A stretch of DNA of 64,000 nucleotides from a virus. Taxonomy: Duplodnaviria > Heunggongvirae > Uroviricota > Caudoviricetes. The notes beneath the pieces are model-generated. The model saw nothing but the letters and a program-made list of their open reading frames with translations. It ran no database searches and had not been told where the DNA came from. This document shows, one piece after another, positions 1-64,000 of this stretch. Numbering within the stretch: the stretch's first letter is position 1; every line of letters starts with the position of its first letter. The stretch is from the IMG/VR virus record IMGVR_UViG_3300005535_000017, positions 18,331-82,330 of that record, one strand, 5' to 3'. The position numbers and the translations under genes were made by a program.

Positions 1-994
1 AACCCTCGATGCCCAGCTCCTTGGCGTGCTCGAGGGCCTTCTCCGCATTGGGGAAGTTGCAGATCTGAATCTGCTGGATGTACTGGGGCACCGATGAGGC
101 GCAGTGCTGGAGGATGATGTTGTAGCGATCGGCTACGCGGACGGTGCGAACCAAGTCTTGCCCGGCATAGAACGGAACGTCCCACCAGTAGAAGACAGGC
201 GGGTTCGAGATCTGGTCTTGTAGCGATCGTTCGGTCAGCCCTTTGGTGTACCCCGACGAGATGCGAAGGTCGTCTCTCCCTGTGACGGGGTTCACGGCGA
301 CCAGCTCGACTGCCATCATGGTGCCGTTCGGCAACTGCAACTTCTCGACGTCGGCATAGAGATGGGGGAACCGCAGGGTCCACGGCTTCGCCGTCGAGTA
401 GTCGAGAGTGCCGTCGGGCAACTCCAGCGGCTCTTCGGTGTCACTCCACGGACGAGACCGACGAGAGTAGAACCGAATGTTGCCGTAGAAGTCCTTGATG
501 ACCCACATCGCGACGCCGTCGCGCTTGAGCGTATGCAGTGCTTTTCCTGCATTGGTGAGCTCGAGTAGACGCTTGTGGTCTTCAAGCTCATTCTCGGGCT
601 TGTAGAGGCAAAAGGAGCCCGGCAGGTTGGTTAGCAGGTGGTTGACGCTCTTGTCTTCATTCCGCCGATCGATGTTGTAACCGGCATCGTATTCGTCATA
701 GCCCTCGAAGTCCCACTTCTTGCGAACGTCTCGCCGAGCTTCTGCGATCGCATCCTGGACGGTCGAGATCTCGTTCTTCTTGCCCTTGTTCTTGAGCTTG
801 CCCTGGTAGTTGGTCTCTTGCATCGCCCCATCGAGCAGGCCGTGTCGCGTGTAGACGCGATCTTCTTCGACCCAAATCTCCCAGACGTTTGGGCGATCTC
901 CTCGACCGTTGTGCTGGCGGAATTGCCGGATACGCCCGTCCCACTGGCGCTGCCGCTCGTCGAACGATAGAGATGCCCAACTCGAGTTATTCAT
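1..994 (-). CDS. ATP-dependent DNA ligase with N-terminal WGR-like domain (3' end truncated by window edge)
   Basis: Manual translation from ATG 994 (GGGGAG RBS) is open to position 1. Motif I LKRDG, SRR, motif III AVELV, IIIa FYWWDVP, motif IV ELGIEG at the edge. N-terminus WEIWVEEDRVYTRHG...GKKNE...AIAEA. Not in the ORF track. Confidence 0.85.
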   Translation of the reverse strand, partial: MNNSSWASLSFDERQRQWDGRIRQFRQHNGRGDRPNVWEIWVEEDRVYTRHGLLDGAMQETNYQGKLKNKGKKNEISTVQDAIAEARRDVRKKWDFEGYDEYDAGYNIDRRNEDKSVNHLLTNLPGSFCLYKPENELEDHKRLLELTNAGKALHTLKRDGVAMWVIKDFYGNIRFYSRRSRPWSDTEEPLELPDGTLDYSTAKPWTLRFPHLYADVEKLQLPNGTMMAVELVAVNPVTGRDDLRISSGYTKGLTERSLQDQISNPPVFYWWDVPFYAGQDLVRTVRVADRYNIILQHCASSVPQYIQQIQICNFPNAEKALEHAKELGIEG

Positions 995-1065
995 TTCATT
1001 CTCCCCAGTTAGAGACAAATTAGCTGACCGGTAGTACCTTATCTCATGACTAACAATCTTTCCAC

Positions 1066-1094
1066 TTGCTATTCGTCTAGCTGGTATCTATCCT
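1066..1094 (+). promoter_or_regulatory. Possible sigma70-like promoter TTGCTA-N17-TATCCT in AT-rich divergent intergenic region
   Basis: Sequence match with 17-nt spacer, just upstream of ATG 1104. Confidence 0.35.
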
Positions 1095-1103
1095 GTACTT
1101 GTC

Positions 1104-1427
1104 ATGATGCTGGAGAGCAAGAAGCAGCTCAACGTCAAGGTCTCAGATCGAGCCGTGGCCTTGGTCGAGAAGGCGGCCTTCTTGCTCCACAAGACGAAGT
1201 CGCAGGTAGTAGAGGAGTCCGTCCATGCGTATGCAAAAGCTCACCACATCGCAGAGCGTTACCAACTAAACATCAAGAACGGGATGTTGGTGCTCTTGCG
1301 ACTGGAAGGCGACAGCGCCGAAATTATCGAGATGGAAACGCTAAACGGTGTTGCGCCCGAGGTAATTGCGCAGAGATACTCTTCTAGGTACCACCAAGAA
1401 GTACCCCTGATCGTGGAGAAGAAGTAG
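1104..1427 (+). CDS. Ribbon-helix-helix DNA-binding protein
   Basis: KKQLNVKVSDRAVALVEKAA...KTKSQVVEESV is a CopG/Arc-like beta-alpha-alpha pattern. Confidence 0.6.
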   Translation: MMLESKKQLNVKVSDRAVALVEKAAFLLHKTKSQVVEESVHAYAKAHHIAERYQLNIKNGMLVLLRLEGDSAEIIEMETLNGVAPEVIAQRYSSRYHQEVPLIVEKK

Positions 1428-1429
1428 TC

Positions 1430-1699
1430 ATGAAGCCGCTCATCGAAGTACGAGTTGCCGACGAGGAGCTCGAGCACCTGACGCAGGGCGGGCCCGCCAA
1501 TGGGCCGCAGCTCGCCCGGTTGCTCGACGACGAGCTTGCTCGCTTCGACGCTTGGATGGCGAAGCAGCTCAACGGTCGTCTCACCCGCATGGAGAGTGCG
1601 ATCGTCAAGACGTACCTGTACCAGAAGATCGTCGGACGGGTCGACAGCCTCGACACCAAGCCGATCGACGTTCTCGATATGGCCGTGAAAACCGGCTAG
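1430..1699 (+). CDS. Hypothetical protein (89 aa)
   Basis: Coupled to the upstream gene (2-nt gap), followed by a terminator. Confidence 0.7.
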   Translation: MKPLIEVRVADEELEHLTQGGPANGPQLARLLDDELARFDAWMAKQLNGRLTRMESAIVKTYLYQKIVGRVDSLDTKPIDVLDMAVKTG

Positions 1700-1728
1700 A
1701 AGTCTGCTGAGCGCGACCTCAGCCTGAT

Positions 1729-1768
1729 AGCCCTGCACGGCCTGGAATCCGTGCAGGGCTCTTTTTTA
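1729..1768 (+). terminator. Rho-independent terminator
   Basis: 12-bp stem AGCCCTGCACGG/CCGTGCAGGGCT followed by CTTTTTTA, between convergent genes. Confidence 0.8.
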
Positions 1769-2008
1769 TCTACCGTTCTTCGGGCACCACGACTCGTGCG
1801 ACAGCTCCTTGTGTGGTGTGCAGTGCTCGCAGATTCCGAGCGCCAGCAGTATCAGCTCTCCAATCTCTGCCTTGCACTGCGCTCTTGCGCTGGCGATCTT
1901 GTCCTCGACAGTAGCTTCGTATGTCCAAGATCCGTGGAACTGCTCTGCTGCGAGAGTGCGGCCGAGCCGCTCCAGTCCCTCCCACCGCTCGTCATCACAC
2001 GCTGCCAT
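1766..2008 (-). CDS. Hypothetical protein with C-terminal Cys/His cluster
   Basis: ORF overlaps the upstream gene end; CEHC...H...WCP. Confidence 0.6.
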   Translation of the reverse strand: MAACDDERWEGLERLGRTLAAEQFHGSWTYEATVEDKIASARAQCKAEIGELILLALGICEHCTPHKELSHESWCPKNGR

Positions 2009-2459
2009 CTTCGTCTTCCTTCTTTCGTATTGTAGGAATGCTCGAGAGAAATCGCATGATCGGTGCCGCTAGTTTCGCCTGCAGCGGCTGTACGATCGAG
2101 CTTGGCATCATGATGCCAATCCCTTGCTCGAAGGCGACAGCGGCTGAAAGAACCGGATCGAGATCCTCTTCTTCCTTCTTCGTGATGTGGTAGGTCGTAT
2201 TGATCACCTTCTCCCAGCCCTCGACGTTCCATCTGGCCAAGCAGGGGTGCAGGGTAGCAATGTGCAGAACAGTTCGACTGGAGAAGGTCCCTTCACCTCT
2301 CGTCTGCTTCAGGTCCTTGACGTTGAACTCTCGGAACTTGGTGTTGGTGTACTTGACTACTTTGGAGACGGTCTTCGGATTGAGAGGAGAGAAGAGTCCT
2401 CCGAATACGATCACGACACCGTATCCCATGACGTTGAGGCAGAGGATCTCGAAAAACAT
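1995..2459 (-). CDS. Hypothetical protein (154 aa)
   Basis: Strong RBS AGGAGG upstream of ATG. Confidence 0.7.
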   Translation of the reverse strand: MFFEILCLNVMGYGVVIVFGGLFSPLNPKTVSKVVKYTNTKFREFNVKDLKQTRGEGTFSSRTVLHIATLHPCLARWNVEGWEKVINTTYHITKKEEEDLDPVLSAAVAFEQGIGIMMPSSIVQPLQAKLAAPIMRFLSSIPTIRKKEDEDGSV

Positions 2460-2552
2460 GATGTACCTCCTCTAAATTCTTATCCCACCACGACATTGCT
2501 CTTTTCCCTGCACATCCCGTAGAATCTGCGAAGGCCTGCCGCGAGGGATCCA

Positions 2553-5500
2553 GTGCTCAGCTCTTCCCAAGTCGCCGCTCTCATGCAGCAACAGCAGCAA
2601 GCCTTCATGGGCATGCAGCAATACAGTCAGGTGATCTCTGCCCAGATGCCGCAGGCGTATGGAATCGGCGCCTACGGCATGCAGCAGCCCATCGCGCCAC
2701 AGTTCGGCCAAGTGCCGTACGCGCCAATGCAGCGTCCCGGTTTCAGCTACGGGGGCGGGAACGCGTTTGGTTACGGACTCGGCAATCAGATTGGCGCGGC
2801 GTCGATGGCGGCGATGGGAGGTGCGGGGCAGTTCGCGCTTGGCGGACTCGGCATTGCCGGCGGTCTCGGTCTCATGGGCAAGGCTGGCATGCTCTTCGAC
2901 CCGATCAGCGCCGGCCAGATGGCCTACGGAGGCGCTCGAGCGCTCGGTATGGGCGGCGGGCTGGGATGGGGAGCTGGCCTCTTGGCGGGTGGAGCGGTTG
3001 CCGGCGGCATGGCCTTCGCTGGTCATGCCCTCGGTTCAATGGTGAGTGGCGCCCAGGAGCAGGCTGGCATCAACCAGACCCTCGGGCAGTTCAACTTCGG
3101 CAACTCGATGAGCCGGTCGGGACGAGGATTCACTCGTCAAGATGCGATGGCGATCGGCTCCATGGCACGTGAGCTCCAGGCCATCCCCGAGATGATGACC
3201 TCGATGTCCGAGCTCACTCGCATCATGGACCGCATGGGCCAGATGGGGATGATGCAGGGCGTCCGCGACGCCGGCGAGTTCTCCAAGAGGTTCAAGGAGA
3301 CGATCCACGTTCTAAAGGATGTCTCCAAGATGATGGGCACGACGATGGAAGAGGCCATGCAGGCCTTCCAGGAGTCGAAGCAGTCAGGGTTCTACAGCCC
3401 CGACGCCATCAAGCAGAACATCATGCAGCGTCAGATCGTTGGCGGTCTGACGGGAATGAACCAGCAGCAGGTCGCCGCACTCCAACAGTACGGAGCACAG
3501 GGCAGTATCGCGGCGGGTGGCTCTCGGGCCGGAGGGGCGCGGTCAGTCACCCGTATCGCCGGTGAGCTCGGAATGGCAAACCAGATGGGCCTGCTGTCGA
3601 ACGACAGGCTCATGGAGCTCACAGGCGAAGAGGGCGCGGGAGGCATTCAGCAGCTTGCCGGCACTCTGAACGACGTCGGCCAACGAATGGGTCGCTCGAG
3701 CCTTGGCACGGCCATGACCCTCGCACTTGGAGAGGTGCAGGGCGGTCGCTACACCGGCCGCATGGACGAGGAGCTGGTGCAGCGTGTTCGAGCCGGCAAC
3801 ATCGGCAAGGACGAACTGCTCCGCCTTGCCCACGAGAAGTCTCGAGGCCGCAACGCCAAGCTCTCGTTCGCGGCTCACCGTCAGCGCCTGACCACCGAGA
3901 TGGTCAACTCCGCCGGCGCACAGGGCGTGGCGATGGAGCTGCAGACCATCCTCGGCGAGCGCGGGTTCGACAATCCAGACGCTCTCAACCTCGTCATGCA
4001 GCGCTACGGCGTCGGCGAGCGGGAGGCGAACCAGGTCATCCAGCTCATGAAGGACATGCCGAACATTCAGCGTGGCATGGCTGAGGCTGGCACTACGGAG
4101 ACACGTCGTATCGCCGAGCAGGCCTTCATGAGGGACAACGCCTCATTCGAGGGCATCAAAAGGAAGATCGGCAAGAAGTTCGAGAACGTGATGACCGAGC
4201 CCTTCAAGCGGCTTGGCGCCAGCATCTCGAATAGCGTCGGGGAAGCAGTCGACAACTTCGTGGACGACATCTTTGGTCGCTACCAGACGAAGGTGACGGA
4301 GCTCGCCGGCAGCACTGCTCTCAAGGCCTCTATGGGCGACAAGGCCGCTCGTGGTCTCGTGGGTGCGGCGATGGGAGACGTGAACGCCAATCGTCGGCTA
4401 GGAGCGGATCTTCGCAACAACAGCCCGATCGGCGGTCTACTCAATTCGCTCAGTGGGCAGCAGACGGCTGGCGACGTTCAAGCGAGCGTTCTCCGGGCGA
4501 TGGGCGGCCAGTACTACGACACGATCCAGGGCACTGGCAACCCAGACGCAGACGCGGCCCGTATCCTCAAGGCCGGAGGCTCCATCCTGCAGAGCTCTGG
4601 CGGTGTCTTCAGCGGCGGCGAGTACACCGTTGCGACGGCCGGCGGCCGAGCCCAGGCGCAGCGTGCTCTTCTTGGGGAGAACCGGGTTGCAGGCAAGATC
4701 GACATCTCCAAGGGTGTCGGTAAGGCTGCCCTCCTCACGCTCAAGAGCCAACTGCTCGGTAACAAGGAACTGCAAAACGAAGAGCTCACCGACCAAGAGA
4801 AGCTCGAGATCATCAAGAAGGGCTTTGGCGAAGCAGGGTTTGAGCAGTTACTGCCAAAGCTGAAGAAGCAGCTCGGCACGGACAATGAAGTCGATATCCT
4901 CGACGCGCTGGCAAAGGCGGGCGGGATGGAGAACCAGATTGGCATGTTCTCCCGCCGCGGTCTCGCTGGTGGGTTGCGCGGAGCTGGTTCTGAGGCAGCG
5001 CTCTCTCGTCGCATCCGGGACGAGATCGGTACGGCGTCCAAGGGCTTCAAAGGCAAGGAAGATCTCGCCAAGAGCGTCCTCACAGAAGGTGGAGGCGTCG
5101 CCAAGATCCTCAGTGCGGCCTTCGGCGGTGGCAAGATGGCCGATCAGGTCAGGATGGCGCTGGGCGAGCGAGAGGGTTCGGCCGTCAGCAAGGAAGTCCT
5201 CGCTGCATTGGGCATGACTCAGAAGGAGTTCGACGCAGCAAGAGGACAAGGCCGGGAGCTCATGGCCGCCGGCTTGGAAGGTCACGCCTCCGGCGCCGAC
5301 ATCCAGAAGGTGCTCGGCAGCCAGCTCTCTATGGCGGTGCTTCGGAACGAGAAGCGCGAGAAGGAGATGGGTGAGGGCCTCACTGAGCGCATCAACCAGG
5401 CAAATCTCGGTGGGCTCACCGCCGGCGGGCGCGGGCTCGTCAATCAGATCGGCGGGCTTGCTGGTCGCCTCAGCCGCGGCGAGGGCTTCGGGGACAACAT

Positions 5501-5927
5501 CGGTGACATCATCTCCGGCCTCGCCGACTACAAGGGCAAGGACCGAACGAAGGTCATGGGCCTCGCTGGTGGTGAACTCCAGGCGGGCGCACAGTTCATC
5601 ACCGACACGAGGAACGCGTACCGACACTCGAAGGGCAAATCCGTCGACGACATCATCGAGCGCCTTGGTCTCACTGGCGACATCGCCGGCGAAGTCAGGA
5701 AGATGGCGGGCTCGGACAAGGTTGTTAGCTCTTCGGAAGAGAAGACAATCGAGCGGTATCTCGGCGAGACGGCGACGAGAAGCCTGGCTGCGGCGAAGGG
5801 CGGCGAGCAGAACACCGTGAACGCGGCGAACAACCTTGCCAAGGCCCTCGAGACAGTGAACAAGAACTTCGACGCCACGGCGCAGATTCTTCAGAACCTG
5901 CTCAAGCAAGGGCAGGGAGGTAAGTGA
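2553..5927 (+). CDS. Tape-measure-like protein
   Basis: 1124 aa, A/G/M-rich helical composition, Gly-rich hydrophobic stretch near the N-terminus, directly upstream of hub/baseplate genes. Confidence 0.6.
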   Translation: MLSSSQVAALMQQQQQAFMGMQQYSQVISAQMPQAYGIGAYGMQQPIAPQFGQVPYAPMQRPGFSYGGGNAFGYGLGNQIGAASMAAMGGAGQFALGGLGIAGGLGLMGKAGMLFDPISAGQMAYGGARALGMGGGLGWGAGLLAGGAVAGGMAFAGHALGSMVSGAQEQAGINQTLGQFNFGNSMSRSGRGFTRQDAMAIGSMARELQAIPEMMTSMSELTRIMDRMGQMGMMQGVRDAGEFSKRFKETIHVLKDVSKMMGTTMEEAMQAFQESKQSGFYSPDAIKQNIMQRQIVGGLTGMNQQQVAALQQYGAQGSIAAGGSRAGGARSVTRIAGELGMANQMGLLSNDRLMELTGEEGAGGIQQLAGTLNDVGQRMGRSSLGTAMTLALGEVQGGRYTGRMDEELVQRVRAGNIGKDELLRLAHEKSRGRNAKLSFAAHRQRLTTEMVNSAGAQGVAMELQTILGERGFDNPDALNLVMQRYGVGEREANQVIQLMKDMPNIQRGMAEAGTTETRRIAEQAFMRDNASFEGIKRKIGKKFENVMTEPFKRLGASISNSVGEAVDNFVDDIFGRYQTKVTELAGSTALKASMGDKAARGLVGAAMGDVNANRRLGADLRNNSPIGGLLNSLSGQQTAGDVQASVLRAMGGQYYDTIQGTGNPDADAARILKAGGSILQSSGGVFSGGEYTVATAGGRAQAQRALLGENRVAGKIDISKGVGKAALLTLKSQLLGNKELQNEELTDQEKLEIIKKGFGEAGFEQLLPKLKKQLGTDNEVDILDALAKAGGMENQIGMFSRRGLAGGLRGAGSEAALSRRIRDEIGTASKGFKGKEDLAKSVLTEGGGVAKILSAAFGGGKMADQVRMALGEREGSAVSKEVLAALGMTQKEFDAARGQGRELMAAGLEGHASGADIQKVLGSQLSMAVLRNEKREKEMGEGLTERINQANLGGLTAGGRGLVNQIGGLAGRLSRGEGFGDNIGDIISGLADYKGKDRTKVMGLAGGELQAGAQFITDTRNAYRHSKGKSVDDIIERLGLTGDIAGEVRKMAGSDKVVSSSEEKTIERYLGETATRSLAAAKGGEQNTVNAANNLAKALETVNKNFDATAQILQNLLKQGQGGK

Positions 5928-6124
5928 TGGACGACGAGCTCACAACTCTTCTTCGTCAGTCGAATCCTGACCAGCTCGACAAGCTCAATTCTCAAGGTAA
6001 AGCGATCAACCAGGCCTTGATGAATGTTGGCGTCCAGCCGGACTATACGGCGGATGTCTCCGAGATGCAGAAGAACGGCTTCGTTTGGGACGGGTATCGC
6101 TGGGTGAAGCCGGAGGGTAAGTGA
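5924..6124 (+). CDS. Hypothetical protein (66 aa)
   Basis: Start overlaps the upstream stop; operon context. Confidence 0.6.
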   Translation: MMDDELTTLLRQSNPDQLDKLNSQGKAINQALMNVGVQPDYTADVSEMQKNGFVWDGYRWVKPEGK

Positions 6125-6125
6125 T

Positions 6126-6347
6126 ATGGCAAAGATAAGGCCGAATCTCAAGAAGAACAATCGAGGTCAGGTTACGGCGAAGCTGCAACAGCTACTCACG
6201 GATCTCAACGCAAACAAGTACCGCCTTCTCATCTTTCATGCGGGTCCAGGGCAGTATGGGATTCTCATTTCTTCAAGTACGCCGAACCCCACCGCTGACC
6301 AAAACTCGCTCTCTGCGATTCTGGATTCTGTGCTCGGAGTTGGTTGA
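6126..6347 (+). CDS. Hypothetical protein (73 aa)
   Basis: Tightly packed in the operon. Confidence 0.6.
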   Translation: MAKIRPNLKKNNRGQVTAKLQQLLTDLNANKYRLLIFHAGPGQYGILISSSTPNPTADQNSLSAILDSVLGVG

Positions 6348-7957
6348 TGTCACAACTGTTCGATGTCGAGCTTCCCCTGTCGGGCGCTGGAGGGCCAACT
6401 CTTAGCGGCGGAGCTCGCTTCCTGTCGGCTGGTGGTGGACTGCCGAATAGAATCACTACCCAAGCAGACGTTCTGATCGACAACGTCATGACGACAAACT
6501 ACGGCGGAGTTATTATCGATCCGACGGAGACATTCGCTTGGATCTCCAATTGGGGCAGTGGCGCGGGAACGATTACTCAATACGCTCTCGCAAGTGGAAC
6601 ACCGGGAACGTCGTTGGCGTACCCAACGATGGGTCTCTTCCCGTTTGACAACAGTCTCTTCTACGCAGCGGACTACACAGACAACCTCATACAAGAGTTA
6701 CAGTGGGACGGCACGCTCGTCAGCTCTACGTCATTCTCGCAGGTCTCTGTCGTGGCGCGAGTTCCTGGCACGACTGGTAAGGTCTGGGGTATTCCATATC
6801 CCGGTGGTGCAGCCACAGAAGTAGCAATAGGAGGAGCTCCGACAGCTCGCACGATTGCCGGAGTTTTCTTTGGGATTTGGGCCACCACAGGTTTCATTTA
6901 CCTGTCGGATATGGTCAACATCTATAAGTATGACGAGCCGACGCTCACGCTCCAAGATACGTGGGCGGTGAGGCAGAATTCTTCTTCACGCCCTGGTGAC
7001 AGTGGGCTTGCTCAGTACGTCAATTGGTTCTTCATCGACAGCAATAACAAGCCAGTGTTGTATGAAGGCTTGCACGGCAATATCGATCGCTTCGCTTCTG
7101 TTGGTGGCACTCCGGCACCGGTCGATAAGCGGCTGGTGTATTCACAGCCACAACTCGGCGGCAGCGGGTCATTCTTTTATCCTGGCGATAACAATATTGT
7201 TTCACCTCCCATCCACTACCTAGCAAACGGTAAGTACGCAGCGTTTGCTGTTCCATGGAATAACGACGCTTCGGATTACACTCATATCAGCGTCCTATTC
7301 AAAAACCTTTTTGGGACGCAGAGAGCTCGTTGGATCTGGAACAATGCGACCGGGCAGACTGCGACGATCACCAGAATCGTTGTTCCAGGGAATCTCGCAG
7401 ATGACCGCGGCAGCACGTATGACCTGAGAAAGGCGCACTGCTTCTACTCGACCGATGGAGGAGCCACCAGAACACCGTTCATGCCGGGTGGAACGCTCAG
7501 TGTTCCCGTCATCAATGGCTCAGCTCTTACAGTCGATGTCGACATTGTGGAAGGGGACGGGCAAGCCACCAACCCGCCGTACATTGGGGGTGATGCTGGT
7601 GAGGGTGTCCATCTTGTCTTCAGTGTCCCGACGGGCGGCGCAGGTATTCCGACCACGAACTTTACGCCAGCGCCGGGAACCCCTCTCAGCCCGCAGCAGG
7701 TGGTTCAGTTCGACGTGATCGATACGACCTCACCCTTCAGAGAAGTCTTCATCGTGGCGTCGTTCGATGGCGGAACTCAGAGAGAGCTCGTCTACGATGC
7801 GGATGGCTTCAATCCTGCCCACTACGCAGGTGTTTCGAACACCAAGACAACGATCACCAATGGCTTCCGATTCACCCTTTTGCGCGACGGCGGCTGGTTT
7901 GGAGCGTTGAGCATCAAGGTGTATGCTATCGACGAAGGCGGCGGTGAAAATCCATGA
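6344..7957 (+). CDS. Putative virion structural protein (beta-rich, propeller-like N-terminus, Ig-like C-terminus)
   Basis: 537 aa, T/G/aromatic-rich beta composition in the virion module. Confidence 0.55.
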   Translation: MMSQLFDVELPLSGAGGPTLSGGARFLSAGGGLPNRITTQADVLIDNVMTTNYGGVIIDPTETFAWISNWGSGAGTITQYALASGTPGTSLAYPTMGLFPFDNSLFYAADYTDNLIQELQWDGTLVSSTSFSQVSVVARVPGTTGKVWGIPYPGGAATEVAIGGAPTARTIAGVFFGIWATTGFIYLSDMVNIYKYDEPTLTLQDTWAVRQNSSSRPGDSGLAQYVNWFFIDSNNKPVLYEGLHGNIDRFASVGGTPAPVDKRLVYSQPQLGGSGSFFYPGDNNIVSPPIHYLANGKYAAFAVPWNNDASDYTHISVLFKNLFGTQRARWIWNNATGQTATITRIVVPGNLADDRGSTYDLRKAHCFYSTDGGATRTPFMPGGTLSVPVINGSALTVDVDIVEGDGQATNPPYIGGDAGEGVHLVFSVPTGGAGIPTTNFTPAPGTPLSPQQVVQFDVIDTTSPFREVFIVASFDGGTQRELVYDADGFNPAHYAGVSNTKTTITNGFRFTLLRDGGWFGALSIKVYAIDEGGGENP

Positions 7958-8292
7958 GTACCTGGAACCAGTGGCCAATAATCGAGCCGGCGCCGCCGTC
8001 GCCGACTCCGCCAACTCCGATCCCAGCCCCGATCGGGCCGCAGCCGCCACCGCTGCCGGTCGTGCCAGCTCCACCTCCTGGCGTTCCCCGCAAGGACGTC
8101 AGGACGCGGATCATCACCAGCGACGGTACAGCGCTCGAGCTCAGAATCCTCGACGGGCTTCTCGTGGATGACGTCCTCATCCAAGGAGCGAAGGCTGAAG
8201 GCTACAGGGTCATGACGGGCAAGGACGTCTTCCCAACTACCGGCCGGGACATCAAGGACTACTTGATCCGACTCGGCTTCGTGACGGAGTAA
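7954..8292 (+). CDS. Pro-rich hypothetical protein
   Basis: ATGA coupling; PPPSPTPPTPIPAP linker followed by a globular C-terminus. Confidence 0.65.
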   Translation: MSTWNQWPIIEPAPPSPTPPTPIPAPIGPQPPPLPVVPAPPPGVPRKDVRTRIITSDGTALELRILDGLLVDDVLIQGAKAEGYRVMTGKDVFPTTGRDIKDYLIRLGFVTE

Positions 8293-8295
8293 CGG

Positions 8296-9582
8296 ATGGC
8301 GACCTTCTATCAGATGACACCCGATGCCTTCAACTCTGGCTTCCAGGGCCTCAAGAAGGATGCGAAGACGAGTGCAGCGACGGCGGATGTGACCCACGAG
8401 CCCGATGCCCGCTTCGCCAACGTTCGTCGCCCTGTTCGAGGCATCCAGATCAAGGAAGACACCTACGCCACCATCCAGGTGAGGACCGCCGACGGGCGTA
8501 GCCAGCCTCTCATCGATGCCGGCGGCAATAGAACTGGAGACGACGGGTTCAGCACAACCCAGATCTACTCCAACTTCCTAATCCAGAATCTGCAGGTGCA
8601 GTGGGTCGAGAAGAAGCAGATCGTCGAGACGTTCGGCGAGCCCTACATCTTCTTCTATGGACAGCACCCAGTCATGCTTCAAGTCTCGGGCGTCCTCCTC
8701 AATACCGAGGACTTCAACTGGCGCTCTGAGTTCATGGAGAATTACAACCTCTACCTCCGCGGCACGGCCTGCGTGCAGAACAAGACGAGAGTCTATCTGT
8801 CGTGGGACACGATCGTGACCGAGGGCTACATCCTCGAGTGCTCGACACAGGAAGTCTCCGCGGAGCGCCACTGGTTGAGTTTCTCGTTCACCATGTTCCT
8901 CACCAACTACGCGGATGTCTCGCCAATTGGCCTTTCGGATTTCCCACGCCCGGCCGAGTTCCAGCTCGATGCGACCAGCTTCGACACTTCTGGGTTCGGA
9001 ACCGGCTTCGGCGTCTCCCGCGACCTGGCCCAAGAACGCCTTGTGAACGCGGCCGTCTTCGGTTCGAACTCACTGCTGGACACGGTGAAGAGCCTCATCA
9101 CCGACGCGAGTGGCTTCTTGAGTGGGGTGGCGCAGGACACTCTCTCCCTCTTCTCGGGCCGGCAGGTCCTCGTTCCCGCAGGTCTCGCACCAGATCCGTC
9201 CGACACCCCAGAGCTCGCCTTCGGATCAGTCGGCATCGTCTCTCCGATCAATGGGCGAGTGGTAACACTGCCCCCTGGCAATGATCGATTCGCAGCGGCA
9301 GTCTACGGCCCCATCCAGAAGAATCTCGACGAGTACATCGCCCGTCTGCCTGCGTGGGGTGCCAATACGCAGCCCATCGTCTCGGACATCTTCAACGAGC
9401 AGACAGCGAGTTCGGCGGACCTCACAAACCTCATCCAATCGGCGGTCGCTGGATTCGGTATCAAGGCGCCAGCGCCCGCGGATCTTGTCACAGCCGGCAA
9501 GGATGGTAAGTTCGCAACCATCGCATCGTTCTCGCCGGATTCGACCATCACGAAAGTCAGCGGCGGCCTTCCGGGCCTGTAA
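8296..9582 (+). CDS. Putative tail/baseplate protein
   Basis: QIVETFGEPYIFFYG...VSGVLLNT...FSFTM pattern typical of tail-tube-like baseplate proteins; position after the tape measure. Confidence 0.5.
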   Translation: MATFYQMTPDAFNSGFQGLKKDAKTSAATADVTHEPDARFANVRRPVRGIQIKEDTYATIQVRTADGRSQPLIDAGGNRTGDDGFSTTQIYSNFLIQNLQVQWVEKKQIVETFGEPYIFFYGQHPVMLQVSGVLLNTEDFNWRSEFMENYNLYLRGTACVQNKTRVYLSWDTIVTEGYILECSTQEVSAERHWLSFSFTMFLTNYADVSPIGLSDFPRPAEFQLDATSFDTSGFGTGFGVSRDLAQERLVNAAVFGSNSLLDTVKSLITDASGFLSGVAQDTLSLFSGRQVLVPAGLAPDPSDTPELAFGSVGIVSPINGRVVTLPPGNDRFAAAVYGPIQKNLDEYIARLPAWGANTQPIVSDIFNEQTASSADLTNLIQSAVAGFGIKAPAPADLVTAGKDGKFATIASFSPDSTITKVSGGLPGL

Positions 9583-9590
9583 GGGGTTCC

Positions 9591-12500
9591 ATGCACGGAG
9601 TCGGGCAGCAGCTCAAGCTGAGGCTGTTTCTTGAGGGCATCGAGGTCCCCGTCATCGGGGTCACCGTGCAGGTGAGCTTGAACTCGCCGGCGACAGCCGC
9701 GATTCAGATCATCCCTCTCGATAGCATCATGAACTTCAAGCCGAGGACGATGGTCCATGTCTTCTTCTACGACTACACCAACGACCTGCCAGATGCGGTC
9801 CCGCCTGGCGCTGGCCCAGAGACCCAAACGGACGCTTCCATCCCCCTCTCGAACTACAGCCTCTTGTTCTGCGGTGAAGTCATCGGGCTGGCGATGCAAG
9901 AGACGCCCCTCTCCCGCTCCGCGGTTCTGCAGTGCGCGGATTTCTCGACGTACTGGGATACTGCGTACCAGATGATGATCACCTACGGCCCGAGCGGTAA
10001 CTTCCTCACGGAAGAGAGCGCAATTTGGGCCGGCGGGAACGCCATCTTCAACGACATCATCGATGGCCACTCGTCGGTGATGAATACGTACCTCAACCAG
10101 AAGCCGCAGACGCCCGGTCTCCAGAACGTGAAGGGCCTCATGGGAGGCATCATCTCGCTCCTCGAGGCTATGGGTGGCGTCCCGCGGCACACGCACGGCA
10201 TCAACGACTTCTTCACCATTGCCGAGCTCAAGAATCACCTCCTCCAGCAGATCACCGCTGAGCAGAACGACAACACGGCTCAGCGACTCTTCGATGAGAA
10301 GGAGTTCATGGCGTGGCTCGAGCGAGGTATTACCAGCCTTGGAGAGCTCGTCACGTTCCGAGACATGATCAAGCTGCTCTTCAATTGGGTCTACTACGAG
10401 GTGGTGCCGATTACGTCACCTCTCTACGTCCCTGGCGTGCAGCAGACGACCTCGACGAAGAAGGTAACCGTCTCGAGCTCATTCAACTTCCCGGCCGCCG
10501 TCGACACAGAGCTCACCGACCTCGCTCAGCAGGCGAAGAAGCAATTCGACGACGGCAATGCTCAGCTCCACAACCTCGGCTGGATCGCCAGTACGGCTCA
10601 GATCGCGCAGAACCTGATTTCCTCCCTGAACCGTATTCTTCTGACCCCGAACATGAATCCGAAGGTCACCAAGAACCTTCAGAAGGCTATCTCGTTCGCG
10701 CTCAATCTCATTCAGGCGAAGAACCAGCCAACCAAGATCGCCTCCGGGCCTGCGCACATCGGAGACAACTGGACCTCAATCCAGAACGCCCTCAACGATG
10801 CACGTGCGGCTGGCAAGGACCAGGCGAAGAAGACCACCACGCAGAAGACGGTCAACAACCCGCCAGAGCTCGATCGCCTGCAGACCCAGGTCTTCCGGCC
10901 AGATTGCTTCTTTGCTGCTCCTCCGAAGTGCAACGTCATCTTCCCGGAGCAGTACACCCAGTTCAGCTATAGTCGCAACTTCCTTCAGGAAGTGACGCGT
11001 CTTCGTCTGCAGACGGGCATGACCTTCATCCCGTCGGACGAGAAGCTTCTCGCCAACTACCACTACGCTCCATCGATGAAGGAGATCCAAGAGCTCGCCA
11101 AGAAGCAGGGCGCGTCTGGCATCCGGTCTCTTCTGCCGTGGGAGAAGTTCTCCGGCATTCTGCCCAAGTTCGAGCTCGTCTCTGAGGTCAACTACATCGC
11201 CAACAAGCGAGAGGCGCAGATCAAGAAGAACGTGGTGGGCCAGGCGGTCAACTACGCTCAGCGCGCTGCGAACTTCAACTACCTGAAGTACCGCTTCGCG
11301 GCGCGGACACTCGAGGTCTCGCTGAAGTTCAATCCGTTCTTGGTGCCTGGCTTCCCAGCACTGCTCATCACCAAGCCGTTCATTCTCGATCCGCAGTTGG
11401 TCGACGCCGCCCTGGCGGATACGAACAACAGCGAGATCAAGCCGACGGACATGACGGATATCATCGCCAACATTGGGACGCTCGCCTCCGCCTTCAGAGC
11501 GCCGACGCACTACCTCGGCATGATTGCAACGATGACGCACCAGGTGGGCCAAGAGGGAGCGACCACGAGCGTCACGATGACGCACGCCCGGTCGCACCGC
11601 ATCACCGAGGATGACTTCCTGTCGCTCTACGCGGCCCAGTACCAGTCGGATACGCAGAAGACCGAGGTGAGTACGGTCCTCGATGCGGCCTCACTCATTT
11701 CACAGGGCGACTACAAGAACCTCAAGTCTCTCATCGACATCACTACTCAGAATGCGCCTGACGAGGCGAAGCAGATCGCGCAAGACAACCAGCAGGCACA
11801 GCAGAACGTCAATCCGTTCGGCGACCAGCAGCCTCTGGACCCGTGGGAGGCCACGAGCCGGCCGAGTGCTGTCTTCCGTCCGGCAAACCTCGACAGCATC
11901 GCCCCCATCCTTCAAGCGCCCTCCATCGACCTGAGCTCAACCGTGGTGGCGTCTTCGACGCTTGTCCAACCGAGCGGGTCCATCCCTCTTCGAGCCAAGA
12001 CGATTCAGGCGGAGAGGCCGAACGGTACGAAGATTCTCTCCCCCGCCACCGCCGGCAAGCTTCGCGTCGGTCAGAAGGGTCCAAAGGGAGGGACCATCAC
12101 GCAGATCCAGGTGGCCTCCGACCAGGTCATGGCAGTGAGCATCCAGGACCTCGAGTTCGCCGAACAGGGCAAGACTGGACGGAAGCAGAGCGTTCAGACA
12201 GCTCTGAAGCCGAACAAGAACGCCAAGACGGTCTATGTCTGGCAGAAGGCTGTCATCTACGAGCAGCAGACCAGCAACAAGGTTTTGCGCCCCATTCCGG
12301 TTGAAGAGTCGCTGCGGCCGCCCTGGTTCTCGCCGCTCTACTCGAACCTCTTCATCGGGGACAACATCTACCAGCAGTTTTTTGGAACTGGGTCCATCGT
12401 CGATCAGGCCGTGTTCCAGACGCCGTTTGGCACCGGTGCGACGGGGACCAACAGGCAGAAGCAGCGCGAGCTGGTGAGCCAGGTCGAGGCGGCGGACGGT

Positions 12501-12965
12501 GACATTCAGAAGATTCAGCAGATCCTCTCGAATGCCACGCCAGATCAGCTCTCTGACATCCCGTCCATCGAGCAGTCGGCTGACGTCCTCGCCTATCTCT
12601 ACGGCGAGGTGCGGCGTCAGGGCCTGGACGTCCACCGCTTCATTGCGGACTACACCCACCGGCCGGTGGCGACGCTTGAGAACGTCTTGGGGTCTGTCGA
12701 TCTGACATATGAGCAGAACGGCAGCACCCTGAGCAAGACCGCGGGCGTGCCTGGCTTCCACTCGACGGCGGTTGGGCCCTACAGCAACCTCGTTGGTCTT
12801 CTCGACAACCCCGACCAAGAACTCCCTCGTCTCAAGACGAAGGGCAAGAAGTTCGCGATCTCGAAGGCTCTCGACCCGAGACCGGATCGGCGTGCCGCGG
12901 TGCAGGAGTATTCCGATGAGCTTGGCGGAGGTACGGGATCCTTGGGTATCGGGCTCTTAGGCTGA
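9591..12965 (+). CDS. Putative baseplate hub protein
   Basis: 1124 aa; LRLFLEGIEVPV...PRTMVHVF...LFCGEV...LQCADF and LKFNPFLVPGFP..HQV segments resemble hub folds; position. Confidence 0.5.
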   Translation: MHGVGQQLKLRLFLEGIEVPVIGVTVQVSLNSPATAAIQIIPLDSIMNFKPRTMVHVFFYDYTNDLPDAVPPGAGPETQTDASIPLSNYSLLFCGEVIGLAMQETPLSRSAVLQCADFSTYWDTAYQMMITYGPSGNFLTEESAIWAGGNAIFNDIIDGHSSVMNTYLNQKPQTPGLQNVKGLMGGIISLLEAMGGVPRHTHGINDFFTIAELKNHLLQQITAEQNDNTAQRLFDEKEFMAWLERGITSLGELVTFRDMIKLLFNWVYYEVVPITSPLYVPGVQQTTSTKKVTVSSSFNFPAAVDTELTDLAQQAKKQFDDGNAQLHNLGWIASTAQIAQNLISSLNRILLTPNMNPKVTKNLQKAISFALNLIQAKNQPTKIASGPAHIGDNWTSIQNALNDARAAGKDQAKKTTTQKTVNNPPELDRLQTQVFRPDCFFAAPPKCNVIFPEQYTQFSYSRNFLQEVTRLRLQTGMTFIPSDEKLLANYHYAPSMKEIQELAKKQGASGIRSLLPWEKFSGILPKFELVSEVNYIANKREAQIKKNVVGQAVNYAQRAANFNYLKYRFAARTLEVSLKFNPFLVPGFPALLITKPFILDPQLVDAALADTNNSEIKPTDMTDIIANIGTLASAFRAPTHYLGMIATMTHQVGQEGATTSVTMTHARSHRITEDDFLSLYAAQYQSDTQKTEVSTVLDAASLISQGDYKNLKSLIDITTQNAPDEAKQIAQDNQQAQQNVNPFGDQQPLDPWEATSRPSAVFRPANLDSIAPILQAPSIDLSSTVVASSTLVQPSGSIPLRAKTIQAERPNGTKILSPATAGKLRVGQKGPKGGTITQIQVASDQVMAVSIQDLEFAEQGKTGRKQSVQTALKPNKNAKTVYVWQKAVIYEQQTSNKVLRPIPVEESLRPPWFSPLYSNLFIGDNIYQQFFGTGSIVDQAVFQTPFGTGATGTNRQKQRELVSQVEAADGDIQKIQQILSNATPDQLSDIPSIEQSADVLAYLYGEVRRQGLDVHRFIADYTHRPVATLENVLGSVDLTYEQNGSTLSKTAGVPGFHSTAVGPYSNLVGLLDNPDQELPRLKTKGKKFAISKALDPRPDRRAAVQEYSDELGGGTGSLGIGLLG

Positions 12966-12975
12966 CAAACCACTT

Positions 12976-13004
12976 CCCGCCAGGCCCTGCGGCGGGTATC
13001 TTCT
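12976..13004 (+). terminator. Possible terminator hairpin
   Basis: CCCGCC/GGCGGG stem followed by TATCTTCT after the hub gene. Confidence 0.35.
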
Positions 13005-13018
13005 GGTACGGAGGACGC

Positions 13019-13234
13019 ATGGACTTCACGAAGAAAATGGCGGCAGCTTTCGAAGACGAGCTCAAGAAGATCGCCTTCGAGAAGCAAGCCAGCGCAGCAG
13101 CCGCGGTGGCGAAGAAGCCGTCGCTCCTCGTCCCTGGTCTGGTCGCCGGCTCTCTCGGTACCCTGGCTCTCCAGCGCGCCCACAAGGACTGGCGGATGGG
13201 TCGCGCCATGCGGATGCAGAACCAGGCCTACTGA
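13019..13234 (+). CDS. Small protein with FEDELKKIA motif; putative internal virion protein
   Basis: GGAGG RBS; motif at aa 11-19; C-terminal hydrophobic helix. Confidence 0.7.
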   Translation: MDFTKKMAAAFEDELKKIAFEKQASAAAAVAKKPSLLVPGLVAGSLGTLALQRAHKDWRMGRAMRMQNQAY

Positions 13235-13845
13235 TGAACCTCTTGGGCTACAGGGCCTTCACGGCCGAGCTGATCAAGATCGCCACCGAGGTTCAGGACG
13301 CGGACATTCGGGCGATGATGGCCGAGGCAAAGGGCAAGGAGTACCTGCCCGGCGGCCAGATCAGATCGAACGCCGAAGTCGAGACCAACTTCAAGCCGAA
13401 GCTTGCCATGGGCTTCATGGGCTACACCCCGCCCAGCGCCTACAACTGGCGCGGCAAGAAGCCGACGGCGACAGGCACTCCCTACGAGACTGCCTCCAAC
13501 TTTGCCTCTGCAGCACTCAAGGGCGGCATGACGGGGGCTGGTGCGGCGACGCTGGCGCACACCCTCCATCACGGCCACGATTTCAAGATTCCACCGAAGC
13601 ACCTGGGAAAGGCCGTGGCGCTCGGCAGCGGTGTTGCTCTCGCCGATCGGGCGCTCCGCCGGCGGGCGGTCATCAAGCAGCAGAAGATGAAGACTGCAAT
13701 GCTCGGCTCCAGCACCTTCACTCCTGCTCGAGCACTCCAGACGGGGCAGCAGCAGGGACACTTCGAAAACAAGCTACACCGCGGCGTCGTGAAGTCGATG
13801 CCCGGCATGATCGGCCGCGAGTCCAGCGCGCCACAAGGAGTCTGA
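13234..13845 (+). CDS. Protein with FTAELIKIA motif; putative internal virion protein
   Basis: TGATG coupling; motif at aa 9-17; further KLA and KTA sites; Gly/Ala hydrophobic segments. Confidence 0.7.
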   Translation: MNLLGYRAFTAELIKIATEVQDADIRAMMAEAKGKEYLPGGQIRSNAEVETNFKPKLAMGFMGYTPPSAYNWRGKKPTATGTPYETASNFASAALKGGMTGAGAATLAHTLHHGHDFKIPPKHLGKAVALGSGVALADRALRRRAVIKQQKMKTAMLGSSTFTPARALQTGQQQGHFENKLHRGVVKSMPGMIGRESSAPQGV

Positions 13846-13846
13846 G

Positions 13847-14230
13847 ATGCTGCGTCGAGACGACTACATCAAGATGCTGGAGAAGCGGGCATCGATCTCC
13901 GATGGCGGGAAGATCGGCCCGACGTTCGACCACGACGTCGACAGCGCGGCCGTCGCCAACTCCGAGCACGACAAGAACCTCAACGACAACCGCAATACGC
14001 TCGGCACCCTCTTCAAGAACATGGGAGAGGCTCAGAAGGTCGAGACGCGGTTTGCCAACAAGTGGTTCCCGTCGGACAAGTTCGAGAAGGACACGTCAGC
14101 GCCCCTGCTCAAGGTGGCGATGGCAGTCCTGAACGAGTCGAGCACGTTCCAGGCATATCCGACGCATTACAAGGCTGCGGCAGTGCGCAGCTTCATCAAC
14201 GAGCTGGGCGCAATCCGCACGGGTGGCTGA
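13847..14230 (+). CDS. Hypothetical protein (EKRA near N-terminus, FINELGAI at C-terminus)
   Basis: Operon coupling. Confidence 0.7.
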   Translation: MLRRDDYIKMLEKRASISDGGKIGPTFDHDVDSAAVANSEHDKNLNDNRNTLGTLFKNMGEAQKVETRFANKWFPSDKFEKDTSAPLLKVAMAVLNESSTFQAYPTHYKAAAVRSFINELGAIRTGG

Positions 14231-15048
14231 TGCTCAACCGGCAGTTGGCGCACATCCCGGACTACCACACGCAGATCCTCGATCTCTTCCTCGATCAGCA
14301 CGTCAAGACAGCCGCGCCGAAGAAGTCGCGGGAGGAGATGAAGGAGACGCAGAAGAAGGAGCTCGAGCTCTGGCACCATTGGAACACCCATGGTCAGAAG
14401 CCGGAGCACCTCATCCCTCTGTACGAGAGCTACAAGCCACTTCTCGTTCGAGAGGCGAATAAGTACGCCAACAAGGTCGAGATTCCAACCGCCGCCATCC
14501 ATCACGAGATTGATCGGCACTTCGTCAACGCTATCAAGACCTTCAACCCCAAGCGCGGAACTCAGCTCAACACCTGGGTCCAGACGAACCTGCAGAAGTC
14601 GTCTCGCTACATCAAGACCTACCAGAACATCGGCAAGATCCCCGAGGGGCAGATCTCCCAGATTCGTCGATTTGATGCGGCGAAGGAGCATCTGATGAAC
14701 CAACTCGGGCACGAGCCGGATACCAAGACGTTGGCCGACCATCTTGGTTGGCCTCAGCGCCGCGTCGTTCAGATGATCAAGGAGCGCCGGCGAGATCTTC
14801 CAGCGTCTGGTTTCGAGAGCGACCCCGCTGAGCTCATGACGCCCAAGGAGCTCGAGGCGATCAAGCTGATGCAGTACGACCTCACGCCCGAAGAGCGGAC
14901 GGTCTACGAGTACACCTTCGGCATGAATGGCAAGCCTCGCCATCAGCCGGGCCAGATCGCCAAGACGACCGGCATTCACCCTTCCAAGGTCTCCCGCATC
15001 CGTAATCGCCTCGTCGACAAGCTGAAAGAGGCAATGGAGCTGGTCTGA
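14230..15048 (+). CDS. RNA polymerase sigma-70 family factor (regions 2, 3, 4; no region 1.1)
   Basis: Start at TGATG overlap 14230. Region 2 AIKTFNPKRGTQLNTWV, region 3 QLGHEPDTKTLADHLGW, region 4 HTH LTPEERTVYEYTFG...QIAKTTGIHPSKVSRIRNR. Confidence 0.85.
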   Translation: MLNRQLAHIPDYHTQILDLFLDQHVKTAAPKKSREEMKETQKKELELWHHWNTHGQKPEHLIPLYESYKPLLVREANKYANKVEIPTAAIHHEIDRHFVNAIKTFNPKRGTQLNTWVQTNLQKSSRYIKTYQNIGKIPEGQISQIRRFDAAKEHLMNQLGHEPDTKTLADHLGWPQRRVVQMIKERRRDLPASGFESDPAELMTPKELEAIKLMQYDLTPEERTVYEYTFGMNGKPRHQPGQIAKTTGIHPSKVSRIRNRLVDKLKEAMELV

Positions 15049-15275
15049 TGGCTGGTGCAGCGCAGAGACTCCAAGAGCTCAAAGATGCCGCCGACGACTG
15101 GTTCTCGAAAGAGAAGAACCGGTTGAATGCACAATTCGACTTCCTCGACAACATCTCCAAGAAGCGAGGAGGCAGCGTCGGTCTTCAAGACGCCAACGCT
15201 CAGGGCGCTTCGAAAATTCTGGCCAACTCGATCAACGACTATCTCGGCTCCCCGCTAGAACCTTCTAACGAGTAG
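15048..15275 (+). CDS. Hypothetical protein (75 aa)
   Basis: TGATG coupling to the sigma gene. Confidence 0.65.
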   Translation: MAGAAQRLQELKDAADDWFSKEKNRLNAQFDFLDNISKKRGGSVGLQDANAQGASKILANSINDYLGSPLEPSNE

Positions 15276-15330
15276 TTCTCTTCCCAGTCCTTCCCCATCA
15301 GGGGAGAATGCTGGACGGAGGACTCCACAA

Positions 15331-18300
15331 GTGTCGGTACCGACGAGGCTATGCCGAGCTGCTGTGTGGGCGCTTGCGCTCTTCACAGCATCTGCAGCAC
15401 TTGCACAATCCCCTTCGCCGACGCCGTCATACACCACGATTCAAAATGGTGGAACGGCTCTGCCTCAGAGGCGCATCGCCAATTTCAGCGGTGCGCTCCA
15501 GGCGACGGATAATTCCGGGTCGAACAGAACCGACGTCACTATTCCGAACGGCTCGATCGGCAATGCGCTTCTCGCCAACTCGACGATCAGCATCCAGGGA
15601 TCGTCTCCACTCGGTGGTGGCAGCCCGACCGTTCCTCTTGGTGGCTCTGTTCTTCTGACCTGCGCTACCTGCCTCACCGGCACTCCTACCGCCGGCGGCG
15701 ACCTCATGTACTCGATCAGTGGTGGCCAGGCCATGGCCCCGCTGGCAGATGTTGCGGCCGGCTCCTATCTGCGAAGCGGAGGTGTTGGAGCTCTGCCGCT
15801 GTGGTCGACGCTCAAACTTCCGAATGCGGCTACTACCGGCGATATTCTCATCGCCACTGGTACGAACTCGATTGGCAGCTTGGCGGATGTCGCGACTGGA
15901 TCAGTTCTCGTCTCTGGCGGAGTTGGAACGGCGCCGACGTGGAGCACGTCTCTTCCATCTGGCGTGCTCCCCAGCGTTGGCCCGGGTGCCGGAACGTACA
16001 CCTGGTCAACGGGTGATAGCGTCGGACTCGATGCGCAGGGACGAGTCACTGCCGTCACAAACGTCACCCGCACGCTGACAGGCGGAACAGGCATCAATGC
16101 GATCGGAGACCTCTCCGCCGACCGCACGATCTCAGTCAATCAGGGATTCAGCCCAACCTGGACCGGAACGCATACGTTTACGCTGGCCCCAGTCATTGGT
16201 GACGGTACGGGAACGACGAAATCGATCTCGTTCGACAACCTCGCCGGGCTTGGAACGCTGAGCTGGAATCCGAGCACGACGAGAACGCTTACCCTCCCAG
16301 ACGCAACCGATACCATTGTCGGCCGGGCTACCGCTGACACGCTGACGAACAAGACAATCAGCGGCGCCTCCAACACGCTGACCAACATCGGCAACGGCTC
16401 GCTGACCAACAGCTCCGTCACCATCAACACCACAGCACCGGTGGGCGGCGGAGGAACAGTCTCTCTTGGCGGCTCGCTTACGCTGACTTGCAGCACTTGC
16501 CTTGTTGGAACACCGACGGCAACTGGCGACATCCTGTACTCGACCGCGGGAGGCCAGTCACTCTCTCCGCTCGCCGACGTCGCGGTCGGATCATACCTGC
16601 GGAGCGGAGGCGTTGGTGCTGCGCCTCTTTGGTCTACACTCATTCTCCCGAACGCAGCGACTACGGGTGACCTATTCGCGGCGAGCGCCTCGAATACGAT
16701 GGGTCGAATCACCGCTGTTGCGGTGAACCAAGTCCTTCTGTCACAGGGCGTCGGGACTCTTCCTGCGTGGGGAACTGTCCCGAATGCGGCTCTGACGAAC
16801 AGCTCCATCACCATCTCTACAACTTCGCCAATCACTGGCGGTACCACAGTGTCGCTGGGCGGTACTGTCACTCTCGCCTGCGCGACTTGCATCGTTGGTA
16901 CACCGTCAGCGATCGGCGATATCCTCTACTCGACGAGCGGCGGTCAGGCCATGACCGCGCTCGCAGACGTTGCTGCTGGCTCGTACCTCCGCTCGGGAGG
17001 CTCGTCTGCCGCACCGCTCTGGTCGACGCTGACTCTTCCGAACGCCGCAACGACGGGCGATCTGTTGGCTGCCACAGCCACGAACGCAGTCGGCCGCATC
17101 ACTGCTGTCGCGGTGAATCAGGTTCTTCTGTCGCAGGGCACAGGAACACTACCTGCTTGGGGAACCGTTCCGAACGCAGCACTGACGAATAGCTCGGTCA
17201 CGATCAGCACGACCGGCCCTCTTGGAGGCGGTGGGTCCGTCTCCTTGGGCGGCACGCTTACTCTTACCTGCACAACCTGCCTCACTGGTACCCCGACAAC
17301 TACCGGCGACCTGATGTACTCGACGTCCGGCGGACAGGCAATGTCTCGCCTCGCCGACGTCACTGCTGGCTCCTATCTACGGTCTGGCGGAACGGCGGCT
17401 GCTCCAGTCTGGTCGACACTGGCCTTGCCCAATGCGGCGACAACGGGCGACATCCTTTACGCAACTGGATCGAATACAATCGGCAACCTTGCAGATGTCG
17501 CGACGAACCAAGTGCTGCTCTCTGGCGGCGTTGGTGTTGCGCCGTCTTGGGGTACAGTTCCGAATGCGGCGCTAGCCAACAGCTCCATCACCGTCACGGG
17601 AACGGCGGGGCAGATCAGCGTCAGCGGCAGCCCTGTCTCTCTCGGAGGCACGGTCACCATCGGTCTTCCGAACGTCGGCCCTGGTGCTGGCACGATCGGC
17701 GGTGGCGGCAACTTCATCAGCTCAGTCACTCTCGATGCGCAGGGCCGGGTTACGGCGGCTACATCGAGCGGAGTTAGCGGTACGATCGGTGGCTTGACCT
17801 CTGGGCGTATCCCTGTCGCCTCGAGCTCGACGACACTTGCCGACTCGAATCTGACGTGGGCGAGCAATACTCTCGATGCAACCGTCAGCGCTGTCACTCT
17901 CGGTGGCACAATGCTCACACTTCAGTGGGCAAGTGGAACGAGCAAGACGCTCAATGTTGCGACGGCTGCGGCTGACACTGCTGGAACGACTTTCACCGTT
18001 CAGGCTGGTAATGGCGGTGCCGCTTCAGCGACGGGTGGTGGCAGCGGCGCAACTCTTAACCTGAACGGCGGAACCGGCGGCGCGGGCACTGCCTCGCTGA
18101 CTGGTGGCGCGGGTGGCCAGAGTGTCATCCAGGGTGCTTCTGGCGGCGCTGGCACGGCTACGGCCCTTGGTGGCAACGGTGGCGCAGGTACTGTTCGTGG
18201 TGGGCCTGGTGGAACGAATAACGGCGCAGGTGGTGGTACTGCTGGTACTGCATCAATTCGAGGCGGCACGGGTGTCGCCCCCAGCGGCAGCAATAACACC

Positions 18301-21300
18301 GGCGCGGCGGGCGGTCTAACACAAGTTCTTGGCGCCATCCCTGCCGACGGTACCGCATCGGCTGTTGGCGGCGCTGCTGGTGCGATTCAGATCAGTGGCC
18401 AGGCAGGTGGCGCAGATAATGGTGCCGGTGCAGGTACTGGGTCCTCAATTACCATCACCGCCGGCATTGGTCGAGCGGGTCTCGCAAGCAGTGGCAACAG
18501 TGGCTCTTCGGCGGGTGCAATTACCATCTCGAGCGCTCAGAGTGGCAACGGCGGTTCTGGCGTTACGAACGGCAATGGTGGTAATGGCGCTACGAGCGCA
18601 GCGTGGGCATGGACCGCGAACAAGGGTGGCGACGCCGGAGCAGGTAACGGCACTGGCAACGGCGGCATCGGCGGTAATGGTGCAGCGTGGACCATTCAGG
18701 CTGGCGCAGGCGGGCAGGGTGGTACCGGAACGGCCCCAGGCGCCTCGGGCACGGGCGGAACCCTCACACTGCAGTCCGGCAATGGCGGTCTCGTCCAGGG
18801 TAGCAATGGTGGAGCGAGCGCTGGCAACGTCGTCATCGATACGGGCACCACTTCTGGGTCAGCAGCAGCCGGCACCATCACCATCGGTGGGACCAACAGT
18901 GGTCAGGTGAGCATCGGCCGCTCTGGCCAGAACATCATCATCCCAGGCGGCATTGTCCGCGCCACCACTCCAGGCACTGGCGTGGCCGGCACTGCTCTAC
19001 TCTTCGGCCAAGGCAACGGTGGCAACGGCTCTGGTGCGACGCCTGGTGGTGCTGGTGGCACTGCCACGCTGTTTGCGGGCCAGGGTGGTACGGCGACGAC
19101 TACGTCTGGAGGCACTGCTGGTGTTGGTGGTGCGGCGACTGTGCAGGGCGGTCAGGGCGGCACGGGCGCGGCTTCGACAAACGGCCCAGGCAACGGTGGT
19201 GGCGTCAACATCAATGGTGGCTCGGGCGGTACTTCTGGCGGCACTGGCGGCGGCAACGGCGGCTCGGTCGCAATCAATGGTGGTGCTCTATCCGGCACGG
19301 GCGTCAACGGCTCAATCACCATTGGAACGACCTCGACGGCCGGAATCACCATCGGCGGTACTACTCTTACAACGGGGCCGATCTTCAATACGGCGAGCGC
19401 AACGTCTTACGTCTGGCGCTTCAACAATACGACCAACCTGACGCTGTCCGCCTCGATCCTGCAGTTCTCGGGAACGGCCAACGCTACGTACAACATCGGG
19501 ACGGCTGCGACAGACGTCGCGGGCAAGAACCTCACGGTGAACGCGGGCAACGCCGGCACCGCTTCGACGGTGAATGGCCAGAGCGGCGGCACGATGACCG
19601 TTCGCGCTGGTGCCGGTGCGGCTGCTACCAGCACCCTCTTCGCGGGCGACGGTGGGCCGACCAGCCTCACGGGCGGTACGGGTGGTGCTGGATCGGCGGC
19701 GCAGGCGTCTGGCAACGGCGGCCTTCTCACGATTGCAGGTGGTGATGCGGGAGCTGATGGTGGAGCCGGACAGGGCAACGGTGGTGGCGTTACTATCAGC
19801 GGTGGCAACACGGTCTCCGGCTCATTCGGCAATATCAATATCTGCACCACCAACACCAACAACTGCAATATTGGCGCGACCGGAATCTCCCTCGCACTGA
19901 ATTTCAGTGACGGCACTACGCAGACAACGGCCTATACCGCAGCCGCTAATACGCTCTCTTCGGTATATGCGCACGGATCAACGACGGGAAATCAAACGAT
20001 CACGACGTCCTCCGCCAATGGTGGTGGCGTCATCATTGCCAACAACGGCACCGTCGCTGACACGCTCATTGTGAAGGATGGCTTTGGTACTGCCGTCATC
20101 GATGTGCAGACGGTTGGTAGTCCCGCCAATGTCGCAATTGGCGGCACGATGTCGATCAACAACACGCTCACTATCTCTGGAACCAGCCAGGCCATCGCCT
20201 TCGGAGGTGGCGATCTGGCGATGGACATCGGCTCCAATGCGGCTCGTGGTCGCAACTTCTTTGCCTCGCAGTTGACAGCAGGTACGGTGGCGGCTGCGAA
20301 CGACACCGCTGGCACGCCTTTGGCCCTCGGAGCTCAGCTTGGAGGCCCAGGTAGTTCAGTTGCTGGTGGAGCCGGTGGTGATATCTCCGTCGTTGCTGGC
20401 GGCGGCGGAAATGGGTTTGCGTTTGCGCCTGGTGCTGCTGGCCGAGTCTTCATAACTGCCGGTGCAGGAAATACAAGCAGCGGAAGCAGCGCTACTGTTG
20501 GCGGTGCGGTCAACATCAATGGCGGTGTCGGTGGTAATAGCGGCGGTTCTGGCCTAGCTGTTGGCGCCGGTGGCGCGGTCAATATTACTGGCGGTAATGC
20601 AGGCACGTGGACTACGGGAGCTACGGGCGGCGCCGGTGGTGCCGTTGTGCTCACGGGTGGAACTCCGGCATCAAGTGCCGCTGCGACTGGCGGCGGTATC
20701 CAACTCAACGCTGCTGCGGGTTCCGTTGGTAGCTCAAGCGCAGCCCCTGGCGCAGGTGGCTCGATTCAGCTCTTGGCCGGTGCTGGTAACACGATGATCT
20801 CCGGCTTCACTGGATCTGGCGCACAGGGTGGTGCGGTTACGATCACCGCTGGTGCCGGTAGCGATTCGAGCGGAACGGCGACGACGTCTGGCGCTGCAGG
20901 AACGGTCACTATCACGGCGGGTAAGGGCGGCGCCGGTGGTGCGTCAGATGGTGGTGCTGTGGGCGGCGCTGCGGCTCTTATCGCTGGTGCTGGCGGAGCA
21001 AATAATAACGGATCTGCTTCTGGTAACGGTGGCGCTGCATCTTTGCAGGGTGGAGCAGGTGGAGCGACCAACAACAACTCCATCTCTGGCGGAACTGGCG
21101 GTGCCGCTCAAATCATCGGCGGAAACGGTGGAAACGGCAGTGCCCAGGGCCCCCCAGGTCCTGGTGGTAACGTCACCATCACCGCTGGCAACTCAGGCTC
21201 TGTTGGTGCGTTCGGCGGCAACGTCAACGGTGGCAGTGTCACGATCGATGGCGGAACGAAGGTCAACAGTGGCACCGCCGGCACCATCACGATTGGTGGC

Positions 21301-22143
21301 ACCAACGCGAGCGCGGTCAATATCGGCCGCTCTGGTATTACGACGACGATCACTGGTGGCCTCACTCAGTTGACTGGCGCCATCAGTCTGACCGGCAATG
21401 CAGCGTCCACCATCACGACGAGCAGCGGTAACACTACGGTCGACTCTGCCGCGGCGCTGCAGCTTGGCACCTCGAACGCTACCAGCGTCTCGATCTCGAA
21501 GACGGGCGTTCGTTCGACGGTCAATGGCACCTTCAACGTTGCCTCGCAGTCGGCACCAGGATCTCCGACCAACGGCGATGTCTGGACCGACTCGACTCAG
21601 AGTGCTCTCGCTACCCAGCAGCTCGGCCTCAAGCAGATGCTGCAGGGAACCGCCTTCTCTTCAACGGCGAACGGTACGGTCAACACTGCTACCACTGCCA
21701 CGATCGTCGGCACCGGCGTTGGAACGGCCACCCTCCCAGCGAACTTCTGTGCGGCGGGCAAGACCCTGCATATTCACAACGGTGGGGTCATCACCACTAC
21801 GGCGACGCCAGGCAACTTCACCTGGCTCATCAAGCTGGGAGCCACAACAATCGCAACGACTGGCGCCCTCAGCACGGTTGGAGCGTCGCTCACCACGAAG
21901 GGCTATGACGTCGATGCATTCCTGACCTTCCGCACCTGTGGATCGAGCGGCACGGTCATGGTCGACGGCAACGTCATCTTCCCGACCTCGACTACCGCTC
22001 GTGGTTTCGCCGATTTGAACAACAACGGCGGTACGACCACCATCAATACGACAGGATCTCTTGCCGTCGACGTGCAAGCTACTCTCAGCGCTGCCAGCCA
22101 GACTGTCTCTGGAACCGTCACCACTGTTGAAGTCCTGAACTAA
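15331..22143 (+). CDS. Giant Gly/Thr-rich tail-fibre/adhesin-like protein with N-terminal Sec-type signal peptide
   Basis: 2270 aa; GGAGGA RBS 8 nt before GTG; two LDAQGRVT fibre motifs; 130-aa repeats; long GGxGG region; beta-rich C-terminal domain. Confidence 0.7.
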   Translation: MSVPTRLCRAAVWALALFTASAALAQSPSPTPSYTTIQNGGTALPQRRIANFSGALQATDNSGSNRTDVTIPNGSIGNALLANSTISIQGSSPLGGGSPTVPLGGSVLLTCATCLTGTPTAGGDLMYSISGGQAMAPLADVAAGSYLRSGGVGALPLWSTLKLPNAATTGDILIATGTNSIGSLADVATGSVLVSGGVGTAPTWSTSLPSGVLPSVGPGAGTYTWSTGDSVGLDAQGRVTAVTNVTRTLTGGTGINAIGDLSADRTISVNQGFSPTWTGTHTFTLAPVIGDGTGTTKSISFDNLAGLGTLSWNPSTTRTLTLPDATDTIVGRATADTLTNKTISGASNTLTNIGNGSLTNSSVTINTTAPVGGGGTVSLGGSLTLTCSTCLVGTPTATGDILYSTAGGQSLSPLADVAVGSYLRSGGVGAAPLWSTLILPNAATTGDLFAASASNTMGRITAVAVNQVLLSQGVGTLPAWGTVPNAALTNSSITISTTSPITGGTTVSLGGTVTLACATCIVGTPSAIGDILYSTSGGQAMTALADVAAGSYLRSGGSSAAPLWSTLTLPNAATTGDLLAATATNAVGRITAVAVNQVLLSQGTGTLPAWGTVPNAALTNSSVTISTTGPLGGGGSVSLGGTLTLTCTTCLTGTPTTTGDLMYSTSGGQAMSRLADVTAGSYLRSGGTAAAPVWSTLALPNAATTGDILYATGSNTIGNLADVATNQVLLSGGVGVAPSWGTVPNAALANSSITVTGTAGQISVSGSPVSLGGTVTIGLPNVGPGAGTIGGGGNFISSVTLDAQGRVTAATSSGVSGTIGGLTSGRIPVASSSTTLADSNLTWASNTLDATVSAVTLGGTMLTLQWASGTSKTLNVATAAADTAGTTFTVQAGNGGAASATGGGSGATLNLNGGTGGAGTASLTGGAGGQSVIQGASGGAGTATALGGNGGAGTVRGGPGGTNNGAGGGTAGTASIRGGTGVAPSGSNNTGAAGGLTQVLGAIPADGTASAVGGAAGAIQISGQAGGADNGAGAGTGSSITITAGIGRAGLASSGNSGSSAGAITISSAQSGNGGSGVTNGNGGNGATSAAWAWTANKGGDAGAGNGTGNGGIGGNGAAWTIQAGAGGQGGTGTAPGASGTGGTLTLQSGNGGLVQGSNGGASAGNVVIDTGTTSGSAAAGTITIGGTNSGQVSIGRSGQNIIIPGGIVRATTPGTGVAGTALLFGQGNGGNGSGATPGGAGGTATLFAGQGGTATTTSGGTAGVGGAATVQGGQGGTGAASTNGPGNGGGVNINGGSGGTSGGTGGGNGGSVAINGGALSGTGVNGSITIGTTSTAGITIGGTTLTTGPIFNTASATSYVWRFNNTTNLTLSASILQFSGTANATYNIGTAATDVAGKNLTVNAGNAGTASTVNGQSGGTMTVRAGAGAAATSTLFAGDGGPTSLTGGTGGAGSAAQASGNGGLLTIAGGDAGADGGAGQGNGGGVTISGGNTVSGSFGNINICTTNTNNCNIGATGISLALNFSDGTTQTTAYTAAANTLSSVYAHGSTTGNQTITTSSANGGGVIIANNGTVADTLIVKDGFGTAVIDVQTVGSPANVAIGGTMSINNTLTISGTSQAIAFGGGDLAMDIGSNAARGRNFFASQLTAGTVAAANDTAGTPLALGAQLGGPGSSVAGGAGGDISVVAGGGGNGFAFAPGAAGRVFITAGAGNTSSGSSATVGGAVNINGGVGGNSGGSGLAVGAGGAVNITGGNAGTWTTGATGGAGGAVVLTGGTPASSAAATGGGIQLNAAAGSVGSSSAAPGAGGSIQLLAGAGNTMISGFTGSGAQGGAVTITAGAGSDSSGTATTSGAAGTVTITAGKGGAGGASDGGAVGGAAALIAGAGGANNNGSASGNGGAASLQGGAGGATNNNSISGGTGGAAQIIGGNGGNGSAQGPPGPGGNVTITAGNSGSVGAFGGNVNGGSVTIDGGTKVNSGTAGTITIGGTNASAVNIGRSGITTTITGGLTQLTGAISLTGNAASTITTSSGNTTVDSAAALQLGTSNATSVSISKTGVRSTVNGTFNVASQSAPGSPTNGDVWTDSTQSALATQQLGLKQMLQGTAFSSTANGTVNTATTATIVGTGVGTATLPANFCAAGKTLHIHNGGVITTTATPGNFTWLIKLGATTIATTGALSTVGASLTTKGYDVDAFLTFRTCGSSGTVMVDGNVIFPTSTTARGFADLNNNGGTTTINTTGSLAVDVQATLSAASQTVSGTVTTVEVLN
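16390..17580 (+). repeat. Three tandem 390-nt (130-aa) repeats within the fibre gene, with a detached copy at about 15560-15950 and a partial copy after 17560
   Basis: (N/G)xxL(T/A)NSS(I/V)T recurs at 16390, 16780, 17170 and 17560; each full unit has TCxTC and the P(L/V)WSTLxLPNAATTGD segment. Confidence 0.9.
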
Positions 22144-22182
22144 GTGGTACAAAGGGGACGGGCAATCACTGAGAGGCCAACC

Positions 22183-22518
22183 ATGAAGATCCTGATCCCG
22201 ATCCTAGCTCTGCTGCTCTCGACCGTCGCGCTCGCCGAGCCCAAGCCGTCTCCTCCCTTGAACTTGCCATCCAAGATGGCGATCACGGACGCCCTCAAGC
22301 TCACGGCTGCGTGGGCGAACCGAAAGCGGATCTATGAGACGGCGAGGGCTGATGCGGCGGTCTTTGACATGGAGATCGCGCGCATTTGCAAGCAGTACAA
22401 GATCGATCCGAACCAGCTCACCGTCACGGTTGGTGTGGACCCGGATTCCGGCGAGATTCAGCGCGCTCGCCCGCCCGAGCCGCCGAAGCCCGAGAAGGCT
22501 GAGCCAAGCAAGAAGTAA
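22183..22518 (+). CDS. Small exported protein with signal peptide (possible fibre chaperone/partner)
   Basis: GAGAGG RBS; MKILIPILALLLSTVALA|EPKPSPP is a classic SPase I signal. Confidence 0.75.
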   Translation: MKILIPILALLLSTVALAEPKPSPPLNLPSKMAITDALKLTAAWANRKRIYETARADAAVFDMEIARICKQYKIDPNQLTVTVGVDPDSGEIQRARPPEPPKPEKAEPSKK

Positions 22519-22558
22519 GGCTCTCTGACCAGGGAGCGGAGACGGAGGACGTTTAGAG

Positions 22559-23062
22559 ATGGCCAGCCCCCACGTTGTTGGCTTTGCATTGTTCAGCAAT
22601 GTCGACGGATCTCCGCTCACTGGTCAGTCGCCGACCTTCTTGACGTACTGCGACGAGACTGGTTCAGACATTCTTCCGAAGCCACCCATCACTGAGGTGA
22701 AAGGTGGCTTGTACGTCTTCACTCCATCATTCCACGCGAATCACCTGCTCTGCTACGTGATCGACGCTGGAGCGAGCTCGCTCAGTCGCTACTATTCGGA
22801 CATCCTTCGTCCAGAGAGCTTCGACGTCGACCAGATCGCGGCAGCGGCCACCAACGCAGCCAGTGCGGCCACCGCCGCGACGAATGCGGAAGCCGTCTCT
22901 GTCATCGTGAGGAAGATTCAGACCAACAGGTGGATCGTTGCGTCCAACCAGCTCATCATCTACGACGACGACCGGACGACGCCGCTCTACACGTTCAACC
23001 TCTTCGACCAGAACGGTATCCCGTCGATGACGAGCATCTTCCAGCGCGTTCCGACGCCGTAG
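22559..23062 (+). CDS. Putative virion structural protein
   Basis: GGAGGA RBS; short Ala-rich coil, then NRWIVASNQLIIYDDD...YTFNLFD. Confidence 0.65.
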   Translation: MASPHVVGFALFSNVDGSPLTGQSPTFLTYCDETGSDILPKPPITEVKGGLYVFTPSFHANHLLCYVIDAGASSLSRYYSDILRPESFDVDQIAAAATNAASAATAATNAEAVSVIVRKIQTNRWIVASNQLIIYDDDRTTPLYTFNLFDQNGIPSMTSIFQRVPTP

Positions 23063-23071
23063 CGAGGAGCC

Positions 23072-24049
23072 ATGACCGCGACACTTCTGACATTCAACAT
23101 CCCTCTCGACCAGCTCCAGAATGTATTGGCGCTGTACGACCATATGCAGGTCTGGCGGTCGACGACTGGGTCGAGCGGCACATACACCGAGATCACCGGC
23201 TCGCCGGAGACCGCGGCCGTGGCGAAGAGTACCACCTCACCACCGTGGGCGGTCTCTGGGCTCGTGCTCAACGTCTCCCTGAGCAGTGCCGACCCAGTCG
23301 CCATCACCTTCCACGACGCCAACACCGGCCCAGGCCCGCTTCGAATCGAAGACGTCGTTCAGCAAATCAATCTGGCGATTCCTGGCCTGGCTCAGATCGA
23401 CCCAGACGACAACGCTGTCTTCGACTTGACCAACCCGCTCACCGGCACCGGCTCGACGATCTTGCTCACGGGCAACGCGCTCGTGGTCTTCGGTCTTCCT
23501 TCGACTCTTCAGAGCGGAGTTGCGCCGAGAATCTTGATCGGGCTCCTGAACACCCAGTACAAGTTCACGGACCTCGGCGGAGATCCCACCTACTGGTACA
23601 AGACGAGGTACTGGAGCTCAAAGACCAACGCGGTTTCAGCCTTCTCGACACCCCAACAGGCGAATCCGTCTCAGGTTTTGGCCAATGGAAGCCTCGTCTT
23701 GGCGACCGTTGACCTCGTCTCGGTTACCGGTGCGCCAGTCGTCGGTCGGCGCATAATTATCGTGCCTGTGGTGATGCAACAATTCCTAAACGGTAGTATA
23801 GACTATGGCTTACTACCGAGCAGCGATAGGATCGAGCTGACCACAGATGCATCTGGGCATGCGCAGACAAACCTGGTCGTCGGTTCCACGATTCGGGTCT
23901 TCTTCGAGGGCTCCGGCTACTCGCGTGAGTGCGTCGTGCCCGCGGCTCAATCACCGGCCACGAGCATCGACCTCTTGGCCATTCTCTCGACGCAGCCAGA
24001 TCCCTTCTCCATCGTCCAAGCTCCCCCCATGCCCATCCGAGAGGGATAA
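23072..24049 (+). CDS. Putative virion structural protein
   Basis: 325 aa, beta-rich; FN3-like YWYKTRYW and a prealbumin-like C-terminal domain. Confidence 0.6.
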   Translation: MTATLLTFNIPLDQLQNVLALYDHMQVWRSTTGSSGTYTEITGSPETAAVAKSTTSPPWAVSGLVLNVSLSSADPVAITFHDANTGPGPLRIEDVVQQINLAIPGLAQIDPDDNAVFDLTNPLTGTGSTILLTGNALVVFGLPSTLQSGVAPRILIGLLNTQYKFTDLGGDPTYWYKTRYWSSKTNAVSAFSTPQQANPSQVLANGSLVLATVDLVSVTGAPVVGRRIIIVPVVMQQFLNGSIDYGLLPSSDRIELTTDASGHAQTNLVVGSTIRVFFEGSGYSRECVVPAAQSPATSIDLLAILSTQPDPFSIVQAPPMPIREG

Positions 24050-24990
24050 TGTCGACGCCAGTCCAACTGACCGTCCAGGACGACCAGCCGTCGCCGCAGC
24101 CCGTCCAGTCAGTGGTGGTGCAGATCTACACCACGCTTGGCGCGCTCGTTACGTCGGGGACAACGGACAGCAGTGGGAACGTTTCCTTCCTGCTCCCCGA
24201 TGGGCCGTACAACGTCCTGTTCTACAAGCAAGGCGTCTCGATCCTGCCAAGGCAGCCGCAGCGGATCGTGGTCGATTCGCTCGCGATCTCGAACAACTTT
24301 CTCGTCTCGAGTCACGTCTCCACCTTGCCCGAATCACCAGATCCTCTTCGGTGCAGGGCTTCGGGCGACCTTCTGGGCGTGGACGGCCTTCCGATTCACG
24401 ACTTGCGGATCTCGTTTCGACCGACGACCGACCTGCAAGTGGTCGGAGGAAATCTGGTCTCAGTGCAGTCGCAGATAGAGGTCAAGCCGGACCAGAACGG
24501 ACACTTCCAGTTCGACCTACTGCGCGGGGTCGTCTACAAGGCCTACCTGAGAGCGGTCGACAGCTTCCCGATCCTGGGTATCGACCCACTGGCGCTGGAC
24601 GTGATCGGGCCCCCGCTTCCAGCGGTGTCGTTGGTGAACTTGCTGTTTCCATTGCCGGTCCTGGTGGAGTTCTCAGTGGACTCTATTTCCATTCCGCTCG
24701 CGGCGGGGCCGAACGGGGACGCAACGCTGGGAACAATTCACTACGCGGACGGAACGACGAGCGGGACAACTCCCAGCAATCGGACACAGCTACCGCCCTT
24801 CGCAAGGCTCGACTACGTCTACTCGGATCCCGATCTCTTCAGCATCATCCTGTCGAACGGAAGCACACAGGTGACGCCGTACAAGACGGGAACCGGAACC
24901 GTCACCTTAGTTCGGTCCCTGCCGCAGTCGATCTTCTGGCCAAGCCCGCCGGCCTTCATCAGCGAGACCCTGACTGTAACAATCACCTAG
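24049..24990 (+). CDS. Structural protein with carboxypeptidase-regulatory/prealbumin-like domains
   Basis: TAATG coupling; VQIYTT...TSGTTDSSGNVSFLLPDGPYNV. Confidence 0.6.
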   Translation: MSTPVQLTVQDDQPSPQPVQSVVVQIYTTLGALVTSGTTDSSGNVSFLLPDGPYNVLFYKQGVSILPRQPQRIVVDSLAISNNFLVSSHVSTLPESPDPLRCRASGDLLGVDGLPIHDLRISFRPTTDLQVVGGNLVSVQSQIEVKPDQNGHFQFDLLRGVVYKAYLRAVDSFPILGIDPLALDVIGPPLPAVSLVNLLFPLPVLVEFSVDSISIPLAAGPNGDATLGTIHYADGTTSGTTPSNRTQLPPFARLDYVYSDPDLFSIILSNGSTQVTPYKTGTGTVTLVRSLPQSIFWPSPPAFISETLTVTIT

Positions 24991-25385
24991 TCGACTACGT
25001 CAAGCGCCTGGCGGCCAGCCTCCCGTCTCCGCCTCCAGAGCGCTATGCTCCGGTCCGCCTTCTCTGGATCAAAGTCATCATCAGAGCGGCGTTCGATTTT
25101 GCTCTCTACAAGAGCCACCGCGATCTGAAGCTCCGCAAGTTCGCGCTGGACGCCGAGCGTTGGCTCTTCGATCCGTCCCGCCTCGTCAATAGCCTCGAGA
25201 ACATCTGCCACGCCCTCGACATCAATGTTGAGCTCGTGCGGGCATTCTCAAGACGAGTGACGAGAGAACAGGTCAAGAAGATGGAGTTCCTGGAGCGGAC
25301 CGGCAGTAGAGATTCGACGAAGGCCTTCTTGGCTGTCCTCGGCTCTTCGTCTTCTCGTGATGAAGAGGGTGAGGATGGCGACTAG
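24990..25385 (+). CDS. Probable small helical protein (regulator-like) with no canonical start codon
   Basis: LLWIKVIIRAAFDF...AERWLF...SLENICHALDINVELVR fills the gap exactly; no ATG/GTG/TTG near the 5' end. Confidence 0.5.
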   Translation, partial: VDYVKRLAASLPSPPPERYAPVRLLWIKVIIRAAFDFALYKSHRDLKLRKFALDAERWLFDPSRLVNSLENICHALDINVELVRAFSRRVTREQVKKMEFLERTGSRDSTKAFLAVLGSSSSRDEEGEDGD

Positions 25386-27552
25386 CATCGACACGGCATC
25401 GGTCGTCGGCAAGTACCTCTCTCGACAGACCACTGGTACCAGACTCAACTCCGACGCAGACACGGCGACTGAGAATCAGGCCGTTCTCGAGTCGATCGCT
25501 ATTGCGCTGCTCCTGAATCCGCAGGCTATTCTGTCGATCTTCTTGAACGCCAAGAATACGCTGCAGCAGCTCATTACGTCCGATATCGAGCTCATCGACT
25601 ACATCACGGCTGCGATCGGCGAGACCCAGAACCCAGATGGTCTTCCGTCGAGCACTGCCGACCTCATCGATGCACAGACAGCTCTAGTCGAGCTCGATCG
25701 TATCGGGCGCATCGACACGAATCTGCAGGCCTACACTCGCTACCAGAATTCAATCAACAATTTCCTCAACAACCAGCTTGCTCCGCTGCTGAAGAGGAAC
25801 CCGTCGACCGACTTCAACAGATCAGGGACGGAGGCGAAGCAGGACCTCTTCAACGCCCTCGGCCTCTTCACGCAGACGCACCAGCTCTTCATCAGCCGGC
25901 TGGCAACGCTGTCTGGCGCGATCGCAAGCTACAACGGCATCGACTTGTCGAGAGTGGTGCATACCCAGACCATCGCTCGCGTTCGAACCTCTCTGCAGCA
26001 GATTCAGGCCGGAATGACGAGCGGCGGCATGTCCAATACGGTCGCCGCACTCGAGCTGATGGCAGGCAACGCCTCGCTGCAGTCGATCTCCAACACCAAG
26101 AAGGTCTACGACGACACGATCCCACTGTCCCAGGGCCTCTTCATCGGCCCGGAGCCCACCAGTGCCTTCACCCTGAGCTCTGTGGGCTCGCCAGACCTCA
26201 GCACGGTCGCCTCCCACCCCCACAGCACCTCCATGGGCGCTGACGGCATCTCAGCGCAGTCCTACGAGATACCAGGGGCAAGCAAGTCGGGGTGCCCGTT
26301 CGTCTGCAACAGCCTGGCGCAGGCGAGCTTCAACATCCCTGCCGGTCTGAAGCTCTACGTCGAGGTTACGCCTGGCCCGTCACCAGGGTCGGACGGCATA
26401 ACGCACTACGCCATACCCATCACGTCGGGACCCACCCAGGCCTGGACGGCTGTCATCGCCGACATCAATGCCGTCTTTGGAATCACCGGCCCCACTGCGG
26501 GGGACTTCTTCCACTCCGACCATGCGATCATCATCTTCGGAAGCAACACGGACACGAGCGTTCGTGTTCGAGGCGCTGGGCCGGGGACCTTCGATGCGAC
26601 CACCAACATCTTCACGCCGGACGGGCCGTCGGCGCATGAGATCTTGGGCTTCGCTCCAGACCAGGTCAGTACTCCAATCGACTCGTTCGATCTGGACTTC
26701 CTGACTCGCTTCATCAAGACGAACTACACCCCCACTTTCAACATCTCAGTCGACAGGACGCTCACCAACCAAATCGAGATCACGAGTGGGTCGACGATCC
26801 CGAATGTGTCCAAGCTCGTCGTCAACAACCCCGTTCTGACCGACTTCGGCTTTACGAGTGCCATCGCCGTACCTCTGGCGATGCAGATCACCGATGCGAC
26901 GGGAGCGGTGCAGGACCCGGCGGCATTGGGAGTTCTTGTTGGAAGCATCGTCCACGCAAGTGCCTTCATTCAGACGGTGGTGGCGATCGATGGTACTCGT
27001 ATCCTTTTCAACCCGAGTCTTCTGCTGCCTCTGACAAAGAGTGCGGTTCGAGTCGTGGCTCCTGTGGTTGCCGCGGCGCAGACATCCACGACGGTCATGA
27101 GCTCGTTCAATGGCCAGTTCAACAACGACTTGCTCCCTCTTCAGGGTCTTCTTTCCCCACTGCTCACGACGCCGAGCCTGGCGCAGGTCAACGACGCGCT
27201 GAGAGCGTTCCAGGTCATCAAGACCCGCCTCAGCAACCTGTTCACGCAGCTCTCCTCGATCGTCATCTCGGAGGCCCAAGAGCCAGCAGATGCGACGGCG
27301 CAAAGCATCCTGAAGACGCTCGAGGAGCGAGGTCTCGACCGGGCTCAGGACCTGCTAACCCAGTGCCTCTTCTCTGACTTCTTCGGCCTCACATCTGAGG
27401 ACGCCTCAAAGAGCACCCGCTTCATGAAGTCCATGGAGACTGTGGTGACGACAGACCTGCCGACGAGCACGGTCGAGGAATACCTCCCGGATGGCAACCT
27501 CTTGGCGGGCGCCAATCCCACAAGTATTCTGACCAACAAAGAAGTGCCGTAG
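25375..27552 (+). CDS. Putative virion/baseplate structural protein (725 aa)
   Basis: Helical N- and C-termini flanking a beta-rich insert; operon context. Confidence 0.65.
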   Translation: MATSIDTASVVGKYLSRQTTGTRLNSDADTATENQAVLESIAIALLLNPQAILSIFLNAKNTLQQLITSDIELIDYITAAIGETQNPDGLPSSTADLIDAQTALVELDRIGRIDTNLQAYTRYQNSINNFLNNQLAPLLKRNPSTDFNRSGTEAKQDLFNALGLFTQTHQLFISRLATLSGAIASYNGIDLSRVVHTQTIARVRTSLQQIQAGMTSGGMSNTVAALELMAGNASLQSISNTKKVYDDTIPLSQGLFIGPEPTSAFTLSSVGSPDLSTVASHPHSTSMGADGISAQSYEIPGASKSGCPFVCNSLAQASFNIPAGLKLYVEVTPGPSPGSDGITHYAIPITSGPTQAWTAVIADINAVFGITGPTAGDFFHSDHAIIIFGSNTDTSVRVRGAGPGTFDATTNIFTPDGPSAHEILGFAPDQVSTPIDSFDLDFLTRFIKTNYTPTFNISVDRTLTNQIEITSGSTIPNVSKLVVNNPVLTDFGFTSAIAVPLAMQITDATGAVQDPAALGVLVGSIVHASAFIQTVVAIDGTRILFNPSLLLPLTKSAVRVVAPVVAAAQTSTTVMSSFNGQFNNDLLPLQGLLSPLLTTPSLAQVNDALRAFQVIKTRLSNLFTQLSSIVISEAQEPADATAQSILKTLEERGLDRAQDLLTQCLFSDFFGLTSEDASKSTRFMKSMETVVTTDLPTSTVEEYLPDGNLLAGANPTSILTNKEVP

Positions 27553-27564
27553 TATAGGGTCGCC

Positions 27565-27918
27565 ATGGCGTCGGAAGACCTCCTACCGAACGAGACTGTC
27601 GAGCAGTCGAACGACGAGCTCTCAAAGTCGGACCAAATTCGGCAGGCAATTGCCGATACCTACACGTTCGTCCGTTCGAGGGAGATCAATACAACCTTCG
27701 CCAGCTTCACCTTGGACCACTACATCGACGAGGCGAAGCGGCAAATCAAGGGTGACGATCGGCTTCTCCGCGATGCGAGCGGAGAGGACTCTCTGGCCGT
27801 AGGAACGCGCCCAACCCAGCTCGAAGCTCTTGCATCTCTGCAACAGGCGTTCAGTGATGCATTCGACGACGCCAAGAAGCTGGCTGAGGCCGCCGATCAG
27901 AAAGGTCAGTCGGGATGA
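27565..27918 (+). CDS. Hypothetical protein (117 aa)
   Basis: Coupled to the gp25-like gene. Confidence 0.65.
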   Translation: MASEDLLPNETVEQSNDELSKSDQIRQAIADTYTFVRSREINTTFASFTLDHYIDEAKRQIKGDDRLLRDASGEDSLAVGTRPTQLEALASLQQAFSDAFDDAKKLAEAADQKGQSG

Positions 27919-28568
27919 CGGACATCAAGATCATCGCCATCAAGGACATCCTCAAGATCACGATGGTCCAGGTCGTGCCGAACTTCTTTCCGAAGACGCT
28001 GGACATTCAGGGTCTCGAGTTCCTCCAGGCGACGAGCGTCGAGATCAACCAAATCGAGGCGCCGGAGTTCATGGTGCTTTCGGACACTCGCCTGCTGGCC
28101 CAGATCCCGAACGGTCAGCAGAACTCCATCATCAGTACGATTGGAGTCTTCGCCGAGAAACCCTCTCCCACGAGAAGCAGCGTCTTCCTCTTCGAAGTGG
28201 GGCGAAGCATCAAAGGCCTCAGCGGCATCGAGCGGCTTGTGCAGATGTTCACCAAGCTGGCCCTGCAGACACCAGGGAAGGACAAGTTCCGCCCCACGCT
28301 GGGAGGTGGACTCATGGCGTTGGCTGGGCAGAACGTCGTGGTCAACTCCCAGACCTCCCTGTCTTCGCTGGCCGTTTCTGCCATCGCCCGCACCAGGGAC
28401 CAGGTCATCTCTCTTCAGAACCAGGTTCCTCGCATTCCGCCTGACGAGAGACTCCTCAGCGCAGACGTGCTCAACGTAGGATACGACACCAACTCGACGA
28501 CCCTTGCTATGCGGGTCGGCATCACGGCACAGTCTGGGCAGCAGGCTGTCACGAATCTGACTTTCTAG
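27915..28568 (+). CDS. Baseplate wedge gp25-like protein
   Basis: GIERLVQMFTKLALQTPG...PTLGGG...DERLLSADV...RVGITAQSG; directly upstream of the J-like gene. Confidence 0.65.
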   Translation: MTDIKIIAIKDILKITMVQVVPNFFPKTLDIQGLEFLQATSVEINQIEAPEFMVLSDTRLLAQIPNGQQNSIISTIGVFAEKPSPTRSSVFLFEVGRSIKGLSGIERLVQMFTKLALQTPGKDKFRPTLGGGLMALAGQNVVVNSQTSLSSLAVSAIARTRDQVISLQNQVPRIPPDERLLSADVLNVGYDTNSTTLAMRVGITAQSGQQAVTNLTF

Positions 28569-28576
28569 GAGAACCG

Positions 28577-31500
28577 ATGGCGTCCTCGGACGATCTGAAG
28601 AACTTCGTCGAGAACCTCCTCACGTCGTATGATCCGACGATCGACCTCTCTCCCGGCTCGCCGGCGGAGACCCAGATCGTGCAGCCCATCCTCGATAGGT
28701 TTGCTGCCGACCCGTTTGCGACGGATATCCCGACCTTCCTGCGTGATCGCCTCCTCCAAGAGTTCCCAGCTCTGGCGGCAGACAATGGCGGGCAGCTCGA
28801 AGATCTCATCACTAACCCGATGCAGATGTTCCTGGAGCCCTTCAAGAGGGAAATCCAGACGGTCAAGACCAACCAGTCGGTGGTGAATGCCGAGCTGATG
28901 GCTGACTCCGAGGCAGATGCCCTCGGTGCGAACTTCTTCGAGCCCCGTGAGGCGGGTGACTTCTCCGGCGGTTTGGTGCGCCTCTACTTCGCCGCCCCCG
29001 TGACGGTGAACGTCACGACCGACAAGAAGATCTACACGAACACGGGTCTCAACTTCTTCCCGGTCGAGAACTTCAAGATCACCACCGCGCAGATGCTCTT
29101 CAATCGTCAGGGCAACCTCTACTTCATGGACATCACCGTCCAGGCAGAGAATCCCGGCGACCAGTACAACGTTGCTGTCGGTGCGATCGCCAACATCGAC
29201 GACGTGCCCGGCGTGGTGAAGGTCTCGAACCTCTCCGCGTTCACGGACGGAAATCCTCGCGAAGACAACGCCACCTACCTCGGGCGCATTCCGCAGGCCC
29301 TCACCGAGCGCTCCCTCGTCACCCAGCGTGGTATCGAGGCTCGCATTCCCGACCTCTTCACGTCGGTTCGGGCGCTCAGCATCATCGGTGCCGGCGACCC
29401 GGGAATGGACCGGGACATCCTCAAGGGCACGAGTGAGGGCTTCCTCCATCTCGCAGGCAGTGCGACCTACTACGGTGAGTGGCTCATCATCTCGAACCTC
29501 ATTTATCGAGATGGTGGACCAAACGGCGATATCGTCATCCAAGCGGGAGATCTCGTTCGCTTCAAGCCGAGCTCTGGTAGCACGGTCTACGAAGCGCACA
29601 TCTCAGTGGTGGTGCCGGCCACGACGCTGGCGGCATCGACAGAGTACATCCTCATTCTGGATACGACTCTGCCGGTGACTGCCCCAAGCAGCGGCTCGTT
29701 CGCGCTTTTCAAGAGCGGCTTCATCACCATCTCGGAAGTGCCGGGAGGCATTGCCTCCAACGTTCAGGTCGCTGATGGCACCGTCCATCTTGGCGGTCAC
29801 ACGGACGTCTTCGTTCGCCCCAACAGCGATACGACGCTTCAGGACAGCCTCCCCAACATCACCGACGACAGTCCTGTCTTGGCGATCGCTGGCAACGCGG
29901 CTTCGAACTTCCGCATCAACGGCTCGACTGGTAGCCCAACCAACATCGCGTTCAGCGGTGGAACGTCTCCCATCGACTTCGTCCAGGCTGGCGTCCAAGT
30001 AGGAGACATCGTCATCATCGAGACGTCTGCCTTGGCCGGCTCCTACCGAGTCCTGGCGATCAACGATCCCGACGAGTTCAGCCTTCGTCTGGATACGCTC
30101 TTCACGCAGACCCAGACACAGCTTCGCGCCCGAATCGTTCGGAACATCCACATCGACCTGGTCGAGCCGAAGATTCCCAAGCTCCCGTTCGATACCGGCT
30201 CTGTCTCGGACTTGAGCACGACCGTCGGTTCGAAGCTCTTCCGACTGACGACCATCAACATCCAGTCGTTCGGGGCAGTGGTGGGCGATACCATCCGTGT
30301 GTTGGATGGACCAGATGCGGGGGACTTCGCCATCACCGGGTTCGACACGGTGCTGGGCGGGCAGGGCCCCATCGTCGACCGCGCAGCCGGCGCCTCGACA
30401 GCGAACCTCCGCTACGAGGTGTTCACGCCGTCGCCGGGCCTCACATTGCCCTTGGTGCGCATCAAGGGGATCGAGATCCTCGACTCGACCAACCAAGGCA
30501 CGGGCATCACCGTCCCGTACGGTGACGCGGTCGATATTCGACCGACCTGCGACTTCCAGGGTGCTGCGAACGAGGTGCGGGTCCTCGACAGCCAGATCTT
30601 CATCTTCCCGGATGCGACCGGTTTGTGGCCGCTCTCGAACACTGGTGTCACGCCAGGGGCGAATCACGACGCTCGCTACTCTCAGGAGATCCAGAGCTTC
30701 GACGGTTTCTACCGACCCATCACGACCCAGAACGGTGGCAACCCCATCACGCAGAACGAGGTGAACATCCCTCCGTTCCTCTACGATGGGAATCGCAACA
30801 AGCTGCTGGCGTTCACAACGAGGAAGGACCCGAACTTCACCGCTTTCCCGGGTGGAGACAACCGAACGAGTGATGTTGCAGAGGCGAAGATCGGAGACTC
30901 GCTGACCATCCTCGATGGGCCGAATCAGGGCTCGTACCTCATCACCGATCTCCGCGTCCTCGACATGTGGTCGGTGACAGACGCCGGCCACCAGAAGATC
31001 GCGGTCGTGCAGGTCGACCCTCCGTTCCCCGTCGATCCGGTCAAGACGATGATGAATCTCATCGCCGCAGTGACGCCGGGAAGTGCCATCACCGGTACCG
31101 ATCTTTTGAAGACGATTCAGTACTCAACGGACTTCTTCAATGGAAGCGGGTTCTGGAGTCTGCTGCAGGGTCGTCTGCAGGCGGTGATGACGGCGTTGTC
31201 GATCACCATTTCGAATGGCGATCTCAACGCACTGACGAAGAGCTTGTCCTTTACGGGCTACTCCGTCGGACCGTCCGCCAGAGGCACACTGCGTGTCTAC
31301 TTCCAGGAACCTGTCTCTGCTGAGTTCCGGTCTGGCATCAATCCGACCCGCTTCGTCGATCTTCTGCAGCCGAGTCGTGTCTTCCGGCTGGACCCAGTTC
31401 TGCCGGACGCTCAAGTGTTGCCGGAGTCGGAGACTCAGACACCTCCGTCTCAGTGGAGCCGGAACACCTCTGAGCGCTGGTTTGTGAACGGAGGCTCGCC

Positions 31501-33286
31501 GGACGCCAACGCCTTCATCACGACCGGCTCGGCTTACATCAAGAGAGGCGTCGAAGACGGAGACGAGTACGAGTACTACCCGGCCATCAATGACTTCCCG
31601 GCTCGAGACCAGATGCAATCGAGCTGGGTCTGCGTGACGCAGGCTGGCTCAAATGTCATCACGGTCCTCTTGCCAGCCGTTCCTGGACACCTGACGTTCA
31701 TTCAACCGGGGCAGCTCTTCTTCATCGATAGCGGTCCCGACATCGGCGCCTACAACATCACCGAGGTGATCACCGACGAGCTCGACGGCAGCGGTGCCAA
31801 TCCCGATCGGCCGGTGGTGCAGTTCCGCATCGACAAGACGATGACGCACTCGACGGCGGGCGTGCCGGGCAGCCTCGATCTATCGCCAACGGCGCGACCG
31901 GCAATGCCGAGCGACTTCAGCACTGGAACGACCCGAGTCATCTCTTCGCAAGCGCGCCTCTACCACCCGTCGTTTGCATCGGCCGCATCACCGAACGTCG
32001 ACTGGGTGTCCATCTACGCGGTGGCTAATACGACTGTCGAAGAGTTCGGGGACGACGTGGCCTACCTCGGAACCTTCTTGGTCATCGATCAGCAGTCGGA
32101 TATCAACGGCGACTACGTGGTCTTGGACCGCTCACCTGCGTTTCCCGACGCGTCCACGTCGCCAGCGACAGCCTATCCGAGCACGGCTCAGGTCTTCTGG
32201 ATTCTCCACAGTGCGCCCGATGCTACGCCTACGTCGACCTCTGGCGGAGGGACGGCCCTCTCCAATCAGTACGTTCGCTGCCGTCTCTACGATTCGGTTC
32301 CGCAGACTCGGTTTGTGAACATTCCTTGGTCGTCGGGAAACCCGCTCATCGATCACATCCCGGACCTATTGCCGTCGGACCCGAATTACACGGCCAGCTC
32401 TGAGCAGATCAAGCTGAAAGACAAGACTGGCGCGGATAGTCCCATCAGCAGCTCGGGTAACTTCCTAGGCCTCACAAACCAGTCGTTCTATGAGCATTGG
32501 TCTCCTTATCGAGTGCTGCGCCAAGGCATCCACAAGATCTCCTCGACGGCGATGGCTCTGCAGCGAGAGGGGGCTCTCTACTTCGTCGATCTACCGGCGG
32601 TTGGGTACGGGCCGCAGTCTGAGATGAACATCGCCGAGGACACGGCGCTCGGCATCAAGGAGAACGCCAAGATCGATGGTTACCAGCTCGTGGTGGACAA
32701 CAGCATCTTCACATTCTCCGACCAAGAGCAGGTCTCGATCGTCATCCCGCCGTCAATCTTGCCGGTCGGCTCGACGCCTGGAATCGTCAATGAAATCGAC
32801 CTGGCAGGGCAGACGATTCAGATCACCTACGACAATGCGCCGCTTGCAGAGGAACTGCAGAGGTTCTTCAACTCGCCTCTGGATCGCGTCGTGGTGGCGA
32901 ACTACCTCATCCGCCATTTCTTGCCAGCGTACGTCTTCCTCGATGTGGCCTACGTGGGCGGTAGCGACACGAGCGTTGTGGCGAAGGATCTCATCAACTA
33001 CATCAATACGGTTCCGCCGTCGGTCAATCAGTTAGTGGCAAGCCAGGTCGAGAACATCGCTGTTCGTCGTGGGGCGACGAAGGTGACTCTACCTCTCACG
33101 CTCATCGCGCTCGTTCACGACATCGATAGGAAGATCCGTGGTCTTCGGTCCAAGAATGCGATTGGCGCTGGAGACGTCCCTATCTTCAACGGGACATACG
33201 CTCAGACGTACTTCATCGCCGGGCCAGATACGTCGAACACGCAGCCGAGGCCGGACGGTGAGCAGGTGTTTTTGACAAGGACCTAA
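28577..33286 (+). CDS. Baseplate J/gp6-like protein with large insertions
   Basis: DALGANFFEPR...GLVRLYF...VQAENPGDQYNV...FTDGNPREDNATYLGRI...RSLVTQRGI; C-terminal SVVAKDLINYIN. Confidence 0.75.
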   Translation: MASSDDLKNFVENLLTSYDPTIDLSPGSPAETQIVQPILDRFAADPFATDIPTFLRDRLLQEFPALAADNGGQLEDLITNPMQMFLEPFKREIQTVKTNQSVVNAELMADSEADALGANFFEPREAGDFSGGLVRLYFAAPVTVNVTTDKKIYTNTGLNFFPVENFKITTAQMLFNRQGNLYFMDITVQAENPGDQYNVAVGAIANIDDVPGVVKVSNLSAFTDGNPREDNATYLGRIPQALTERSLVTQRGIEARIPDLFTSVRALSIIGAGDPGMDRDILKGTSEGFLHLAGSATYYGEWLIISNLIYRDGGPNGDIVIQAGDLVRFKPSSGSTVYEAHISVVVPATTLAASTEYILILDTTLPVTAPSSGSFALFKSGFITISEVPGGIASNVQVADGTVHLGGHTDVFVRPNSDTTLQDSLPNITDDSPVLAIAGNAASNFRINGSTGSPTNIAFSGGTSPIDFVQAGVQVGDIVIIETSALAGSYRVLAINDPDEFSLRLDTLFTQTQTQLRARIVRNIHIDLVEPKIPKLPFDTGSVSDLSTTVGSKLFRLTTINIQSFGAVVGDTIRVLDGPDAGDFAITGFDTVLGGQGPIVDRAAGASTANLRYEVFTPSPGLTLPLVRIKGIEILDSTNQGTGITVPYGDAVDIRPTCDFQGAANEVRVLDSQIFIFPDATGLWPLSNTGVTPGANHDARYSQEIQSFDGFYRPITTQNGGNPITQNEVNIPPFLYDGNRNKLLAFTTRKDPNFTAFPGGDNRTSDVAEAKIGDSLTILDGPNQGSYLITDLRVLDMWSVTDAGHQKIAVVQVDPPFPVDPVKTMMNLIAAVTPGSAITGTDLLKTIQYSTDFFNGSGFWSLLQGRLQAVMTALSITISNGDLNALTKSLSFTGYSVGPSARGTLRVYFQEPVSAEFRSGINPTRFVDLLQPSRVFRLDPVLPDAQVLPESETQTPPSQWSRNTSERWFVNGGSPDANAFITTGSAYIKRGVEDGDEYEYYPAINDFPARDQMQSSWVCVTQAGSNVITVLLPAVPGHLTFIQPGQLFFIDSGPDIGAYNITEVITDELDGSGANPDRPVVQFRIDKTMTHSTAGVPGSLDLSPTARPAMPSDFSTGTTRVISSQARLYHPSFASAASPNVDWVSIYAVANTTVEEFGDDVAYLGTFLVIDQQSDINGDYVVLDRSPAFPDASTSPATAYPSTAQVFWILHSAPDATPTSTSGGGTALSNQYVRCRLYDSVPQTRFVNIPWSSGNPLIDHIPDLLPSDPNYTASSEQIKLKDKTGADSPISSSGNFLGLTNQSFYEHWSPYRVLRQGIHKISSTAMALQREGALYFVDLPAVGYGPQSEMNIAEDTALGIKENAKIDGYQLVVDNSIFTFSDQEQVSIVIPPSILPVGSTPGIVNEIDLAGQTIQITYDNAPLAEELQRFFNSPLDRVVVANYLIRHFLPAYVFLDVAYVGGSDTSVVAKDLINYINTVPPSVNQLVASQVENIAVRRGATKVTLPLTLIALVHDIDRKIRGLRSKNAIGAGDVPIFNGTYAQTYFIAGPDTSNTQPRPDGEQVFLTRT

Positions 33287-33582
33287 GTGCCAAGGGGCTG
33301 ATCCGGCCCCTTCACTTCAATCTTCGTGTTGGGCTCGAACTCGCACCCGCAAGTGCGGCACTTAGCTAAAAAATTGGGCAGTATGGCGTTGCCGCGGAAG
33401 AGCTGTCGAGTGTTCACGATCGGCATGACCTCACTCCCGCAGCGATAGCAGGAGAGGCTCTTGAAGAACCTCTGGTGCTCTTCGAGGGCTGGCTGCAAGA
33501 TGTTCTTGTGTCCCTCCAATGCCTTGCGGACATCCTCGGGCTTCATCTCCTGGAACACCATTGTTGACCGGCGCTTGTCCAC
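33283..33582 (-). CDS. Small zinc-ribbon protein, antisense within the late module (alternative start ATG 33561)
   Basis: CYRC...CRTC; fills the gap between two + genes. Confidence 0.7.
   Translation of the reverse strand: MDKRRSTMVFQEMKPEDVRKALEGHKNILQPALEEHQRFFKSLSCYRCGSEVMPIVNTRQLFRGNAILPNFLAKCRTCGCEFEPNTKIEVKGPDQPLGT
33292..33312. terminator. Hairpin at the convergent gene junction
   Basis: AAGGGGC/GCCCCTT inverted repeat just after the baseplate J stop. Confidence 0.4.
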
Positions 33583-33633
33583 GTCGGTAGACTACCACAG
33601 CAAGTACATACTCGATGAAGGAGATAGACCGCG

Positions 33634-35940
33634 GTGACCCTCTTCATCAGCAATCCTTCTCGAGGCGGTGCAGCTCCTTCTGCCGCCGGTGACCCAGTAG
33701 GGGTGAAGGCGACGGACCCGATCCAGGTCTCTCTTCGAGACGACTCTTCGTTTGTCGACATCACCGACATTCAAGTCGATGTCGGCTACTCCCGGGCGCA
33801 CGCTCTTGGTACCGGCGGCACTTTCGATCTTCAACTGCCGCGGACCAAGCTGGGATCGATCTTCAATCCCGGCCAGTTCCCAGCCAACACAACCATCGCC
33901 ACAGTTGGGTCAGAGGTCCAGGTCACCAAGACAAGCGGGCAGCCGGGCGCCTCGGTCTACTTCACCTCTCTTGACCGCGGCGACGCACTCGATATGAGTG
34001 CTGTCTTCACCTCCGTCTTCCACGTCATCACAGCCAGCACCTATGCCCCGAGCGACCCGATCGGTCCGGTGATCGGCCTCGAGCACGGTCCGAGAAACAC
34101 AGCGGTCTACTGCTTCTTCACGGATGACGGCGTCACCAAGAAGATCCGCATCTGCGGCCCCTCCACTCTTGGAGTGCGGGCCCCGGATACGTCGGTGACG
34201 TACGACTGGAGTACCAACCCAGAGAACCAGTACGTCATCTTCTGGAACGAGGCGAAGAAGCAAGTCGAGGTCTGGGTCGACAACACGGCAGGTGCGGGCG
34301 GCATCGGGACAACGACGCAGCTTGCCGCAATTCCCATCGACCAGTTCCAGCCGTTCTCAGGAGTTTCCGTCCCGGCGGGTGGGGCGAACGACATCACTGG
34401 CATCTACGGAGTGGAGGGGAGCTCAGGAACGTCGGCTGGCATCGCCGGCGTGGCGGTTGGTACCGATGCCGGGTTCCCCTTCATCAATGGCGGGCGTACA
34501 GGCGGCTGGAAGACGTACCTCGACACGGACATCAGCGTCGGGTTCTCTGGTACCGTCAATCCTACGAGGCAGCCGAGAGGTGGGGCGTGGTTCAAGGCAA
34601 CAAGCAACCTCGACGCGGCGGGTCAAATCATCCCATCGGCAGGCGGGTACTGCAGGCTGCTGAAGAACACTCCTGCGAAGAACTTCAGCATCTTCAGGAG
34701 CGACCCCGGATTCGCAAGAACGGCGACGGACGGAATTCTGCTGGAATTCAAGTGTGCTACGTCGACGAGTGGTGGGGTTGGTTTTGAGACTGGAGCGGCA
34801 ATCCAGATCTCGGACGGCACAAGCTTGTTCGAGCTCGACTTCTTGTTCGACGGGGCGACCCACAATATCGGACTCTTGAAGAACGGAGGTAATCCGAGCA
34901 CGCCGGCGGATCACTTCCTCTCGACCACGCCGATCGACTACACCCTCAGAACGCTACGGCTCGTCATCGATCCAAGGCGAGGTCTCATCGACCTGTTCGA
35001 TGCCGCGGATTTGACGACCCCTCTCGTCACGTGGCCTCTTGATCGAATGCAACTGCCCTCGGCAGCTACGACGCAGATCGCTGTTGGACTGCCCATTACC
35101 ACTACGCAGGCTGTTGGGGCGTTCGACCTCTACAGCCTGAAGTACTCGTACATCTACCAAGCCTGGGAAGTGCGAGACATAGTTCTGCCTACGGGGGCAA
35201 ATCCGGCGTTCGCTCAGAGCTCGTCCGGGACGGCTGGGGGACCGCTGAATGAGGCTGTGATGCCTGGAGTTCTCCCGCTGCCTTACACCTCCGGGGGTGG
35301 AGGTGGTGGATCTGGTACGGCTTTGCTCGAGGCGGACGGCCTTCACATTATCTGCGCCGGTGGAGCCCTGCTCTACTATACCCGCGCCGCTTTCATCGAC
35401 GTGAACAGAGGTGGCGTTGTCGAAGTGGGCATGAAGGTCGATGCGTGGCACGAGCTCGAGCGGACTGGGGCGTACGTCATCCTGGATGACAGTATCAAGG
35501 CGTACATGCTCTCGTTCGTCGAGACTGCCGAGGGACGGTTCGTCTGTGTTCCACTGGCGGCAGGTGTTCTTCAGTTCCAAGAGTATGCCGGCGAGACCGG
35601 GCCCGCGTCCAAGCTGAGTGTTGCGGTCGACTGGACGGTCTTCCACACCTATCGGCTCGAGCGCCGCCCGAGAGATGGAGTTTACCTCTACATCGACAAC
35701 AAGCTGGCTCTCGTCATCCCGGACACGGCCCGCTACGCTTTCCCACAGACACAGCTCAGCCTTCCTGCTATAGCCTTTGGGCAGTTCTCTCAGGAAGGAG
35801 CAGAGACCGTGTGGAAGTTCGTCAGAGGCTCCTTCGGATCTGGCTACGAGATTTCCACGATTCTCGATCGGCCGGAGAGCGAGCTGAACAAGAGACTCAA
35901 CAACGTCCGGGCAACCATCGTGGTCAGCGCGGGGCCGTAG
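33634..35940 (+). CDS. Baseplate-associated protein with ConA/LamG-like lectin domains
   Basis: AAGGAG RBS; DWTVFHTYRL...VYLYIDN and YDWS...YVIFWN...VEVWVD patterns. Confidence 0.55.
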   Translation: MTLFISNPSRGGAAPSAAGDPVGVKATDPIQVSLRDDSSFVDITDIQVDVGYSRAHALGTGGTFDLQLPRTKLGSIFNPGQFPANTTIATVGSEVQVTKTSGQPGASVYFTSLDRGDALDMSAVFTSVFHVITASTYAPSDPIGPVIGLEHGPRNTAVYCFFTDDGVTKKIRICGPSTLGVRAPDTSVTYDWSTNPENQYVIFWNEAKKQVEVWVDNTAGAGGIGTTTQLAAIPIDQFQPFSGVSVPAGGANDITGIYGVEGSSGTSAGIAGVAVGTDAGFPFINGGRTGGWKTYLDTDISVGFSGTVNPTRQPRGGAWFKATSNLDAAGQIIPSAGGYCRLLKNTPAKNFSIFRSDPGFARTATDGILLEFKCATSTSGGVGFETGAAIQISDGTSLFELDFLFDGATHNIGLLKNGGNPSTPADHFLSTTPIDYTLRTLRLVIDPRRGLIDLFDAADLTTPLVTWPLDRMQLPSAATTQIAVGLPITTTQAVGAFDLYSLKYSYIYQAWEVRDIVLPTGANPAFAQSSSGTAGGPLNEAVMPGVLPLPYTSGGGGGGSGTALLEADGLHIICAGGALLYYTRAAFIDVNRGGVVEVGMKVDAWHELERTGAYVILDDSIKAYMLSFVETAEGRFVCVPLAAGVLQFQEYAGETGPASKLSVAVDWTVFHTYRLERRPRDGVYLYIDNKLALVIPDTARYAFPQTQLSLPAIAFGQFSQEGAETVWKFVRGSFGSGYEISTILDRPESELNKRLNNVRATIVVSAGP

Positions 35941-35941
35941 C

Positions 35942-38900
35942 GTGACAATCGATTACGCATACACAACCGAAGAAAGCCCTCAACTACCGACGGCCATCAT
36001 CGCGCCCGGTGCCCAAGACACCGTTGTCGGCGCGGTTGTGCGGCTGGACGGCCGCTCCTCGTTCAGCCCCAGCGGACTTGATCTGACCTATCGTTGGAGT
36101 TTCGTGCAGGTCCCGATCGGGTCGCAGGTCCTCGTTGACGGCTTCAAGGATCTCGAGGAAGACAGCTCCGTTGTCAGTTTTGCGCCGGACATCATTGGCC
36201 TCTACGTCGTTCAGCTCATCGTGAACGATGGCAGCTTCGACTCGGCGCCGGTGACGAGCGACGTCAACACCAAGGTGGTCCTCGTCCCCCAGAATCGCGG
36301 CATTGTCCCGGATATGTCTTGGGTCTGGAACTTTCTCTCAGACTTCTGGACAATCGTCGAGCAGCGGGAGCGGTTCGAGACCATCTGGTCGAGCGCGGTG
36401 CAGATCATCGCGGCCGAGCAACTGAAGCTCTGGCAGTACGACTACAACAAGAGCATTCAGGACATCCAAGAAGTCATCCAGAAGAGGTGGATTGCCTACG
36501 AACCGACAATCTCGCTCGATCCCACCCTGTCGTCCTTCGTGCTGGCGGATGACCAGGCAGGTCTGAATGCCTCGACCTTCCTCATCGACACGGTGACGAA
36601 CGGGGCGCAGTCGAATCAGCCGCTGCTGTCGAATCTCATCACCGTGCCGATCGGCGAGGGGAACTTCGCCCTGACGTCCTACGGTTCCGCCATCGCCACG
36701 GGCCGACTCCTGCAGCTCGGCGACCTCGCCTTCACCATGGCTCGCTCCGGCGTCGCTACCAGAGCCGTGAATACTGGAACGGACGGGGCAACGTCTGGCT
36801 CGAGCGACGCATTCCAAGGCAGCGCCTTCTCTGCCGGCATGGCCGGCATGTTGTTGAAGATCCTGACCGGAGCGTCGGCTGGAACGTACTTGATTGCGAC
36901 GGTCACGAGCTCTTCTGTTATCCATGTCCAGACGCTCACCGGCGGGGCTGTCTCCTTCCCCTCGAGCCAGACGGGCCTGAATTACTCGATCTTCCCGAAG
37001 ACCCCAAACAACAACTCCTTCTTCGCAGACCAGAATCTCGTCCCAACGCGCCTCTCTGCGAGACCGTGGCGCTTCAGCCCAACGCTTACGTCGACGCAGT
37101 ACGACTTCGAAGAGCAGGGAGTGTCCCCGGGTGACATTCTCGTGGTTCAAATCACGAGAGTCGACAATCAGCTCTCGTCGACGCTGAATTTACAAGTCGT
37201 TTCGGTCGATAGGGGCAAGATCGGCTTCGTCTTCAATACGCTCGATCTCGTGGATGGAACTCCGGCTGGCGGGCTGTCGCGCGACGATCAGATCAAGCTC
37301 TCGATGGACCTGCAGATTCCGGGACTCATGGTCTCGACGGTGGACAACTCCCTGGTGTATACGGACCAGGCCCTCATCATCAAGACGTTGGTGCAGAGTC
37401 CGTCCTTCAAGCGTCAGTTCTACGAGACGTCTCTCACGTCTGTCATTTCCATCAACCTGGGGCCATTCTCGGTCACCCTGACGCCGCGCTCTGTCATCAG
37501 GAACAGCAAGGTGCTCATCGACGCCTCGGTGAAGTCAATCCCATCGCTTCAGGAGTACATCAAGCAGCCTGTGGTGGTGCAGCAGGACGGAGAACTCTTC
37601 CAGGTGTCCGAGAGCAAGTTGTTCCCGCTCGACCACCCTCCGATCGTCGTTTACCAGAACGCCGACTACATCATCGACGATCAGAGCAACGTCACTGGTA
37701 CGTGTGCGGTGACGAGTGGGTCTGATCTGGTCTCCGTTCCGTTTGGTGACCTGTTCGACCGAGACATTCGAGAAGGCGACACCATCAACATCGAAGATGG
37801 CGTCGTTCAGAACGCTTTTCAGATCATCTCTGTCATCGATCCACAAACTCTTCGAGTCGCTCCTACGCCGGCGTTCACAGAGGCTGTGGCACCGTTCGTC
37901 ATCTCCAGAGCTGTTCCTGGAACCTTCATCCGGTTCACCGAAGGGACGTTCAGTAAGACGAAGCCGGCGCCAAGTCGTCTTTGGGCGGAGGTCACCTTCT
38001 TCGACAACGAGGATTCGGTCGAGAACAACTTCGGCGTCCTCGTCGGTGTTCTTCGTTCTGACCTGTCTTCAGTCGGGGCGACCATCTCCTACAAGAATGC
38101 TGTCGCTGGTCTGATGTACGCTCTGACGAACGGACCAACGGTGGCGAACCTGCAGCTCGCATCGCAGATCTTGCTCGGGCTCCCGTTCACGACCAACGCC
38201 GGAACCATCATCGAGATCGACCCGTCCTTCAAGACGAACGCGGACGGGTCACCTCTCGAGGGTCGTATTCTCATCGCCGCTGAAGATGTCCACGGCACGC
38301 CGTTGGGAATCACGAATATCTACTTCTACCCGCAAGGTCGACAGATCCCAGATCCTGCCAATCCAGGGAAGTGGCTGCCAGCGGACCCGGAGCTCTCCGG
38401 CATCGCTATCAATCCTGCGACTGGTGCAGAGTACACCGTCGGCGACCATGTGGATCGATTCGCGGCGTTGTCGAAGGGCACCCAGGTTCAGGACTATCTC
38501 ACAACGCCGGACCTGCTCACCCAGGCTCTGAATCAGGGCAACACTGCGTTCGCGATTCAGCGTTACCACTCGTTCCAGCTCATCGTGAACGCCGACATCA
38601 CTACTGCTATCGATACGGACTTGGTGGCGCAGTTCATTAGGAGAGCCAAGCCGACGTACACCAAATTGGCTCTAGCACTCTCGAAGGCTCTGGAAGACAC
38701 AGTTGAGGTCGAAGACTCGATGCTCTTCACGGGCACAGTCTTCTTGCACGACAATGCAAGTCAGAACCTTCCCATCTCGGTTGCGTTCGATCCGCAGAGC
38801 GTCGACGGAACGTACCTGAGTGCCGAAGGCGACATGTTCGCCTATTTGATGTATGGGACGGACCTGCAGACTACGCAGGGCAGCAAGAGCTTCGTCTCAC

Positions 38901-40009
38901 CAACTGGCGGCTTCGCCTCCACTCTTCCATTCACGAATCACGAGACAAACTGGATTCCGCCGAACGCCCATTTCGAGACAGTGCTCCAGATCCTCTCTGG
39001 CCCCAACGAGGGTAGGTACATTGTCAGCAGCGCAACGAGCGACACGGCCATTCTCGTCCAGAATAACGACTTCGACGGCGACACGTTCGAAGTGCAGACG
39101 TTGACGGGTCAAGAGTTCGCCATCTACCGGTATGTGGACTGCCGCGTCATTCGCAGCATGCCCATCACCTTCAACAGCACCACGGTTGCGGTTACCACAG
39201 ACCCGATCTTCACGGCGGACGTCTCGACGGGCGACTGGTTCGTCTTCAGGAACGGAACGACCTCGTACAGCCGGCGGTACACCATCATCGCAGTCGATCC
39301 GGTGGCGAGGACTATGACGCTCTCGCCCGCCGTCATCGAGTCGATCTCTGGGTCGTTCACTGGAGCTGTGATGAGGCCTGGGCTCATCAACCAGCACTAT
39401 GGCAGTGCGAATCCCGACGCGATGGTCAATGGCACCGGCGTCATCGGGCAGAACGTCTTCACTCTAAACGGCACGAGCGAGCTCGACTCTGTGCTCTTCA
39501 TGCAGCCGGACGATGTCATCGTGAACGTCGCCGACTCCATGGAGTACGTCGTTGTAGACTTCGACCCGGACAACAAGAATGTGTATGTCCAGCCAGCCCT
39601 TGCCTCGACATCCATCATCGGGCGGCTCGAGCGGCAGGACCGTACAGAAGACACCATCTCGCTGGACGTCCTTGACCGGATGCCCAGCGATTCTCTATTC
39701 TTGGGCATCAGAAGAAGGTCCGTCGCGAGCGGTGGCTCTGGGCCGGATCTCACTACAACGAATGCCTCTGCAACTGTTTCTACTGTCTCCGGCACCGACT
39801 TCGATGCGGACCTTGGGGTCCGTGGTGGAGACTATCTGATCGTGCTCGAGGGAGCAGATGCGACTCGAGACATTGGCTACGGGGCGGGCATCTTCCCTAT
39901 CCTTGCCGTCTCAACGACGAGTCTTGTTCTTACTCAGCCACTCACAGTAACCAATGCCGCCCCGGGCATTCTCTACGGCGTCCAGCGCAGGAGCTCCAAT
40001 GAGCGATAG
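35942..40009 (+). CDS. Large baseplate wedge-like protein with N-terminal PKD domain
   Basis: VVRLDGRSSFSPSG..LTYRWSFVQVP..S...FAPDIIGLYVVQLIVNDG is PKD/REJ-type; QFIRRAKPTYT is wedge-like. Confidence 0.65.
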   Translation: MTIDYAYTTEESPQLPTAIIAPGAQDTVVGAVVRLDGRSSFSPSGLDLTYRWSFVQVPIGSQVLVDGFKDLEEDSSVVSFAPDIIGLYVVQLIVNDGSFDSAPVTSDVNTKVVLVPQNRGIVPDMSWVWNFLSDFWTIVEQRERFETIWSSAVQIIAAEQLKLWQYDYNKSIQDIQEVIQKRWIAYEPTISLDPTLSSFVLADDQAGLNASTFLIDTVTNGAQSNQPLLSNLITVPIGEGNFALTSYGSAIATGRLLQLGDLAFTMARSGVATRAVNTGTDGATSGSSDAFQGSAFSAGMAGMLLKILTGASAGTYLIATVTSSSVIHVQTLTGGAVSFPSSQTGLNYSIFPKTPNNNSFFADQNLVPTRLSARPWRFSPTLTSTQYDFEEQGVSPGDILVVQITRVDNQLSSTLNLQVVSVDRGKIGFVFNTLDLVDGTPAGGLSRDDQIKLSMDLQIPGLMVSTVDNSLVYTDQALIIKTLVQSPSFKRQFYETSLTSVISINLGPFSVTLTPRSVIRNSKVLIDASVKSIPSLQEYIKQPVVVQQDGELFQVSESKLFPLDHPPIVVYQNADYIIDDQSNVTGTCAVTSGSDLVSVPFGDLFDRDIREGDTINIEDGVVQNAFQIISVIDPQTLRVAPTPAFTEAVAPFVISRAVPGTFIRFTEGTFSKTKPAPSRLWAEVTFFDNEDSVENNFGVLVGVLRSDLSSVGATISYKNAVAGLMYALTNGPTVANLQLASQILLGLPFTTNAGTIIEIDPSFKTNADGSPLEGRILIAAEDVHGTPLGITNIYFYPQGRQIPDPANPGKWLPADPELSGIAINPATGAEYTVGDHVDRFAALSKGTQVQDYLTTPDLLTQALNQGNTAFAIQRYHSFQLIVNADITTAIDTDLVAQFIRRAKPTYTKLALALSKALEDTVEVEDSMLFTGTVFLHDNASQNLPISVAFDPQSVDGTYLSAEGDMFAYLMYGTDLQTTQGSKSFVSPTGGFASTLPFTNHETNWIPPNAHFETVLQILSGPNEGRYIVSSATSDTAILVQNNDFDGDTFEVQTLTGQEFAIYRYVDCRVIRSMPITFNSTTVAVTTDPIFTADVSTGDWFVFRNGTTSYSRRYTIIAVDPVARTMTLSPAVIESISGSFTGAVMRPGLINQHYGSANPDAMVNGTGVIGQNVFTLNGTSELDSVLFMQPDDVIVNVADSMEYVVVDFDPDNKNVYVQPALASTSIIGRLERQDRTEDTISLDVLDRMPSDSLFLGIRRRSVASGGSGPDLTTTNASATVSTVSGTDFDADLGVRGGDYLIVLEGADATRDIGYGAGIFPILAVSTTSLVLTQPLTVTNAAPGILYGVQRRSSNER

Positions 40010-40712
40010 AGTGAGGCACGGCGGTCACGACCTGGTGAGGGTGACCGACCAACTCAACTTTGGATTCTTCGACACCTCGAGAGGTACTCGAGAGCCGGCG
40101 AAGACCGTTATCTGCGCCCCAGAAAAGGAGCTCGTCCAGGTCGAGGGCTTCTTTTCCGCCGTGTGCCGAGAGCGTGGAAAGCTCGTCTATGGTACGAGGC
40201 GGGAGGGCAAGAACATCTGGACTCTGACCGGCCGTGAGTACCTGGCTCAGCTCATGAGCTACTCGGCCTACGGCACCTCAGCACACGCCGGTGGAAGCTC
40301 GAACCCGGATACGCCGGCACGCGACGATCGCATTCGCTACTTTGGCTTCGGGACGGGAACGCAGCCGGAAGTGAGCTCAGTCTCGGCGCTCGTCAACCCG
40401 ATCGCATTCGATGGCGGCGGTAACTTCCTGGCGTCGATCTCCCTGCCGACCTACCCGCTAGCACCAACCCGGACCACCGTCCAATACAGCCGTACCTATA
40501 CGGAGTTGGAGCTCTCGTTTGGCGGGACTGTCACGCTCACCGAGGCGGGCCTCTTCACAGACGGATCCCCGACGGCGAACTACGCACCGAGGACGCGAGA
40601 TGTTACTCTCGCAAATGCCTCTGCCCAAGCGCCGGACGCGTACAAGGCATTCGAGCCGCTGAGGAAGACGCAGAACTTCGTTCTCGATGTGAGCTGGCAG
40701 ATCCGCTTCTAG
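39999..40712 (+). CDS. Tail-collar/fibre-attachment-like protein
   Basis: TLTGREYLAQL...YFGFGTG...LTEAGLF...KTQNFVLDVSWQIRF. Confidence 0.6.
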   Translation: MSDRVRHGGHDLVRVTDQLNFGFFDTSRGTREPAKTVICAPEKELVQVEGFFSAVCRERGKLVYGTRREGKNIWTLTGREYLAQLMSYSAYGTSAHAGGSSNPDTPARDDRIRYFGFGTGTQPEVSSVSALVNPIAFDGGGNFLASISLPTYPLAPTRTTVQYSRTYTELELSFGGTVTLTEAGLFTDGSPTANYAPRTRDVTLANASAQAPDAYKAFEPLRKTQNFVLDVSWQIRF

Positions 40713-40720
40713 GAGAAGTA

Positions 40721-43700
40721 ATGGCGACCAACGTCGATCCTCGTTTCGCCCGCGGCAGCCTCAATGGCAATGCCTCTGTCCCGCGGCTGTCCAATCCGCA
40801 GATTCGCGGCAGTGTGCGAAGGAGCGACCCAGACGGCAGCCACGCCCAGCCGTTCTGGAGTGGGCTGAACGGCACCTCGCTGGTCGTCGAGGTTGGTACA
40901 ATTGATGGTGGTATCCTCGCCACCGTCACTATCAACTTCACCAGCAACTTCTATTCGAATACCGTCACGACGGTGAATGCAGCGTCTCCGACCCACCTGA
41001 AGTGGCTCGAGTCGGATGGCTTCCCCTGCATCCAAGATCTGCACTCAGGGGCGAAGAACTACATCAAAATCACTGGAGGCACGGCGGCTCCCATCTTCGG
41101 GATGCCCGTGTTTCCGTCTCCAGGCGGCATGTCGCGAGCAGGCGACCTCCAGCCGGCTCCTGGCGATAAGACGCAGGCCAATCCGCAGACGACTGAGCTC
41201 CTGACCCACGATGAGAACCTGTCGACGGCCGCAGTGAATCGGGCAATCGTCGGCTCTCTTCAGGGCGTGGACCAGATTCTGTCGGCGCTGGACCGCGAAG
41301 TTGCGTGCTGGAGGACGATCGAGTTCACGGAAGACAGCTTCAGCGGAATGCTCGCTCCGACGAACGTGAACTCGGATCCCACCATCGCCAATCTTCGCGT
41401 CCACACCGGCGCCATCGCTCAGGCCATCGCGGACGGGTACAGCTACGCCGACATCATCGAGATTCAGAACTCCTCTCGACAGACGTACTACGTCACGAAC
41501 CTCGGCACGACGAGCAAGGTCGTCCCGCTTGGGGTCTCGTACGGTGGCAACGGTTTCGCTCCGATCAGCGGTCCTATCACCTGGGGAAGCACCGGCAGTG
41601 GCATTCGGCCGGACACAACTGCTGCGGCGCAGTCTCTGAAACAAGCCTCGACGGCAATCACCAGTATCCAGGGATCGACGCTCATTGCCTCAGGAGCGAC
41701 CTTTCAGACGAACCGGATTCAGCCTGGCGACCATATCCTGATCTCTGGTGCCAACAACAACTCGCCACTCAACCATAATGGTGAATTCGTTGTCATCAAC
41801 GTCGCATCTGAGACTGAGATCGAGGTGCGGCCTTTGGGCTACACCGAGTCAAAGATCGACCCGGCGAATGACGCCCCTCCGGCACTGAACCAGAGCATCA
41901 ATCCTGGTGAAGTCTACGGCAACATTTCAGTCTACATCGGCTGGGGCTTCCCACTTGGCGGGAAGACCGCGACTACGGCGGATAGCTTTCGCATCTGGAT
42001 CGGCCTTGGTGTGCTCACTGGCGGCACGAATGCGTGGGTTCGTCTCCCCATTGCGACGACCCTGCGCGAAGTCATCTCGAATGGCTTCCTCGAGAACCCC
42101 AACAGCTCTCACGACCCGCAGATCGCCTTCAAGAATCTGGCGAACGAGTTCACCCAGAGGAATCAGTTTGACGCTGGAATCACGCTTCCAACCCTTCCTC
42201 TGAATGGGGGCTTCGCGCTCGCCTCCCGCGTGCTTGCTCCAGTCACGGGCAACGATGACCCGTTCTTCGTCTTGATGATCGAGACGGACGGTGTCGACCT
42301 GTTTGGCGCCAACTATCCGATGCGCGTGTACTTCAATCGCACAACGGGTGGCATCACGATCACGACCAACTCGAAGCACAACCGCTCTACCGACGTCTGG
42401 ACCAAGGACGTCAACGGCACGGCCGCCAGCAGAATGGATATGAATCCTGCTGGCATAAAATACTTCCAGCAGACGGCATCGGACAACTCGCTCATCACTT
42501 CCGACGCCTGGCCAGAGATTCCATTCATCATCAGCGCAGCGTCATTGAGCTCTACAACGGGCGGTGCGACACCTCGCTTCGAGCTTCCTCCGACAAATGA
42601 GGGGAGCGGTGCGATCCGTCTTAGCCTTTTGTTTGAGTCCAACACGGTCGGCTCGGTAGGCAAGACTCGACTGTACGTCAACGCTCAGGCCACTGCGTAT
42701 GTATTTACTACCAACGCTGTCTGGGATTGGACGTCGCAAACGTGGAGCAAGGACAGCGGTAGTGCCCGGTCGACGAAATTCACAATCGGAGTTGCCGCTG
42801 GCCTGTCTGGATTCGAGTGCCGCGGCCGAAGCACCGCAGGTGGCACGTGGAACGACAGCTCTTGGGATGAGATCGCTCTCTCCCAATTCGACGCGAATAT
42901 CGGGTACACCATCAAGGGAATCGTCTCCCTAATTTCGGTCGGAACCCCGAATACGCCACTTCTGTTCTTCGACGGCATCAATGACCAGCTCCTGTCGAAG
43001 GTCAATGACAACGTCGGCGGCAGCATCAGGGTCTACAACCGCTCGAGCAGTGGCATTGTAATTTCTGCGAACTGCTCTTGGTCGACGGGCGGCGGCGGAG
43101 TTTGGACGGCAGATACGCCAGGCAATGGCGGATCGGCGATCAAGCTCATCGGCAGCCAGGTCCAGTTCTTCTACAACACCGGTGGAACGACGTGGAACGA
43201 CTCCCTCGTCGGTGGTGGTTGGACGGGCTACAACTTCCTGATCAACCCGACAGGTCTCGATCTTCCGCATTCGCTCGTCAACTTGGGACTCTCTCTTACT
43301 GGAGCGAGCGGGGCGCGTACCGCAAGAATCTCGGGCCCCACGTATGGTGCCGGAGAGGGTTCATCCCTCCTAGTCACGCTTCTCGAGGAGTGGGATCCTG
43401 CCGTTGGCGGTGCCAAGTCGCGCATCTATTCTGGCGATACGAACCTCGAGCGTCGGCACGTCATCAACGCTCGGTGGGACGGTACGAACTGGAACCAGGA
43501 CAACGCGGCGCTCGCTTCGTACTTTTACCAGTTCGGCAGCACGGAGAGAGTTGGCTTCAAGGCGGCGGGCTCATCCCCTTGGACCGAGGCCAACTGGTCC
43601 ATCGTCGACAGCCGAGATTTGTCTACTGGCAACCAGTTGGTGAAGTCGCTGAAGAGCGATCTCACACCTCTGTTCCGAGCACAGAACGCTGGAGGCAAGA

Positions 43701-44407
43701 ATCGCTTTGCGCTTGGAGCGCACGGCTATCCGACCGGCTACACGTTCGATATCGCCGAGTACTGGGATCCTGTCCTAGTCAAGCGCTGGCTTTCGACCGG
43801 GGCATACCCGCGCGTCAGCCCGACATCGGGTAACCTGACTACGGCCGGTCAGCCAAGCACGTCTTGGCTGCAGGTTGCTGGCACTCCGCTCGCCATGCTG
43901 AATAATGGCTGGGGCTGGGGCTGGAACTCGTATCTCGATCTGATCATCCCGTTCCACATCATGATGACCGATCAGGTGAACGGTCATTTCGAGATGATCA
44001 TGGACGACAATACCGGAGGAGGAAAGATCATCCTCGGCTACAACTCCGGCTCCATCGGTGGAACCGGATGGCAGGTGTTCTCGTCGCGAGACGTCTCTCA
44101 CAACAACATTGCGAGTTTCGGCTCAGCACTTACGAACAGTGCCTGGACGAAGGTCCAGTTTGAGTACCACGGCAGTGCTACAGCCATCGGGACGGCAAAC
44201 GGTGCGGCGACAATCCGTGTCTACATTGGTGGTTCTCTTGCCGTCGAAATCATCAATAATCCGGGCGCGTTCATCTATATGCCGGACAACGACAACGTGG
44301 TGAACGAGATTCTCATCAATCTATCGCGCTCCAGTGGAACCGGTAATATCAACCTCGGACCGATGCGCTTCTCATACAACTACCTTGATGACAGCATCAA
44401 CGGCTGA
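40721..44407 (+). CDS. Putative tail fibre / receptor-binding protein (1228 aa)
   Basis: AGGAG RBS; follows the collar gene; Trp-rich beta modules (W..D repeats) and a lectin-like C-terminus. Confidence 0.6.
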   Translation: MATNVDPRFARGSLNGNASVPRLSNPQIRGSVRRSDPDGSHAQPFWSGLNGTSLVVEVGTIDGGILATVTINFTSNFYSNTVTTVNAASPTHLKWLESDGFPCIQDLHSGAKNYIKITGGTAAPIFGMPVFPSPGGMSRAGDLQPAPGDKTQANPQTTELLTHDENLSTAAVNRAIVGSLQGVDQILSALDREVACWRTIEFTEDSFSGMLAPTNVNSDPTIANLRVHTGAIAQAIADGYSYADIIEIQNSSRQTYYVTNLGTTSKVVPLGVSYGGNGFAPISGPITWGSTGSGIRPDTTAAAQSLKQASTAITSIQGSTLIASGATFQTNRIQPGDHILISGANNNSPLNHNGEFVVINVASETEIEVRPLGYTESKIDPANDAPPALNQSINPGEVYGNISVYIGWGFPLGGKTATTADSFRIWIGLGVLTGGTNAWVRLPIATTLREVISNGFLENPNSSHDPQIAFKNLANEFTQRNQFDAGITLPTLPLNGGFALASRVLAPVTGNDDPFFVLMIETDGVDLFGANYPMRVYFNRTTGGITITTNSKHNRSTDVWTKDVNGTAASRMDMNPAGIKYFQQTASDNSLITSDAWPEIPFIISAASLSSTTGGATPRFELPPTNEGSGAIRLSLLFESNTVGSVGKTRLYVNAQATAYVFTTNAVWDWTSQTWSKDSGSARSTKFTIGVAAGLSGFECRGRSTAGGTWNDSSWDEIALSQFDANIGYTIKGIVSLISVGTPNTPLLFFDGINDQLLSKVNDNVGGSIRVYNRSSSGIVISANCSWSTGGGGVWTADTPGNGGSAIKLIGSQVQFFYNTGGTTWNDSLVGGGWTGYNFLINPTGLDLPHSLVNLGLSLTGASGARTARISGPTYGAGEGSSLLVTLLEEWDPAVGGAKSRIYSGDTNLERRHVINARWDGTNWNQDNAALASYFYQFGSTERVGFKAAGSSPWTEANWSIVDSRDLSTGNQLVKSLKSDLTPLFRAQNAGGKNRFALGAHGYPTGYTFDIAEYWDPVLVKRWLSTGAYPRVSPTSGNLTTAGQPSTSWLQVAGTPLAMLNNGWGWGWNSYLDLIIPFHIMMTDQVNGHFEMIMDDNTGGGKIILGYNSGSIGGTGWQVFSSRDVSHNNIASFGSALTNSAWTKVQFEYHGSATAIGTANGAATIRVYIGGSLAVEIINNPGAFIYMPDNDNVVNEILINLSRSSGTGNINLGPMRFSYNYLDDSING

Positions 44408-44979
44408 TGGACTTCACAACTCTTCATAGCTTCGGTGTGGAGCTGCTCAAAATCGCCGAGACGAAGAGCGAACGAGAGCTCTACCAGCGCGTCAAGAAAC
44501 AGTCTCCGGTCGAGGTGAAGAGGCTGGATGAGGCCGCTGAGTACGGCGGTGGCTACTTCGACCCATCAGGTGAAGGTCACATCGGCGTCTCGGACAAGAA
44601 GTTCGACGCCCTCGCTCATGAGGTTGGGCACGCCAAGAATCATCAGAAGATCTGGGGAAAGCTCATCCAGAGTGTTCCGGCTCGCCTTGCTTTCCAACTC
44701 GCTCCTGCTGCTGGCCTCGTTGCAGGCATGGCAGTAGCTAAAGGAAAGAAGTGGCCTCTGATCATCCCTGCAGCCGCGGTGGCGCCGATCCTCTTGGCAG
44801 AGGCTCTGGCGACCAACACGGGCCACAAGGTCTTGGAGAAGGTGAAGGCGAAGCCGGAGGAGGTGGAGAAGTACCGGACGAACTTGCGCTCGGCCTTCTC
44901 CACCTACCTCCAGACTCCAATTGCTGCTGCGGCTACTGGAACGCTTGGCTACTTGCTGCAGCGGGCGACGGCAGCCTAA
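44407..44979 (+). CDS. Putative zinc metallopeptidase with FGVELLKIA motif and hydrophobic helices
   Basis: LAHEVGH (HExxH), hydrophobic segments, then ILLAEALAT as a candidate third-ligand Glu. Confidence 0.6.
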   Translation: MDFTTLHSFGVELLKIAETKSERELYQRVKKQSPVEVKRLDEAAEYGGGYFDPSGEGHIGVSDKKFDALAHEVGHAKNHQKIWGKLIQSVPARLAFQLAPAAGLVAGMAVAKGKKWPLIIPAAAVAPILLAEALATNTGHKVLEKVKAKPEEVEKYRTNLRSAFSTYLQTPIAAAATGTLGYLLQRATAA

Positions 44980-45350
44980 CCATCTCTCGCTGAGATCGCG
45001 ACCTTCATGATCACGTCGAGCATCTTGTCTCTCGACCAGGCCGGTACCCCATTCACTACTGGAAGGGTGATGCCGAGCTGGGTGAGCAGTCCGTAGAGCT
45101 CCTGGTCGCTCATCGAGAGAAGCTGCTCGCTGGTGATCTCGGTGAAGTCTTCCGGCTCCTCCGTATTAGGGCGCCGCGGTAGAGCAACCTGGTCGGCCGG
45201 CACAGGATAGTTGCTGACCTGTACCGGCTTCTCGGGCTCTGGCGGCGCTACGAAGGGTACGGGAGGCCGATCTCCTTGAACGTCGCCTCGGTCCCGAGTT
45301 GCTGGGGCTGCTGGGGCAACTGCTTCTCGTAGTACGGGCGGATCATGCAC
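44976..45350 (-). CDS. Hypothetical protein with C-terminal HeH/Rho-N-like helical pair (start uncertain)
   Basis: LLSMSDQELYGLLTQLGI...SRDKMLDVIM. Confidence 0.5.
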   Translation of the reverse strand: MHDPPVLREAVAPAAPATRDRGDVQGDRPPVPFVAPPEPEKPVQVSNYPVPADQVALPRRPNTEEPEDFTEITSEQLLSMSDQELYGLLTQLGITLPVVNGVPAWSRDKMLDVIMKVAISARDG

Positions 45351-46444
45351 GACACCGCCGCGTCCGTGCCCTTGCTCAGATGGAGAACCTGGCCCACCAT
45401 CGAGAGAAGGCCCTCGAGCTGTCGGCTCTGGGCGGCGACCAGGCCCTTCAGCTCGTTGATCTGAGCCTGGAGAGCCGCGGTGTCACCACCACCCTGCTGC
45501 TGTTGCGGCTGACCCATGGCCGGAGGCCCGAAGCCAGCCATCGCCGGCGGGGCGCCGAACCCCTGCGGCTGCTGAGCGTTGCCGAGGGGCAGCGCCTGCT
45601 GTCCGGGGAGCACGCCCGGCTGCGGCGGAGCGCCTTCCGCCGCCTTGCCGCGACCACGGCGATTGCTCGGAGCCTGCGCCGGCGGGGCCGGAGGCTGGCC
45701 GGGAGGGGCCATCTGCGGCTGCTGGGGCGGAGCACCCATCGGAGGAGGCGCCATGGTCGGGGGCGCGCCCATCGCCGGCGGAGGAGCACCCATGGACGGC
45801 GGGGCCATCTGCGGGGGCGGGATCGGCGGGGGAGCGCCCTGCGGCGGGAACGAGGGCTGTTGGGGCTGCTGGTACTGCTGAGGCGGCGGCTGCATCGGGG
45901 GCGGCCCGAACCCCTGCTGGGGCGGGGCAAAGCCCTGCTGAGGAGGAGCGTAGCCCTGCGGCGGCTGCTGCGGGGCGTACCCGGGCGGCTGGGGCGGCGG
46001 ACCGAACCCGGCCGGAGGCGGAGGCGGGTTGTAGCCGGGAGCGCCGGGGGGCTGACCGTTCGGGGGACCCATCTGCTGGAAATCGGCCATGATGATTCCT
46101 TCTCCTTCTTTGGGTTGCAGTGCTCGGCCGTCTTGGACGAACACAGCGAGCCTTTGGATGAACGAGTTGAAGTACGAGTCGTCGGTGTCGAGCTCCGGCT
46201 GGATCCCTAGCAGGTCGCCGGCAATCTGCTTCTTGCGGATCAGCTCGTCCAAGATCCAGTGCGTGACGGTGATGGGCTTCATCATCCACACGAACTGGTA
46301 GTCCAGACCAAGCTGCCCCCACGCGAATCGACGTTGCACGTGTGACGTCTTACAAACGTCGCGCACGTGCTTCTCTGCTTCGATTCGGGTGAGCAAGGAT
46401 CCGTCCGGCTTCGTGAGCTCGAGAGTGGGTAGTCCGTGATGCAT
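45248..46444 (-). CDS. Pro/Gln/Gly-rich low-complexity protein with C-terminal coiled coil
   Basis: About 200 aa of PPQ/GFG/GYA repeats; LQAQINELKGLVAAQSRQLEGL heptads. Confidence 0.8.
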   Translation of the reverse strand: MHHGLPTLELTKPDGSLLTRIEAEKHVRDVCKTSHVQRRFAWGQLGLDYQFVWMMKPITVTHWILDELIRKKQIAGDLLGIQPELDTDDSYFNSFIQRLAVFVQDGRALQPKEGEGIIMADFQQMGPPNGQPPGAPGYNPPPPPAGFGPPPQPPGYAPQQPPQGYAPPQQGFAPPQQGFGPPPMQPPPQQYQQPQQPSFPPQGAPPPIPPPQMAPPSMGAPPPAMGAPPTMAPPPMGAPPQQPQMAPPGQPPAPPAQAPSNRRGRGKAAEGAPPQPGVLPGQQALPLGNAQQPQGFGAPPAMAGFGPPAMGQPQQQQGGGDTAALQAQINELKGLVAAQSRQLEGLLSMVGQVLHLSKGTDAAVSCMIRPYYEKQLPQQPQQLGTEATFKEIGLPYPS

Positions 46445-46657
46445 CTACTCCCCCTTCGTGTCGAGATCCGGCGGCCTGTTCACAAGAACACGCGCACCGG
46501 CGGAGCCGAACTTATACAAGATCTGCTGTCTCGCTGCCACTGCTGCTTCGTGGGCCTCCTTCCAGTCCCCACACATGTAATTGGTCATGAGCTTCTGCTC
46601 GTCGACCTTGGTGCAGTCGCCGAGCTGCTTGCAGTTGACACACGCCGGCTGAATCAT
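46445..46657 (-). CDS. Small Cys-rich protein (70 aa)
   Basis: ATGA-coupled start 46657; CVNC...C...C. Confidence 0.65.
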   Translation of the reverse strand: MIQPACVNCKQLGDCTKVDEQKLMTNYMCGDWKEAHEAAVAARQQILYKFGSAGARVLVNRPPDLDTKGE

Positions 46658-46998
46658 TTCAGCGCGAAGTGCGGCTTGGCGTTCATGTAGCAAGTGAGGT
46701 GTCTCCCCTCGGGGCATGCGTAGACCGTGCAGTGCCCCTTCTGCGGACCGCTGCAGGGAAGCTGGGAGTTCACCATCATCCAGTTCTTGAGAATCCAATC
46801 CTGAAGCTCCGCTCTCGACTCCATGTACAGAAAGCTGTCATCAGGAGGATTGCCAGTCTCTATGAAGTAGATGACGGTCTCCCGTGGCACGGACCGCTTG
46901 AGGCGCATTGGACGACTCCAAGCCGAAGAGAGCTCGAGACGGGCAAGCTCCCAGAGTTCGGTGTCGTTCAGGTCCTGCAGATCTATCTGTCCTTCCAT
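46654..46998 (-). CDS. Cys-rich protein (114 aa)
   Basis: GGAGGA RBS before ATG 46998; C-terminal C...HC...C...H..C. Confidence 0.7.
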   Translation of the reverse strand: MEGQIDLQDLNDTELWELARLELSSAWSRPMRLKRSVPRETVIYFIETGNPPDDSFLYMESRAELQDWILKNWMMVNSQLPCSGPQKGHCTVYACPEGRHLTCYMNAKPHFALK

Positions 46999-47402
46999 TT
47001 CTCTTCCTCCCACCAGCCCGGTTCGGTCCTGGGAGTTTTCTGGATGTTCCTGTTGGGGCAACTGCTGCAGTACTCGTACGGGGAAACGAGTAGGCACTGC
47101 TCCCGTCGAACCATCTCGTATTGCGGGATCTTCTTGTCGATTCTGTCGCTTATCGACTTCCAGCGGGGGCAGGCAACCATCTGCCCGCCGATGTTGTTCT
47201 GGAACTTCACGGTGAAGTTTCCGTGCTCGCAGCTTTCACAGGCAGGTAGCGGGCGCCCTAAACAAACAGCCCGAACCTGCTGATGAACCTCCGTGCCGGA
47301 TTTGGGAGCATCGCCATCGCACAGTACTAGGAGTCCGCGAGATCCTCGCTCGACGTCCCCGAAGACACGCTTGTACTCTTTATGGTCGTGCCCGTGGGAC
47401 AT
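46983..47402 (-). CDS. Cys-rich protein (139 aa)
   Basis: GGAGGT RBS before ATG 47402; CESC, CPRW, CSSC. Confidence 0.7.
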   Translation of the reverse strand: MSHGHDHKEYKRVFGDVERGSRGLLVLCDGDAPKSGTEVHQQVRAVCLGRPLPACESCEHGNFTVKFQNNIGGQMVACPRWKSISDRIDKKIPQYEMVRREQCLLVSPYEYCSSCPNRNIQKTPRTEPGWWEEEKWKDR

Positions 47403-47412
47403 CGAGCACCTC

Positions 47413-47925
47413 CTAGACGCCAAATGTTGCGGGATGAGCCTTCTTCAGACGGATGCAGATCCCGCTGTGGCCTCCAACAAGATCGGCGCTGCACTTATCG
47501 TGGATCTCACGAAAGTTCAGCGAGTCGTCGAGGGCCAGGGCTTTGAATACTGCGTCCGTCACCAGCTTGATACGGTTTTGTACATCCATCTTCTTGTACC
47601 GTGTTTTCGCTGGGTTCTTGACGGCCTTGCCGAACGTGGTGTTTAGGAGATCTTCGTTGTCGAAGAAGAACGTCATCCACATCTCGAGGATCGAGTTCGG
47701 GTCGTTGTCGATCGTCTTGCAGAAGGACTGAATCTGCATCATGTACGGTGCTGCCACCTGCTGCGTGAAGCGATTCTTCCAAGCCTCGGCGTCTTTGCTC
47801 AGAAACCTGCCCCGACCGCCTCTGCCGTTGACGTAGATGTGGTTCGAGCTCGGCGGCAGGAAAGGGATGACGATCTGCAGCCCGTCAGGTGGCGTGTACT
47901 CTGGAGGCGTCGGTAGAGTGAGCAT
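47413..47925 (-). CDS. rusA: RusA-family Holliday junction resolvase
   Basis: IPFLPPSSNHIY...KDAEAWK...KMDVQNRIKLVTDAV...LDDS. Confidence 0.75.
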   Translation of the reverse strand: MLTLPTPPEYTPPDGLQIVIPFLPPSSNHIYVNGRGGRGRFLSKDAEAWKNRFTQQVAAPYMMQIQSFCKTIDNDPNSILEMWMTFFFDNEDLLNTTFGKAVKNPAKTRYKKMDVQNRIKLVTDAVFKALALDDSLNFREIHDKCSADLVGGHSGICIRLKKAHPATFGV

Positions 47926-48707
47926 CAGGGCATGTTCCCGGCAAACCCGACGGCCCAGTCCTCGAGCATCTTGTTGACGATGTCCAAGCCCTCGGGGAAG
48001 TTGAAGACCTTGCTGAAGCGAGAGTCGGGGATACCTCGCTGCTCCTGCTCACTGCGGTGCCCTTGCAGCCCGACATTGGAGTTGTCCTGCTTCACTCGAG
48101 AGAGTCGTCTCGTCCTGAGTGAGTAGCCTCCGCGGGCCTCCGACTTGTCGAGCTCGTTGATGAAGCGCTGGTCGGGAATGACGATGCCATTCTTCGGCGT
48201 CCCAGGCTCGATGTTGGTTCGAACTCCAAGATCGGCTTCGTACACGTATCCCTGGGCGAGAAGAGGGAGCTGGACGTCGAACAAATAGTCCACCCACATG
48301 TCCGGGTAGACCTCTCGTCCCCACTCCGTGCCGAGCGTCTGTAGGATGATGCGAGCGGAGATCTTCTCCGGGTACTGCTTCTGAAGCTGGGTGAACCATC
48401 GATGCAGCCCGTCGAACGCTCTGGCGCGAACGTCCGGGCCCAGGCTCTCGGGAACCACTCGAGCGGTGAACTGATGCAGGATGTGCATCTGCGCCCAGGC
48501 CGTGGCCCAAAGTGGCACCGCGTCGAGCGTCTCCTCCCTCTTGCTCGATGGCCCCCAGAGGTTGTCGAAGGGCACGCCGAAGAGCTGGCGGACGAAGCGC
48601 TTCATTGGATCGGCGAAGGCGATCTTCACGAGACCAAGTCGCTGGGCGCACCAGTCGGCGACGTAGTCCTTTCCGTTGTCAGCTTCGCCGTTGACGGTCA
48701 AGAGCAT
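47925..48707 (-). CDS. Deoxynucleoside monophosphate kinase (T4 gp1-like)
   Basis: GEADNGKD, IAFADPMK, RIILQTLGTEWGR, IPDQRFINE. Confidence 0.85.
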   Translation of the reverse strand: MLLTVNGEADNGKDYVADWCAQRLGLVKIAFADPMKRFVRQLFGVPFDNLWGPSSKREETLDAVPLWATAWAQMHILHQFTARVVPESLGPDVRARAFDGLHRWFTQLQKQYPEKISARIILQTLGTEWGREVYPDMWVDYLFDVQLPLLAQGYVYEADLGVRTNIEPGTPKNGIVIPDQRFINELDKSEARGGYSLRTRRLSRVKQDNSNVGLQGHRSEQEQRGIPDSRFSKVFNFPEGLDIVNKMLEDWAVGFAGNMP

Positions 48708-48716
48708 GGTCTTCTC

Positions 48717-49319
48717 CTAGGGGCGATGAAAGAGCGGGCCACTGACGTTGCCCACAGTAGTCTGGCGCTTCTGCCGCTCGATGTCTTGCTGACGCTGGCT
48801 GATGCGGCGAGAGACGGCCGAGTAGCTCTGTTCCGCTGTCTCGGCGATTGCTTTCACGTGGCGATAGTACGTCTCGTGATAGATGGCCTCTGCCTGCGCT
48901 TCGACGTAGCGCCGGTCGATGAGCACCATCGCCTTTCGCTCCGGCTCCGGTCTCTTCTTCTCACCATCCTTCTTGTGAATCATGAGGAGGTGCGCGTTGA
49001 CGAACTCGAGCTTCTCGTTCGCGATCCGCATCGAAGAGTGTGCCTCAGCGAGCTGCTGCTGGACGTAGTCCATCCAGCCAGAGAGCAAACCGAGATAGTA
49101 GCCGAGCCAATCGTCATTGAGGGCCGTCAGGTCAGTTGGGATCCTGCCATTGAACGGCACCGTCTGACCAGTGGCTTGGTCTTGGACTTGGGGTGGGTTC
49201 GGGGCGCCACCAAAGCCCTTCTGCAGCAGCATGGTCTGGACCTTCATGGGCACCGCGTTGAACATCCTCGACGCCTCCTCGAAGGAGATGTCGGTTTGGA
49301 GATTCTGAAATCCTTGCAC
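48717..49319 (-). CDS. Long helical protein, possibly a UvsY-like recombination mediator
   Basis: Extended coiled coil with DRRYVEA...SRRIS; sits in the RecA module. Confidence 0.4.
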   Translation of the reverse strand: MQGFQNLQTDISFEEASRMFNAVPMKVQTMLLQKGFGGAPNPPQVQDQATGQTVPFNGRIPTDLTALNDDWLGYYLGLLSGWMDYVQQQLAEAHSSMRIANEKLEFVNAHLLMIHKKDGEKKRPEPERKAMVLIDRRYVEAQAEAIYHETYYRHVKAIAETAEQSYSAVSRRISQRQQDIERQKRQTTVGNVSGPLFHRP

Positions 49320-49320
49320 G

Positions 49321-50220
49321 TTATCTCCTCAGGTTGGGGCCGCAGAGCTTGAGGTAGCCGCACTCCCTGCACTCGCTCGTGTTGTTCACTGCCGAGGTGA
49401 TCTCCCAAGGAGGGAGCTGGTCGTTCTCGATGTAGTACTTCACCGTCTGCAGTTTCTGCTCGATCTGCTGCCAGAGGGCGAAGTCGAAGGGAACGGGGTA
49501 GTCGATCTGAGCGCAGGTGTCTTTGTTCAGGTAGAGATAGACGACGAGCGGGACGTCGAAGACGGCCGCATAAATCATCGCCTGCCACTTGTGCTCCGGC
49601 TTCGGCCTCTTCAGGTTCGTGTAGCCGTTGGAGTTGATGGTCTTGTACTCGTGGACCATTCGCACCGCAACATCACCAAGCGTAGGAACAGCCGGGATGA
49701 CGTAGCGGTCGATGATGGCGTCAGCCGAGCCCCGAATCCAGAGATTGTTGGCGACTGGGAGGATCGGCCGACCTTGTTCGTCGAGCGCGTCGGGATCGAT
49801 GGGCACTTCATCATGGTAGTGCTCTCTCGGCCCCCAGGCCCCGGACTTGCCGTAACTCTGGATGGTGTGGTGCCAGGCGTGCCCGAGATCGAAGATGCGG
49901 CGAACGCGCGGGTCGACGTTGTCCTCCGCATAGGGCGCATAGCCGGCGCAGTCGAACCAGAGCTTCTTGATGCACTTGTTCACCTGCGACGGGTGAATGT
50001 CGGAATCGTTGCGAGGCGTGTGGAGAACCCAGCCGGGATACTCGCCGTCGCTGCAGCCTTTGCACTGCTTCCACTCCGGTTGGATGAGCGTTGGCCTCTT
50101 CGTGTTGAGGCTGTCGAGCCAGCGGTCGAGCCGATCTCTGACTCGCAGGGCCTTCAAGATCTCCTCCCGCTGCTGCACGGGGAGAGACATGAAGTCCCTG
50201 ATGGTCATGATCTCAAGCAT
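49321..50220 (-). CDS. Cas4-like / PD-(D/E)xK exonuclease (stand-alone)
   Basis: HPSQVNKC, GHAWH, GSADAI, HEYKT, WQAMIY, C-terminal CRECGYLKLC Fe-S staple. Confidence 0.8.
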   Translation of the reverse strand: MLEIMTIRDFMSLPVQQREEILKALRVRDRLDRWLDSLNTKRPTLIQPEWKQCKGCSDGEYPGWVLHTPRNDSDIHPSQVNKCIKKLWFDCAGYAPYAEDNVDPRVRRIFDLGHAWHHTIQSYGKSGAWGPREHYHDEVPIDPDALDEQGRPILPVANNLWIRGSADAIIDRYVIPAVPTLGDVAVRMVHEYKTINSNGYTNLKRPKPEHKWQAMIYAAVFDVPLVVYLYLNKDTCAQIDYPVPFDFALWQQIEQKLQTVKYYIENDQLPPWEITSAVNNTSECRECGYLKLCGPNLRR

Positions 50221-50737
50221 TGGCCCCCTCCAACGTCTTCAGGTAGTCCTTCCAGTAATGCAGACAAAACCACCTATGGTGCGTTGAGCCGTCGATCTGT
50301 CGTTTGGAGAAGACGATGTATATGTTCTTCTTCATGAGCTTGAGGATCGTGCGGTCTCGGTCGATGGTTGTCCGAGCCGAAAATGTCTGTAGATCGGCGG
50401 CTTGTTGGAACGTGAGCTGCGTCTTAGTGTCGGCCATTGGATAGATGGCAAACTCAGCGACTGGGCGATTGGCGCGATCGACGAAGCAGAGCTGGAGGAC
50501 TGCATTGTCCAGCCCTGCCTCGCCGATGATCTTGTCCAGGTCCGATAGCTTGAGGATGTACGAGCTCTTGGCGGTGTACTTCGCCTCGGCTCGCACCACG
50601 CCAAACTTCCGCACGTCGCCCTTCGCCCCAGGGAGAGCGCCGGATGCTGGCTGAGCTCGACCACCGAGATCTTCGGCCATCCTCTCTTCTTGCTTCCTGC
50701 TGACTCTCTTCTGTCGCTTCGACGTGCGGGCGTCCAT
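50213..50737 (-). CDS. Hjc-like PD-(D/E)xK endonuclease / Holliday junction resolvase
   Basis: Start ATG 50737; QEERMA...QPASGA...KGDV...EAKYT. Confidence 0.7.
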   Translation of the reverse strand: MDARTSKRQKRVSRKQEERMAEDLGGRAQPASGALPGAKGDVRKFGVVRAEAKYTAKSSYILKLSDLDKIIGEAGLDNAVLQLCFVDRANRPVAEFAIYPMADTKTQLTFQQAADLQTFSARTTIDRDRTILKLMKKNIYIVFSKRQIDGSTHHRWFCLHYWKDYLKTLEGANA

Positions 50738-50907
50738 CAATGCACCTTCACTATGTAGCCGGACTCTTTGAGGATGATGAACATGTTCCCCACGAAGAGT
50801 GCGCAGCAGATGAACTTCATGCTGATGTTCAAGAGCGTATCCGCCTTGAAGAACAGGCCCATGAAGAGAAAGAAGAGCGCGTTCAGACAAAGCACTAGTG
50901 CCATCAT
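50737..50907 (-). CDS. Small two-TM membrane protein (56 aa)
   Basis: Manual translation MMALVLCLNALFFLFMGLFFKADTLLNISMKFICCALFVGNMFIILKESGYIVKVH; coupled to neighbours at both ends. Confidence 0.7.
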   Translation of the reverse strand: MMALVLCLNALFFLFMGLFFKADTLLNISMKFICCALFVGNMFIILKESGYIVKVH

Positions 50908-51125
50908 CCCTTTTCCATCCGCGTCATGATTTGGCTATTCGAGAGGCAGAAGGCTTCGACGTACTTGTTGAGGTACTCGTTCGCCTGCGCCTCGGAGTCG
51001 AATGGCCCGTGCTCGTATGCCCAAGTCTCGTCGAAGAACCACCACGTGCCGTCCTCATGCTTGTGGACGGGATCCTTTGGATCGCTGTGGTCCTTCTGCC
51101 AAGTGGTGTCTTCGCAGAACGACAT
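50904..51125 (-). CDS. Hypothetical protein (73 aa)
   Basis: AGGAGG RBS; WWFFDETW...GPF.SEAQA. Confidence 0.7.
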   Translation of the reverse strand: MSFCEDTTWQKDHSDPKDPVHKHEDGTWWFFDETWAYEHGPFDSEAQANEYLNKYVEAFCLSNSQIMTRMEKG

Positions 51126-51133
51126 GCTTCCTC

Positions 51134-52420
51134 CTAGAACGTCTCCTTCGTGATGAAATTGAGACCGACCTTGGCGAAGATCGCCTGCCGGACCGCCTCC
51201 AACAGCGTCGGATTGGTCATGAACGCAGCGGCTGCGTTGTCTTGGCCATTGCAGATGGCGGTACCTTGGAAGCCGTACCAGGCACCGCTAGCCTCGATGA
51301 CCCCCGTCTTGACGCCGCACATCAGGAGGTTGTGGTAGACGTCTGCGCCGAAGCCGTAGCCATTCTCGCCGTAGTAGAAGCGGTACTCGCCCTCTCCTCC
51401 GTCGTGGCAGCCAGCCTTGCCCTTGAGGACGCTCCAGTTGATGACCTTGCCGTGGATGATCTCGTTGGGGTACTTCCCCTCCTTGATCTTCGCCCCCTTC
51501 TTCAGGAGCACGTCGACCAGCTTGCCGTGTTTGAGGGCGCGACCACCGGCGATTTGAAGAGGGTTGGCGTACGGACCTGAAGCCTTGAGGTTCTCGCGAT
51601 ACTGGTTGATGCCGAGAACAGTCGTGGTGTTCGGGCGCCCATACTGGTCAGGCAGGTTGAGAGCGGCGTGGAGTCGATGCATGAACGACGTGATGACGCC
51701 CGACGCACCGCCGTAGTGCCGATCTTCGAGACCACCCTCGGCCTCTGCCTCGGCTGCCGTGAGAAGCGCACCGAAAGAGTCGATGAGGACAATCTGGAAG
51801 AGGTTCGATTCCACCTGCTGGACGGCTGCCTCCAAGAGCTGCTCTGCCGTCTGAAAGATGGATTCCTGGAAGTGGCCCTTCTGGAACCGGAGCCAGTCCA
51901 GGGTTTGCTGGTCGAGCGGAGGTAGCCCGTGTCGAGCGCGAGACTGCTCGATGATGTCGATCTCCATCTTCGACATCGCGATGTGCATGCCGCACTTCCA
52001 CTTCGCGAAGGCCTTGTCGTACTTCTGCTCGGTCATGCAGACGGAGATTGCGGCATCGTCTCCGTAGGTGTTCTGCGCTTCAGCTATGGTCCTATTCGCC
52101 AGGTAGGACTTTCCCGAGTTGTCCTCACCGATGATTTGAGATAGACCGCCGGCGGGCCAACCCCCACCGATGGAGATGTCCAGGTCGATGATGCCAGTGG
52201 GGCGGCGCAGGCCAAAGACGTTGGAGATCTCGTCGCCGCAGAGAACGGCACCCTTCCCCTCGAAGGCCTTGTTGAGGGTCGCCTGCAAGAGAAGGATGCG
52301 CTCCTTGCGGGATAGCGGCACATTCTTCGGAGCCTTCGGCTTGAGCGGAGCTTTGGCTCTCGCCTCCTCCTTCTCTTCCTTCTTCTCCTTCTTGGCTTTC
52401 TCTTTGGCTGCGGACGCCAT
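51134..52420 (-). CDS. recA: RecA/UvsX-family recombinase
   Basis: PTGIIDLDISIGGGWPAG, Walker A GEDNSGKS, Walker B VLIDS, INQYR, GGRALKH, ASGAWY; TAATG start at 52420. Confidence 0.92.
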   Translation of the reverse strand: MASAAKEKAKKEKKEEKEEARAKAPLKPKAPKNVPLSRKERILLLQATLNKAFEGKGAVLCGDEISNVFGLRRPTGIIDLDISIGGGWPAGGLSQIIGEDNSGKSYLANRTIAEAQNTYGDDAAISVCMTEQKYDKAFAKWKCGMHIAMSKMEIDIIEQSRARHGLPPLDQQTLDWLRFQKGHFQESIFQTAEQLLEAAVQQVESNLFQIVLIDSFGALLTAAEAEAEGGLEDRHYGGASGVITSFMHRLHAALNLPDQYGRPNTTTVLGINQYRENLKASGPYANPLQIAGGRALKHGKLVDVLLKKGAKIKEGKYPNEIIHGKVINWSVLKGKAGCHDGGEGEYRFYYGENGYGFGADVYHNLLMCGVKTGVIEASGAWYGFQGTAICNGQDNAAAAFMTNPTLLEAVRQAIFAKVGLNFITKETF

Positions 52421-52584
52421 TACGCCACCTGGTCTCCGCCCTCGAATGGGGCGGTGCCGTGAGTTGGGCACTTCGGGGTGGGAGAGTTGGGATCGAGATC
52501 GGCGCCGCAGATGGGGCACTTGCTCCCTTCCGCTGCCGTCTTCTCTCCGTCGTTCTTGCTAGTATCGACGCCGTACTTGTCCAT
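52420..52584 (-). CDS. Small zinc-finger protein (54 aa)
   Basis: Manual translation MDKYGVDTSKNDGEKTAAEGSKCPICG...KCPTHGTAPFE; GGAGGA RBS. Confidence 0.75.
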   Translation of the reverse strand: MDKYGVDTSKNDGEKTAAEGSKCPICGADLDPNSPTPKCPTHGTAPFEGGDQVA

Positions 52585-52595
52585 TCTATCCTCCT

Positions 52596-52808
52596 TCAGT
52601 CGGCCGGACTCGACTTCGCTTCCACGGTGACGGTGAGGAAGTCCGAGATCTTCACGTCTTTCAAGAGCCGCACTTCGCAGTGAAGCTTCAGCTCACCCTC
52701 GATGAGCCTTCCGGCAGCATCGCGCCCTTCGACTTCGAGGGTGATGGCAGTCTTGCCACCCTTGCTGTTCTCCAGGGCCGTGAGCCGGCCCGTCATCTCG
52801 CACTTCAT
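52596..52808 (-). CDS. Hypothetical protein (small beta-barrel-like)
   Basis: AGGAG RBS; operon packing. Confidence 0.65.
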   Translation of the reverse strand: MKCEMTGRLTALENSKGGKTAITLEVEGRDAAGRLIEGELKLHCEVRLLKDVKISDFLTVTVEAKSSPAD

Positions 52809-52816
52809 GTCGTCTC

Positions 52817-54847
52817 CTACTTCGCGTCGACCCAGGTGTAGCCTGAGCCCGCGGCGGCGGTGAGTCGGACCGAGAGTTCGAAGTCCGGTCCAAACGGATG
52901 CTCCATGATGTCCTGCACGCGCTTCTTGCAGGTGTTGACCTTCTCCGGGTCATCCTCGACTTCGAAGATGAGTTCGTCGTGAATCTGCAGCAGCAGTTTG
53001 GCGCCGATGCTGTTGAGGACTGGGTCGTACTCGGAGACGATCATCGCCTGCTTCGCGATGTCGGCAGCGGTGCCCTGGATGATGGTGTTGACCGCTTGCC
53101 GCCGCGCTTCAGCAGCGATACCGCCGCCATCCTCACCGTCGACGCCGCCACCTCCCTTAGCGTTAATGCCAGGCAGCCGGCGGAAACGACCCATGAGCGT
53201 CTGGACATACTCAGTCTCCATGCACCGCTGGTGGGTGCCGTCGATGAAGGCCTTGGCGCCGGGGAACGCCATGAAGTACTTGTTGATGAGATCTTTGGCC
53301 TTCTTGATGTTCTCCTTCAGCTCGGCCTCGTTCCGTGGAGGCTGGAAGACCTTCGCGTCGACGAGCTGAGAGGCGAGCTTCATCGGACCGATGCCGTAGA
53401 TGAGACCGAAGCCGGTGTTCTTGGCGGCCTGGCGGAGAAGGAGGAGATGCTTCTGACGATCCGTCAGCGTCATCTTCTTCTCTTTGCAGTGCTTCGCCTC
53501 GGCGACTTCCTCATAGTTCTCCCCGTACATCAGGGCCACCGTGTAGCAGTGGAGATCCTTGCCCGAGCGGATGGCGCCAATCATCTCCGGGTCCTGGGAG
53601 AAGTGGGCCATCAGCTTCATCTCGAGCTGGTCGTAGTCGGCGATGACCAGCACGCAGCCGAGAGCGGCGCAGAAGGCAGCGCGGATCTTGAACTTGTCTT
53701 CGTCAGGGCGGGGGATGTTCTGCAGGTTCGGTTCGACCGAGGAGAGTCGGCCGGAGACCGTCACGTGCTGGTTCAGGGTCGTATGGATGCGGAAGAACCG
53801 ATCGACCCAGTCCTGAAGGCCGTCGACGTAGGTGCTCTTAGCCTTCGCAATTTCACGCTGCTTGATCATCAGCGAGGACACCTTGCACTGCTTGGTGTCC
53901 TTGAAGTGGATGAGCGTGTCGGCATCGGTGGAGGGTTGCTTGATGCCGGAGGCTCCACCGTCGGTGTATCGGTGAGGCTCGTACCCCATTTGCTCGAAGA
54001 AGTACTTTCGAAGCTGAACCGCGGAGTTGGGGTTGATGGGCCAGCCAACGTGGCGGACGATCTCCTTCTCGAGCTCGTGCAGGTCATGGTCCATCGGCGC
54101 GGACTGAGCACGCAGGTGGCCGATGCAGGTGGTGATGCCTCGGCGCTCCATGTTGAAGAGCACGCGAGTGAAGGGGATCTCGGTGTCGCAGAAGTGCTGC
54201 CAGAGAGAGCGATCGGGGAACATCATGATGGCGCTGAGCTGCTCTCTCAGCCACATCTTGACTCGTACAGAGCCCCAAGCGTCCAAGCCGGCGTACTCGA
54301 TGCCGCGAAGACTCTCCACCGGGTCAGCCATCACTCGCATGATGGCGTCGCCGGCAGTTTCACCTGGCACCTTCTTGGTCGCCTTCCTCATCGGGAAGAC
54401 TTCCTTGAAGTCCTTCATGACGAGACCGCAGTGGTCCTTGGCTGTCTCTTTCAAGCCGTGTCGACCAGTGCGGTTCTCATCATAGAGCCAGTCCATGACG
54501 AGTGTGTCTTCCAGGTTGCCTTCGATGTGGATTCCGATGTTCGCGCACATGTGCATGTCGAACTTGATCTTTGTGCCGACCTTCGGAATCTCTGGGTTGC
54601 GGAGTACACCTTCGTGAAGCCAGTTCCAGCGAAAGAGGTTCTGAATCCAGAACGCGAATCGGCGGTTTCCGTCCGAGAGTGACATCAGGAGCGGCACGTC
54701 CTTGACGAGGTTCGTGCCCGTGGTCTCGGTATCGGTCCCCAGCCCATTCACTCGAGCGTGTTGCTGAAGGTACTCAGCCGCTTCTTGGGCCTGTGCGTCA
54801 GTCTCGATCCACTCAGCCTTCGGGATGAGATTCCACGTGCCGCTCAT
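52817..54847 (-). CDS. polA: DNA polymerase family A with 3'-5' exonuclease domain
   Basis: Exo I DTET, exo II KFDMH, exo III YAGLDA; SGRLSSVEPNLQNIP, motif A DYDQLE, motif B RQAAKNTGFGLIYG, motif C QIHDEL. Confidence 0.95.
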   Translation of the reverse strand: MSGTWNLIPKAEWIETDAQAQEAAEYLQQHARVNGLGTDTETTGTNLVKDVPLLMSLSDGNRRFAFWIQNLFRWNWLHEGVLRNPEIPKVGTKIKFDMHMCANIGIHIEGNLEDTLVMDWLYDENRTGRHGLKETAKDHCGLVMKDFKEVFPMRKATKKVPGETAGDAIMRVMADPVESLRGIEYAGLDAWGSVRVKMWLREQLSAIMMFPDRSLWQHFCDTEIPFTRVLFNMERRGITTCIGHLRAQSAPMDHDLHELEKEIVRHVGWPINPNSAVQLRKYFFEQMGYEPHRYTDGGASGIKQPSTDADTLIHFKDTKQCKVSSLMIKQREIAKAKSTYVDGLQDWVDRFFRIHTTLNQHVTVSGRLSSVEPNLQNIPRPDEDKFKIRAAFCAALGCVLVIADYDQLEMKLMAHFSQDPEMIGAIRSGKDLHCYTVALMYGENYEEVAEAKHCKEKKMTLTDRQKHLLLLRQAAKNTGFGLIYGIGPMKLASQLVDAKVFQPPRNEAELKENIKKAKDLINKYFMAFPGAKAFIDGTHQRCMETEYVQTLMGRFRRLPGINAKGGGGVDGEDGGGIAAEARRQAVNTIIQGTAADIAKQAMIVSEYDPVLNSIGAKLLLQIHDELIFEVEDDPEKVNTCKKRVQDIMEHPFGPDFELSVRLTAAAGSGYTWVDAK

Positions 54848-54850
54848 GGC

Positions 54851-55222
54851 TCAGCGCTTGTTCCAGGGCTTGAAGTCCTTGAGCTCCTCGACGCTGGGAA
54901 AGATGCCTTCGAACCGCCAGGCACGATCGTCGAGATAAACGAAAGCGATCGGCTTCGTGGAGGAGAACTCCAGCTTGGTGTAGACCTCCGCTGGGCAGCC
55001 GTGCTCCACGAACCACGCCTTCATCGCCTCGATGCCGGCCGGTTCGGAAGAGCGAGCGGAGTAGATGCAAACGTTGAAGTGCTCGACATACTGGGCGAGT
55101 GCGTCCCATGCATTGGGATGCGGCTTGTCCGAGACAACGTGAATCCCAGTCCACGGCGATTCGTAGAGATGAACCACGCCGTCGAAGTCGACGCAGAGAG
55201 TCTTCTTGCCATTCCAGGTCAT
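54851..55222 (-). CDS. HAD-superfamily hydrolase
   Basis: LCVDFDGV, IYSAR, KP..FVYLDD. Confidence 0.8.
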   Translation of the reverse strand: MTWNGKKTLCVDFDGVVHLYESPWTGIHVVSDKPHPNAWDALAQYVEHFNVCIYSARSSEPAGIEAMKAWFVEHGCPAEVYTKLEFSSTKPIAFVYLDDRAWRFEGIFPSVEELKDFKPWNKR

Positions 55223-55237
55223 GAGTCACCTATTGTG

Positions 55238-55314
55238 AAAAGAACGCCCCGACTTTCCCCACGCTCGGGGCCACACGTGGCGAGACATCAGGAGGGAAGG
55301 AGAGGACCCTCCTG
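55238..55314 (-). terminator. Tandem hairpins / terminator downstream of the SSB-like gene
   Basis: CAGGAGGG/CCCTCCTG and GCCCCGA/TCGGGGC stems, the latter followed by TCTTTT on the - strand. Confidence 0.6.
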
Positions 55315-55321
55315 TCTTGGG

Positions 55322-56806
55322 CTACTGCTTTCCGAAGTTGGGACGACCGCCGAACGGCATGCCCGGAGGCTGCTGTTGCGGGTACTGCATGTTACCCGCA
55401 CCCGACTGAGCAGGCAGCGGTCCGTTGTTCTGGAACGGCTGCTGTTGCGGAGGCGGGTAGCCCGGCACCGGTGCGCCGTACGGAGGAGGCTGCGGCGCAC
55501 CATACTGCGGCTGCTGAGGAGGCATCTGGCCGCCGTACTGCTGTGGCGGAGGAGCGTACTGACCAGGCGCCACGCCCTGCTGCCCCGGGTAGTTCTGGTA
55601 CTGCTGTTGCTGCTGGGGGGCGAAGGGATTGGGAACCCCGCAAATCCTCGCCTGCTCCTCCAGGTCGATGGGCTTGAACGCGTCGACGAGGTTGATGCCG
55701 CGGACGAGATGCGGCTGCTGGAGGAACTGCTCGAGATCCGTGTTGCCCGTGTGGGTTCGGAAGAACCGGATGGGCGTCGGCGGGGAGATCACGAGCTTGG
55801 TCTGAGTGTCCTGACCTTCCTTGTGAACGAAGAGCACGCAGTCGAAGATCGACATCGGCCGCGGCTCGACGTTCTGAGAGCATCCGCCCTGGGGAACCTT
55901 GTACATGCCGTTGGGATCGAAGCCGCACTCGTAGGCCGGCTTCGCCAGCCCCACGTGGCCGCAAGAACGGCATTGCTGAGGCGTCTCGGCGAACTGCTTG
56001 AGCTGGTCGTTGACGAACCCGGACTGGGCGACGTTGAGGATCTCGTTGCCGCAGCGGGCGCAGTCGAAGGCGACCTTGATGAGGCGCGTCATGCAGTTCG
56101 CGCAGGTCTGCTCGAGGAAGGTATCGACCTTGAACAGCTCTTCGAGATGGTTCTTGCCGAGCTGGAGGAACTTCGGAGCGCCGTAGAGGAGCGGCATGTT
56201 GCGCTGGCAGTGCTCGCACTGTCCGTTGCGGTTGTTCTTCATGCCGTACAGGCGCTCGCTCGGCGTCCCCACCTGGCACTGCTGCAGGACCATCACCGGA
56301 CCGCTGTTGTCCTGCTTCATCCGCATCTGACCGGTCTTCTTGTCGACCAGCGGGATCTCGTGGTAGGGGACGAGGTGCTTGACGTTGAAGGCCCACTGCT
56401 GGCGGCCATTGCCGACGGTCTTGTTGCCAGCGTCATTCTGCTGGCACCCGACGCAGTTCTGAGGAGCGTGCGGGCTGGGGCCGGCGGAGCAAGGAAAGTC
56501 GCCGTACTTCTCCTTGCCGTTCTCGATACGCTTGACCTGGTGCTGGACGAAGTGAAGAGCCTCGGTCTTCGTGCCCTTCCAGTTGCCGTGGTCATCGACG
56601 TCGTAGATGTCGTCGTAGAGCGGCTCGGGGCGGACGAGCACGATCGGCTCGCCGGGGCTCTCGTTGGGCCGGAGCATGCCCTGAAGCTGCGGAGTCAGTT
56701 GGGGGATGCGGAGCTTGTTGAAGAAGCCACCCTTCCCGCCCTTCCCACCCTTGCTGCTGTTCTCGGTGAACTTCTTCGCGCCCTGCCGGAGGCTACCAAT
56801 TCCCAT
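55322..56806 (-). CDS. Putative gp32-like single-stranded DNA-binding protein with zinc ribbons and P/Q-rich tail
   Basis: Between primase and polymerase; H...C...CVGC site, WAFNV, LQLGK, KEGQDTQTK; multiple CxxC. Confidence 0.5.
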   Translation of the reverse strand: MGIGSLRQGAKKFTENSSKGGKGGKGGFFNKLRIPQLTPQLQGMLRPNESPGEPIVLVRPEPLYDDIYDVDDHGNWKGTKTEALHFVQHQVKRIENGKEKYGDFPCSAGPSPHAPQNCVGCQQNDAGNKTVGNGRQQWAFNVKHLVPYHEIPLVDKKTGQMRMKQDNSGPVMVLQQCQVGTPSERLYGMKNNRNGQCEHCQRNMPLLYGAPKFLQLGKNHLEELFKVDTFLEQTCANCMTRLIKVAFDCARCGNEILNVAQSGFVNDQLKQFAETPQQCRSCGHVGLAKPAYECGFDPNGMYKVPQGGCSQNVEPRPMSIFDCVLFVHKEGQDTQTKLVISPPTPIRFFRTHTGNTDLEQFLQQPHLVRGINLVDAFKPIDLEEQARICGVPNPFAPQQQQQYQNYPGQQGVAPGQYAPPPQQYGGQMPPQQPQYGAPQPPPYGAPVPGYPPPQQQPFQNNGPLPAQSGAGNMQYPQQQPPGMPFGGRPNFGKQ

Positions 56807-57869
56807 GAGCTTGTCCCTTTCTCCAATTGGGGTACGTCACAGCGCCTGCGATAGCCGAGGACACGGCCTGAGGAATCAGGTCGTCCGGTTGACACTCTTC
56901 GTGAGCGTCGTCGGGGTAGCAGGCAATCAAGACCCCATTTATCAACTTGTGAAGCTCGGATGCGATCTTCCTGGTGCCTTCTCTCCCTGCCTGGTTGTTG
57001 TCGAGGAAGAAGACGATCTTGTTGTCTCTGACCCTGAGGAGTAGCTGCTTCTGACGATACGAAAGCGAGCTGCCCATCAGTGCCACCGTGTTCACCCAGC
57101 CAGCCTGGATGCACCACATGGCCGCCTTGTAGCCCTCAACGACAACTAGGGTCTGCGGCTCCTTTCCGAAGAAGAGGCGAGGGTAGACCTTATCGAGTCC
57201 CCACAGGTAGTCGTGATTGTCGAACTCGTACCCTTCGTACTGGTAGTCGTCGTCGAACCACGGACCGAAGTTGCTGGGGATGACACGGCCTGTGTCTCGC
57301 TCCTTCCTCTTACCCAAATAGACGAGGTATTTGGGCTCCTGATAGTCGAACACTCGACCACCAGCGATGCCCGCCAAGTTACCATAGAGATCCCGAATCG
57401 GATATGTGATTCGATTGTTGAAGCGGTCGTAGCCAACCTCGCAGTACTGCAGGATGGTGGGATCGAACCCGTCCTCCACAAGCTTGGTTGGAAGGAACTC
57501 GTAGGCCGAAAGGATCATCTCCGGGAGGATGTGCTTGGCCTCGAACGGGTTGTTGTTGATGCAATCCGTCCTGCGTCGGTGCCGCAGGGCATTGAGGTTC
57601 GCATCGAACAGAGCTTTGAGGCCCGCAGTCTCGGAATCCACCGTCTGCTTGGGGAGACCAAGCATGGAGAGGAGCTTCTTGACGGTGCCGGCGACGTGGC
57701 AGGTGAAGCACTGGAATATGCCCGTATCGACATTGATGGAGAACGAGGCCTTCGTCTCCTGTCCACCCTTGTGGAACGGGCATTTGATTTTGATGTTCGA
57801 GTCGCCCGAGAAACGATAGTTCCCCAGGTCGAGGTGCCGCTCGAGCACCGCGATGACCTGGTCCCTCAT
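56793..57869 (-). CDS. dnaG: DNA primase (CHC2 zinc finger + TOPRIM)
   Basis: CPFH...SFSI...CFTC; RITYPI; VVEGY; FLDNNQAG. Confidence 0.9.
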   Translation of the reverse strand: MRDQVIAVLERHLDLGNYRFSGDSNIKIKCPFHKGGQETKASFSINVDTGIFQCFTCHVAGTVKKLLSMLGLPKQTVDSETAGLKALFDANLNALRHRRRTDCINNNPFEAKHILPEMILSAYEFLPTKLVEDGFDPTILQYCEVGYDRFNNRITYPIRDLYGNLAGIAGGRVFDYQEPKYLVYLGKRKERDTGRVIPSNFGPWFDDDYQYEGYEFDNHDYLWGLDKVYPRLFFGKEPQTLVVVEGYKAAMWCIQAGWVNTVALMGSSLSYRQKQLLLRVRDNKIVFFLDNNQAGREGTRKIASELHKLINGVLIACYPDDAHEECQPDDLIPQAVSSAIAGAVTYPNWRKGQAHGNW

Positions 57870-57878
57870 GTCCGACTC

Positions 57879-59291
57879 CTAGTACTGCGCGAAGGGAGGC
57901 TTTGGTGCCATGCGCCCGCCACCTGGGAGCATCTGTTGCTGGCCGTTCGACTTCTTGCTGGCACCGTTCTTCTGGCCATTGCTGCTCTGCTGGGTCTGTC
58001 CCTGATTCGGGTCAGCCTGAGGGACCCAGACTCGCTTGAATCCGAAGTTCACGCCGGGAATGCCGTGGATGACGATGTTCTCGACTTCGTACTCGCGAGC
58101 CGCCGGGAAGCTCATGATGACCTCCGGCTCGTGGGTCTGCGGGTCCTTCTCTTTCTTGACCCGGATGGCCATGTCGCACTCCTGGCCGAGAGCGTCGGCG
58201 AACGCGAGCTCTGCGACGTCTGCCTCTTTGGGTGAGGCTTTGGCGGCGGAGCGGTTGGCCTGAGTGATGCCGATGATGGGGATGTTGAGGGTCTTGGCCG
58301 TCTCGTTCAGGTCCTGGACGACGGCCGTGACATCCTTCCAGTCGATGGAGCGTGTTTTGTTTCTGTCGTTCCGCAGGCGGTACAGGCCATCCACCACGAC
58401 AAGGGTCGGGCGGAACTCGAAGATCTTGGCCTGCACCAGCCCGATGCCCTCGCCCATGCCGGACATGGCCAAGAACTCCGGGTGATTGCCACCCGCGTTG
58501 GTGACCGTGCGCTCGCCCTGCTTGAGGAACTGCAGCCAGTTGAAGAGACGGTCTCTGTCGTACGGTTGCAGTTGGGCTTTGCGCCACTTCTGGTAGTCGA
58601 CCTTGGCGCAGACCGATGCGGCTCGTCGCTGGATGTCGGTGGATGACATCTCCATCGAGATGACGAGCACTCGTTGGTGGGCGTGTAGATAGGCATGAGA
58701 TGCGATGGCCAGACCAACCCACGTCTTCATGTTCTTGGGTCGTCCGTACAGGACGATGAACTGCCCTGGCTGCAGGCCCTGAGTCTCGTCATTGAGCACG
58801 TCCCACGGCCACGGGATGCCGAGGAGGCCGTGCCCACTGGCCACCAAGTCGTACTCTTGCTTGAGCACTTCATAGGCGTCCGACATGAGCAAGTCGTTGG
58901 ACCGCTCGTGCATCCCAGAGAGTTGGGATGAGCTCGCACGGACCAGGCTGAGCGCCTCTCTGGGATTCTGCTCGGCGATCTCCCAGAGCTGCTCTGCAAG
59001 TGACTTGATTTGGATGGAGAGCTTCGAGGTGTGAAGCTGCTCGCAGAGGGTAGAGACCGTGTCGTTGTTGTAGACACGCTGGAAGGCAGGAAATCGCTGA
59101 AGGACGATCTCCCAACTCGGGACCGAGCCGTAGGTGTATCGGCTCGTGAAATGATCCCGAATGAAGCAGAAAACCTGGCGACAAAGCGCCTCGAGGAAGA
59201 ACTCCTCGGTGATGCGGGCCTTCTGGACTGTGAAGAAATCCTGATAGTCCAAAATACGCGAGATTAGCGCGTATTCCACGTGCGCTGCCAT
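57879..59291 (-). CDS. dnaB: Replicative DnaB-like helicase
   Basis: GGAGG RBS; GLQPGQFIVLYGRPKNMKT, SMEM, VVVDGL, ITQANR, ADALGQECD. Confidence 0.85.
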   Translation of the reverse strand: MAAHVEYALISRILDYQDFFTVQKARITEEFFLEALCRQVFCFIRDHFTSRYTYGSVPSWEIVLQRFPAFQRVYNNDTVSTLCEQLHTSKLSIQIKSLAEQLWEIAEQNPREALSLVRASSSQLSGMHERSNDLLMSDAYEVLKQEYDLVASGHGLLGIPWPWDVLNDETQGLQPGQFIVLYGRPKNMKTWVGLAIASHAYLHAHQRVLVISMEMSSTDIQRRAASVCAKVDYQKWRKAQLQPYDRDRLFNWLQFLKQGERTVTNAGGNHPEFLAMSGMGEGIGLVQAKIFEFRPTLVVVDGLYRLRNDRNKTRSIDWKDVTAVVQDLNETAKTLNIPIIGITQANRSAAKASPKEADVAELAFADALGQECDMAIRVKKEKDPQTHEPEVIMSFPAAREYEVENIVIHGIPGVNFGFKRVWVPQADPNQGQTQQSSNGQKNGASKKSNGQQQMLPGGGRMAPKPPFAQY

Positions 59292-59339
59292 TATCGCGAC
59301 CTCCCTTTCCCGTGCCTGGATCACGGGTACTGCATGCGA

Positions 59340-59723
59340 CTACTTATCTTGGCAGATAACGGCGATCGATCCTTTGTGGATGATGAGCTCGCTCTCTTCG
59401 GCGCCGACGAGCAAGTCACCATCCTTGTCATAGATCCGTCCTGCCACTTGCAGTGTGTATCGATCGAGGCTTCGAAGCACGCCGCGAACATTGTCGCCGG
59501 TGACGAGGTAGACCAGCACCTGCTTGCCGATCCACTCCCGCACCGTATTGTTCCACTGACTCTTGTCGTTGACCGTTGCTTCGAGTGCCTGGATGCGCTT
59601 CTCGTTGTCCAGGGACTTGCCGCGGGCCTCATGGACCATGCGGCTAAGCTCACCTGCCTGGGACGGGCTTATCGCCGGCGGGATCGATCTGTTGCTGCCC
59701 CGGCGATCGTCGTGGTTCCCCAT
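59340..59723 (-). CDS. Hfq/Sm-like RNA-binding protein with N-terminal coiled coil
   Basis: Sm1-like WIGKQVLVYLVTGDNVRGVLRSLDRYTLQV; Sm2-like LIIHKGSIAVI. Confidence 0.65.
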   Translation of the reverse strand: MGNHDDRRGSNRSIPPAISPSQAGELSRMVHEARGKSLDNEKRIQALEATVNDKSQWNNTVREWIGKQVLVYLVTGDNVRGVLRSLDRYTLQVAGRIYDKDGDLLVGAEESELIIHKGSIAVICQDK

Positions 59724-59791
59724 AGGGTCCTCGCGAAACTGTAGTCCTACTCCCAGGCGGGAGAGGAGATCAAGTTTGAACTGCTATCACG

Positions 59792-60070
59792 CTACATCTG
59801 CTCGGGTTCTCGTGCTTGCTCCTGCGGTGGCTGCGGCTCGAACACGTGCTCGAGTGTCTCCGCTTCCATCGCATCCTGCAACTCTGCGAGCGCGGCGAGA
59901 GTGCGAGGACTCCACTCCAGCCGTCGCTGCAGCAACCCAGCCCGCTCCTCGTCATCGCGGATGAGGACGAAATCCGCCGTCAACGGGGGCAGGGCTGGAT
60001 TGACGAAGTTGAGATGCGCCTGCTGAAGCTCGATGCCCACGATCCGGCACTTCGACTTGGACACCAGCAT
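59792..60070 (-). CDS. Hypothetical protein (92 aa)
   Basis: TGATG coupling. Confidence 0.65.
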   Translation of the reverse strand: MLVSKSKCRIVGIELQQAHLNFVNPALPPLTADFVLIRDDEERAGLLQRRLEWSPRTLAALAELQDAMEAETLEHVFEPQPPQEQAREPEQM

Positions 60071-60453
60071 CAGTACGCCGGCCTTGCTGGCGCCGCAGGC
60101 TTGAGGAGCCCCATGGCTTCGCAGCGCTGCTTCATCTGCTGGAAGTGCTGCTCGATCTGGTAGTCCGCGATCTGCGCTGCCAACCCCACGGCGTAGTTGA
60201 CGGTCTGCGCATCTTGGTTGCAGACGAGGGAGACGGACACGAACACCTTGCCGCCGGAGCCGAAGTCCATCTCGCTCATGTCGCGCCCGACGGAGACGCG
60301 AGCGAGCCCGTCCCCGATGATCGCCTTGTAGTAGTCCTGCTGTTGCTGAGACATGGGAGCCTCTCCTTCAAGAACCTCGTTGTCTACGTCACGACTGTTC
60401 TGACTGTAGACGCGTCGCACAGTGAAGCTTGTGTGAGGGAGAACCACTTCCAT
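60070..60453 (-). CDS. Hypothetical protein (127 aa)
   Basis: GAGG RBS before ATG 60453. Confidence 0.65.
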   Translation of the reverse strand: MEVVLPHTSFTVRRVYSQNSRDVDNEVLEGEAPMSQQQQDYYKAIIGDGLARVSVGRDMSEMDFGSGGKVFVSVSLVCNQDAQTVNYAVGLAAQIADYQIEQHFQQMKQRCEAMGLLKPAAPARPAY

Positions 60454-60457
60454 GGGA

Positions 60458-60757
60458 CTAGTCCTCGGCGATCGGAACTTCTCCGGGCTCGATTCCACGC
60501 GAGAGGCGCGCCTTGAGCTGGACAGTCTCGATGTAGACCGTCCGCTTCTTCGTGGCCTCGATGCGCTGGTCGATGGATGCCTTGTTGGGAATGCTGTCGC
60601 GCGGGTCGTCGTAGACTGTGACGTCCACGAACCCTTCCCGACGCAGGGCCTCTTCGATGAAGCGAGCCACCGTCGTCTTGCCTCGATTGCACTTGCCAGC
60701 GACGGTGATGATGAGGCCTTCCTCGCCTGCTTCCTGTCTCGTCACTTCACGACCCAT
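60458..60757 (-). CDS. Short P-loop protein (99 aa)
   Basis: IITVAGKCNRGKTT. Confidence 0.55.
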   Translation of the reverse strand: MGREVTRQEAGEEGLIITVAGKCNRGKTTVARFIEEALRREGFVDVTVYDDPRDSIPNKASIDQRIEATKKRTVYIETVQLKARLSRGIEPGEVPIAED

Positions 60758-61034
60758 TGCCCACCGCCTGGTTGGGATACTTCATGTCGTAGGCCTTCTT
60801 CGCCGCGTCGAGCAGCCGGAACCCCCAGAAGGACGCCGGCTGGCCGCCCTGCTCGCAGATGTCGAGCTGCCAGATCGAGATGTACTGCTGCTCGTCCGGC
60901 GTCCCCTTCGGCTTGCGAAGGCCGTACTTCTTCAGGTCATCGATCGGAACGGCGAACTTGAAGGCACGGGTGCCGGGCCAGGTCTGGCCCTTCTCCAGCT
61001 CGTCCAGCGTTGCTTCCAGTCCCATCTTCGGCAT
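60747..61034 (-). CDS. Hypothetical protein (95 aa)
   Basis: AGGAG RBS. Confidence 0.65.
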   Translation of the reverse strand: MPKMGLEATLDELEKGQTWPGTRAFKFAVPIDDLKKYGLRKPKGTPDEQQYISIWQLDICEQGGQPASFWGFRLLDAAKKAYDMKYPNQAVGNGS

Positions 61035-61050
61035 CTATCGCTCCTAGGTA

Positions 61051-61081
61051 AGAAAAGCCCCACCTCCCGAAGGAGGTGAGG
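61051..61081 (-). terminator. Rho-independent terminator with C(UUCG)G tetraloop
   Basis: - strand CCTCACCTCC-TTCG-GGAGGTGGGG then CTTTTCT. Confidence 0.8.
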
Positions 61082-61089
61082 TTTGGTGG

Positions 61090-61332
61090 TCACTTGAGCT
61101 TGCGCCCGTGGTTCCGTTGCCGGTTCAGCTTGAACTCTTCGAACGCGGTCAGCCTGAAGTAGACTTCTCTCCAAGCCAAGTGAAAATGCGGACCGAGAAG
61201 CTTGAGGCGCCACTCCGCTTCCTTATGAAAGTCGATGGCGAGCTCGAGCTCTTCGTCGGTGAGTCCATCTCCCTTACCGATCTTCTTGAGAACAGCCTCG
61301 AGCTTCTCCTCCTGCTCCTTGTCGATGTTCAC
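61090..61332 (-). CDS. Hypothetical protein (80 aa)
   Basis: GTGA coupling; ends before the terminator. Confidence 0.65.
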   Translation of the reverse strand: MNIDKEQEEKLEAVLKKIGKGDGLTDEELELAIDFHKEAEWRLKLLGPHFHLAWREVYFRLTAFEEFKLNRQRNHGRKLK

Positions 61333-61850
61333 TTGCCGGCCTTGAGCTCCTGACCGAATGCCGGGATCGGCTTCGGACCGGACACCGCCGGCGTCATGGC
61401 CAGGCCGGGCTCGATGGTGGTGGCGAACTGCTTCTCGAGCCCGTTCTTCTTGAGGAACTCGTTGGCCGCTTCCTGGTTGATCTCGATCTTCGTGGCGATC
61501 GCGCCCTCGTCTTCCATCTGCTTCTTGAAGCCGAGCGACTTGGCGAGGTTGACGAACTCGACCGCGCGGAAGCTGTCCGAGCCGAACTTCTTCGAGACCT
61601 GGAACGGCCCGAACTTGAACGTCTTGTAGCGGGTCGGGTCGAGGCGGGTGGCCTCGCTGCGGAGCATCTTGCCGGCCTCGTCCAGGTTCACGTTGCGCTC
61701 TTCACGAAGCTGGTCGAGCTGGTCGATCTCCTGCTGATGGCGGTCGTAGAACTCGGCCCACGCGGCCTGGTACTTCTGGTCGGCCGAGAGGAACTTGTTG
61801 ACGACGTTCTGGGTGTCCTGCGTGGGGATGTAGTCCTTGACCGTGCTCAT
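61329..61850 (-). CDS. Hypothetical protein, possibly Gam-like (coiled coil + FGPF...IEIN)
   Basis: AAGGAG RBS; composition only. Confidence 0.45.
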   Translation of the reverse strand: MSTVKDYIPTQDTQNVVNKFLSADQKYQAAWAEFYDRHQQEIDQLDQLREERNVNLDEAGKMLRSEATRLDPTRYKTFKFGPFQVSKKFGSDSFRAVEFVNLAKSLGFKKQMEDEGAIATKIEINQEAANEFLKKNGLEKQFATTIEPGLAMTPAVSGPKPIPAFGQELKAGK

Positions 61851-62020
61851 CGCTCGTTCTCCTTGTTCGCCGTAAAGAGATCAAACTGCTCATCCCAGTC
61901 TCCAGCCGGTAATTCGGATGGATACTCTTTGGGCTGTCGCAGAGATCTTTTCTCCCAATGTTGCTCGAATTTGTTGAGCAGTCGGATCTGCTCCTTGACG
62001 TAGGCCTGAAGGGTCATCAT
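61847..62020 (-). CDS. Hypothetical protein (57 aa)
   Basis: Manual translation MMTLQAYVKEQIRLLNKFEQHWEKRSLRQPKEYPSELPAGDWDEQFDLFTANKENER; coupled at both ends. Confidence 0.7.
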   Translation of the reverse strand: MMTLQAYVKEQIRLLNKFEQHWEKRSLRQPKEYPSELPAGDWDEQFDLFTANKENER

Positions 62021-62817
62021 CACTCGTCCTCCCGGCGGTCTGGATGCGGGATGCCGAAGTTGCGGAAGTTGTAGTCGTCCACAAGCTTTACGGCCCGCAA
62101 GAAGTCATGGAACGTCTTGGCCCCCTCTCCTCCCTTTTGGTTGAAGTCGTTCTTCCTCATCAAGTAGCTGGGGTGCAGCGTCGCGATGAGCGGGTAGGTC
62201 AGGTTGCGGCCGAGCAGCCTCCCTGGAACCGGGACGTCGAAGAGCTCACCACGAACTCCAGTGATGGAGATCTTCCTGCCGAGCAAGCTCTCGACTGCGA
62301 TGCGGCCTACCGCGATGATGATGACTGGGTCGACGATGTAGATCGTCTCCAGTAACCGCGGCCGGCACGCGGCGACCTCCTTGGGGGTCGGATCCCGGTT
62401 CTCTGGCGGATGGCAGGAGATGACGTTGGTGAAGAAGAACTCTTGGATGAGGAGCTGGCGGAGCTCGTAATCCAGTCGCTGCGTCCTCTCCGAGCTCGAC
62501 TCCTTGTTGATCTCGGCCAGCTTCTCCCTGACCTCTGGGCGGGCGCTGACAGAGGCGAGGTACTGATTCAGCAGCATCCCCGACTTGCCGACGAAGGGAT
62601 GACCCTGCTCGTCCTCATTGGCGCCGGGCGCCTCACCAATGATGAGAACCTGACCGCCGAAGCCAATCTGGCGGTTGATGTTATGGTCGTAGATCGGGAC
62701 CTTGTCGAACTGCCCATAGCCGAAGACTACGTTCTTCCTCTCATTGCACAGCAGTGGGCACTTCTGGCAGTTAGACCACTCGTTGACGAGGGTCTGCAGC
62801 CGCTCCAGCTTCTGCAT
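62020..62817 (-). CDS. Uracil-DNA glycosylase family 4 (Fe-S)
   Basis: CQKC, IIGEAPG..ED.QG.PFVG.SG, TNVISCHPPENRDP, ACRPRL, HPSYL. Confidence 0.92.
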   Translation of the reverse strand: MQKLERLQTLVNEWSNCQKCPLLCNERKNVVFGYGQFDKVPIYDHNINRQIGFGGQVLIIGEAPGANEDEQGHPFVGKSGMLLNQYLASVSARPEVREKLAEINKESSSERTQRLDYELRQLLIQEFFFTNVISCHPPENRDPTPKEVAACRPRLLETIYIVDPVIIIAVGRIAVESLLGRKISITGVRGELFDVPVPGRLLGRNLTYPLIATLHPSYLMRKNDFNQKGGEGAKTFHDFLRAVKLVDDYNFRNFGIPHPDRREDE

Positions 62818-62824
62818 GACTACC

Positions 62825-64000
62825 TCACGTGAAGTTGGGTGCGTTGAGAACCTGGAACGGATAGCTCCAGCTCCTGAGCTTCGACTTCAGCTTCTTGCAC
62901 ATCGCATGGAAGGGCGGGATGTGGACGTCATCGAAGACGATCATCACAGGGTGGCCCTTCTTCAGTTGTGGGTCTCTGGCGCCGATGCGCCCTTTCGCTT
63001 GCTCCAGGTCGTTCTCCGACGAGAACGGCGTGAGAAAGAAAAGCGTGTCAAGCTGCGGGTCGTCCAGACCCTCTACGCCAAGACGAGCAATGGCGTAGGT
63101 CACCTGGCTGCGCTTCAGTAGTGCAGATCGTTCTTCTTGTGGCGTCTCCTCGATGATGATTGCAGAGCCGGGTGTCTTCTCGTGTAGTGCCTTGAGTTGC
63201 GCTTTCGAGTGAGAGACAGCCAAGATCTTCCGTCCCTCTTTCACAGCCTCCATGATGCAGCGCCAGCGGAACTCGTTGGCCACGTCGTCTTTTCCAAGCG
63301 CGGAGCGCATCATCGAGACACTGAGCTCTCCCGTCACATCCCTCACCTCACTGTTGCCCTTGCCCAGATCCATTTGCGTTGGGGTGAGCTGGAAGTAGGT
63401 TCTGGGAATCAGGTCTTGCTCTGTGTCTGTGTAGAAGACTGGGCCCAGATGGTAGTGGTAGATGTACTCGAGCCCGTCGAGACGCCGCGGTGTCGCGGTT
63501 AGCCCAAGACGGTATCCCATGACTGTCGCTGCGGTCTGGGAGAACAGCTTGGCTGCGAGGTGATGAACCTCGTCGTAGATGCCCACCCCGAAGTGCCGGT
63601 CGAAGCCAGGAGGGAGCTTCTTCTCCTTCGCCCGCAGCGCCAACGTATGAATCATGGCGATTACGATTGGCCTCTCCCAGTCAAGCTCCTTGCCCTGGAT
63701 GACGCCGATCTTCTCCCCCTTTGGAAGAATAACGTGTTCCTCAATTCGCTCTCTCCACTGTGTAAAGAGATACGAGTTGTGAACAACTACCAGTCCTGGA
63801 CACCCAAGCTCGACTAGACGCTTGAGTGCCAGGACTGTTTTACCCTTGCCGCAGCCGAGGTTGAGGATGCCATTGGGGTTGGCCTGCATTGCTGCATAGG
63901 CCTCGGCTTGCTTCTGATTGCGCAGCTCGATCTTCGTCGACAGCCCACTCTTGGGGAACGATCGGGGCGTCAGATCAACGAAGGGAAATGGGTAGGACTG
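62825..64000 (-). CDS. Superfamily II DEAD/DEAH helicase (UvsW/XPB-like), 5' end truncated by window edge
   Basis: Frame open to 64000; GCGKGKT, DEVHH, TAT, EGLDDP, QAKGRI. Confidence 0.88.
   Translation of the reverse strand, partial: QSYPFPFVDLTPRSFPKSGLSTKIELRNQKQAEAYAAMQANPNGILNLGCGKGKTVLALKRLVELGCPGLVVVHNSYLFTQWRERIEEHVILPKGEKIGVIQGKELDWERPIVIAMIHTLALRAKEKKLPPGFDRHFGVGIYDEVHHLAAKLFSQTAATVMGYRLGLTATPRRLDGLEYIYHYHLGPVFYTDTEQDLIPRTYFQLTPTQMDLGKGNSEVRDVTGELSVSMMRSALGKDDVANEFRWRCIMEAVKEGRKILAVSHSKAQLKALHEKTPGSAIIIEETPQEERSALLKRSQVTYAIARLGVEGLDDPQLDTLFFLTPFSSENDLEQAKGRIGARDPQLKKGHPVMIVFDDVHIPPFHAMCKKLKSKLRSWSYPFQVLNAPNFT

Follow-up and report, generated by a model that had tools for sequence, protein, structure and literature searches.

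Reviews divide large phages into those that encode their own RNA polymerase (RNAP), a highly divergent multisubunit enzyme working without sigma, and those whose sigma factors hijack the host enzyme (PMC7824862, PMC13282480). The virion RNAPs of phiKZ and AR9 (multisubunit) and of N4 (single subunit) are made late, packaged, and injected for phage-specific early promoters, and the reviews state explicitly that these systems have no sigma-70-family protein. Sigma-like specificity subunits do act on phage multisubunit cores in phiKZ (gp68) and AR9 (gp226), but both belong to the non-virion enzymes. Promoter-switching sigma-70-family proteins are found in T4 (gp55, a minimal sigma), SPO1 (gp28 and gp33/34), and RNAP-less jumbo phages; none of these phages encodes an RNAP, and the target of their sigmas is the host core. 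Phage sigmas of known function, such as T4 gp55 and SPO1 gp28/gp34, are middle or late factors, and to our knowledge none of the host-redirecting sigmas of T4, SPO1, and the RNAP-less jumbo phages has been demonstrated to work as part of the virion.

A bacterial-type RNAP accompanied by a sigma of the phage's own is found in Yersinia phage YerA41, where the sigma gene g019 is late and located among structural genes; its product was reported to be particle-associated and 'likely injected', and the RNAP subunits were particle-associated likewise (PMC7354516). The YerA41 RNAP subunits are split, ordered differently from those described below, and encoded by genes scored as early. In the Cobetia phage Carin-5, the annotated sigma adjoins the beta/beta' genes. 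Profile A2 of the present sigma found no match in YerA41 or Carin-5, whose sigmas are thus not detectably of the same family. Homologs of the present sigma are encoded by Salmonella phage Arash (Gp10, annotated as 'RNA polymerase sigma factor RpoS', OQ632216) and by Vibrio phage D69 (an unannotated ortholog), with 29% identity and a tblastn E of 5e-16, and with profile E-values of 1e-31 and 6e-28. In both genomes, the sigma is accompanied by a related bacterial-type RNAP and an SNF2 helicase, as it is here.

The lineage analyzed here fits neither of the two groups drawn in the reviews, combining a canonical three-domain sigma with a bacterial-type single-chain core, both encoded among virion genes. 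The window, a 64,000-nucleotide stretch of DNA, belongs to the genome of an uncultured phage (210,330 bp, with terminal repeats). Its gene at 14230–15048 (plus strand) encodes a 272-aa protein in which regions 2, 3, and 4 are all present, and the product is a true but divergent sigma-70-family sigma factor. The preliminary description had assigned the gene to this family, and Pfam, PHROG, PDB profile, and Foldseek comparisons bore the assignment out. Pfam Sigma70_r3 (PF04539) matched residues 144–187 with 29.2 bits against a cut-off of 25.3, PHROG 351 ('RNA polymerase sigma factor') matched residues 64–270 (4.9e-14), and a profile built from 81 homologs aligned over positions 58–266 to RpoS, RpoD, and SigA chains in the PDB (E ~1e-9). 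Every top Foldseek match of the AF2 model (mean pLDDT 82) was a sigma factor. The matches to Sigma70_r2 (E 0.008, under its cut-off), to region 4 alone (E 0.023), and to HTH_23 and PF04545 were weak. No second sigma was found in the 210-kb genome by a sigma-family HMM or by six-frame Pfam r2/r4 scans, leaving this one as the only sigma detectable.

Along the protein, a region 1.2-like helix and domain 2 span residues ~34–131 (14329–14622, plus strand), where profile, AF2, and complex model together predict the core-binding surface; positions 58–181 of profile A2 align to region 2 of RpoS, RpoD, and SigA (E ~1e-9). Domain 3 covers residues ~139–185 (14644–14784, plus strand), as indicated by PF04539 and helices in the AF2 model. 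The domain 4 helix-turn-helix occupies residues ~205–271 (14842–15042, plus strand); the PDB profile alignment runs through RpoS region 4 to position 266, in line with the weak HTH_23 and PF04545 matches and the AF2 helices. In the HMMER alignment, the conserved W116 falls on the Tyr in TYATWW, a motif of RpoS whose Trp pair is Thr-Asn in the phage protein, so that the −10-melting surface is divergent. The start at 14230 is real because the N-terminal residues are conserved as protein in relatives. An internal ATG start (14339, M37) was rejected, as the 36 residues preceding it are conserved in more than 80 relatives, and a longer GTG-started ORF from 14062 was rejected because it overlaps a conserved 127-aa gene in another frame.

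The sigma gene lies within a ~42-kb tail/baseplate operon and overlaps both of its neighbours by TGATG, in agreement with the translational coupling among late structural genes noted previously. The upstream TGA (14228–14230) overlaps the sigma ATG (14230–14232), and the sigma TGA (15046–15048) overlaps the ATG of the next ORF. On the upstream side, a 1124-aa virion protein (9591–12965, plus strand), whose N-terminus resembles Arash gp8 ('cell wall hydrolase, structural protein') and which serves as a syntenic anchor, is followed by three small ORFs, all on the plus strand. The small-gene cluster opens with a 71-aa protein (13019–13234) that has a Gly-zipper hydrophobic segment and carries the strict N-terminal tag AAFEDELKKIA (31.9 bits), which is retained by its orthologs in L007, L008, and L009. 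A 203-aa protein (13234–13845) carries the strict tag RAFTAELIKIA (29.1 bits), so that the 'motif-bearing small proteins' of the preliminary description correspond to two neighbours with FxxELxKIA near residue 9. The third ORF encodes a 127-aa protein (13847–14230), whose stop overlaps the sigma start. Downstream, a 75-aa protein (15048–15275, plus strand) follows sigma directly in every relative examined and had no family match; this side also has a Gly-rich, fibre-like ORF of 2270 aa and a protein of the baseplate-J/wedge type (Pfam 1e-6, PHROG 7.5e-17). The gene order around sigma is kept in relatives from 85% down to ~29% identity. In Arash and D69, the sigma occupies the same slot, with the large gp8-like virion protein ahead of it and the baseplate genes behind.

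The same genome encodes a single-chain beta-beta' RNAP of 2118 aa about 60 kb from the sigma gene, with matches to Pfam Rpb2_6 (2.4e-61) and to all Rpb1 domains 1–5; no alpha homolog was found in the genome. The beta and beta' parts are thus fused here, whereas they are separate genes in Arash and split in YerA41. The sigma and RNAP genes each lie in a late-looking plus-strand block, and an SNF2 helicase gene adjoins that of the RNAP. The RNAP was present in four of the five IMG/VR records that contain the sigma, including all three that are at least 90% complete. Both proteins are encoded by Arash and D69, and RNAP homologs also occur in Vibrio phages D148 and D181. Modelling of the sigma with RNAP residues 1030–1480 gave a complex score of 0.68 (best of three controls, 0.00), which passes a mark that 58 of 80 solved complexes attained, against 2 of 110 mismatched pairs, although sigma and clamp helices are a textbook pair and the good score may come from resemblance to known holoenzyme structures. 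The runs shared at least 30% of contacts, with a partner pLDDT of at least 66, and the modelled interface joins RNAP 1256–1290 to sigma 56–103, the canonical sigma2/clamp-helix site. We therefore consider it likely that the sigma is the specificity subunit of the phage's own beta-beta' RNAP; additional binding to the host core would be compatible with the complex model. The genome's own beta-beta' RNAP, which co-occurs with the sigma and is predicted to dock it, leaves unsupported the earlier proposal that the sigma turns host core RNAP to phage promoters and so spares the phage a virion RNAP.

The early and replication genes are preceded by a strongly enriched single box, (T)CGG(A/G)GATAAGA, which has no −35 element. 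GATAAG occurs in 63 copies, 41 of them in intergenic DNA (~17% of the genome), and almost all are directed toward the replication module and the small minus-strand genes at 137–178 kb. No plus-strand GATAAG with a G(A/G) prefix was found ahead of the sigma or RNAP blocks, so the enzyme that reads the box is apparently made only with the late genes. GATAAG carries G at the last −10 position, where sigma-70 needs T, and with no −35 element either, reading of the box by the host enzyme is not obvious. In the relative G004, GATAAG was not enriched (just four GGGATAAG copies), and the box is therefore unusable as a conserved signature of the sigma. A search for late promoters yielded a small number of boxes, (C/G)GTAGA(A/C) or TAGAAT-like, that stand ahead of the first structural gene, the capsid gene, and a few others and are too few for a class; the TAGAAT-like ones, located upstream of some plus-strand operons, are weak. 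We tentatively propose that the sigma reads the GATAAG boxes; as the lone sigma, it may act at late promoters instead, or at both kinds.

The sigma begins with a peptide (residues 1–28; 14230–14313, plus strand) that ends in ILDLFLDQHVKTA. The extension ending in FLDQHVKTA, to which the preliminary description drew attention, does end at residue 28 and is conserved as protein in relatives. The peptide is shared by more than 160 metagenomic relatives of the sigma, and the consensus (I/L)LDxFLx(1-5)KEA is kept in 81–120 homologs; in 81 sequences, D18 and L21 are conserved in at least 90%, and K26 is invariant. AF2 modelled residues 12–25 as a free, low-confidence helix (peptide pLDDT 45–60, and <50 at residues 24–28). 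The following Lys/Pro-rich linker, APKKSREEMK (14314–14343, plus strand), differs in length between relatives, with insertions of up to ~30 aa (alignment A1 columns 33–66); the preliminary description placed a putative mature start near its APKK. Relative to the Arash and D69 sigmas, which are 229–234 aa long and have neither peptide nor linker, the N-terminal extension amounts to ~35–38 residues. Since the peptide is missing from Arash Gp10, it is not needed for the presence of that protein in particle preparations.

Five strict FxxELxKIA copies were found in the genome, starting at residues 9–11 and scoring 27–32 bits; the motif was not seen in the Arash gp2–gp13 N-termini that were compared. 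Such putative tags resemble the T4 capsid-targeting sequence and the protease-trimmed head or ejection proteins in being short N-terminal amphipathic peptides at a fixed position on unrelated late proteins; they bear no sequence relationship to the T4 signal and do not include the sigma as a scoring member. The window sigma scored −4.1 bits with the tag PSSM (rank 67 of 216) and −0.2 bits with a gapped tag HMM, and just 11% of sigma-family members exceeded the null 95th percentile, so the suggestion that the sigma is tagged like head cargo is weak and lacks statistical support for this copy. In G004, a distant relative, the sigma carries an N-terminal QALEWVLGKIA that scored 12.8 bits with the tag matrix (rank 10 of 202), and the SNF2 helicase bears a 22.5-bit tag; this genome is 100% complete and has at least nine tags. 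Judged from these sequences, the sigma peptide may be a diverged derivative of the FxxELxKIA tag. A role for the peptide as a tethered interaction peptide, or as a particle-targeting or processing signal, is a tentative and somewhat doubtful suggestion.

Cultured relatives provide a view of particle composition. In Arash particles purified on sucrose gradients, the Gp10 sigma was represented by 24 unique peptides with 100% coverage, and beta, beta', and the Gp217 helicase by 128, 40, and 38 peptides, respectively, compared with 2–11 for enzymes that are likely carry-over (PMC10585845). The Arash 'virion' list comprises 116 of 252 proteins, including ribonucleotide reductase, kinases, and ligases, and its authors allow for carry-over (PMC10585845). 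Particles of a Twort-like Staphylococcus phage brought along the phage sigma and even host RNAP on purification, and these were regarded as contaminants (PMC5618024). The Arash and YerA41 preparations were not clean, and by analogy with these phages packaging of the window phage's sigma is plausible; that it is both packaged and injected we regard as evenly balanced. The delivery of the sigma by the virion, as envisaged in the preliminary description, thus gains plausibility from the position among structural genes, the early box, which is not sigma-70-like and is missing in the sigma and RNAP blocks, and the Arash and YerA41 proteomics, while the resemblance to the tag, the other ground for it, was not significant.

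The explanation that we favour, at roughly an even chance as a whole, is that the protein serves the RNAP of the phage itself as sigma, likely travels inside the particle, and fires the GATAAG-box promoters. The sigma would be translated late, coupled to proteins of the tail/baseplate module, and its region 2 would dock on the clamp helices of the phage polymerase. The holoenzyme, probably together with the SNF2 helicase encoded beside the RNAP, would most likely be carried in the particle, enter with the DNA, and fire the single-box (T)CGG(A/G)GATAAGA promoters ahead of the replication module and the small early genes. With its flexible Lys/Pro-rich linker, the conserved N-terminal helix would act as a tethered interaction peptide, perhaps one that is akin to the FxxELxKIA tags and marks the protein for the particle or for processing. 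The proposed late synthesis, packaging, and injection follow the logic of the phiKZ/AR9 and N4 virion RNAPs; the sigma would correspond to phiKZ gp68 and AR9 gp226 in conferring specificity on a phage core, with the differences that the window phage has one enzyme, a canonical three-domain sigma, and a bacterial-type core. A broader reading is possible, at somewhat less than an even chance, in which the lineage packages a complete bacterial-type holoenzyme (sigma, beta-beta', and SNF2 helicase), injects it, and starts transcription at GATAAG without host RNAP, with leader-like peptides (FxxELxKIA and the diverged LDxFL..KEA) addressing cargo to the particle.

The sigma could instead be a late or middle-to-late factor of the phage RNAP that is not functionally packaged, with host RNAP reading the early genes, sigma and RNAP driving the structural operons in a positive loop, and the sigma in particles being carry-over. 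The gene does lie within a late-looking operon, T4 gp55 and SPO1 gp28/gp34 act at middle or late times, particle proteomics of such phages is noisy, weak TAGAAT-like boxes precede some plus-strand operons, and the partnership with the phage RNAP, supported by co-occurrence and the complex model, would be the same. Such a loop meets a start-up problem, however, as the sigma gene is 11 kb inside the operon that it must switch on and has no promoter of its own, and the RNAP gene, also in a plus-strand late block, meets the same one. With the GATAAG box not obviously readable by the host (no −35, G at the last −10 position) and the sigma, beta, beta', and helicase of Arash ranking near the top in coverage of its particle proteins, we consider this account rather unlikely, if worth keeping in view.

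Two further accounts place the sigma on the host core. The sigma alone might be packaged and injected and bind host core RNAP for early promoters, thereby replacing a virion RNAP; the late gene position and the N-terminal peptide agree with this, and binding to a bacterial core is conceivable for a three-domain sigma that aligns to RpoS, RpoD, and SigA over regions 2–4. The phage nevertheless encodes a complete catalytic core, which is inherited with the sigma across the lineage and predicted to bind sigma region 2, and the Arash RNAP subunits are the most abundant in the particle preparation, so nothing is 'replaced'; we regard this as highly improbable. Alternatively, in the manner of T4 gp55 and SPO1 gp34, the sigma might direct host RNAP to the late promoters of the phage, leaving the phage RNAP sigma-free as in phiKZ and AR9. 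This would accord with the reviews, in which RNAP-encoding jumbo phages have no sigma and sigma-encoding ones use host RNAP (PMC7824862, PMC13282480), but the enzymes they cover are split and highly divergent phiKZ-type ones, whereas the RNAP here is bacterial-type with a predicted sigma-docking coiled coil. As the sigma and the phage RNAP also co-occur, and no other specificity factor was found in the genome by the family HMM or the six-frame Pfam scans, this account too is very unlikely.

If the holoenzyme of the favoured explanation is packaged, it would represent a third route to host-independent early transcription, and would offer structural and biochemical work a compact bacterial-type RNAP of two proteins. 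It would then be the first virion-borne sigma-dependent RNAP, against the 'no sigma' that the reviews give for RNAP-encoding jumbo phages. Should the sigma act only as a late factor, it would be an ordinary phage sigma with an unusual partner. Distant relatives are in culture (Arash and Vibrio phages D69, D148, and D181), which makes the question directly testable.

Several minor observations concern the neighbourhood and the tags. No match was found when 20 kb of the window was compared with phage records by megablast, and a scan of viral contigs yielded no matches with a single-sequence query and five records with an alignment-based query. Neither a sigma-70-like promoter nor an intrinsic terminator was found at either end of the small-gene cluster; the search returned one weak promoter-like site in the next gene and one minus-strand hairpin. 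The fold at 12960–13025 was no better than shuffles, and the hairpin at 15270–15335 had z = −2.2. The tag core E-L-x-K-I is similar to double-glycine leaders, and a Peptidase_C39 gene (G000 102497–103330, Pfam 2.6e-14) was considered as the tag-processing enzyme; this candidate was weakened by the lack of Gly-Gly after the tag and of a C39 homolog in Arash, D69, or the tag-rich G004. The 127-aa protein upstream of the sigma has a tag-like C-terminus, FINELGAIRTGG; its L008 ortholog ends in DEIEKIAAFV, and L009 has at this position a separate 73-aa ORF with an N-terminal tag.

The 272-aa protein encoded at 14230–15048 (+) was confirmed as a member of the sigma-70 family, since Pfam Sigma70_r3 exceeded its curated threshold (the scores of regions 2 and 4 taken singly were weak) and PHROG 351 'RNA polymerase sigma factor' matched residues 64–270 (4.9e-14). 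Over regions 2–4, a profile of 81 homologs aligned to holoenzyme structures at their RpoS, RpoD, and SigA chains (E ~1e-9). The AlphaFold2 model (mean pLDDT 82) comprised domains 2, 3, and 4 together with a helix resembling region 1.2, and its top Foldseek matches were all sigma chains. The -10-melting surface is divergent in sequence: conserved W116 was aligned by HMMER with the Tyr of TYATWW, the RpoS motif, and other residues take the place of the Trp pair. No second sigma-like gene was detected in the genome, whether called proteins were searched with the family HMM or all six frames were scanned with Pfam.

The 210,330-bp virus record, of which the window covers positions 18331–82330, has direct terminal repeats. 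The plus strand of the window at ~2553–44979 is a single long virion-gene block, encoding a 428-aa homolog of structural protein gp6 of the cultured Salmonella phage Arash, a protein of 1124 aa with an N-terminus similar to that of Arash virion protein gp8, a 2270-aa Gly-rich fibre-like protein, and a baseplate-J/wedge protein (Pfam 1e-6, PHROG 7.5e-17). The minus strand from 45248 to 64000 holds the replication module (DNA polymerase A, primase, DnaB-like helicase, RecA/UvsX-like protein, and Cas4-like nuclease). The sigma ATG shares TGATG (14228–14232) with the stop of the preceding 127-aa ORF, and its stop shares TGATG (15046–15050) with the ATG of the following 75-aa ORF; both the location of the gene inside the virion operon and its translational coupling there thus stand as first described. 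The 75-aa ORF (15048–15275, +), with the conserved motif ..F(D/S)FLDxISKKRGG..GLQDANAQGAS, also directly follows sigma in three metagenomic contigs with related loci (L007, L008, and L009) and in the distantly related complete genome G004. It matched no family and may act with sigma, for instance as an anti-sigma factor or a chaperone.

More than 160 proteins of 263–294 aa matched sigma with identities of up to 85%, many of them on 180–211-kb contigs. The same three contigs share one gene order with similarly overlapping starts: a large gp8-like protein, a 65–70-aa protein, a ~200-aa protein, a third small protein, sigma, and a 75–84-aa protein. The sole match among 50,697 phage records was Arash gp10 (29% identity, 5e-16), which occupies the same genome place, after gp8; a profile search found an ortholog at this place in Vibrio phage D69, and the G004 sigma was 36% identical.

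Outside the window, the phage genome (G000) encodes a fused beta-beta' RNAP (92844–99200; 2118-aa ORF), in which a beta catalytic domain (Rpb2_6, 2.4e-61) precedes matches to beta' domains 1–5 in a single chain; no alpha homolog was detectable. The enzyme is homologous to Arash gp206 and gp216 and to those of Vibrio phages D69, D148, and D181. Fused RNAP was present in four of the five IMG/VR records carrying the sigma family, including all three that are at least 90% complete, and the one record without it is a 65% complete fragment. When sigma was modelled with RNAP residues 1030–1480, the complex scored 0.68 (best of three controls, 0.00), a mark attained by 58 of 80 solved complexes compared with 2 of 110 mismatched pairs, although such a pass represents likeness to solved structures rather than proof of binding, because sigma-core complexes have been abundantly solved. 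The runs shared at least 30% of contacts (partner pLDDT at least 66), and the predicted interface, sigma 56–103 with RNAP 1256–1290, is the classical region 2/clamp-helix contact. The RNAP gene, the co-occurrence, and the complex model together indicate that the phage's own RNAP is most likely the partner of sigma, which contradicts the preliminary description of sigma as a minimal substitute for a virion RNAP.

Many genes are preceded, at 15–100 nt, by the promoter-like box (T)CGG(A/G)GATAAGA, which lacks a conserved -35 element. GATAAG is present in 63 copies in the genome (41 in the ~17% that is intergenic), nearly all facing minus-strand small genes (137–178 kb), isolated minus-strand genes, or the replication-module head (G000 83188). 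No plus-strand copy with a G(A/G) prefix was found ahead of the sigma, RNAP, terminase, or capsid-gene blocks, and sigma had no detectable sigma-70-like promoter or terminator of its own. Boxes at window 1043 (-) and 2484 (-) face two minus-strand genes left of the structural block, and a third, GCAAAAACTCCAAATCCCCGGGATAAGG (G000:C1:83188, -), 858 bases past the window end, heads the replication module of window 45248–64000.

Should these boxes be read by the phage holoenzyme, that enzyme would be synthesised only with the late genes and would therefore have to reach the cell with the particle, by the same logic as the late-made, particle-delivered polymerases of N4 and phiKZ. The preferred reading, which we hold to be about as likely as not, is that sigma belongs to the phage's single-chain RNAP as a subunit, is synthesised late, and is probably packaged along with this polymerase. 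The main rival, a sigma-RNAP holoenzyme acting only late, is possible but clearly less probable. Published particle proteomics agrees with packaging, yet is not clean. In Arash particles, unique peptides numbered 24 for Gp10 sigma (100% coverage), 128 for beta, 40 for beta', and 38 for Gp217 helicase, and evident carry-over enzymes had 2–11; however, 116 of the 252 Arash proteins were listed as virion components, and contamination is allowed for by the authors themselves (PMC10585845). The sigma of YerA41, an unrelated phage that has its own bacterial-type RNAP, is a late gene amid structural genes and particle-associated (PMC7354516). On the opposing side, particles of a Twort-like phage were accompanied through purification by its sigma and even by host RNAP, which were judged contaminants (PMC5618024). 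A packaged sigma that redirects host core RNAP, as originally proposed, is quite improbable beside a phage-encoded RNAP. A sigma of this kind, particle-associated in a phage with its own RNAP, has been published before for Arash and YerA41, though only as a table entry and one sentence; novel here are a large clade of uncultured phages, the fused RNAP as likely partner, and conservation of the sigma N-terminal peptide. Proof of a packaged sigma-dependent holoenzyme would matter because reviews still hold that RNAP-encoding jumbo phages lack sigma (PMC7824862, PMC13282480).

The N-terminal extension was borne out: residues 1–28, ending in ILDLFLDQHVKTA, are conserved across 81 relatives (consensus (I/L)LDxFLx(1-5)KEA; K26 invariant, D18 and L21 at least 90% conserved) and precede a Lys/Pro-rich linker whose length varies by up to ~30 residues. 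Residues 12–25 were modelled as a low-confidence free helix unpacked against the sigma body, the peptide lay outside the predicted polymerase interface, and the Arash and D69 sigmas, which begin opposite residues 36–39, lack it; it thus resembles a tethered interaction motif specific to this lineage. Downstream of the RNAP and spike genes, a protein of 672 aa (G000:C1:100353–102371; L011:1151–3166) starts with MNLFLDQDFKPTFEKVAMP, closely like LDLFLDQHVKTAAP of sigma, and its G004 ortholog starts with MNLYLDELPELDDGFRKMAG; by sequence resemblance, it may be a second member of this peptide class.

A strict tag, (A)FxxELxKIA, starts at residues 9–11 of five proteins of the genome (27–32 bits against a position matrix built from these tags) and is kept in their orthologs. 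The carriers are two of the motif-bearing small neighbours of sigma (71 and 203 aa), as previously noted, two proteins of the head/RNAP region, and the last structural-block gene, whose 190-aa product (44407–44979, +; HSFGVELLKIA, 27.6 bits), a proposed zinc peptidase, had no match in Pfam or PHROGs. The window sigma scored -4.1 bits (rank 67/216) and -0.2 bits with a gapped HMM, and only 11% of its family exceeded the null 95th percentile, so that the description 'tagged like head cargo' is unsupported for this copy. The idea stays alive through G004, whose sigma begins with QALEWVLGKIA (12.8 bits, usual position, rank 10/202, amid clear tags) and whose ortholog of the SNF2 helicase adjoining RNAP (G004:C1:155605–157950) starts with the strong tag LTAFEDELEKEA (22.5 bits). 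In G000, the helicase (C1:103790–105247) opens with SRLATNLGKIA, a weak tag (7.5 bits); gp217, the ortholog in Arash, was one of the particle proteins detected best.

The 127-aa protein before sigma (13847–14230, +) has a tag-like C-terminus, FINELGAIRTGG; in the L008 ortholog the C-terminus is a perfect DEIEKIAAFV, and in L009 the tag is instead at the N-terminus of a distinct 73-aa ORF lying immediately before sigma. These sequences suggest that the tag can occupy a C-terminus or shift between ORFs at this junction. A Peptidase_C39 domain (Pfam 2.6e-14) occurs in a 277-aa protein (G000:C1:102497–103330; L011:3295–4125) whose own N-terminus bears the degenerate tag TAFSDEFQQIQ. C39 peptidases cut double-glycine leader peptides, whose core the strict tag core E-L-x-K-I resembles; no Gly-Gly follows the tag, however, and searches for C39 homologs in Arash, D69, and the tag-bearing G004 gave none.

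An 801-aa protein (G000:C1:113857–116262; L013:1998–4400) is not a portal; residues 73–219 matched a head-maturation-protease family (PHROG 18299, 2.4e-6) and residues ~350–490 a domain known from minor head, polyvalent, and DarB-like proteins; residues 26–250 were 40% identical to Arash gp222. The 112-aa ORF at window 7954–8292 (+) has a Pro-rich N-terminal half, PSPTPPTPIPAPIGPQPPPLPVVPAPPPG, absent from its 68–72-aa orthologs in L007, L008, and L009; this half may be an extension particular to the lineage, or the start may be wrongly set.

Follow-up and report, generated by a model that had tools for sequence, protein, structure and literature searches.

Tailed-phage morphogenesis is taught as purely cytoplasmic, and tail fibres normally assemble in the cytoplasm. 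The classical pairs of fibre and chaperone (lambda Stf/Tfa, T4 gp37/gp38 and Mu S/U) are cytoplasmic, have no signal peptides (SPs) and include chaperones that co-vary with the fibre tip. To our knowledge, and in the literature searched, no tailed-phage virion protein is Sec-exported; the exported tailed-phage proteins that we can name (T5 Llp, Cor, lambda Lom and Bor, T4 Imm and Sp, and the spanins) are all non-virion. These proteins and the SAR endolysins are, as far as we know, Sec-routed to the envelope of the infected cell, which is where the proteins described here would also be directed, but they are small, not fibre-like and not homologous to receptor-binding fibres. Braun's lipoprotein (Lpp) is a small exported helical protein of the coiled-coil type that forms a parallel trimer and is cross-linked to peptidoglycan through its terminal Lys.

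The mosaic adhesive trimer (MAT) fibres of Bdellovibrio bacteriovorus (Caulton et al. 2024, PMC10769870) carry a Sec SP on a long phage-tail-fibre-like protein, in which the SP is followed by a conserved region and by variable modular C-terminal tips. PblA and PblB of the Streptococcus mitis phage SM1 and of pneumococcal prophages (PMC4508584) are very large tail-fibre-like proteins that end on the bacterial surface; they are set free when the phage permeabilises the cell, and they bind cells, and the pneumococcal form of PblB is predicted to have an SP. Porphyromonas gingivalis phages have been reported to carry SP-bearing genes of unknown function (Matrishin et al. 2023, PMC10367356), and the Q-rule of the Bacteroidetes (PMC10653852) describes SPase I signals whose cleavage leaves Gln at the N-terminus.

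The locus analysed here lies in a 64,000-nucleotide stretch (the window) of an uncultured phage with a 210-kb genome, for which a search of 50,697 phage records returned no cultured relative. It encodes a giant protein of 2270 aa (15331-22143, + strand, GTG start) and, directly downstream, a partner of 111 aa (Table 1). A preliminary description had read a basic n-region, a hydrophobic h-region, an A-L-A site and a Pro-rich linker on both proteins, each behind a good ribosome-binding site, and all of these were present in the sequence as described. The h-region of the giant spans 16 residues with a mean KD of 1.90 (1.6 in its counterpart in the syntenic contig L010) and leads into A-L-A/Q-S-P-S-P-T-P-S, with small residues at -3 and -1 and no Pro at +1. 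The h-region of the partner, also of 16 residues, has a mean KD of 2.67 and is followed by A-L-A/E-P-K-P-S-P-P. A lipobox with Cys at +1 was absent from both proteins. The downstream reading frame of the preliminary description was a real SP-bearing gene but its coordinates were corrected to 22183-22518, as the true start is ATG 22183 and not GTG 22144 of the mechanical ORF; homologues begin at the same Met.

Table 1. Features of the exported-fibre locus and its surroundings (positions are those of the window).
Feature	Position	Strand	Details
Sigma-70-like gene directly upstream	14230..15048	+	ORF may start at 14062; Pfam Sigma70_r3 E 6.7e-07, phrog_351 E 8.9e-14
75-aa ORF between sigma gene and giant	15048..15275	+	From ORF list
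Ribosome-binding site GGAGGA, giant gene	15317..15322	+	8 nt before GTG; read from sequence
Giant signal peptide, residues 1-25	15331..15405	+	n-region R6/R9, 16-residue h-region, A-L-A, predicted cleavage before Gln26
Mature giant, residues 26-2270 plus stop	15406..22143	+	Pro-rich start QSPSPTPS, shaft repeats, Gly-rich region, C-terminal tip
Four CxxC repeat units, residues 99-128, 375-404, 505-534, 635-664	15625..17322	+	Motif LGGxLTLTCxxCLTGTP...GDLMYS
Gly-rich low-charge region, residues ~880-1990 (~1100 aa)	17968..21300	+	20-38% Gly, broken by Thr/Asn-rich segments (composition table)
C-terminal tip domain, residues ~2060-2270	21508..22140	+	One Cys pair, 2140/2203
Ribosome-binding site GAGAGG, partner gene	22171..22176	+	6 nt spacer to ATG 22183; read from sequence
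Partner signal peptide, residues 1-18	22183..22236	+	K2, A-L-A, predicted cleavage before Glu19
Mature partner, residues 19-111 plus stop (93 residues)	22237..22518	+	Pro-rich linker, long helix 34-71, beta-hairpin 83-94, Pro/Lys tail ending KK
167-aa protein without SP, third cassette gene	22559..23062	+	Conserved in window, L010 and L014; also after SP-less fibre in L008
1569-aa protein with baseplate-wedge (Baseplate_J-like) N-terminal domain	28577..33286	+	Pfam Baseplate_J E 1e-06; phrog_6 baseplate wedge subunit E 7.5e-17

SPs were scored with one home-made heuristic, rather than a trained predictor, which was applied alike to every set. In the 210-kb genome, 16 of the 247 genes (6%) were SP-positive at their first start, compared to 12 in a reversed-sequence control; the giant and partner, which adjoin, were both among the top scorers of the 247. 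The survey of homologues that had been suggested with the preliminary description revealed conserved SPs in 8/8 fibres linked to a partner homologue, each with its own diverged SP, and under the strict rule in 72/83 members of the partner family, whereas only 9/79 and 6/39 of the other fibre homologues (11-15%) were positive; the homologues are interrelated, which inflates these figures. The SPs of the linked fibres were 19-27 residues long, with AxA at -3/-1 in seven of the eight and Gln at +1 in seven. SPs were also present on nine of the nearest fibre homologues of the giant. A hydrophobic N-terminal segment was found in 77/82 partner-family members (87-94% across the two rules), with AxA in 47 of the 72 and mostly Asp or Glu at +1. 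Between the giants of the window and L010, 12/25 SP residues and 40/50 of the following residues were identical, and the n/h/c layout and AxA/Q were kept. Given the diverged SPs on every partner-linked fibre and the SP-rich partner family, against a low background, the predicted SP pair is not due to chance.

There is little to commend the reading that the SPs are non-functional lookalikes, with the true start elsewhere or with a hydrophobic N-terminus on an ordinary cytoplasmic fibre, although the start codon is GTG and fibres of tailed phages are normally assembled in the cytoplasm. GTG 15331 is the earliest start codon past the in-frame upstream stop, has a strong ribosome-binding site, and occurs in an identical GGAGGA-plus-GTG arrangement in L010. 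The sole nearby alternative, GTG at codon 12, lacks a ribosome-binding site and is not conserved in L010, and further starts are found only at codons 126 and later, so a true start downstream of the h-region was not borne out. The layout is kept across very diverged homologues of both proteins, and the SP covaries with a Cys-pair unit and with the exported partner. It is also very improbable, if slightly less so, that the h-segment of the fibre is exported and left uncleaved, and that it fastens the fibre to the periplasmic side of the inner membrane, either as a signal anchor or as a releasable tether of the SAR type, until depolarisation at lysis. The h-region of the giant is long, Ala/Ser/Thr-rich and of modest hydrophobicity, and SAR domains of the P1 Lyz type are similarly long and modestly hydrophobic. 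SAR endolysins are mentioned in PMC3556154. Against this, the AxA and +1 Gln of the linked fibres, followed by a Pro-rich linker, make up a conserved SPase I site that would be superfluous for an anchor, and the SP lengths are typical of cleaved SPs.

Both proteins, whose genes form a conserved cassette of two, would thus in all likelihood be exported, with folding under oxidising conditions beyond the cytoplasm. With cleavable Sec SPs they would very probably cross the inner membrane of a diderm host, to which three lipobox lipoproteins encoded in the genome point, and be cut by signal peptidase I after A-L-A, giving a fibre that starts at Gln26 (QSPSP...) and a partner that starts at Glu19 (EPKPS...). 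The Gln that SPase I would expose on the linked fibres resembles the P. gingivalis-phage signals; the genes named in PMC10367356 are capsid, spanin and unknown genes, however, and not tail fibres. As Asp or Glu predominates at +1 in the partner family, the host need not belong to the Bacteroidota.

The mature giant contains 12 Cys, every one of them in local pairs (four CxxC units, one Cx6C and one pair in the tip), and only one Glu. The repeat unit carried CxxC in 17/25 units of SP-bearing fibres and in 0/49 units of SP-less homologues; Cys density was 6.0 and 1.85 per 1000 aa, and CxxC was present in 10/20 and 6/103 proteins, respectively, statistics which are again inflated by the interrelation of the homologues. 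The 'YLRSGG...WSTL.LPNAATTGD' unit was also present in SP-less fibres. That export is real was strongly supported on three comparative grounds: SPs kept in diverged homologues of both proteins, the strict linkage of the SP-bearing fibre to an exported partner, and the limitation of the Cys-pair unit to SP-bearing fibres. We infer that the fibre probably folds in the oxidising periplasm, where the local Cys pairs would become disulfides, and that the CxxC repeat unit would be an adaptation peculiar to the exported subfamily. CxxC pairs could alternatively bind metal. The CxxC unit, the contrast between SP-bearing and SP-less fibres and the partner family are new here.

The giant had no match among Pfam, PHROG, NCBIfam or PDB sequences. 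Its tail-fibre-like character, as proposed in the preliminary description, is supported by comparative sequence evidence: some of its 79 homologues have Mtd_N, Peptidase_S74 or C1q domains, SP-bearing fibres have exchanged tips with SP-less ones, and relatives have the gene in a tail-fibre slot, which follows Baseplate_J and Mu gp48 in L006 and baseplate genes in L014. The window tip was also C-terminal on 39 other proteins (495-1728 aa), mostly SP-less and fibre-like and one with Mtd_N; the two closest (61% identity) bear SPs, and the atlas look-alikes of the tip were Uroviricota proteins. The tip of the L010 giant is unrelated to that of the window and is common to L001, L003, L005, L012 and the SP-less fibre of L008. 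No domain for attachment to the virion was recognised at the mature N-terminus of the giant, which counts against attachment to the particle; the segment that the window has in common with L010 and L014 recurs in L008 and L007 as an internal repeat.

The resemblance to MATs is one of architecture, and it extends to Peptidase_S74, which ends some relatives. MATs are chromosomally encoded in a predatory bacterium and displayed on its cells, whereas the genes described here are phage genes in tail-fibre slots and the window fibre is accompanied by a dedicated small exported partner. PblA and PblB, which resemble the giant by description, come from monoderm hosts and have neither a small exported partner nor the Cys-pair unit, and the S. 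mitis PblB lacks an SP and is also needed for tail morphogenesis.

An SP-bearing fibre (645-2270 aa) was encoded directly upstream of the partner homologue in the window, L001, L003, L005, L010, L012 and L014, such that 7/7 of the large proteins in this position bear an SP. In L007 the SP-bearing fibre was three genes away, and one contig encoded a partner homologue without a giant gene upstream. In the syntenic L008 the slot was occupied by a fibre that has no SP; a homologue of the 167-aa gene came next, and no clear partner was seen. The cassette occurred on unrelated backbones, often beside lysis genes or an integrase. The location of the pair 'within the virion operon', as first described, was shown only in part: the nearest recognisable virion gene is the baseplate-wedge gene, 6 kb downstream on the same strand, the gene directly upstream is sigma-like, and most neighbours belong to no recognisable family.

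The partner belongs to a previously undescribed family of 81 clusters and had no Pfam, NCBIfam or PDB fold match; no chaperone family was matched. Its AF2 model (45 sequences; mean pLDDT 87.9, core ~97) consists of a long helix and a hairpin. Modelled with itself, the partner scored 0.45 (runs of 0.59, 0.45 and 0.01; best of three controls 0.06), with the runs agreeing in at least 67% of contacts and a partner pLDDT of at least 63. The self-association mark was reached by 20/30 proteins solved as one-chain pairs and by 1/23 solved as single chains, counts which apply only roughly to the partner, as its model was built with a custom alignment and with three copies. The modelled contacts were antiparallel (residue 68 with 40 and 65 with 43). 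The C-terminal residue was Lys in 69/83 family members, compared to ~11% of the residues elsewhere in the tail. The mature partner could, with about even chances, be a helical accessory protein of the periplasm that self-associates, probably as an antiparallel dimer, and acts on the fibre generically, being specific to neither its tip nor its N-terminus; the conserved C-terminal Lys on the Pro/Lys tail suggests a tether to an envelope component.

As with Stf/Tfa-type pairs, the window has a fibre with a swappable tip, of the kind that follows baseplate genes, and a small accessory gene directly downstream, a chaperone-like trait found in seven contexts; here both proteins carry an SP and the partner co-varies with neither end of the fibre (Spearman rho 0.22 for the C-terminus and 0.17 for the N-terminus, neither significant). 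The label of 'downstream partner' was thus justified for the conserved pairing and not in the sense of a tip-specific chaperone (Tfa or gp38 type), which was rejected for lack of covariation with the tip and of similarity to a known chaperone family. The partner was likewise not assigned as a two-component o-spanin, as it has no lipobox, no adjoining lysis genes, and one weak O_Spanin_T7 match in its family (1/45 members, E 0.0046). As an Lpp-like tether it has the C-terminal Lys, and six family members have a lipobox, but the window partner and 77/83 members have none, so that most are not lipoproteins; the modelled pair is antiparallel instead of a parallel trimeric coiled coil, and the beta-hairpin and Pro/Lys tail are extra.

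The small protein is unlikely to be an envelope or lysis factor (for example spanin-like, or a periplasmic peptidoglycan-binding protein) that is not the partner of the fibre and adjoins it solely because the structural module closes with tail-fibre genes just ahead of the lysis genes. In L003, L005 and L012 membrane proteins and then an endolysin follow the small gene, and L006 has a different, non-homologous small SP protein in its position. The lipobox in six members, the single O_Spanin_T7 match, the C-terminal Lys, which recalls Lpp, and the lack of covariation with either fibre end would also fit such a factor. In the window, L010 and L014, however, lysis genes do not adjoin and the small gene still directly follows an SP-bearing fibre; SPs occur on every large upstream protein compared to 11-15% of fibre homologues, and most members have neither the lipid anchor nor the transmembrane segment that spanins need.

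The evidence does not choose between the two fates raised in the preliminary description, attachment to the particle at lysis and display as an adhesin or receptor-blocking coat. We tentatively favour a real host-recognition fibre that replaces the cytoplasmic fibre of the same slot and would meet the cytoplasm-built particle only at lysis, through the breach that the holin makes in the inner membrane; this is the weakest part of the proposal. That fibre and particle would occupy separate compartments until lysis counts against it. So does the presence of further large proteins without an SP (33634-44407) that are fibre or baseplate candidates, as the giant could be an extra fibre, and the mobility of the cassette and its place beside lysis genes or integrase, as for accessory 'moron' genes.

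Less probable, though still a serious contender, is a fibre that is exported yet non-virion, which infected cells or lysogens would put into their envelope or release, acting there as a surface adhesin, a receptor mask or a cell-aggregating factor. As a mask it would serve in superinfection exclusion or shield progeny from adsorbing to debris, with the partner helping or anchoring it. The exported tailed-phage proteins known to us, all non-virion, fit this reading, as do the mobile cassette at module ends beside lysis genes, integrase or glycosyltransferases and the SP-less fibre or tailspike candidates also found in every phage examined. PblB (PMC4508584) is a precedent for a prophage tail-fibre-like surface adhesin with, in pneumococci, a predicted SP, and the Bdellovibrio adhesins (PMC10769870) are SP-bearing phage-fibre-like trimers. 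On the other side, the gene lies in a co-directional block with the baseplate-wedge gene, no integrase was seen in the window, and the cost of 2270 aa is very large. Known exclusion genes are early genes. A periplasmic fibre would need an outer-membrane secretion route to act on outer receptors, and none is encoded nearby. A decoy would need an SP-less paralogue with the same tip; none was found in the genome, which weakens the simple decoy version of receptor blocking. The SP-less fibre in the same syntenic slot of L008 is an ordinary one.

Taken in all four steps (export, oxidative folding, the action of the partner and attachment at lysis), a conserved phage cassette for an exported fibre is the best explanation overall, although it may well not hold in full. 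A two-compartment assembly is a more speculative form of it: the fibre, exported by Sec and stabilised by disulfides, would mature in the periplasm alongside a dedicated dimeric partner, itself perhaps fixed to the cell wall via the conserved C-terminal Lys, and would be loaded onto particles built in the cytoplasm just after the holin opens the inner membrane. An export signal, a Cys-pair unit and an exported partner family together would mean either extracytoplasmic maturation of virion fibres or widespread undescribed envelope adhesins made from tail-fibre parts. In either case the annotation of metagenomic phage fibre genes would change, as about 11-15% of the fibre family is SP-bearing, and expression of such receptor-binding proteins may need periplasmic, oxidising conditions. 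The small-protein family brings with it a cell-wall-tether hypothesis, and the SP-bearing and SP-less fibres in one syntenic slot represent a natural experiment.

L010 encodes a 266-aa counterpart of the sigma gene in the same place and, matched by position, a 78-aa ORF in the slot of the 75-aa ORF of the window. The 167-aa protein aligned with that of L008 (BLASTP E 2e-21), and tblastn matches were found in L010, L008 and L014 only. Its AF2 model revealed an Ig-like beta-sandwich N-domain (pLDDT 75-84); among fold matches the best, at E 3.7e-04, was a tailed-phage protein that is itself uncharacterised, and tail/BppU_N proteins were only weakly similar.

The giant, a tail-fibre-like protein, was found to start at GTG 15331, which was the first start codon past the in-frame upstream stop and had GGAGGA 8 nucleotides ahead of it. 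A start at codon 12 was rejected as it lacked a ribosome binding site (RBS) and was absent from L010, a related 119.7 kb phage contig. Residues 1-25 of the giant contained Arg6 and Arg9, an uncharged h-region of 16 residues and A-L-A, after which the protein continued with QSPSPTPS. The small ORF encoding the partner had been listed from GTG 22144; however, its homologues began at a Met corresponding to ATG 22183, which had GAGAGG 6 nucleotides upstream, and the signal peptide (SP) started there. From this Met the partner encoded Lys2, an h-region of 16 residues and A-L-A, followed by EPKPSPP. Apart from the listed start of the partner, the N-termini agreed with the preliminary description, which had reported a basic n-region, h-region, A-L-A, Pro-rich continuation and RBS for both proteins. 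A home-made heuristic (the SP rule), which requires a charged n-region, a hydrophobic core and small residues at -3 and -1 with no Pro, was positive at the first start for 16 of the 247 called genes of the genome, with 12 positives in the reversed-sequence control. The giant and the partner, which are adjacent genes, were among the top scorers. Both proteins are very probably exported through Sec and cleaved at A-L-A; that the hydrophobic segment of the fibre is instead an uncleaved anchor was regarded as a minor alternative.

A search with residues 1-420 of the giant returned 79 proteins, some carrying Mtd_N, Peptidase_S74 or C1q, which places the giant in the broad tail-fibre world. Nine of the nearest homologues had their own SP, which differed in sequence but kept the layout, usually with AxA followed by Q; the SP was absent in most distant matches. 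L010 was syntenic with the window over the sigma gene, a small ORF, a 2246 aa giant, a 101 aa partner and a 168 aa protein, and its giant had a GTG start and an RBS identical to that in the window. The SPs of the two giants shared 12/25 residues and the following 50 residues shared 40/50. Signal peptides evolve by rapid sequence change with their layout retained, and the identity and kept layout of the L010 SP match this pattern. The giant had no match in Pfam, PHROGs or NCBIfam and nothing usable by phmmer against PDB sequences, and its residues 26-700 had no tblastn match in 50,697 phage records.

In the window and other phage contigs, a partner homologue was immediately preceded by an SP-bearing fibre-like protein (645-2270 aa) in 7 contexts, representing at least 5 phage backbones. 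In L007 the partner was three genes from an SP-bearing fibre, and one contig appeared to encode a partner homologue without a giant upstream. All 8 fibres associated with a partner homologue were positive by the SP rule, compared with 9/79 and 6/39 of the fibre homologues at large; seven of the 8 had AxA and seven had Gln at +1. At the same predicted cleavage position the partner family had mostly Asp or Glu. Judged by sequence and comparison, the fibre and partner with their predicted SPs are a conserved cassette. The tail-fibre slot of the Mu-like phage L006 encoded two consecutive SP proteins and then another small SP protein; the exported companions of SP fibres in L006 and L011 were unrelated to the partner family. 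The genes between the partner and the endolysin in L003, L005 and L012 form a putative lysis module, and that the partner itself belongs to lysis was considered a minor alternative.

Positions of features in the window, in the source genome and in other phage contigs (L numbers)
Feature	Location	Remarks
Sigma-70-like gene	window 14062-15048	region 3 match; strand of the giant, directly upstream of it
Giant	window 15331-22143 (+)	2270 aa
Partner	window 22183-22518 (+)	111 aa
167 aa protein	window 22559-23062	SP-less; follows partner; Ig-like beta-sandwich N-domain
252 aa ORF	window 39954-40712	phrog_5417 match (function unknown), E 1.2e-07
Predicted lipoproteins (lipobox + Cys)	genome C1 5981-6499, 141058-141918, 152334-152813	beyond window
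Three small paralogous membrane proteins	genome C1 143115-143267, 153333-153563, 154484-154762	beyond window
Cassette	window, L010	large phages with sigma gene
Cassette	L001	integrase and glycosyltransferases
Cassette	L003, L005	86-95 kb phages with Prim-Pol and ribonucleotide reductase
Cassette	L012	followed by membrane proteins and amidase
Cassette	L014	temperate myovirus, immediately past baseplate genes
Sigma-70-like gene	L010 1100-1900	same position as in window
477 aa Cys-rich SP protein	L006 8568-10001	ahead of fibre
SP proteins of 114-117 aa	L006 14174-14518; L011 127-480	right behind fibres
Multi-pass membrane protein (285-314 aa, conserved) and small helical protein (79-121 aa)	L003 17236-18322; L005 16882-18007; L012 9519-10830	partner-to-endolysin interval; preceded in L003 and L005 by an i-spanin-like protein of 132-139 aa (single TM segment, coiled coil)
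LAGLIDADG endonuclease domain insertion	L005 2413-5178; L003 2932-4662	576 aa protein becomes 921 aa in L005; near-identical phages
Intein/HNH insertion in ribonucleotide reductase gene	L005 25610-26039	distinguishes L005 from L003
455 aa protein	L014 9361-10728	begins with duplicated copy of the Ig-like N-domain of the 167 aa protein

The small proteins following the giants of L001, L003 and L005 were clear partner homologues, each with its own SP. A 7-member profile searched against 1.84 billion representative proteins yielded 81 partner clusters, nearly all of 85-135 aa. A hydrophobic N-terminal segment was present in 77/82 family members, the exceptions being truncated or borderline; the strict SP rule was passed by 72/83 partners and six had a lipobox instead. 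The mature chain had a Pro-rich start, a PPSKM..DAA.LDAA motif, a TGEI.RA motif and a Pro/Lys tail, in which the C-terminal residue was Lys in 69/83 partners, compared with approximately 11% Lys elsewhere in the tail. The AlphaFold2 model (45 sequences), which had a core pLDDT of ~97, comprised one long helix at residues 34-71 and a beta-hairpin at 83-94. The partner had no match in Pfam, PHROGs or NCBIfam, nothing usable by phmmer against PDB sequences and no tblastn match in 50,697 phage records; its model had no Foldseek match in the PDB at E <= 0.001, and its look-alikes in the Atlas were unnamed tailed-phage proteins. Modelling three copies of the mature partner gave a self-association score of 0.45 (runs 0.59, 0.45 and 0.01), compared with 0.06 for the best of 3 controls. 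This mark was reached by 20/30 proteins solved as one-chain pairs and by 1/23 solved as single chains, counts that apply only approximately to this model of three copies with its own alignment. Contact agreement between runs was at least 67%, partner pLDDT was at least 63, and the modelled contacts (68-40, 65-43 and 72-32) formed an antiparallel helix pair. The model supports self-association of the partner; an Lpp-like parallel trimer was rejected because these contacts were antiparallel. A role as tip-specific chaperone was also rejected, as partner similarity followed neither the N- nor the C-terminal end of the fibre.

All 12 Cys of the mature giant were locally paired, as four CxxC, one Cx6C and one tip pair. 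Across 123 fibre homologues, the median Cys density was 6.0 per 1000 aa in SP-bearing and 1.85 in SP-less proteins, a threefold difference, and CxxC was found in 10/20 SP-bearing compared to 6/103 SP-less homologues. The repeat unit ahead of a GDxxYS landmark read LGGxLTLTCxxCLTGTP, and CxxC was present in 17/25 units of SP-bearing fibres and in 0/49 SP-less units matched by this landmark; p-values for these comparisons are inflated as the sequences are related, but the pattern is nonetheless all-or-none. The non-shared units resembled GTLPIANGGTNLTTY. Folding in the periplasm, an oxidising compartment, is expected to go with paired cysteines, and the restriction of the CxxC unit to SP-bearing fibres is independent support for export; that there is no export at all was considered a minor alternative. 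The pairs probably form disulfides, and a metal site at CxxC is a possible alternative. Both proteins carry conserved predicted SPase-I-type signals and the cassette has its own specific Cys-pair unit.

The giant homologue of L008 (2001 aa) had no SP, and a stop codon was located immediately before its start. It was followed by SP-less ORFs of 166 aa and 63 aa and then by a homologue of the 167 aa protein of the window (E 2e-21). This gene order, compared with that of the window, indicates that an ordinary and an exported fibre occupy one position. The 166 aa protein was not established as an SP-less partner (hhalign probability 17%, E 0.0014; BLASTP E 0.18), and any kinship with the partner would be very distant. 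On comparison of the sequences, the predicted SP, the CxxC unit and the putatively exported partner are gained or lost together. Only the shaft repeats were common to the giants, whereas the N- and C-terminal domains were mosaic. L010, L001, L003, L005, L012 and the SP-less L008 (56% identity to L012) had fibres with a common tip of ~270 aa, and the window tip was found on 39 other proteins, mostly SP-less, of which the two closest were SP-bearing. Receptor-binding fibres evolve by such tip exchange and mosaicism, and the mosaic ends and the tips common to SP and SP-less fibres point to this mode of evolution.

The four ORFs after the partner had nothing in Pfam, PHROGs or NCBIfam. The first, the 167 aa protein, had weak fold similarity to tail/BppU_N-type proteins, and its sole match in a viral-contig search was a near-identical 19 kb fragment (L009). 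Docking of the fibre N-domain to this protein was rejected: L008 and L007 carry the N-domain as an internal repeat unit, which makes their co-occurrence uninformative.

The source contig was a single sequence of 210,330 bp with ~60% G+C, of which the window covers bases 18331-82330. The minus strand of the window encoded a family A DNA polymerase and DnaB-like helicase, primase, RecA-like, UDG-family and dNMP-kinase-like proteins. The plus strand contained a long run of large ORFs with very few PHROG matches, and a recognisable family was found in just two: the sigma-70-like protein and a 1569 aa protein with a baseplate-wedge/Baseplate_J domain. The best match of the DNA polymerase among 50,697 phage records had ~31% identity. 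The source is a large tailed phage, uncultured and very divergent. The three genome-encoded proteins with a lipobox and Cys fit a diderm host. Sigma-like genes were also present in L003 and L005, a few kb off the cassette.

The preliminary description had proposed that the fibre folds in the periplasm and is attached at lysis, or that it is a surface adhesin or receptor-blocking coat. Its naming of the protein as tail-fibre-like was supported by the homology to proteins with Mtd_N, Peptidase_S74 or C1q, the tip exchange and the slot occupied in relatives. We tentatively favour, as one possible reading, a real host-recognition fibre that would meet the particle once the holin opens the inner membrane, with the self-associating partner in what may be a generic periplasmic accessory role. 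The slot, in which it takes the place of an ordinary fibre, the co-directional block shared with the baseplate-wedge gene, the tips exchanged with ordinary fibres and the lack of an SP-less twin speak for this reading. As the genome had no paralogue of any giant segment elsewhere, a decoy or receptor mask acting beside a twin fibre was rejected. The main rival, that the fibre is no virion part but an adhesin or receptor mask in the envelope, is a somewhat less likely reading; it would suit a mobile cassette placed at module ends and agrees with the exported tailed-phage proteins known so far, none of which is known to be part of the virion.

Three published cases came nearest: the MAT fibres of Bdellovibrio are phage-fibre-like trimers with an SP that are made by the bacterium (PMC10769870), PblB is a prophage fibre-like adhesin with a predicted SP in its pneumococcal form (PMC4508584), and some Porphyromonas phage genes whose function is unknown encode Q-rule signal peptides (PMC10367356; PMC10653852 for the Q-rule); none of these is a fibre-plus-partner cassette. 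The cassette was not described in the papers that a literature search for exported tail fibres returned. Novel findings are the family of partners, the CxxC unit specific to SP fibres, and the contrast between SP and SP-less fibres within one slot.

Of the 2270 residues of the giant just one was Glu, compared with 56 D, 14 K and 33 R, and a stretch of ~1100 aa had 20-38% Gly. Its shaft repeats were also carried by P0006 (2754 aa, E 4e-138) and P0027 (1520 aa, E 1e-35) of Fadolivirus algeromassiliense, a giant virus of amoebae. Some of the SP-less fibre homologues with CxxC (P0024, P0032 and P0065) began with a MerR/HTH-like N-terminal domain, an unusual fusion in a fibre protein; one such homologue originated from soil (metagenome bin PAT1).
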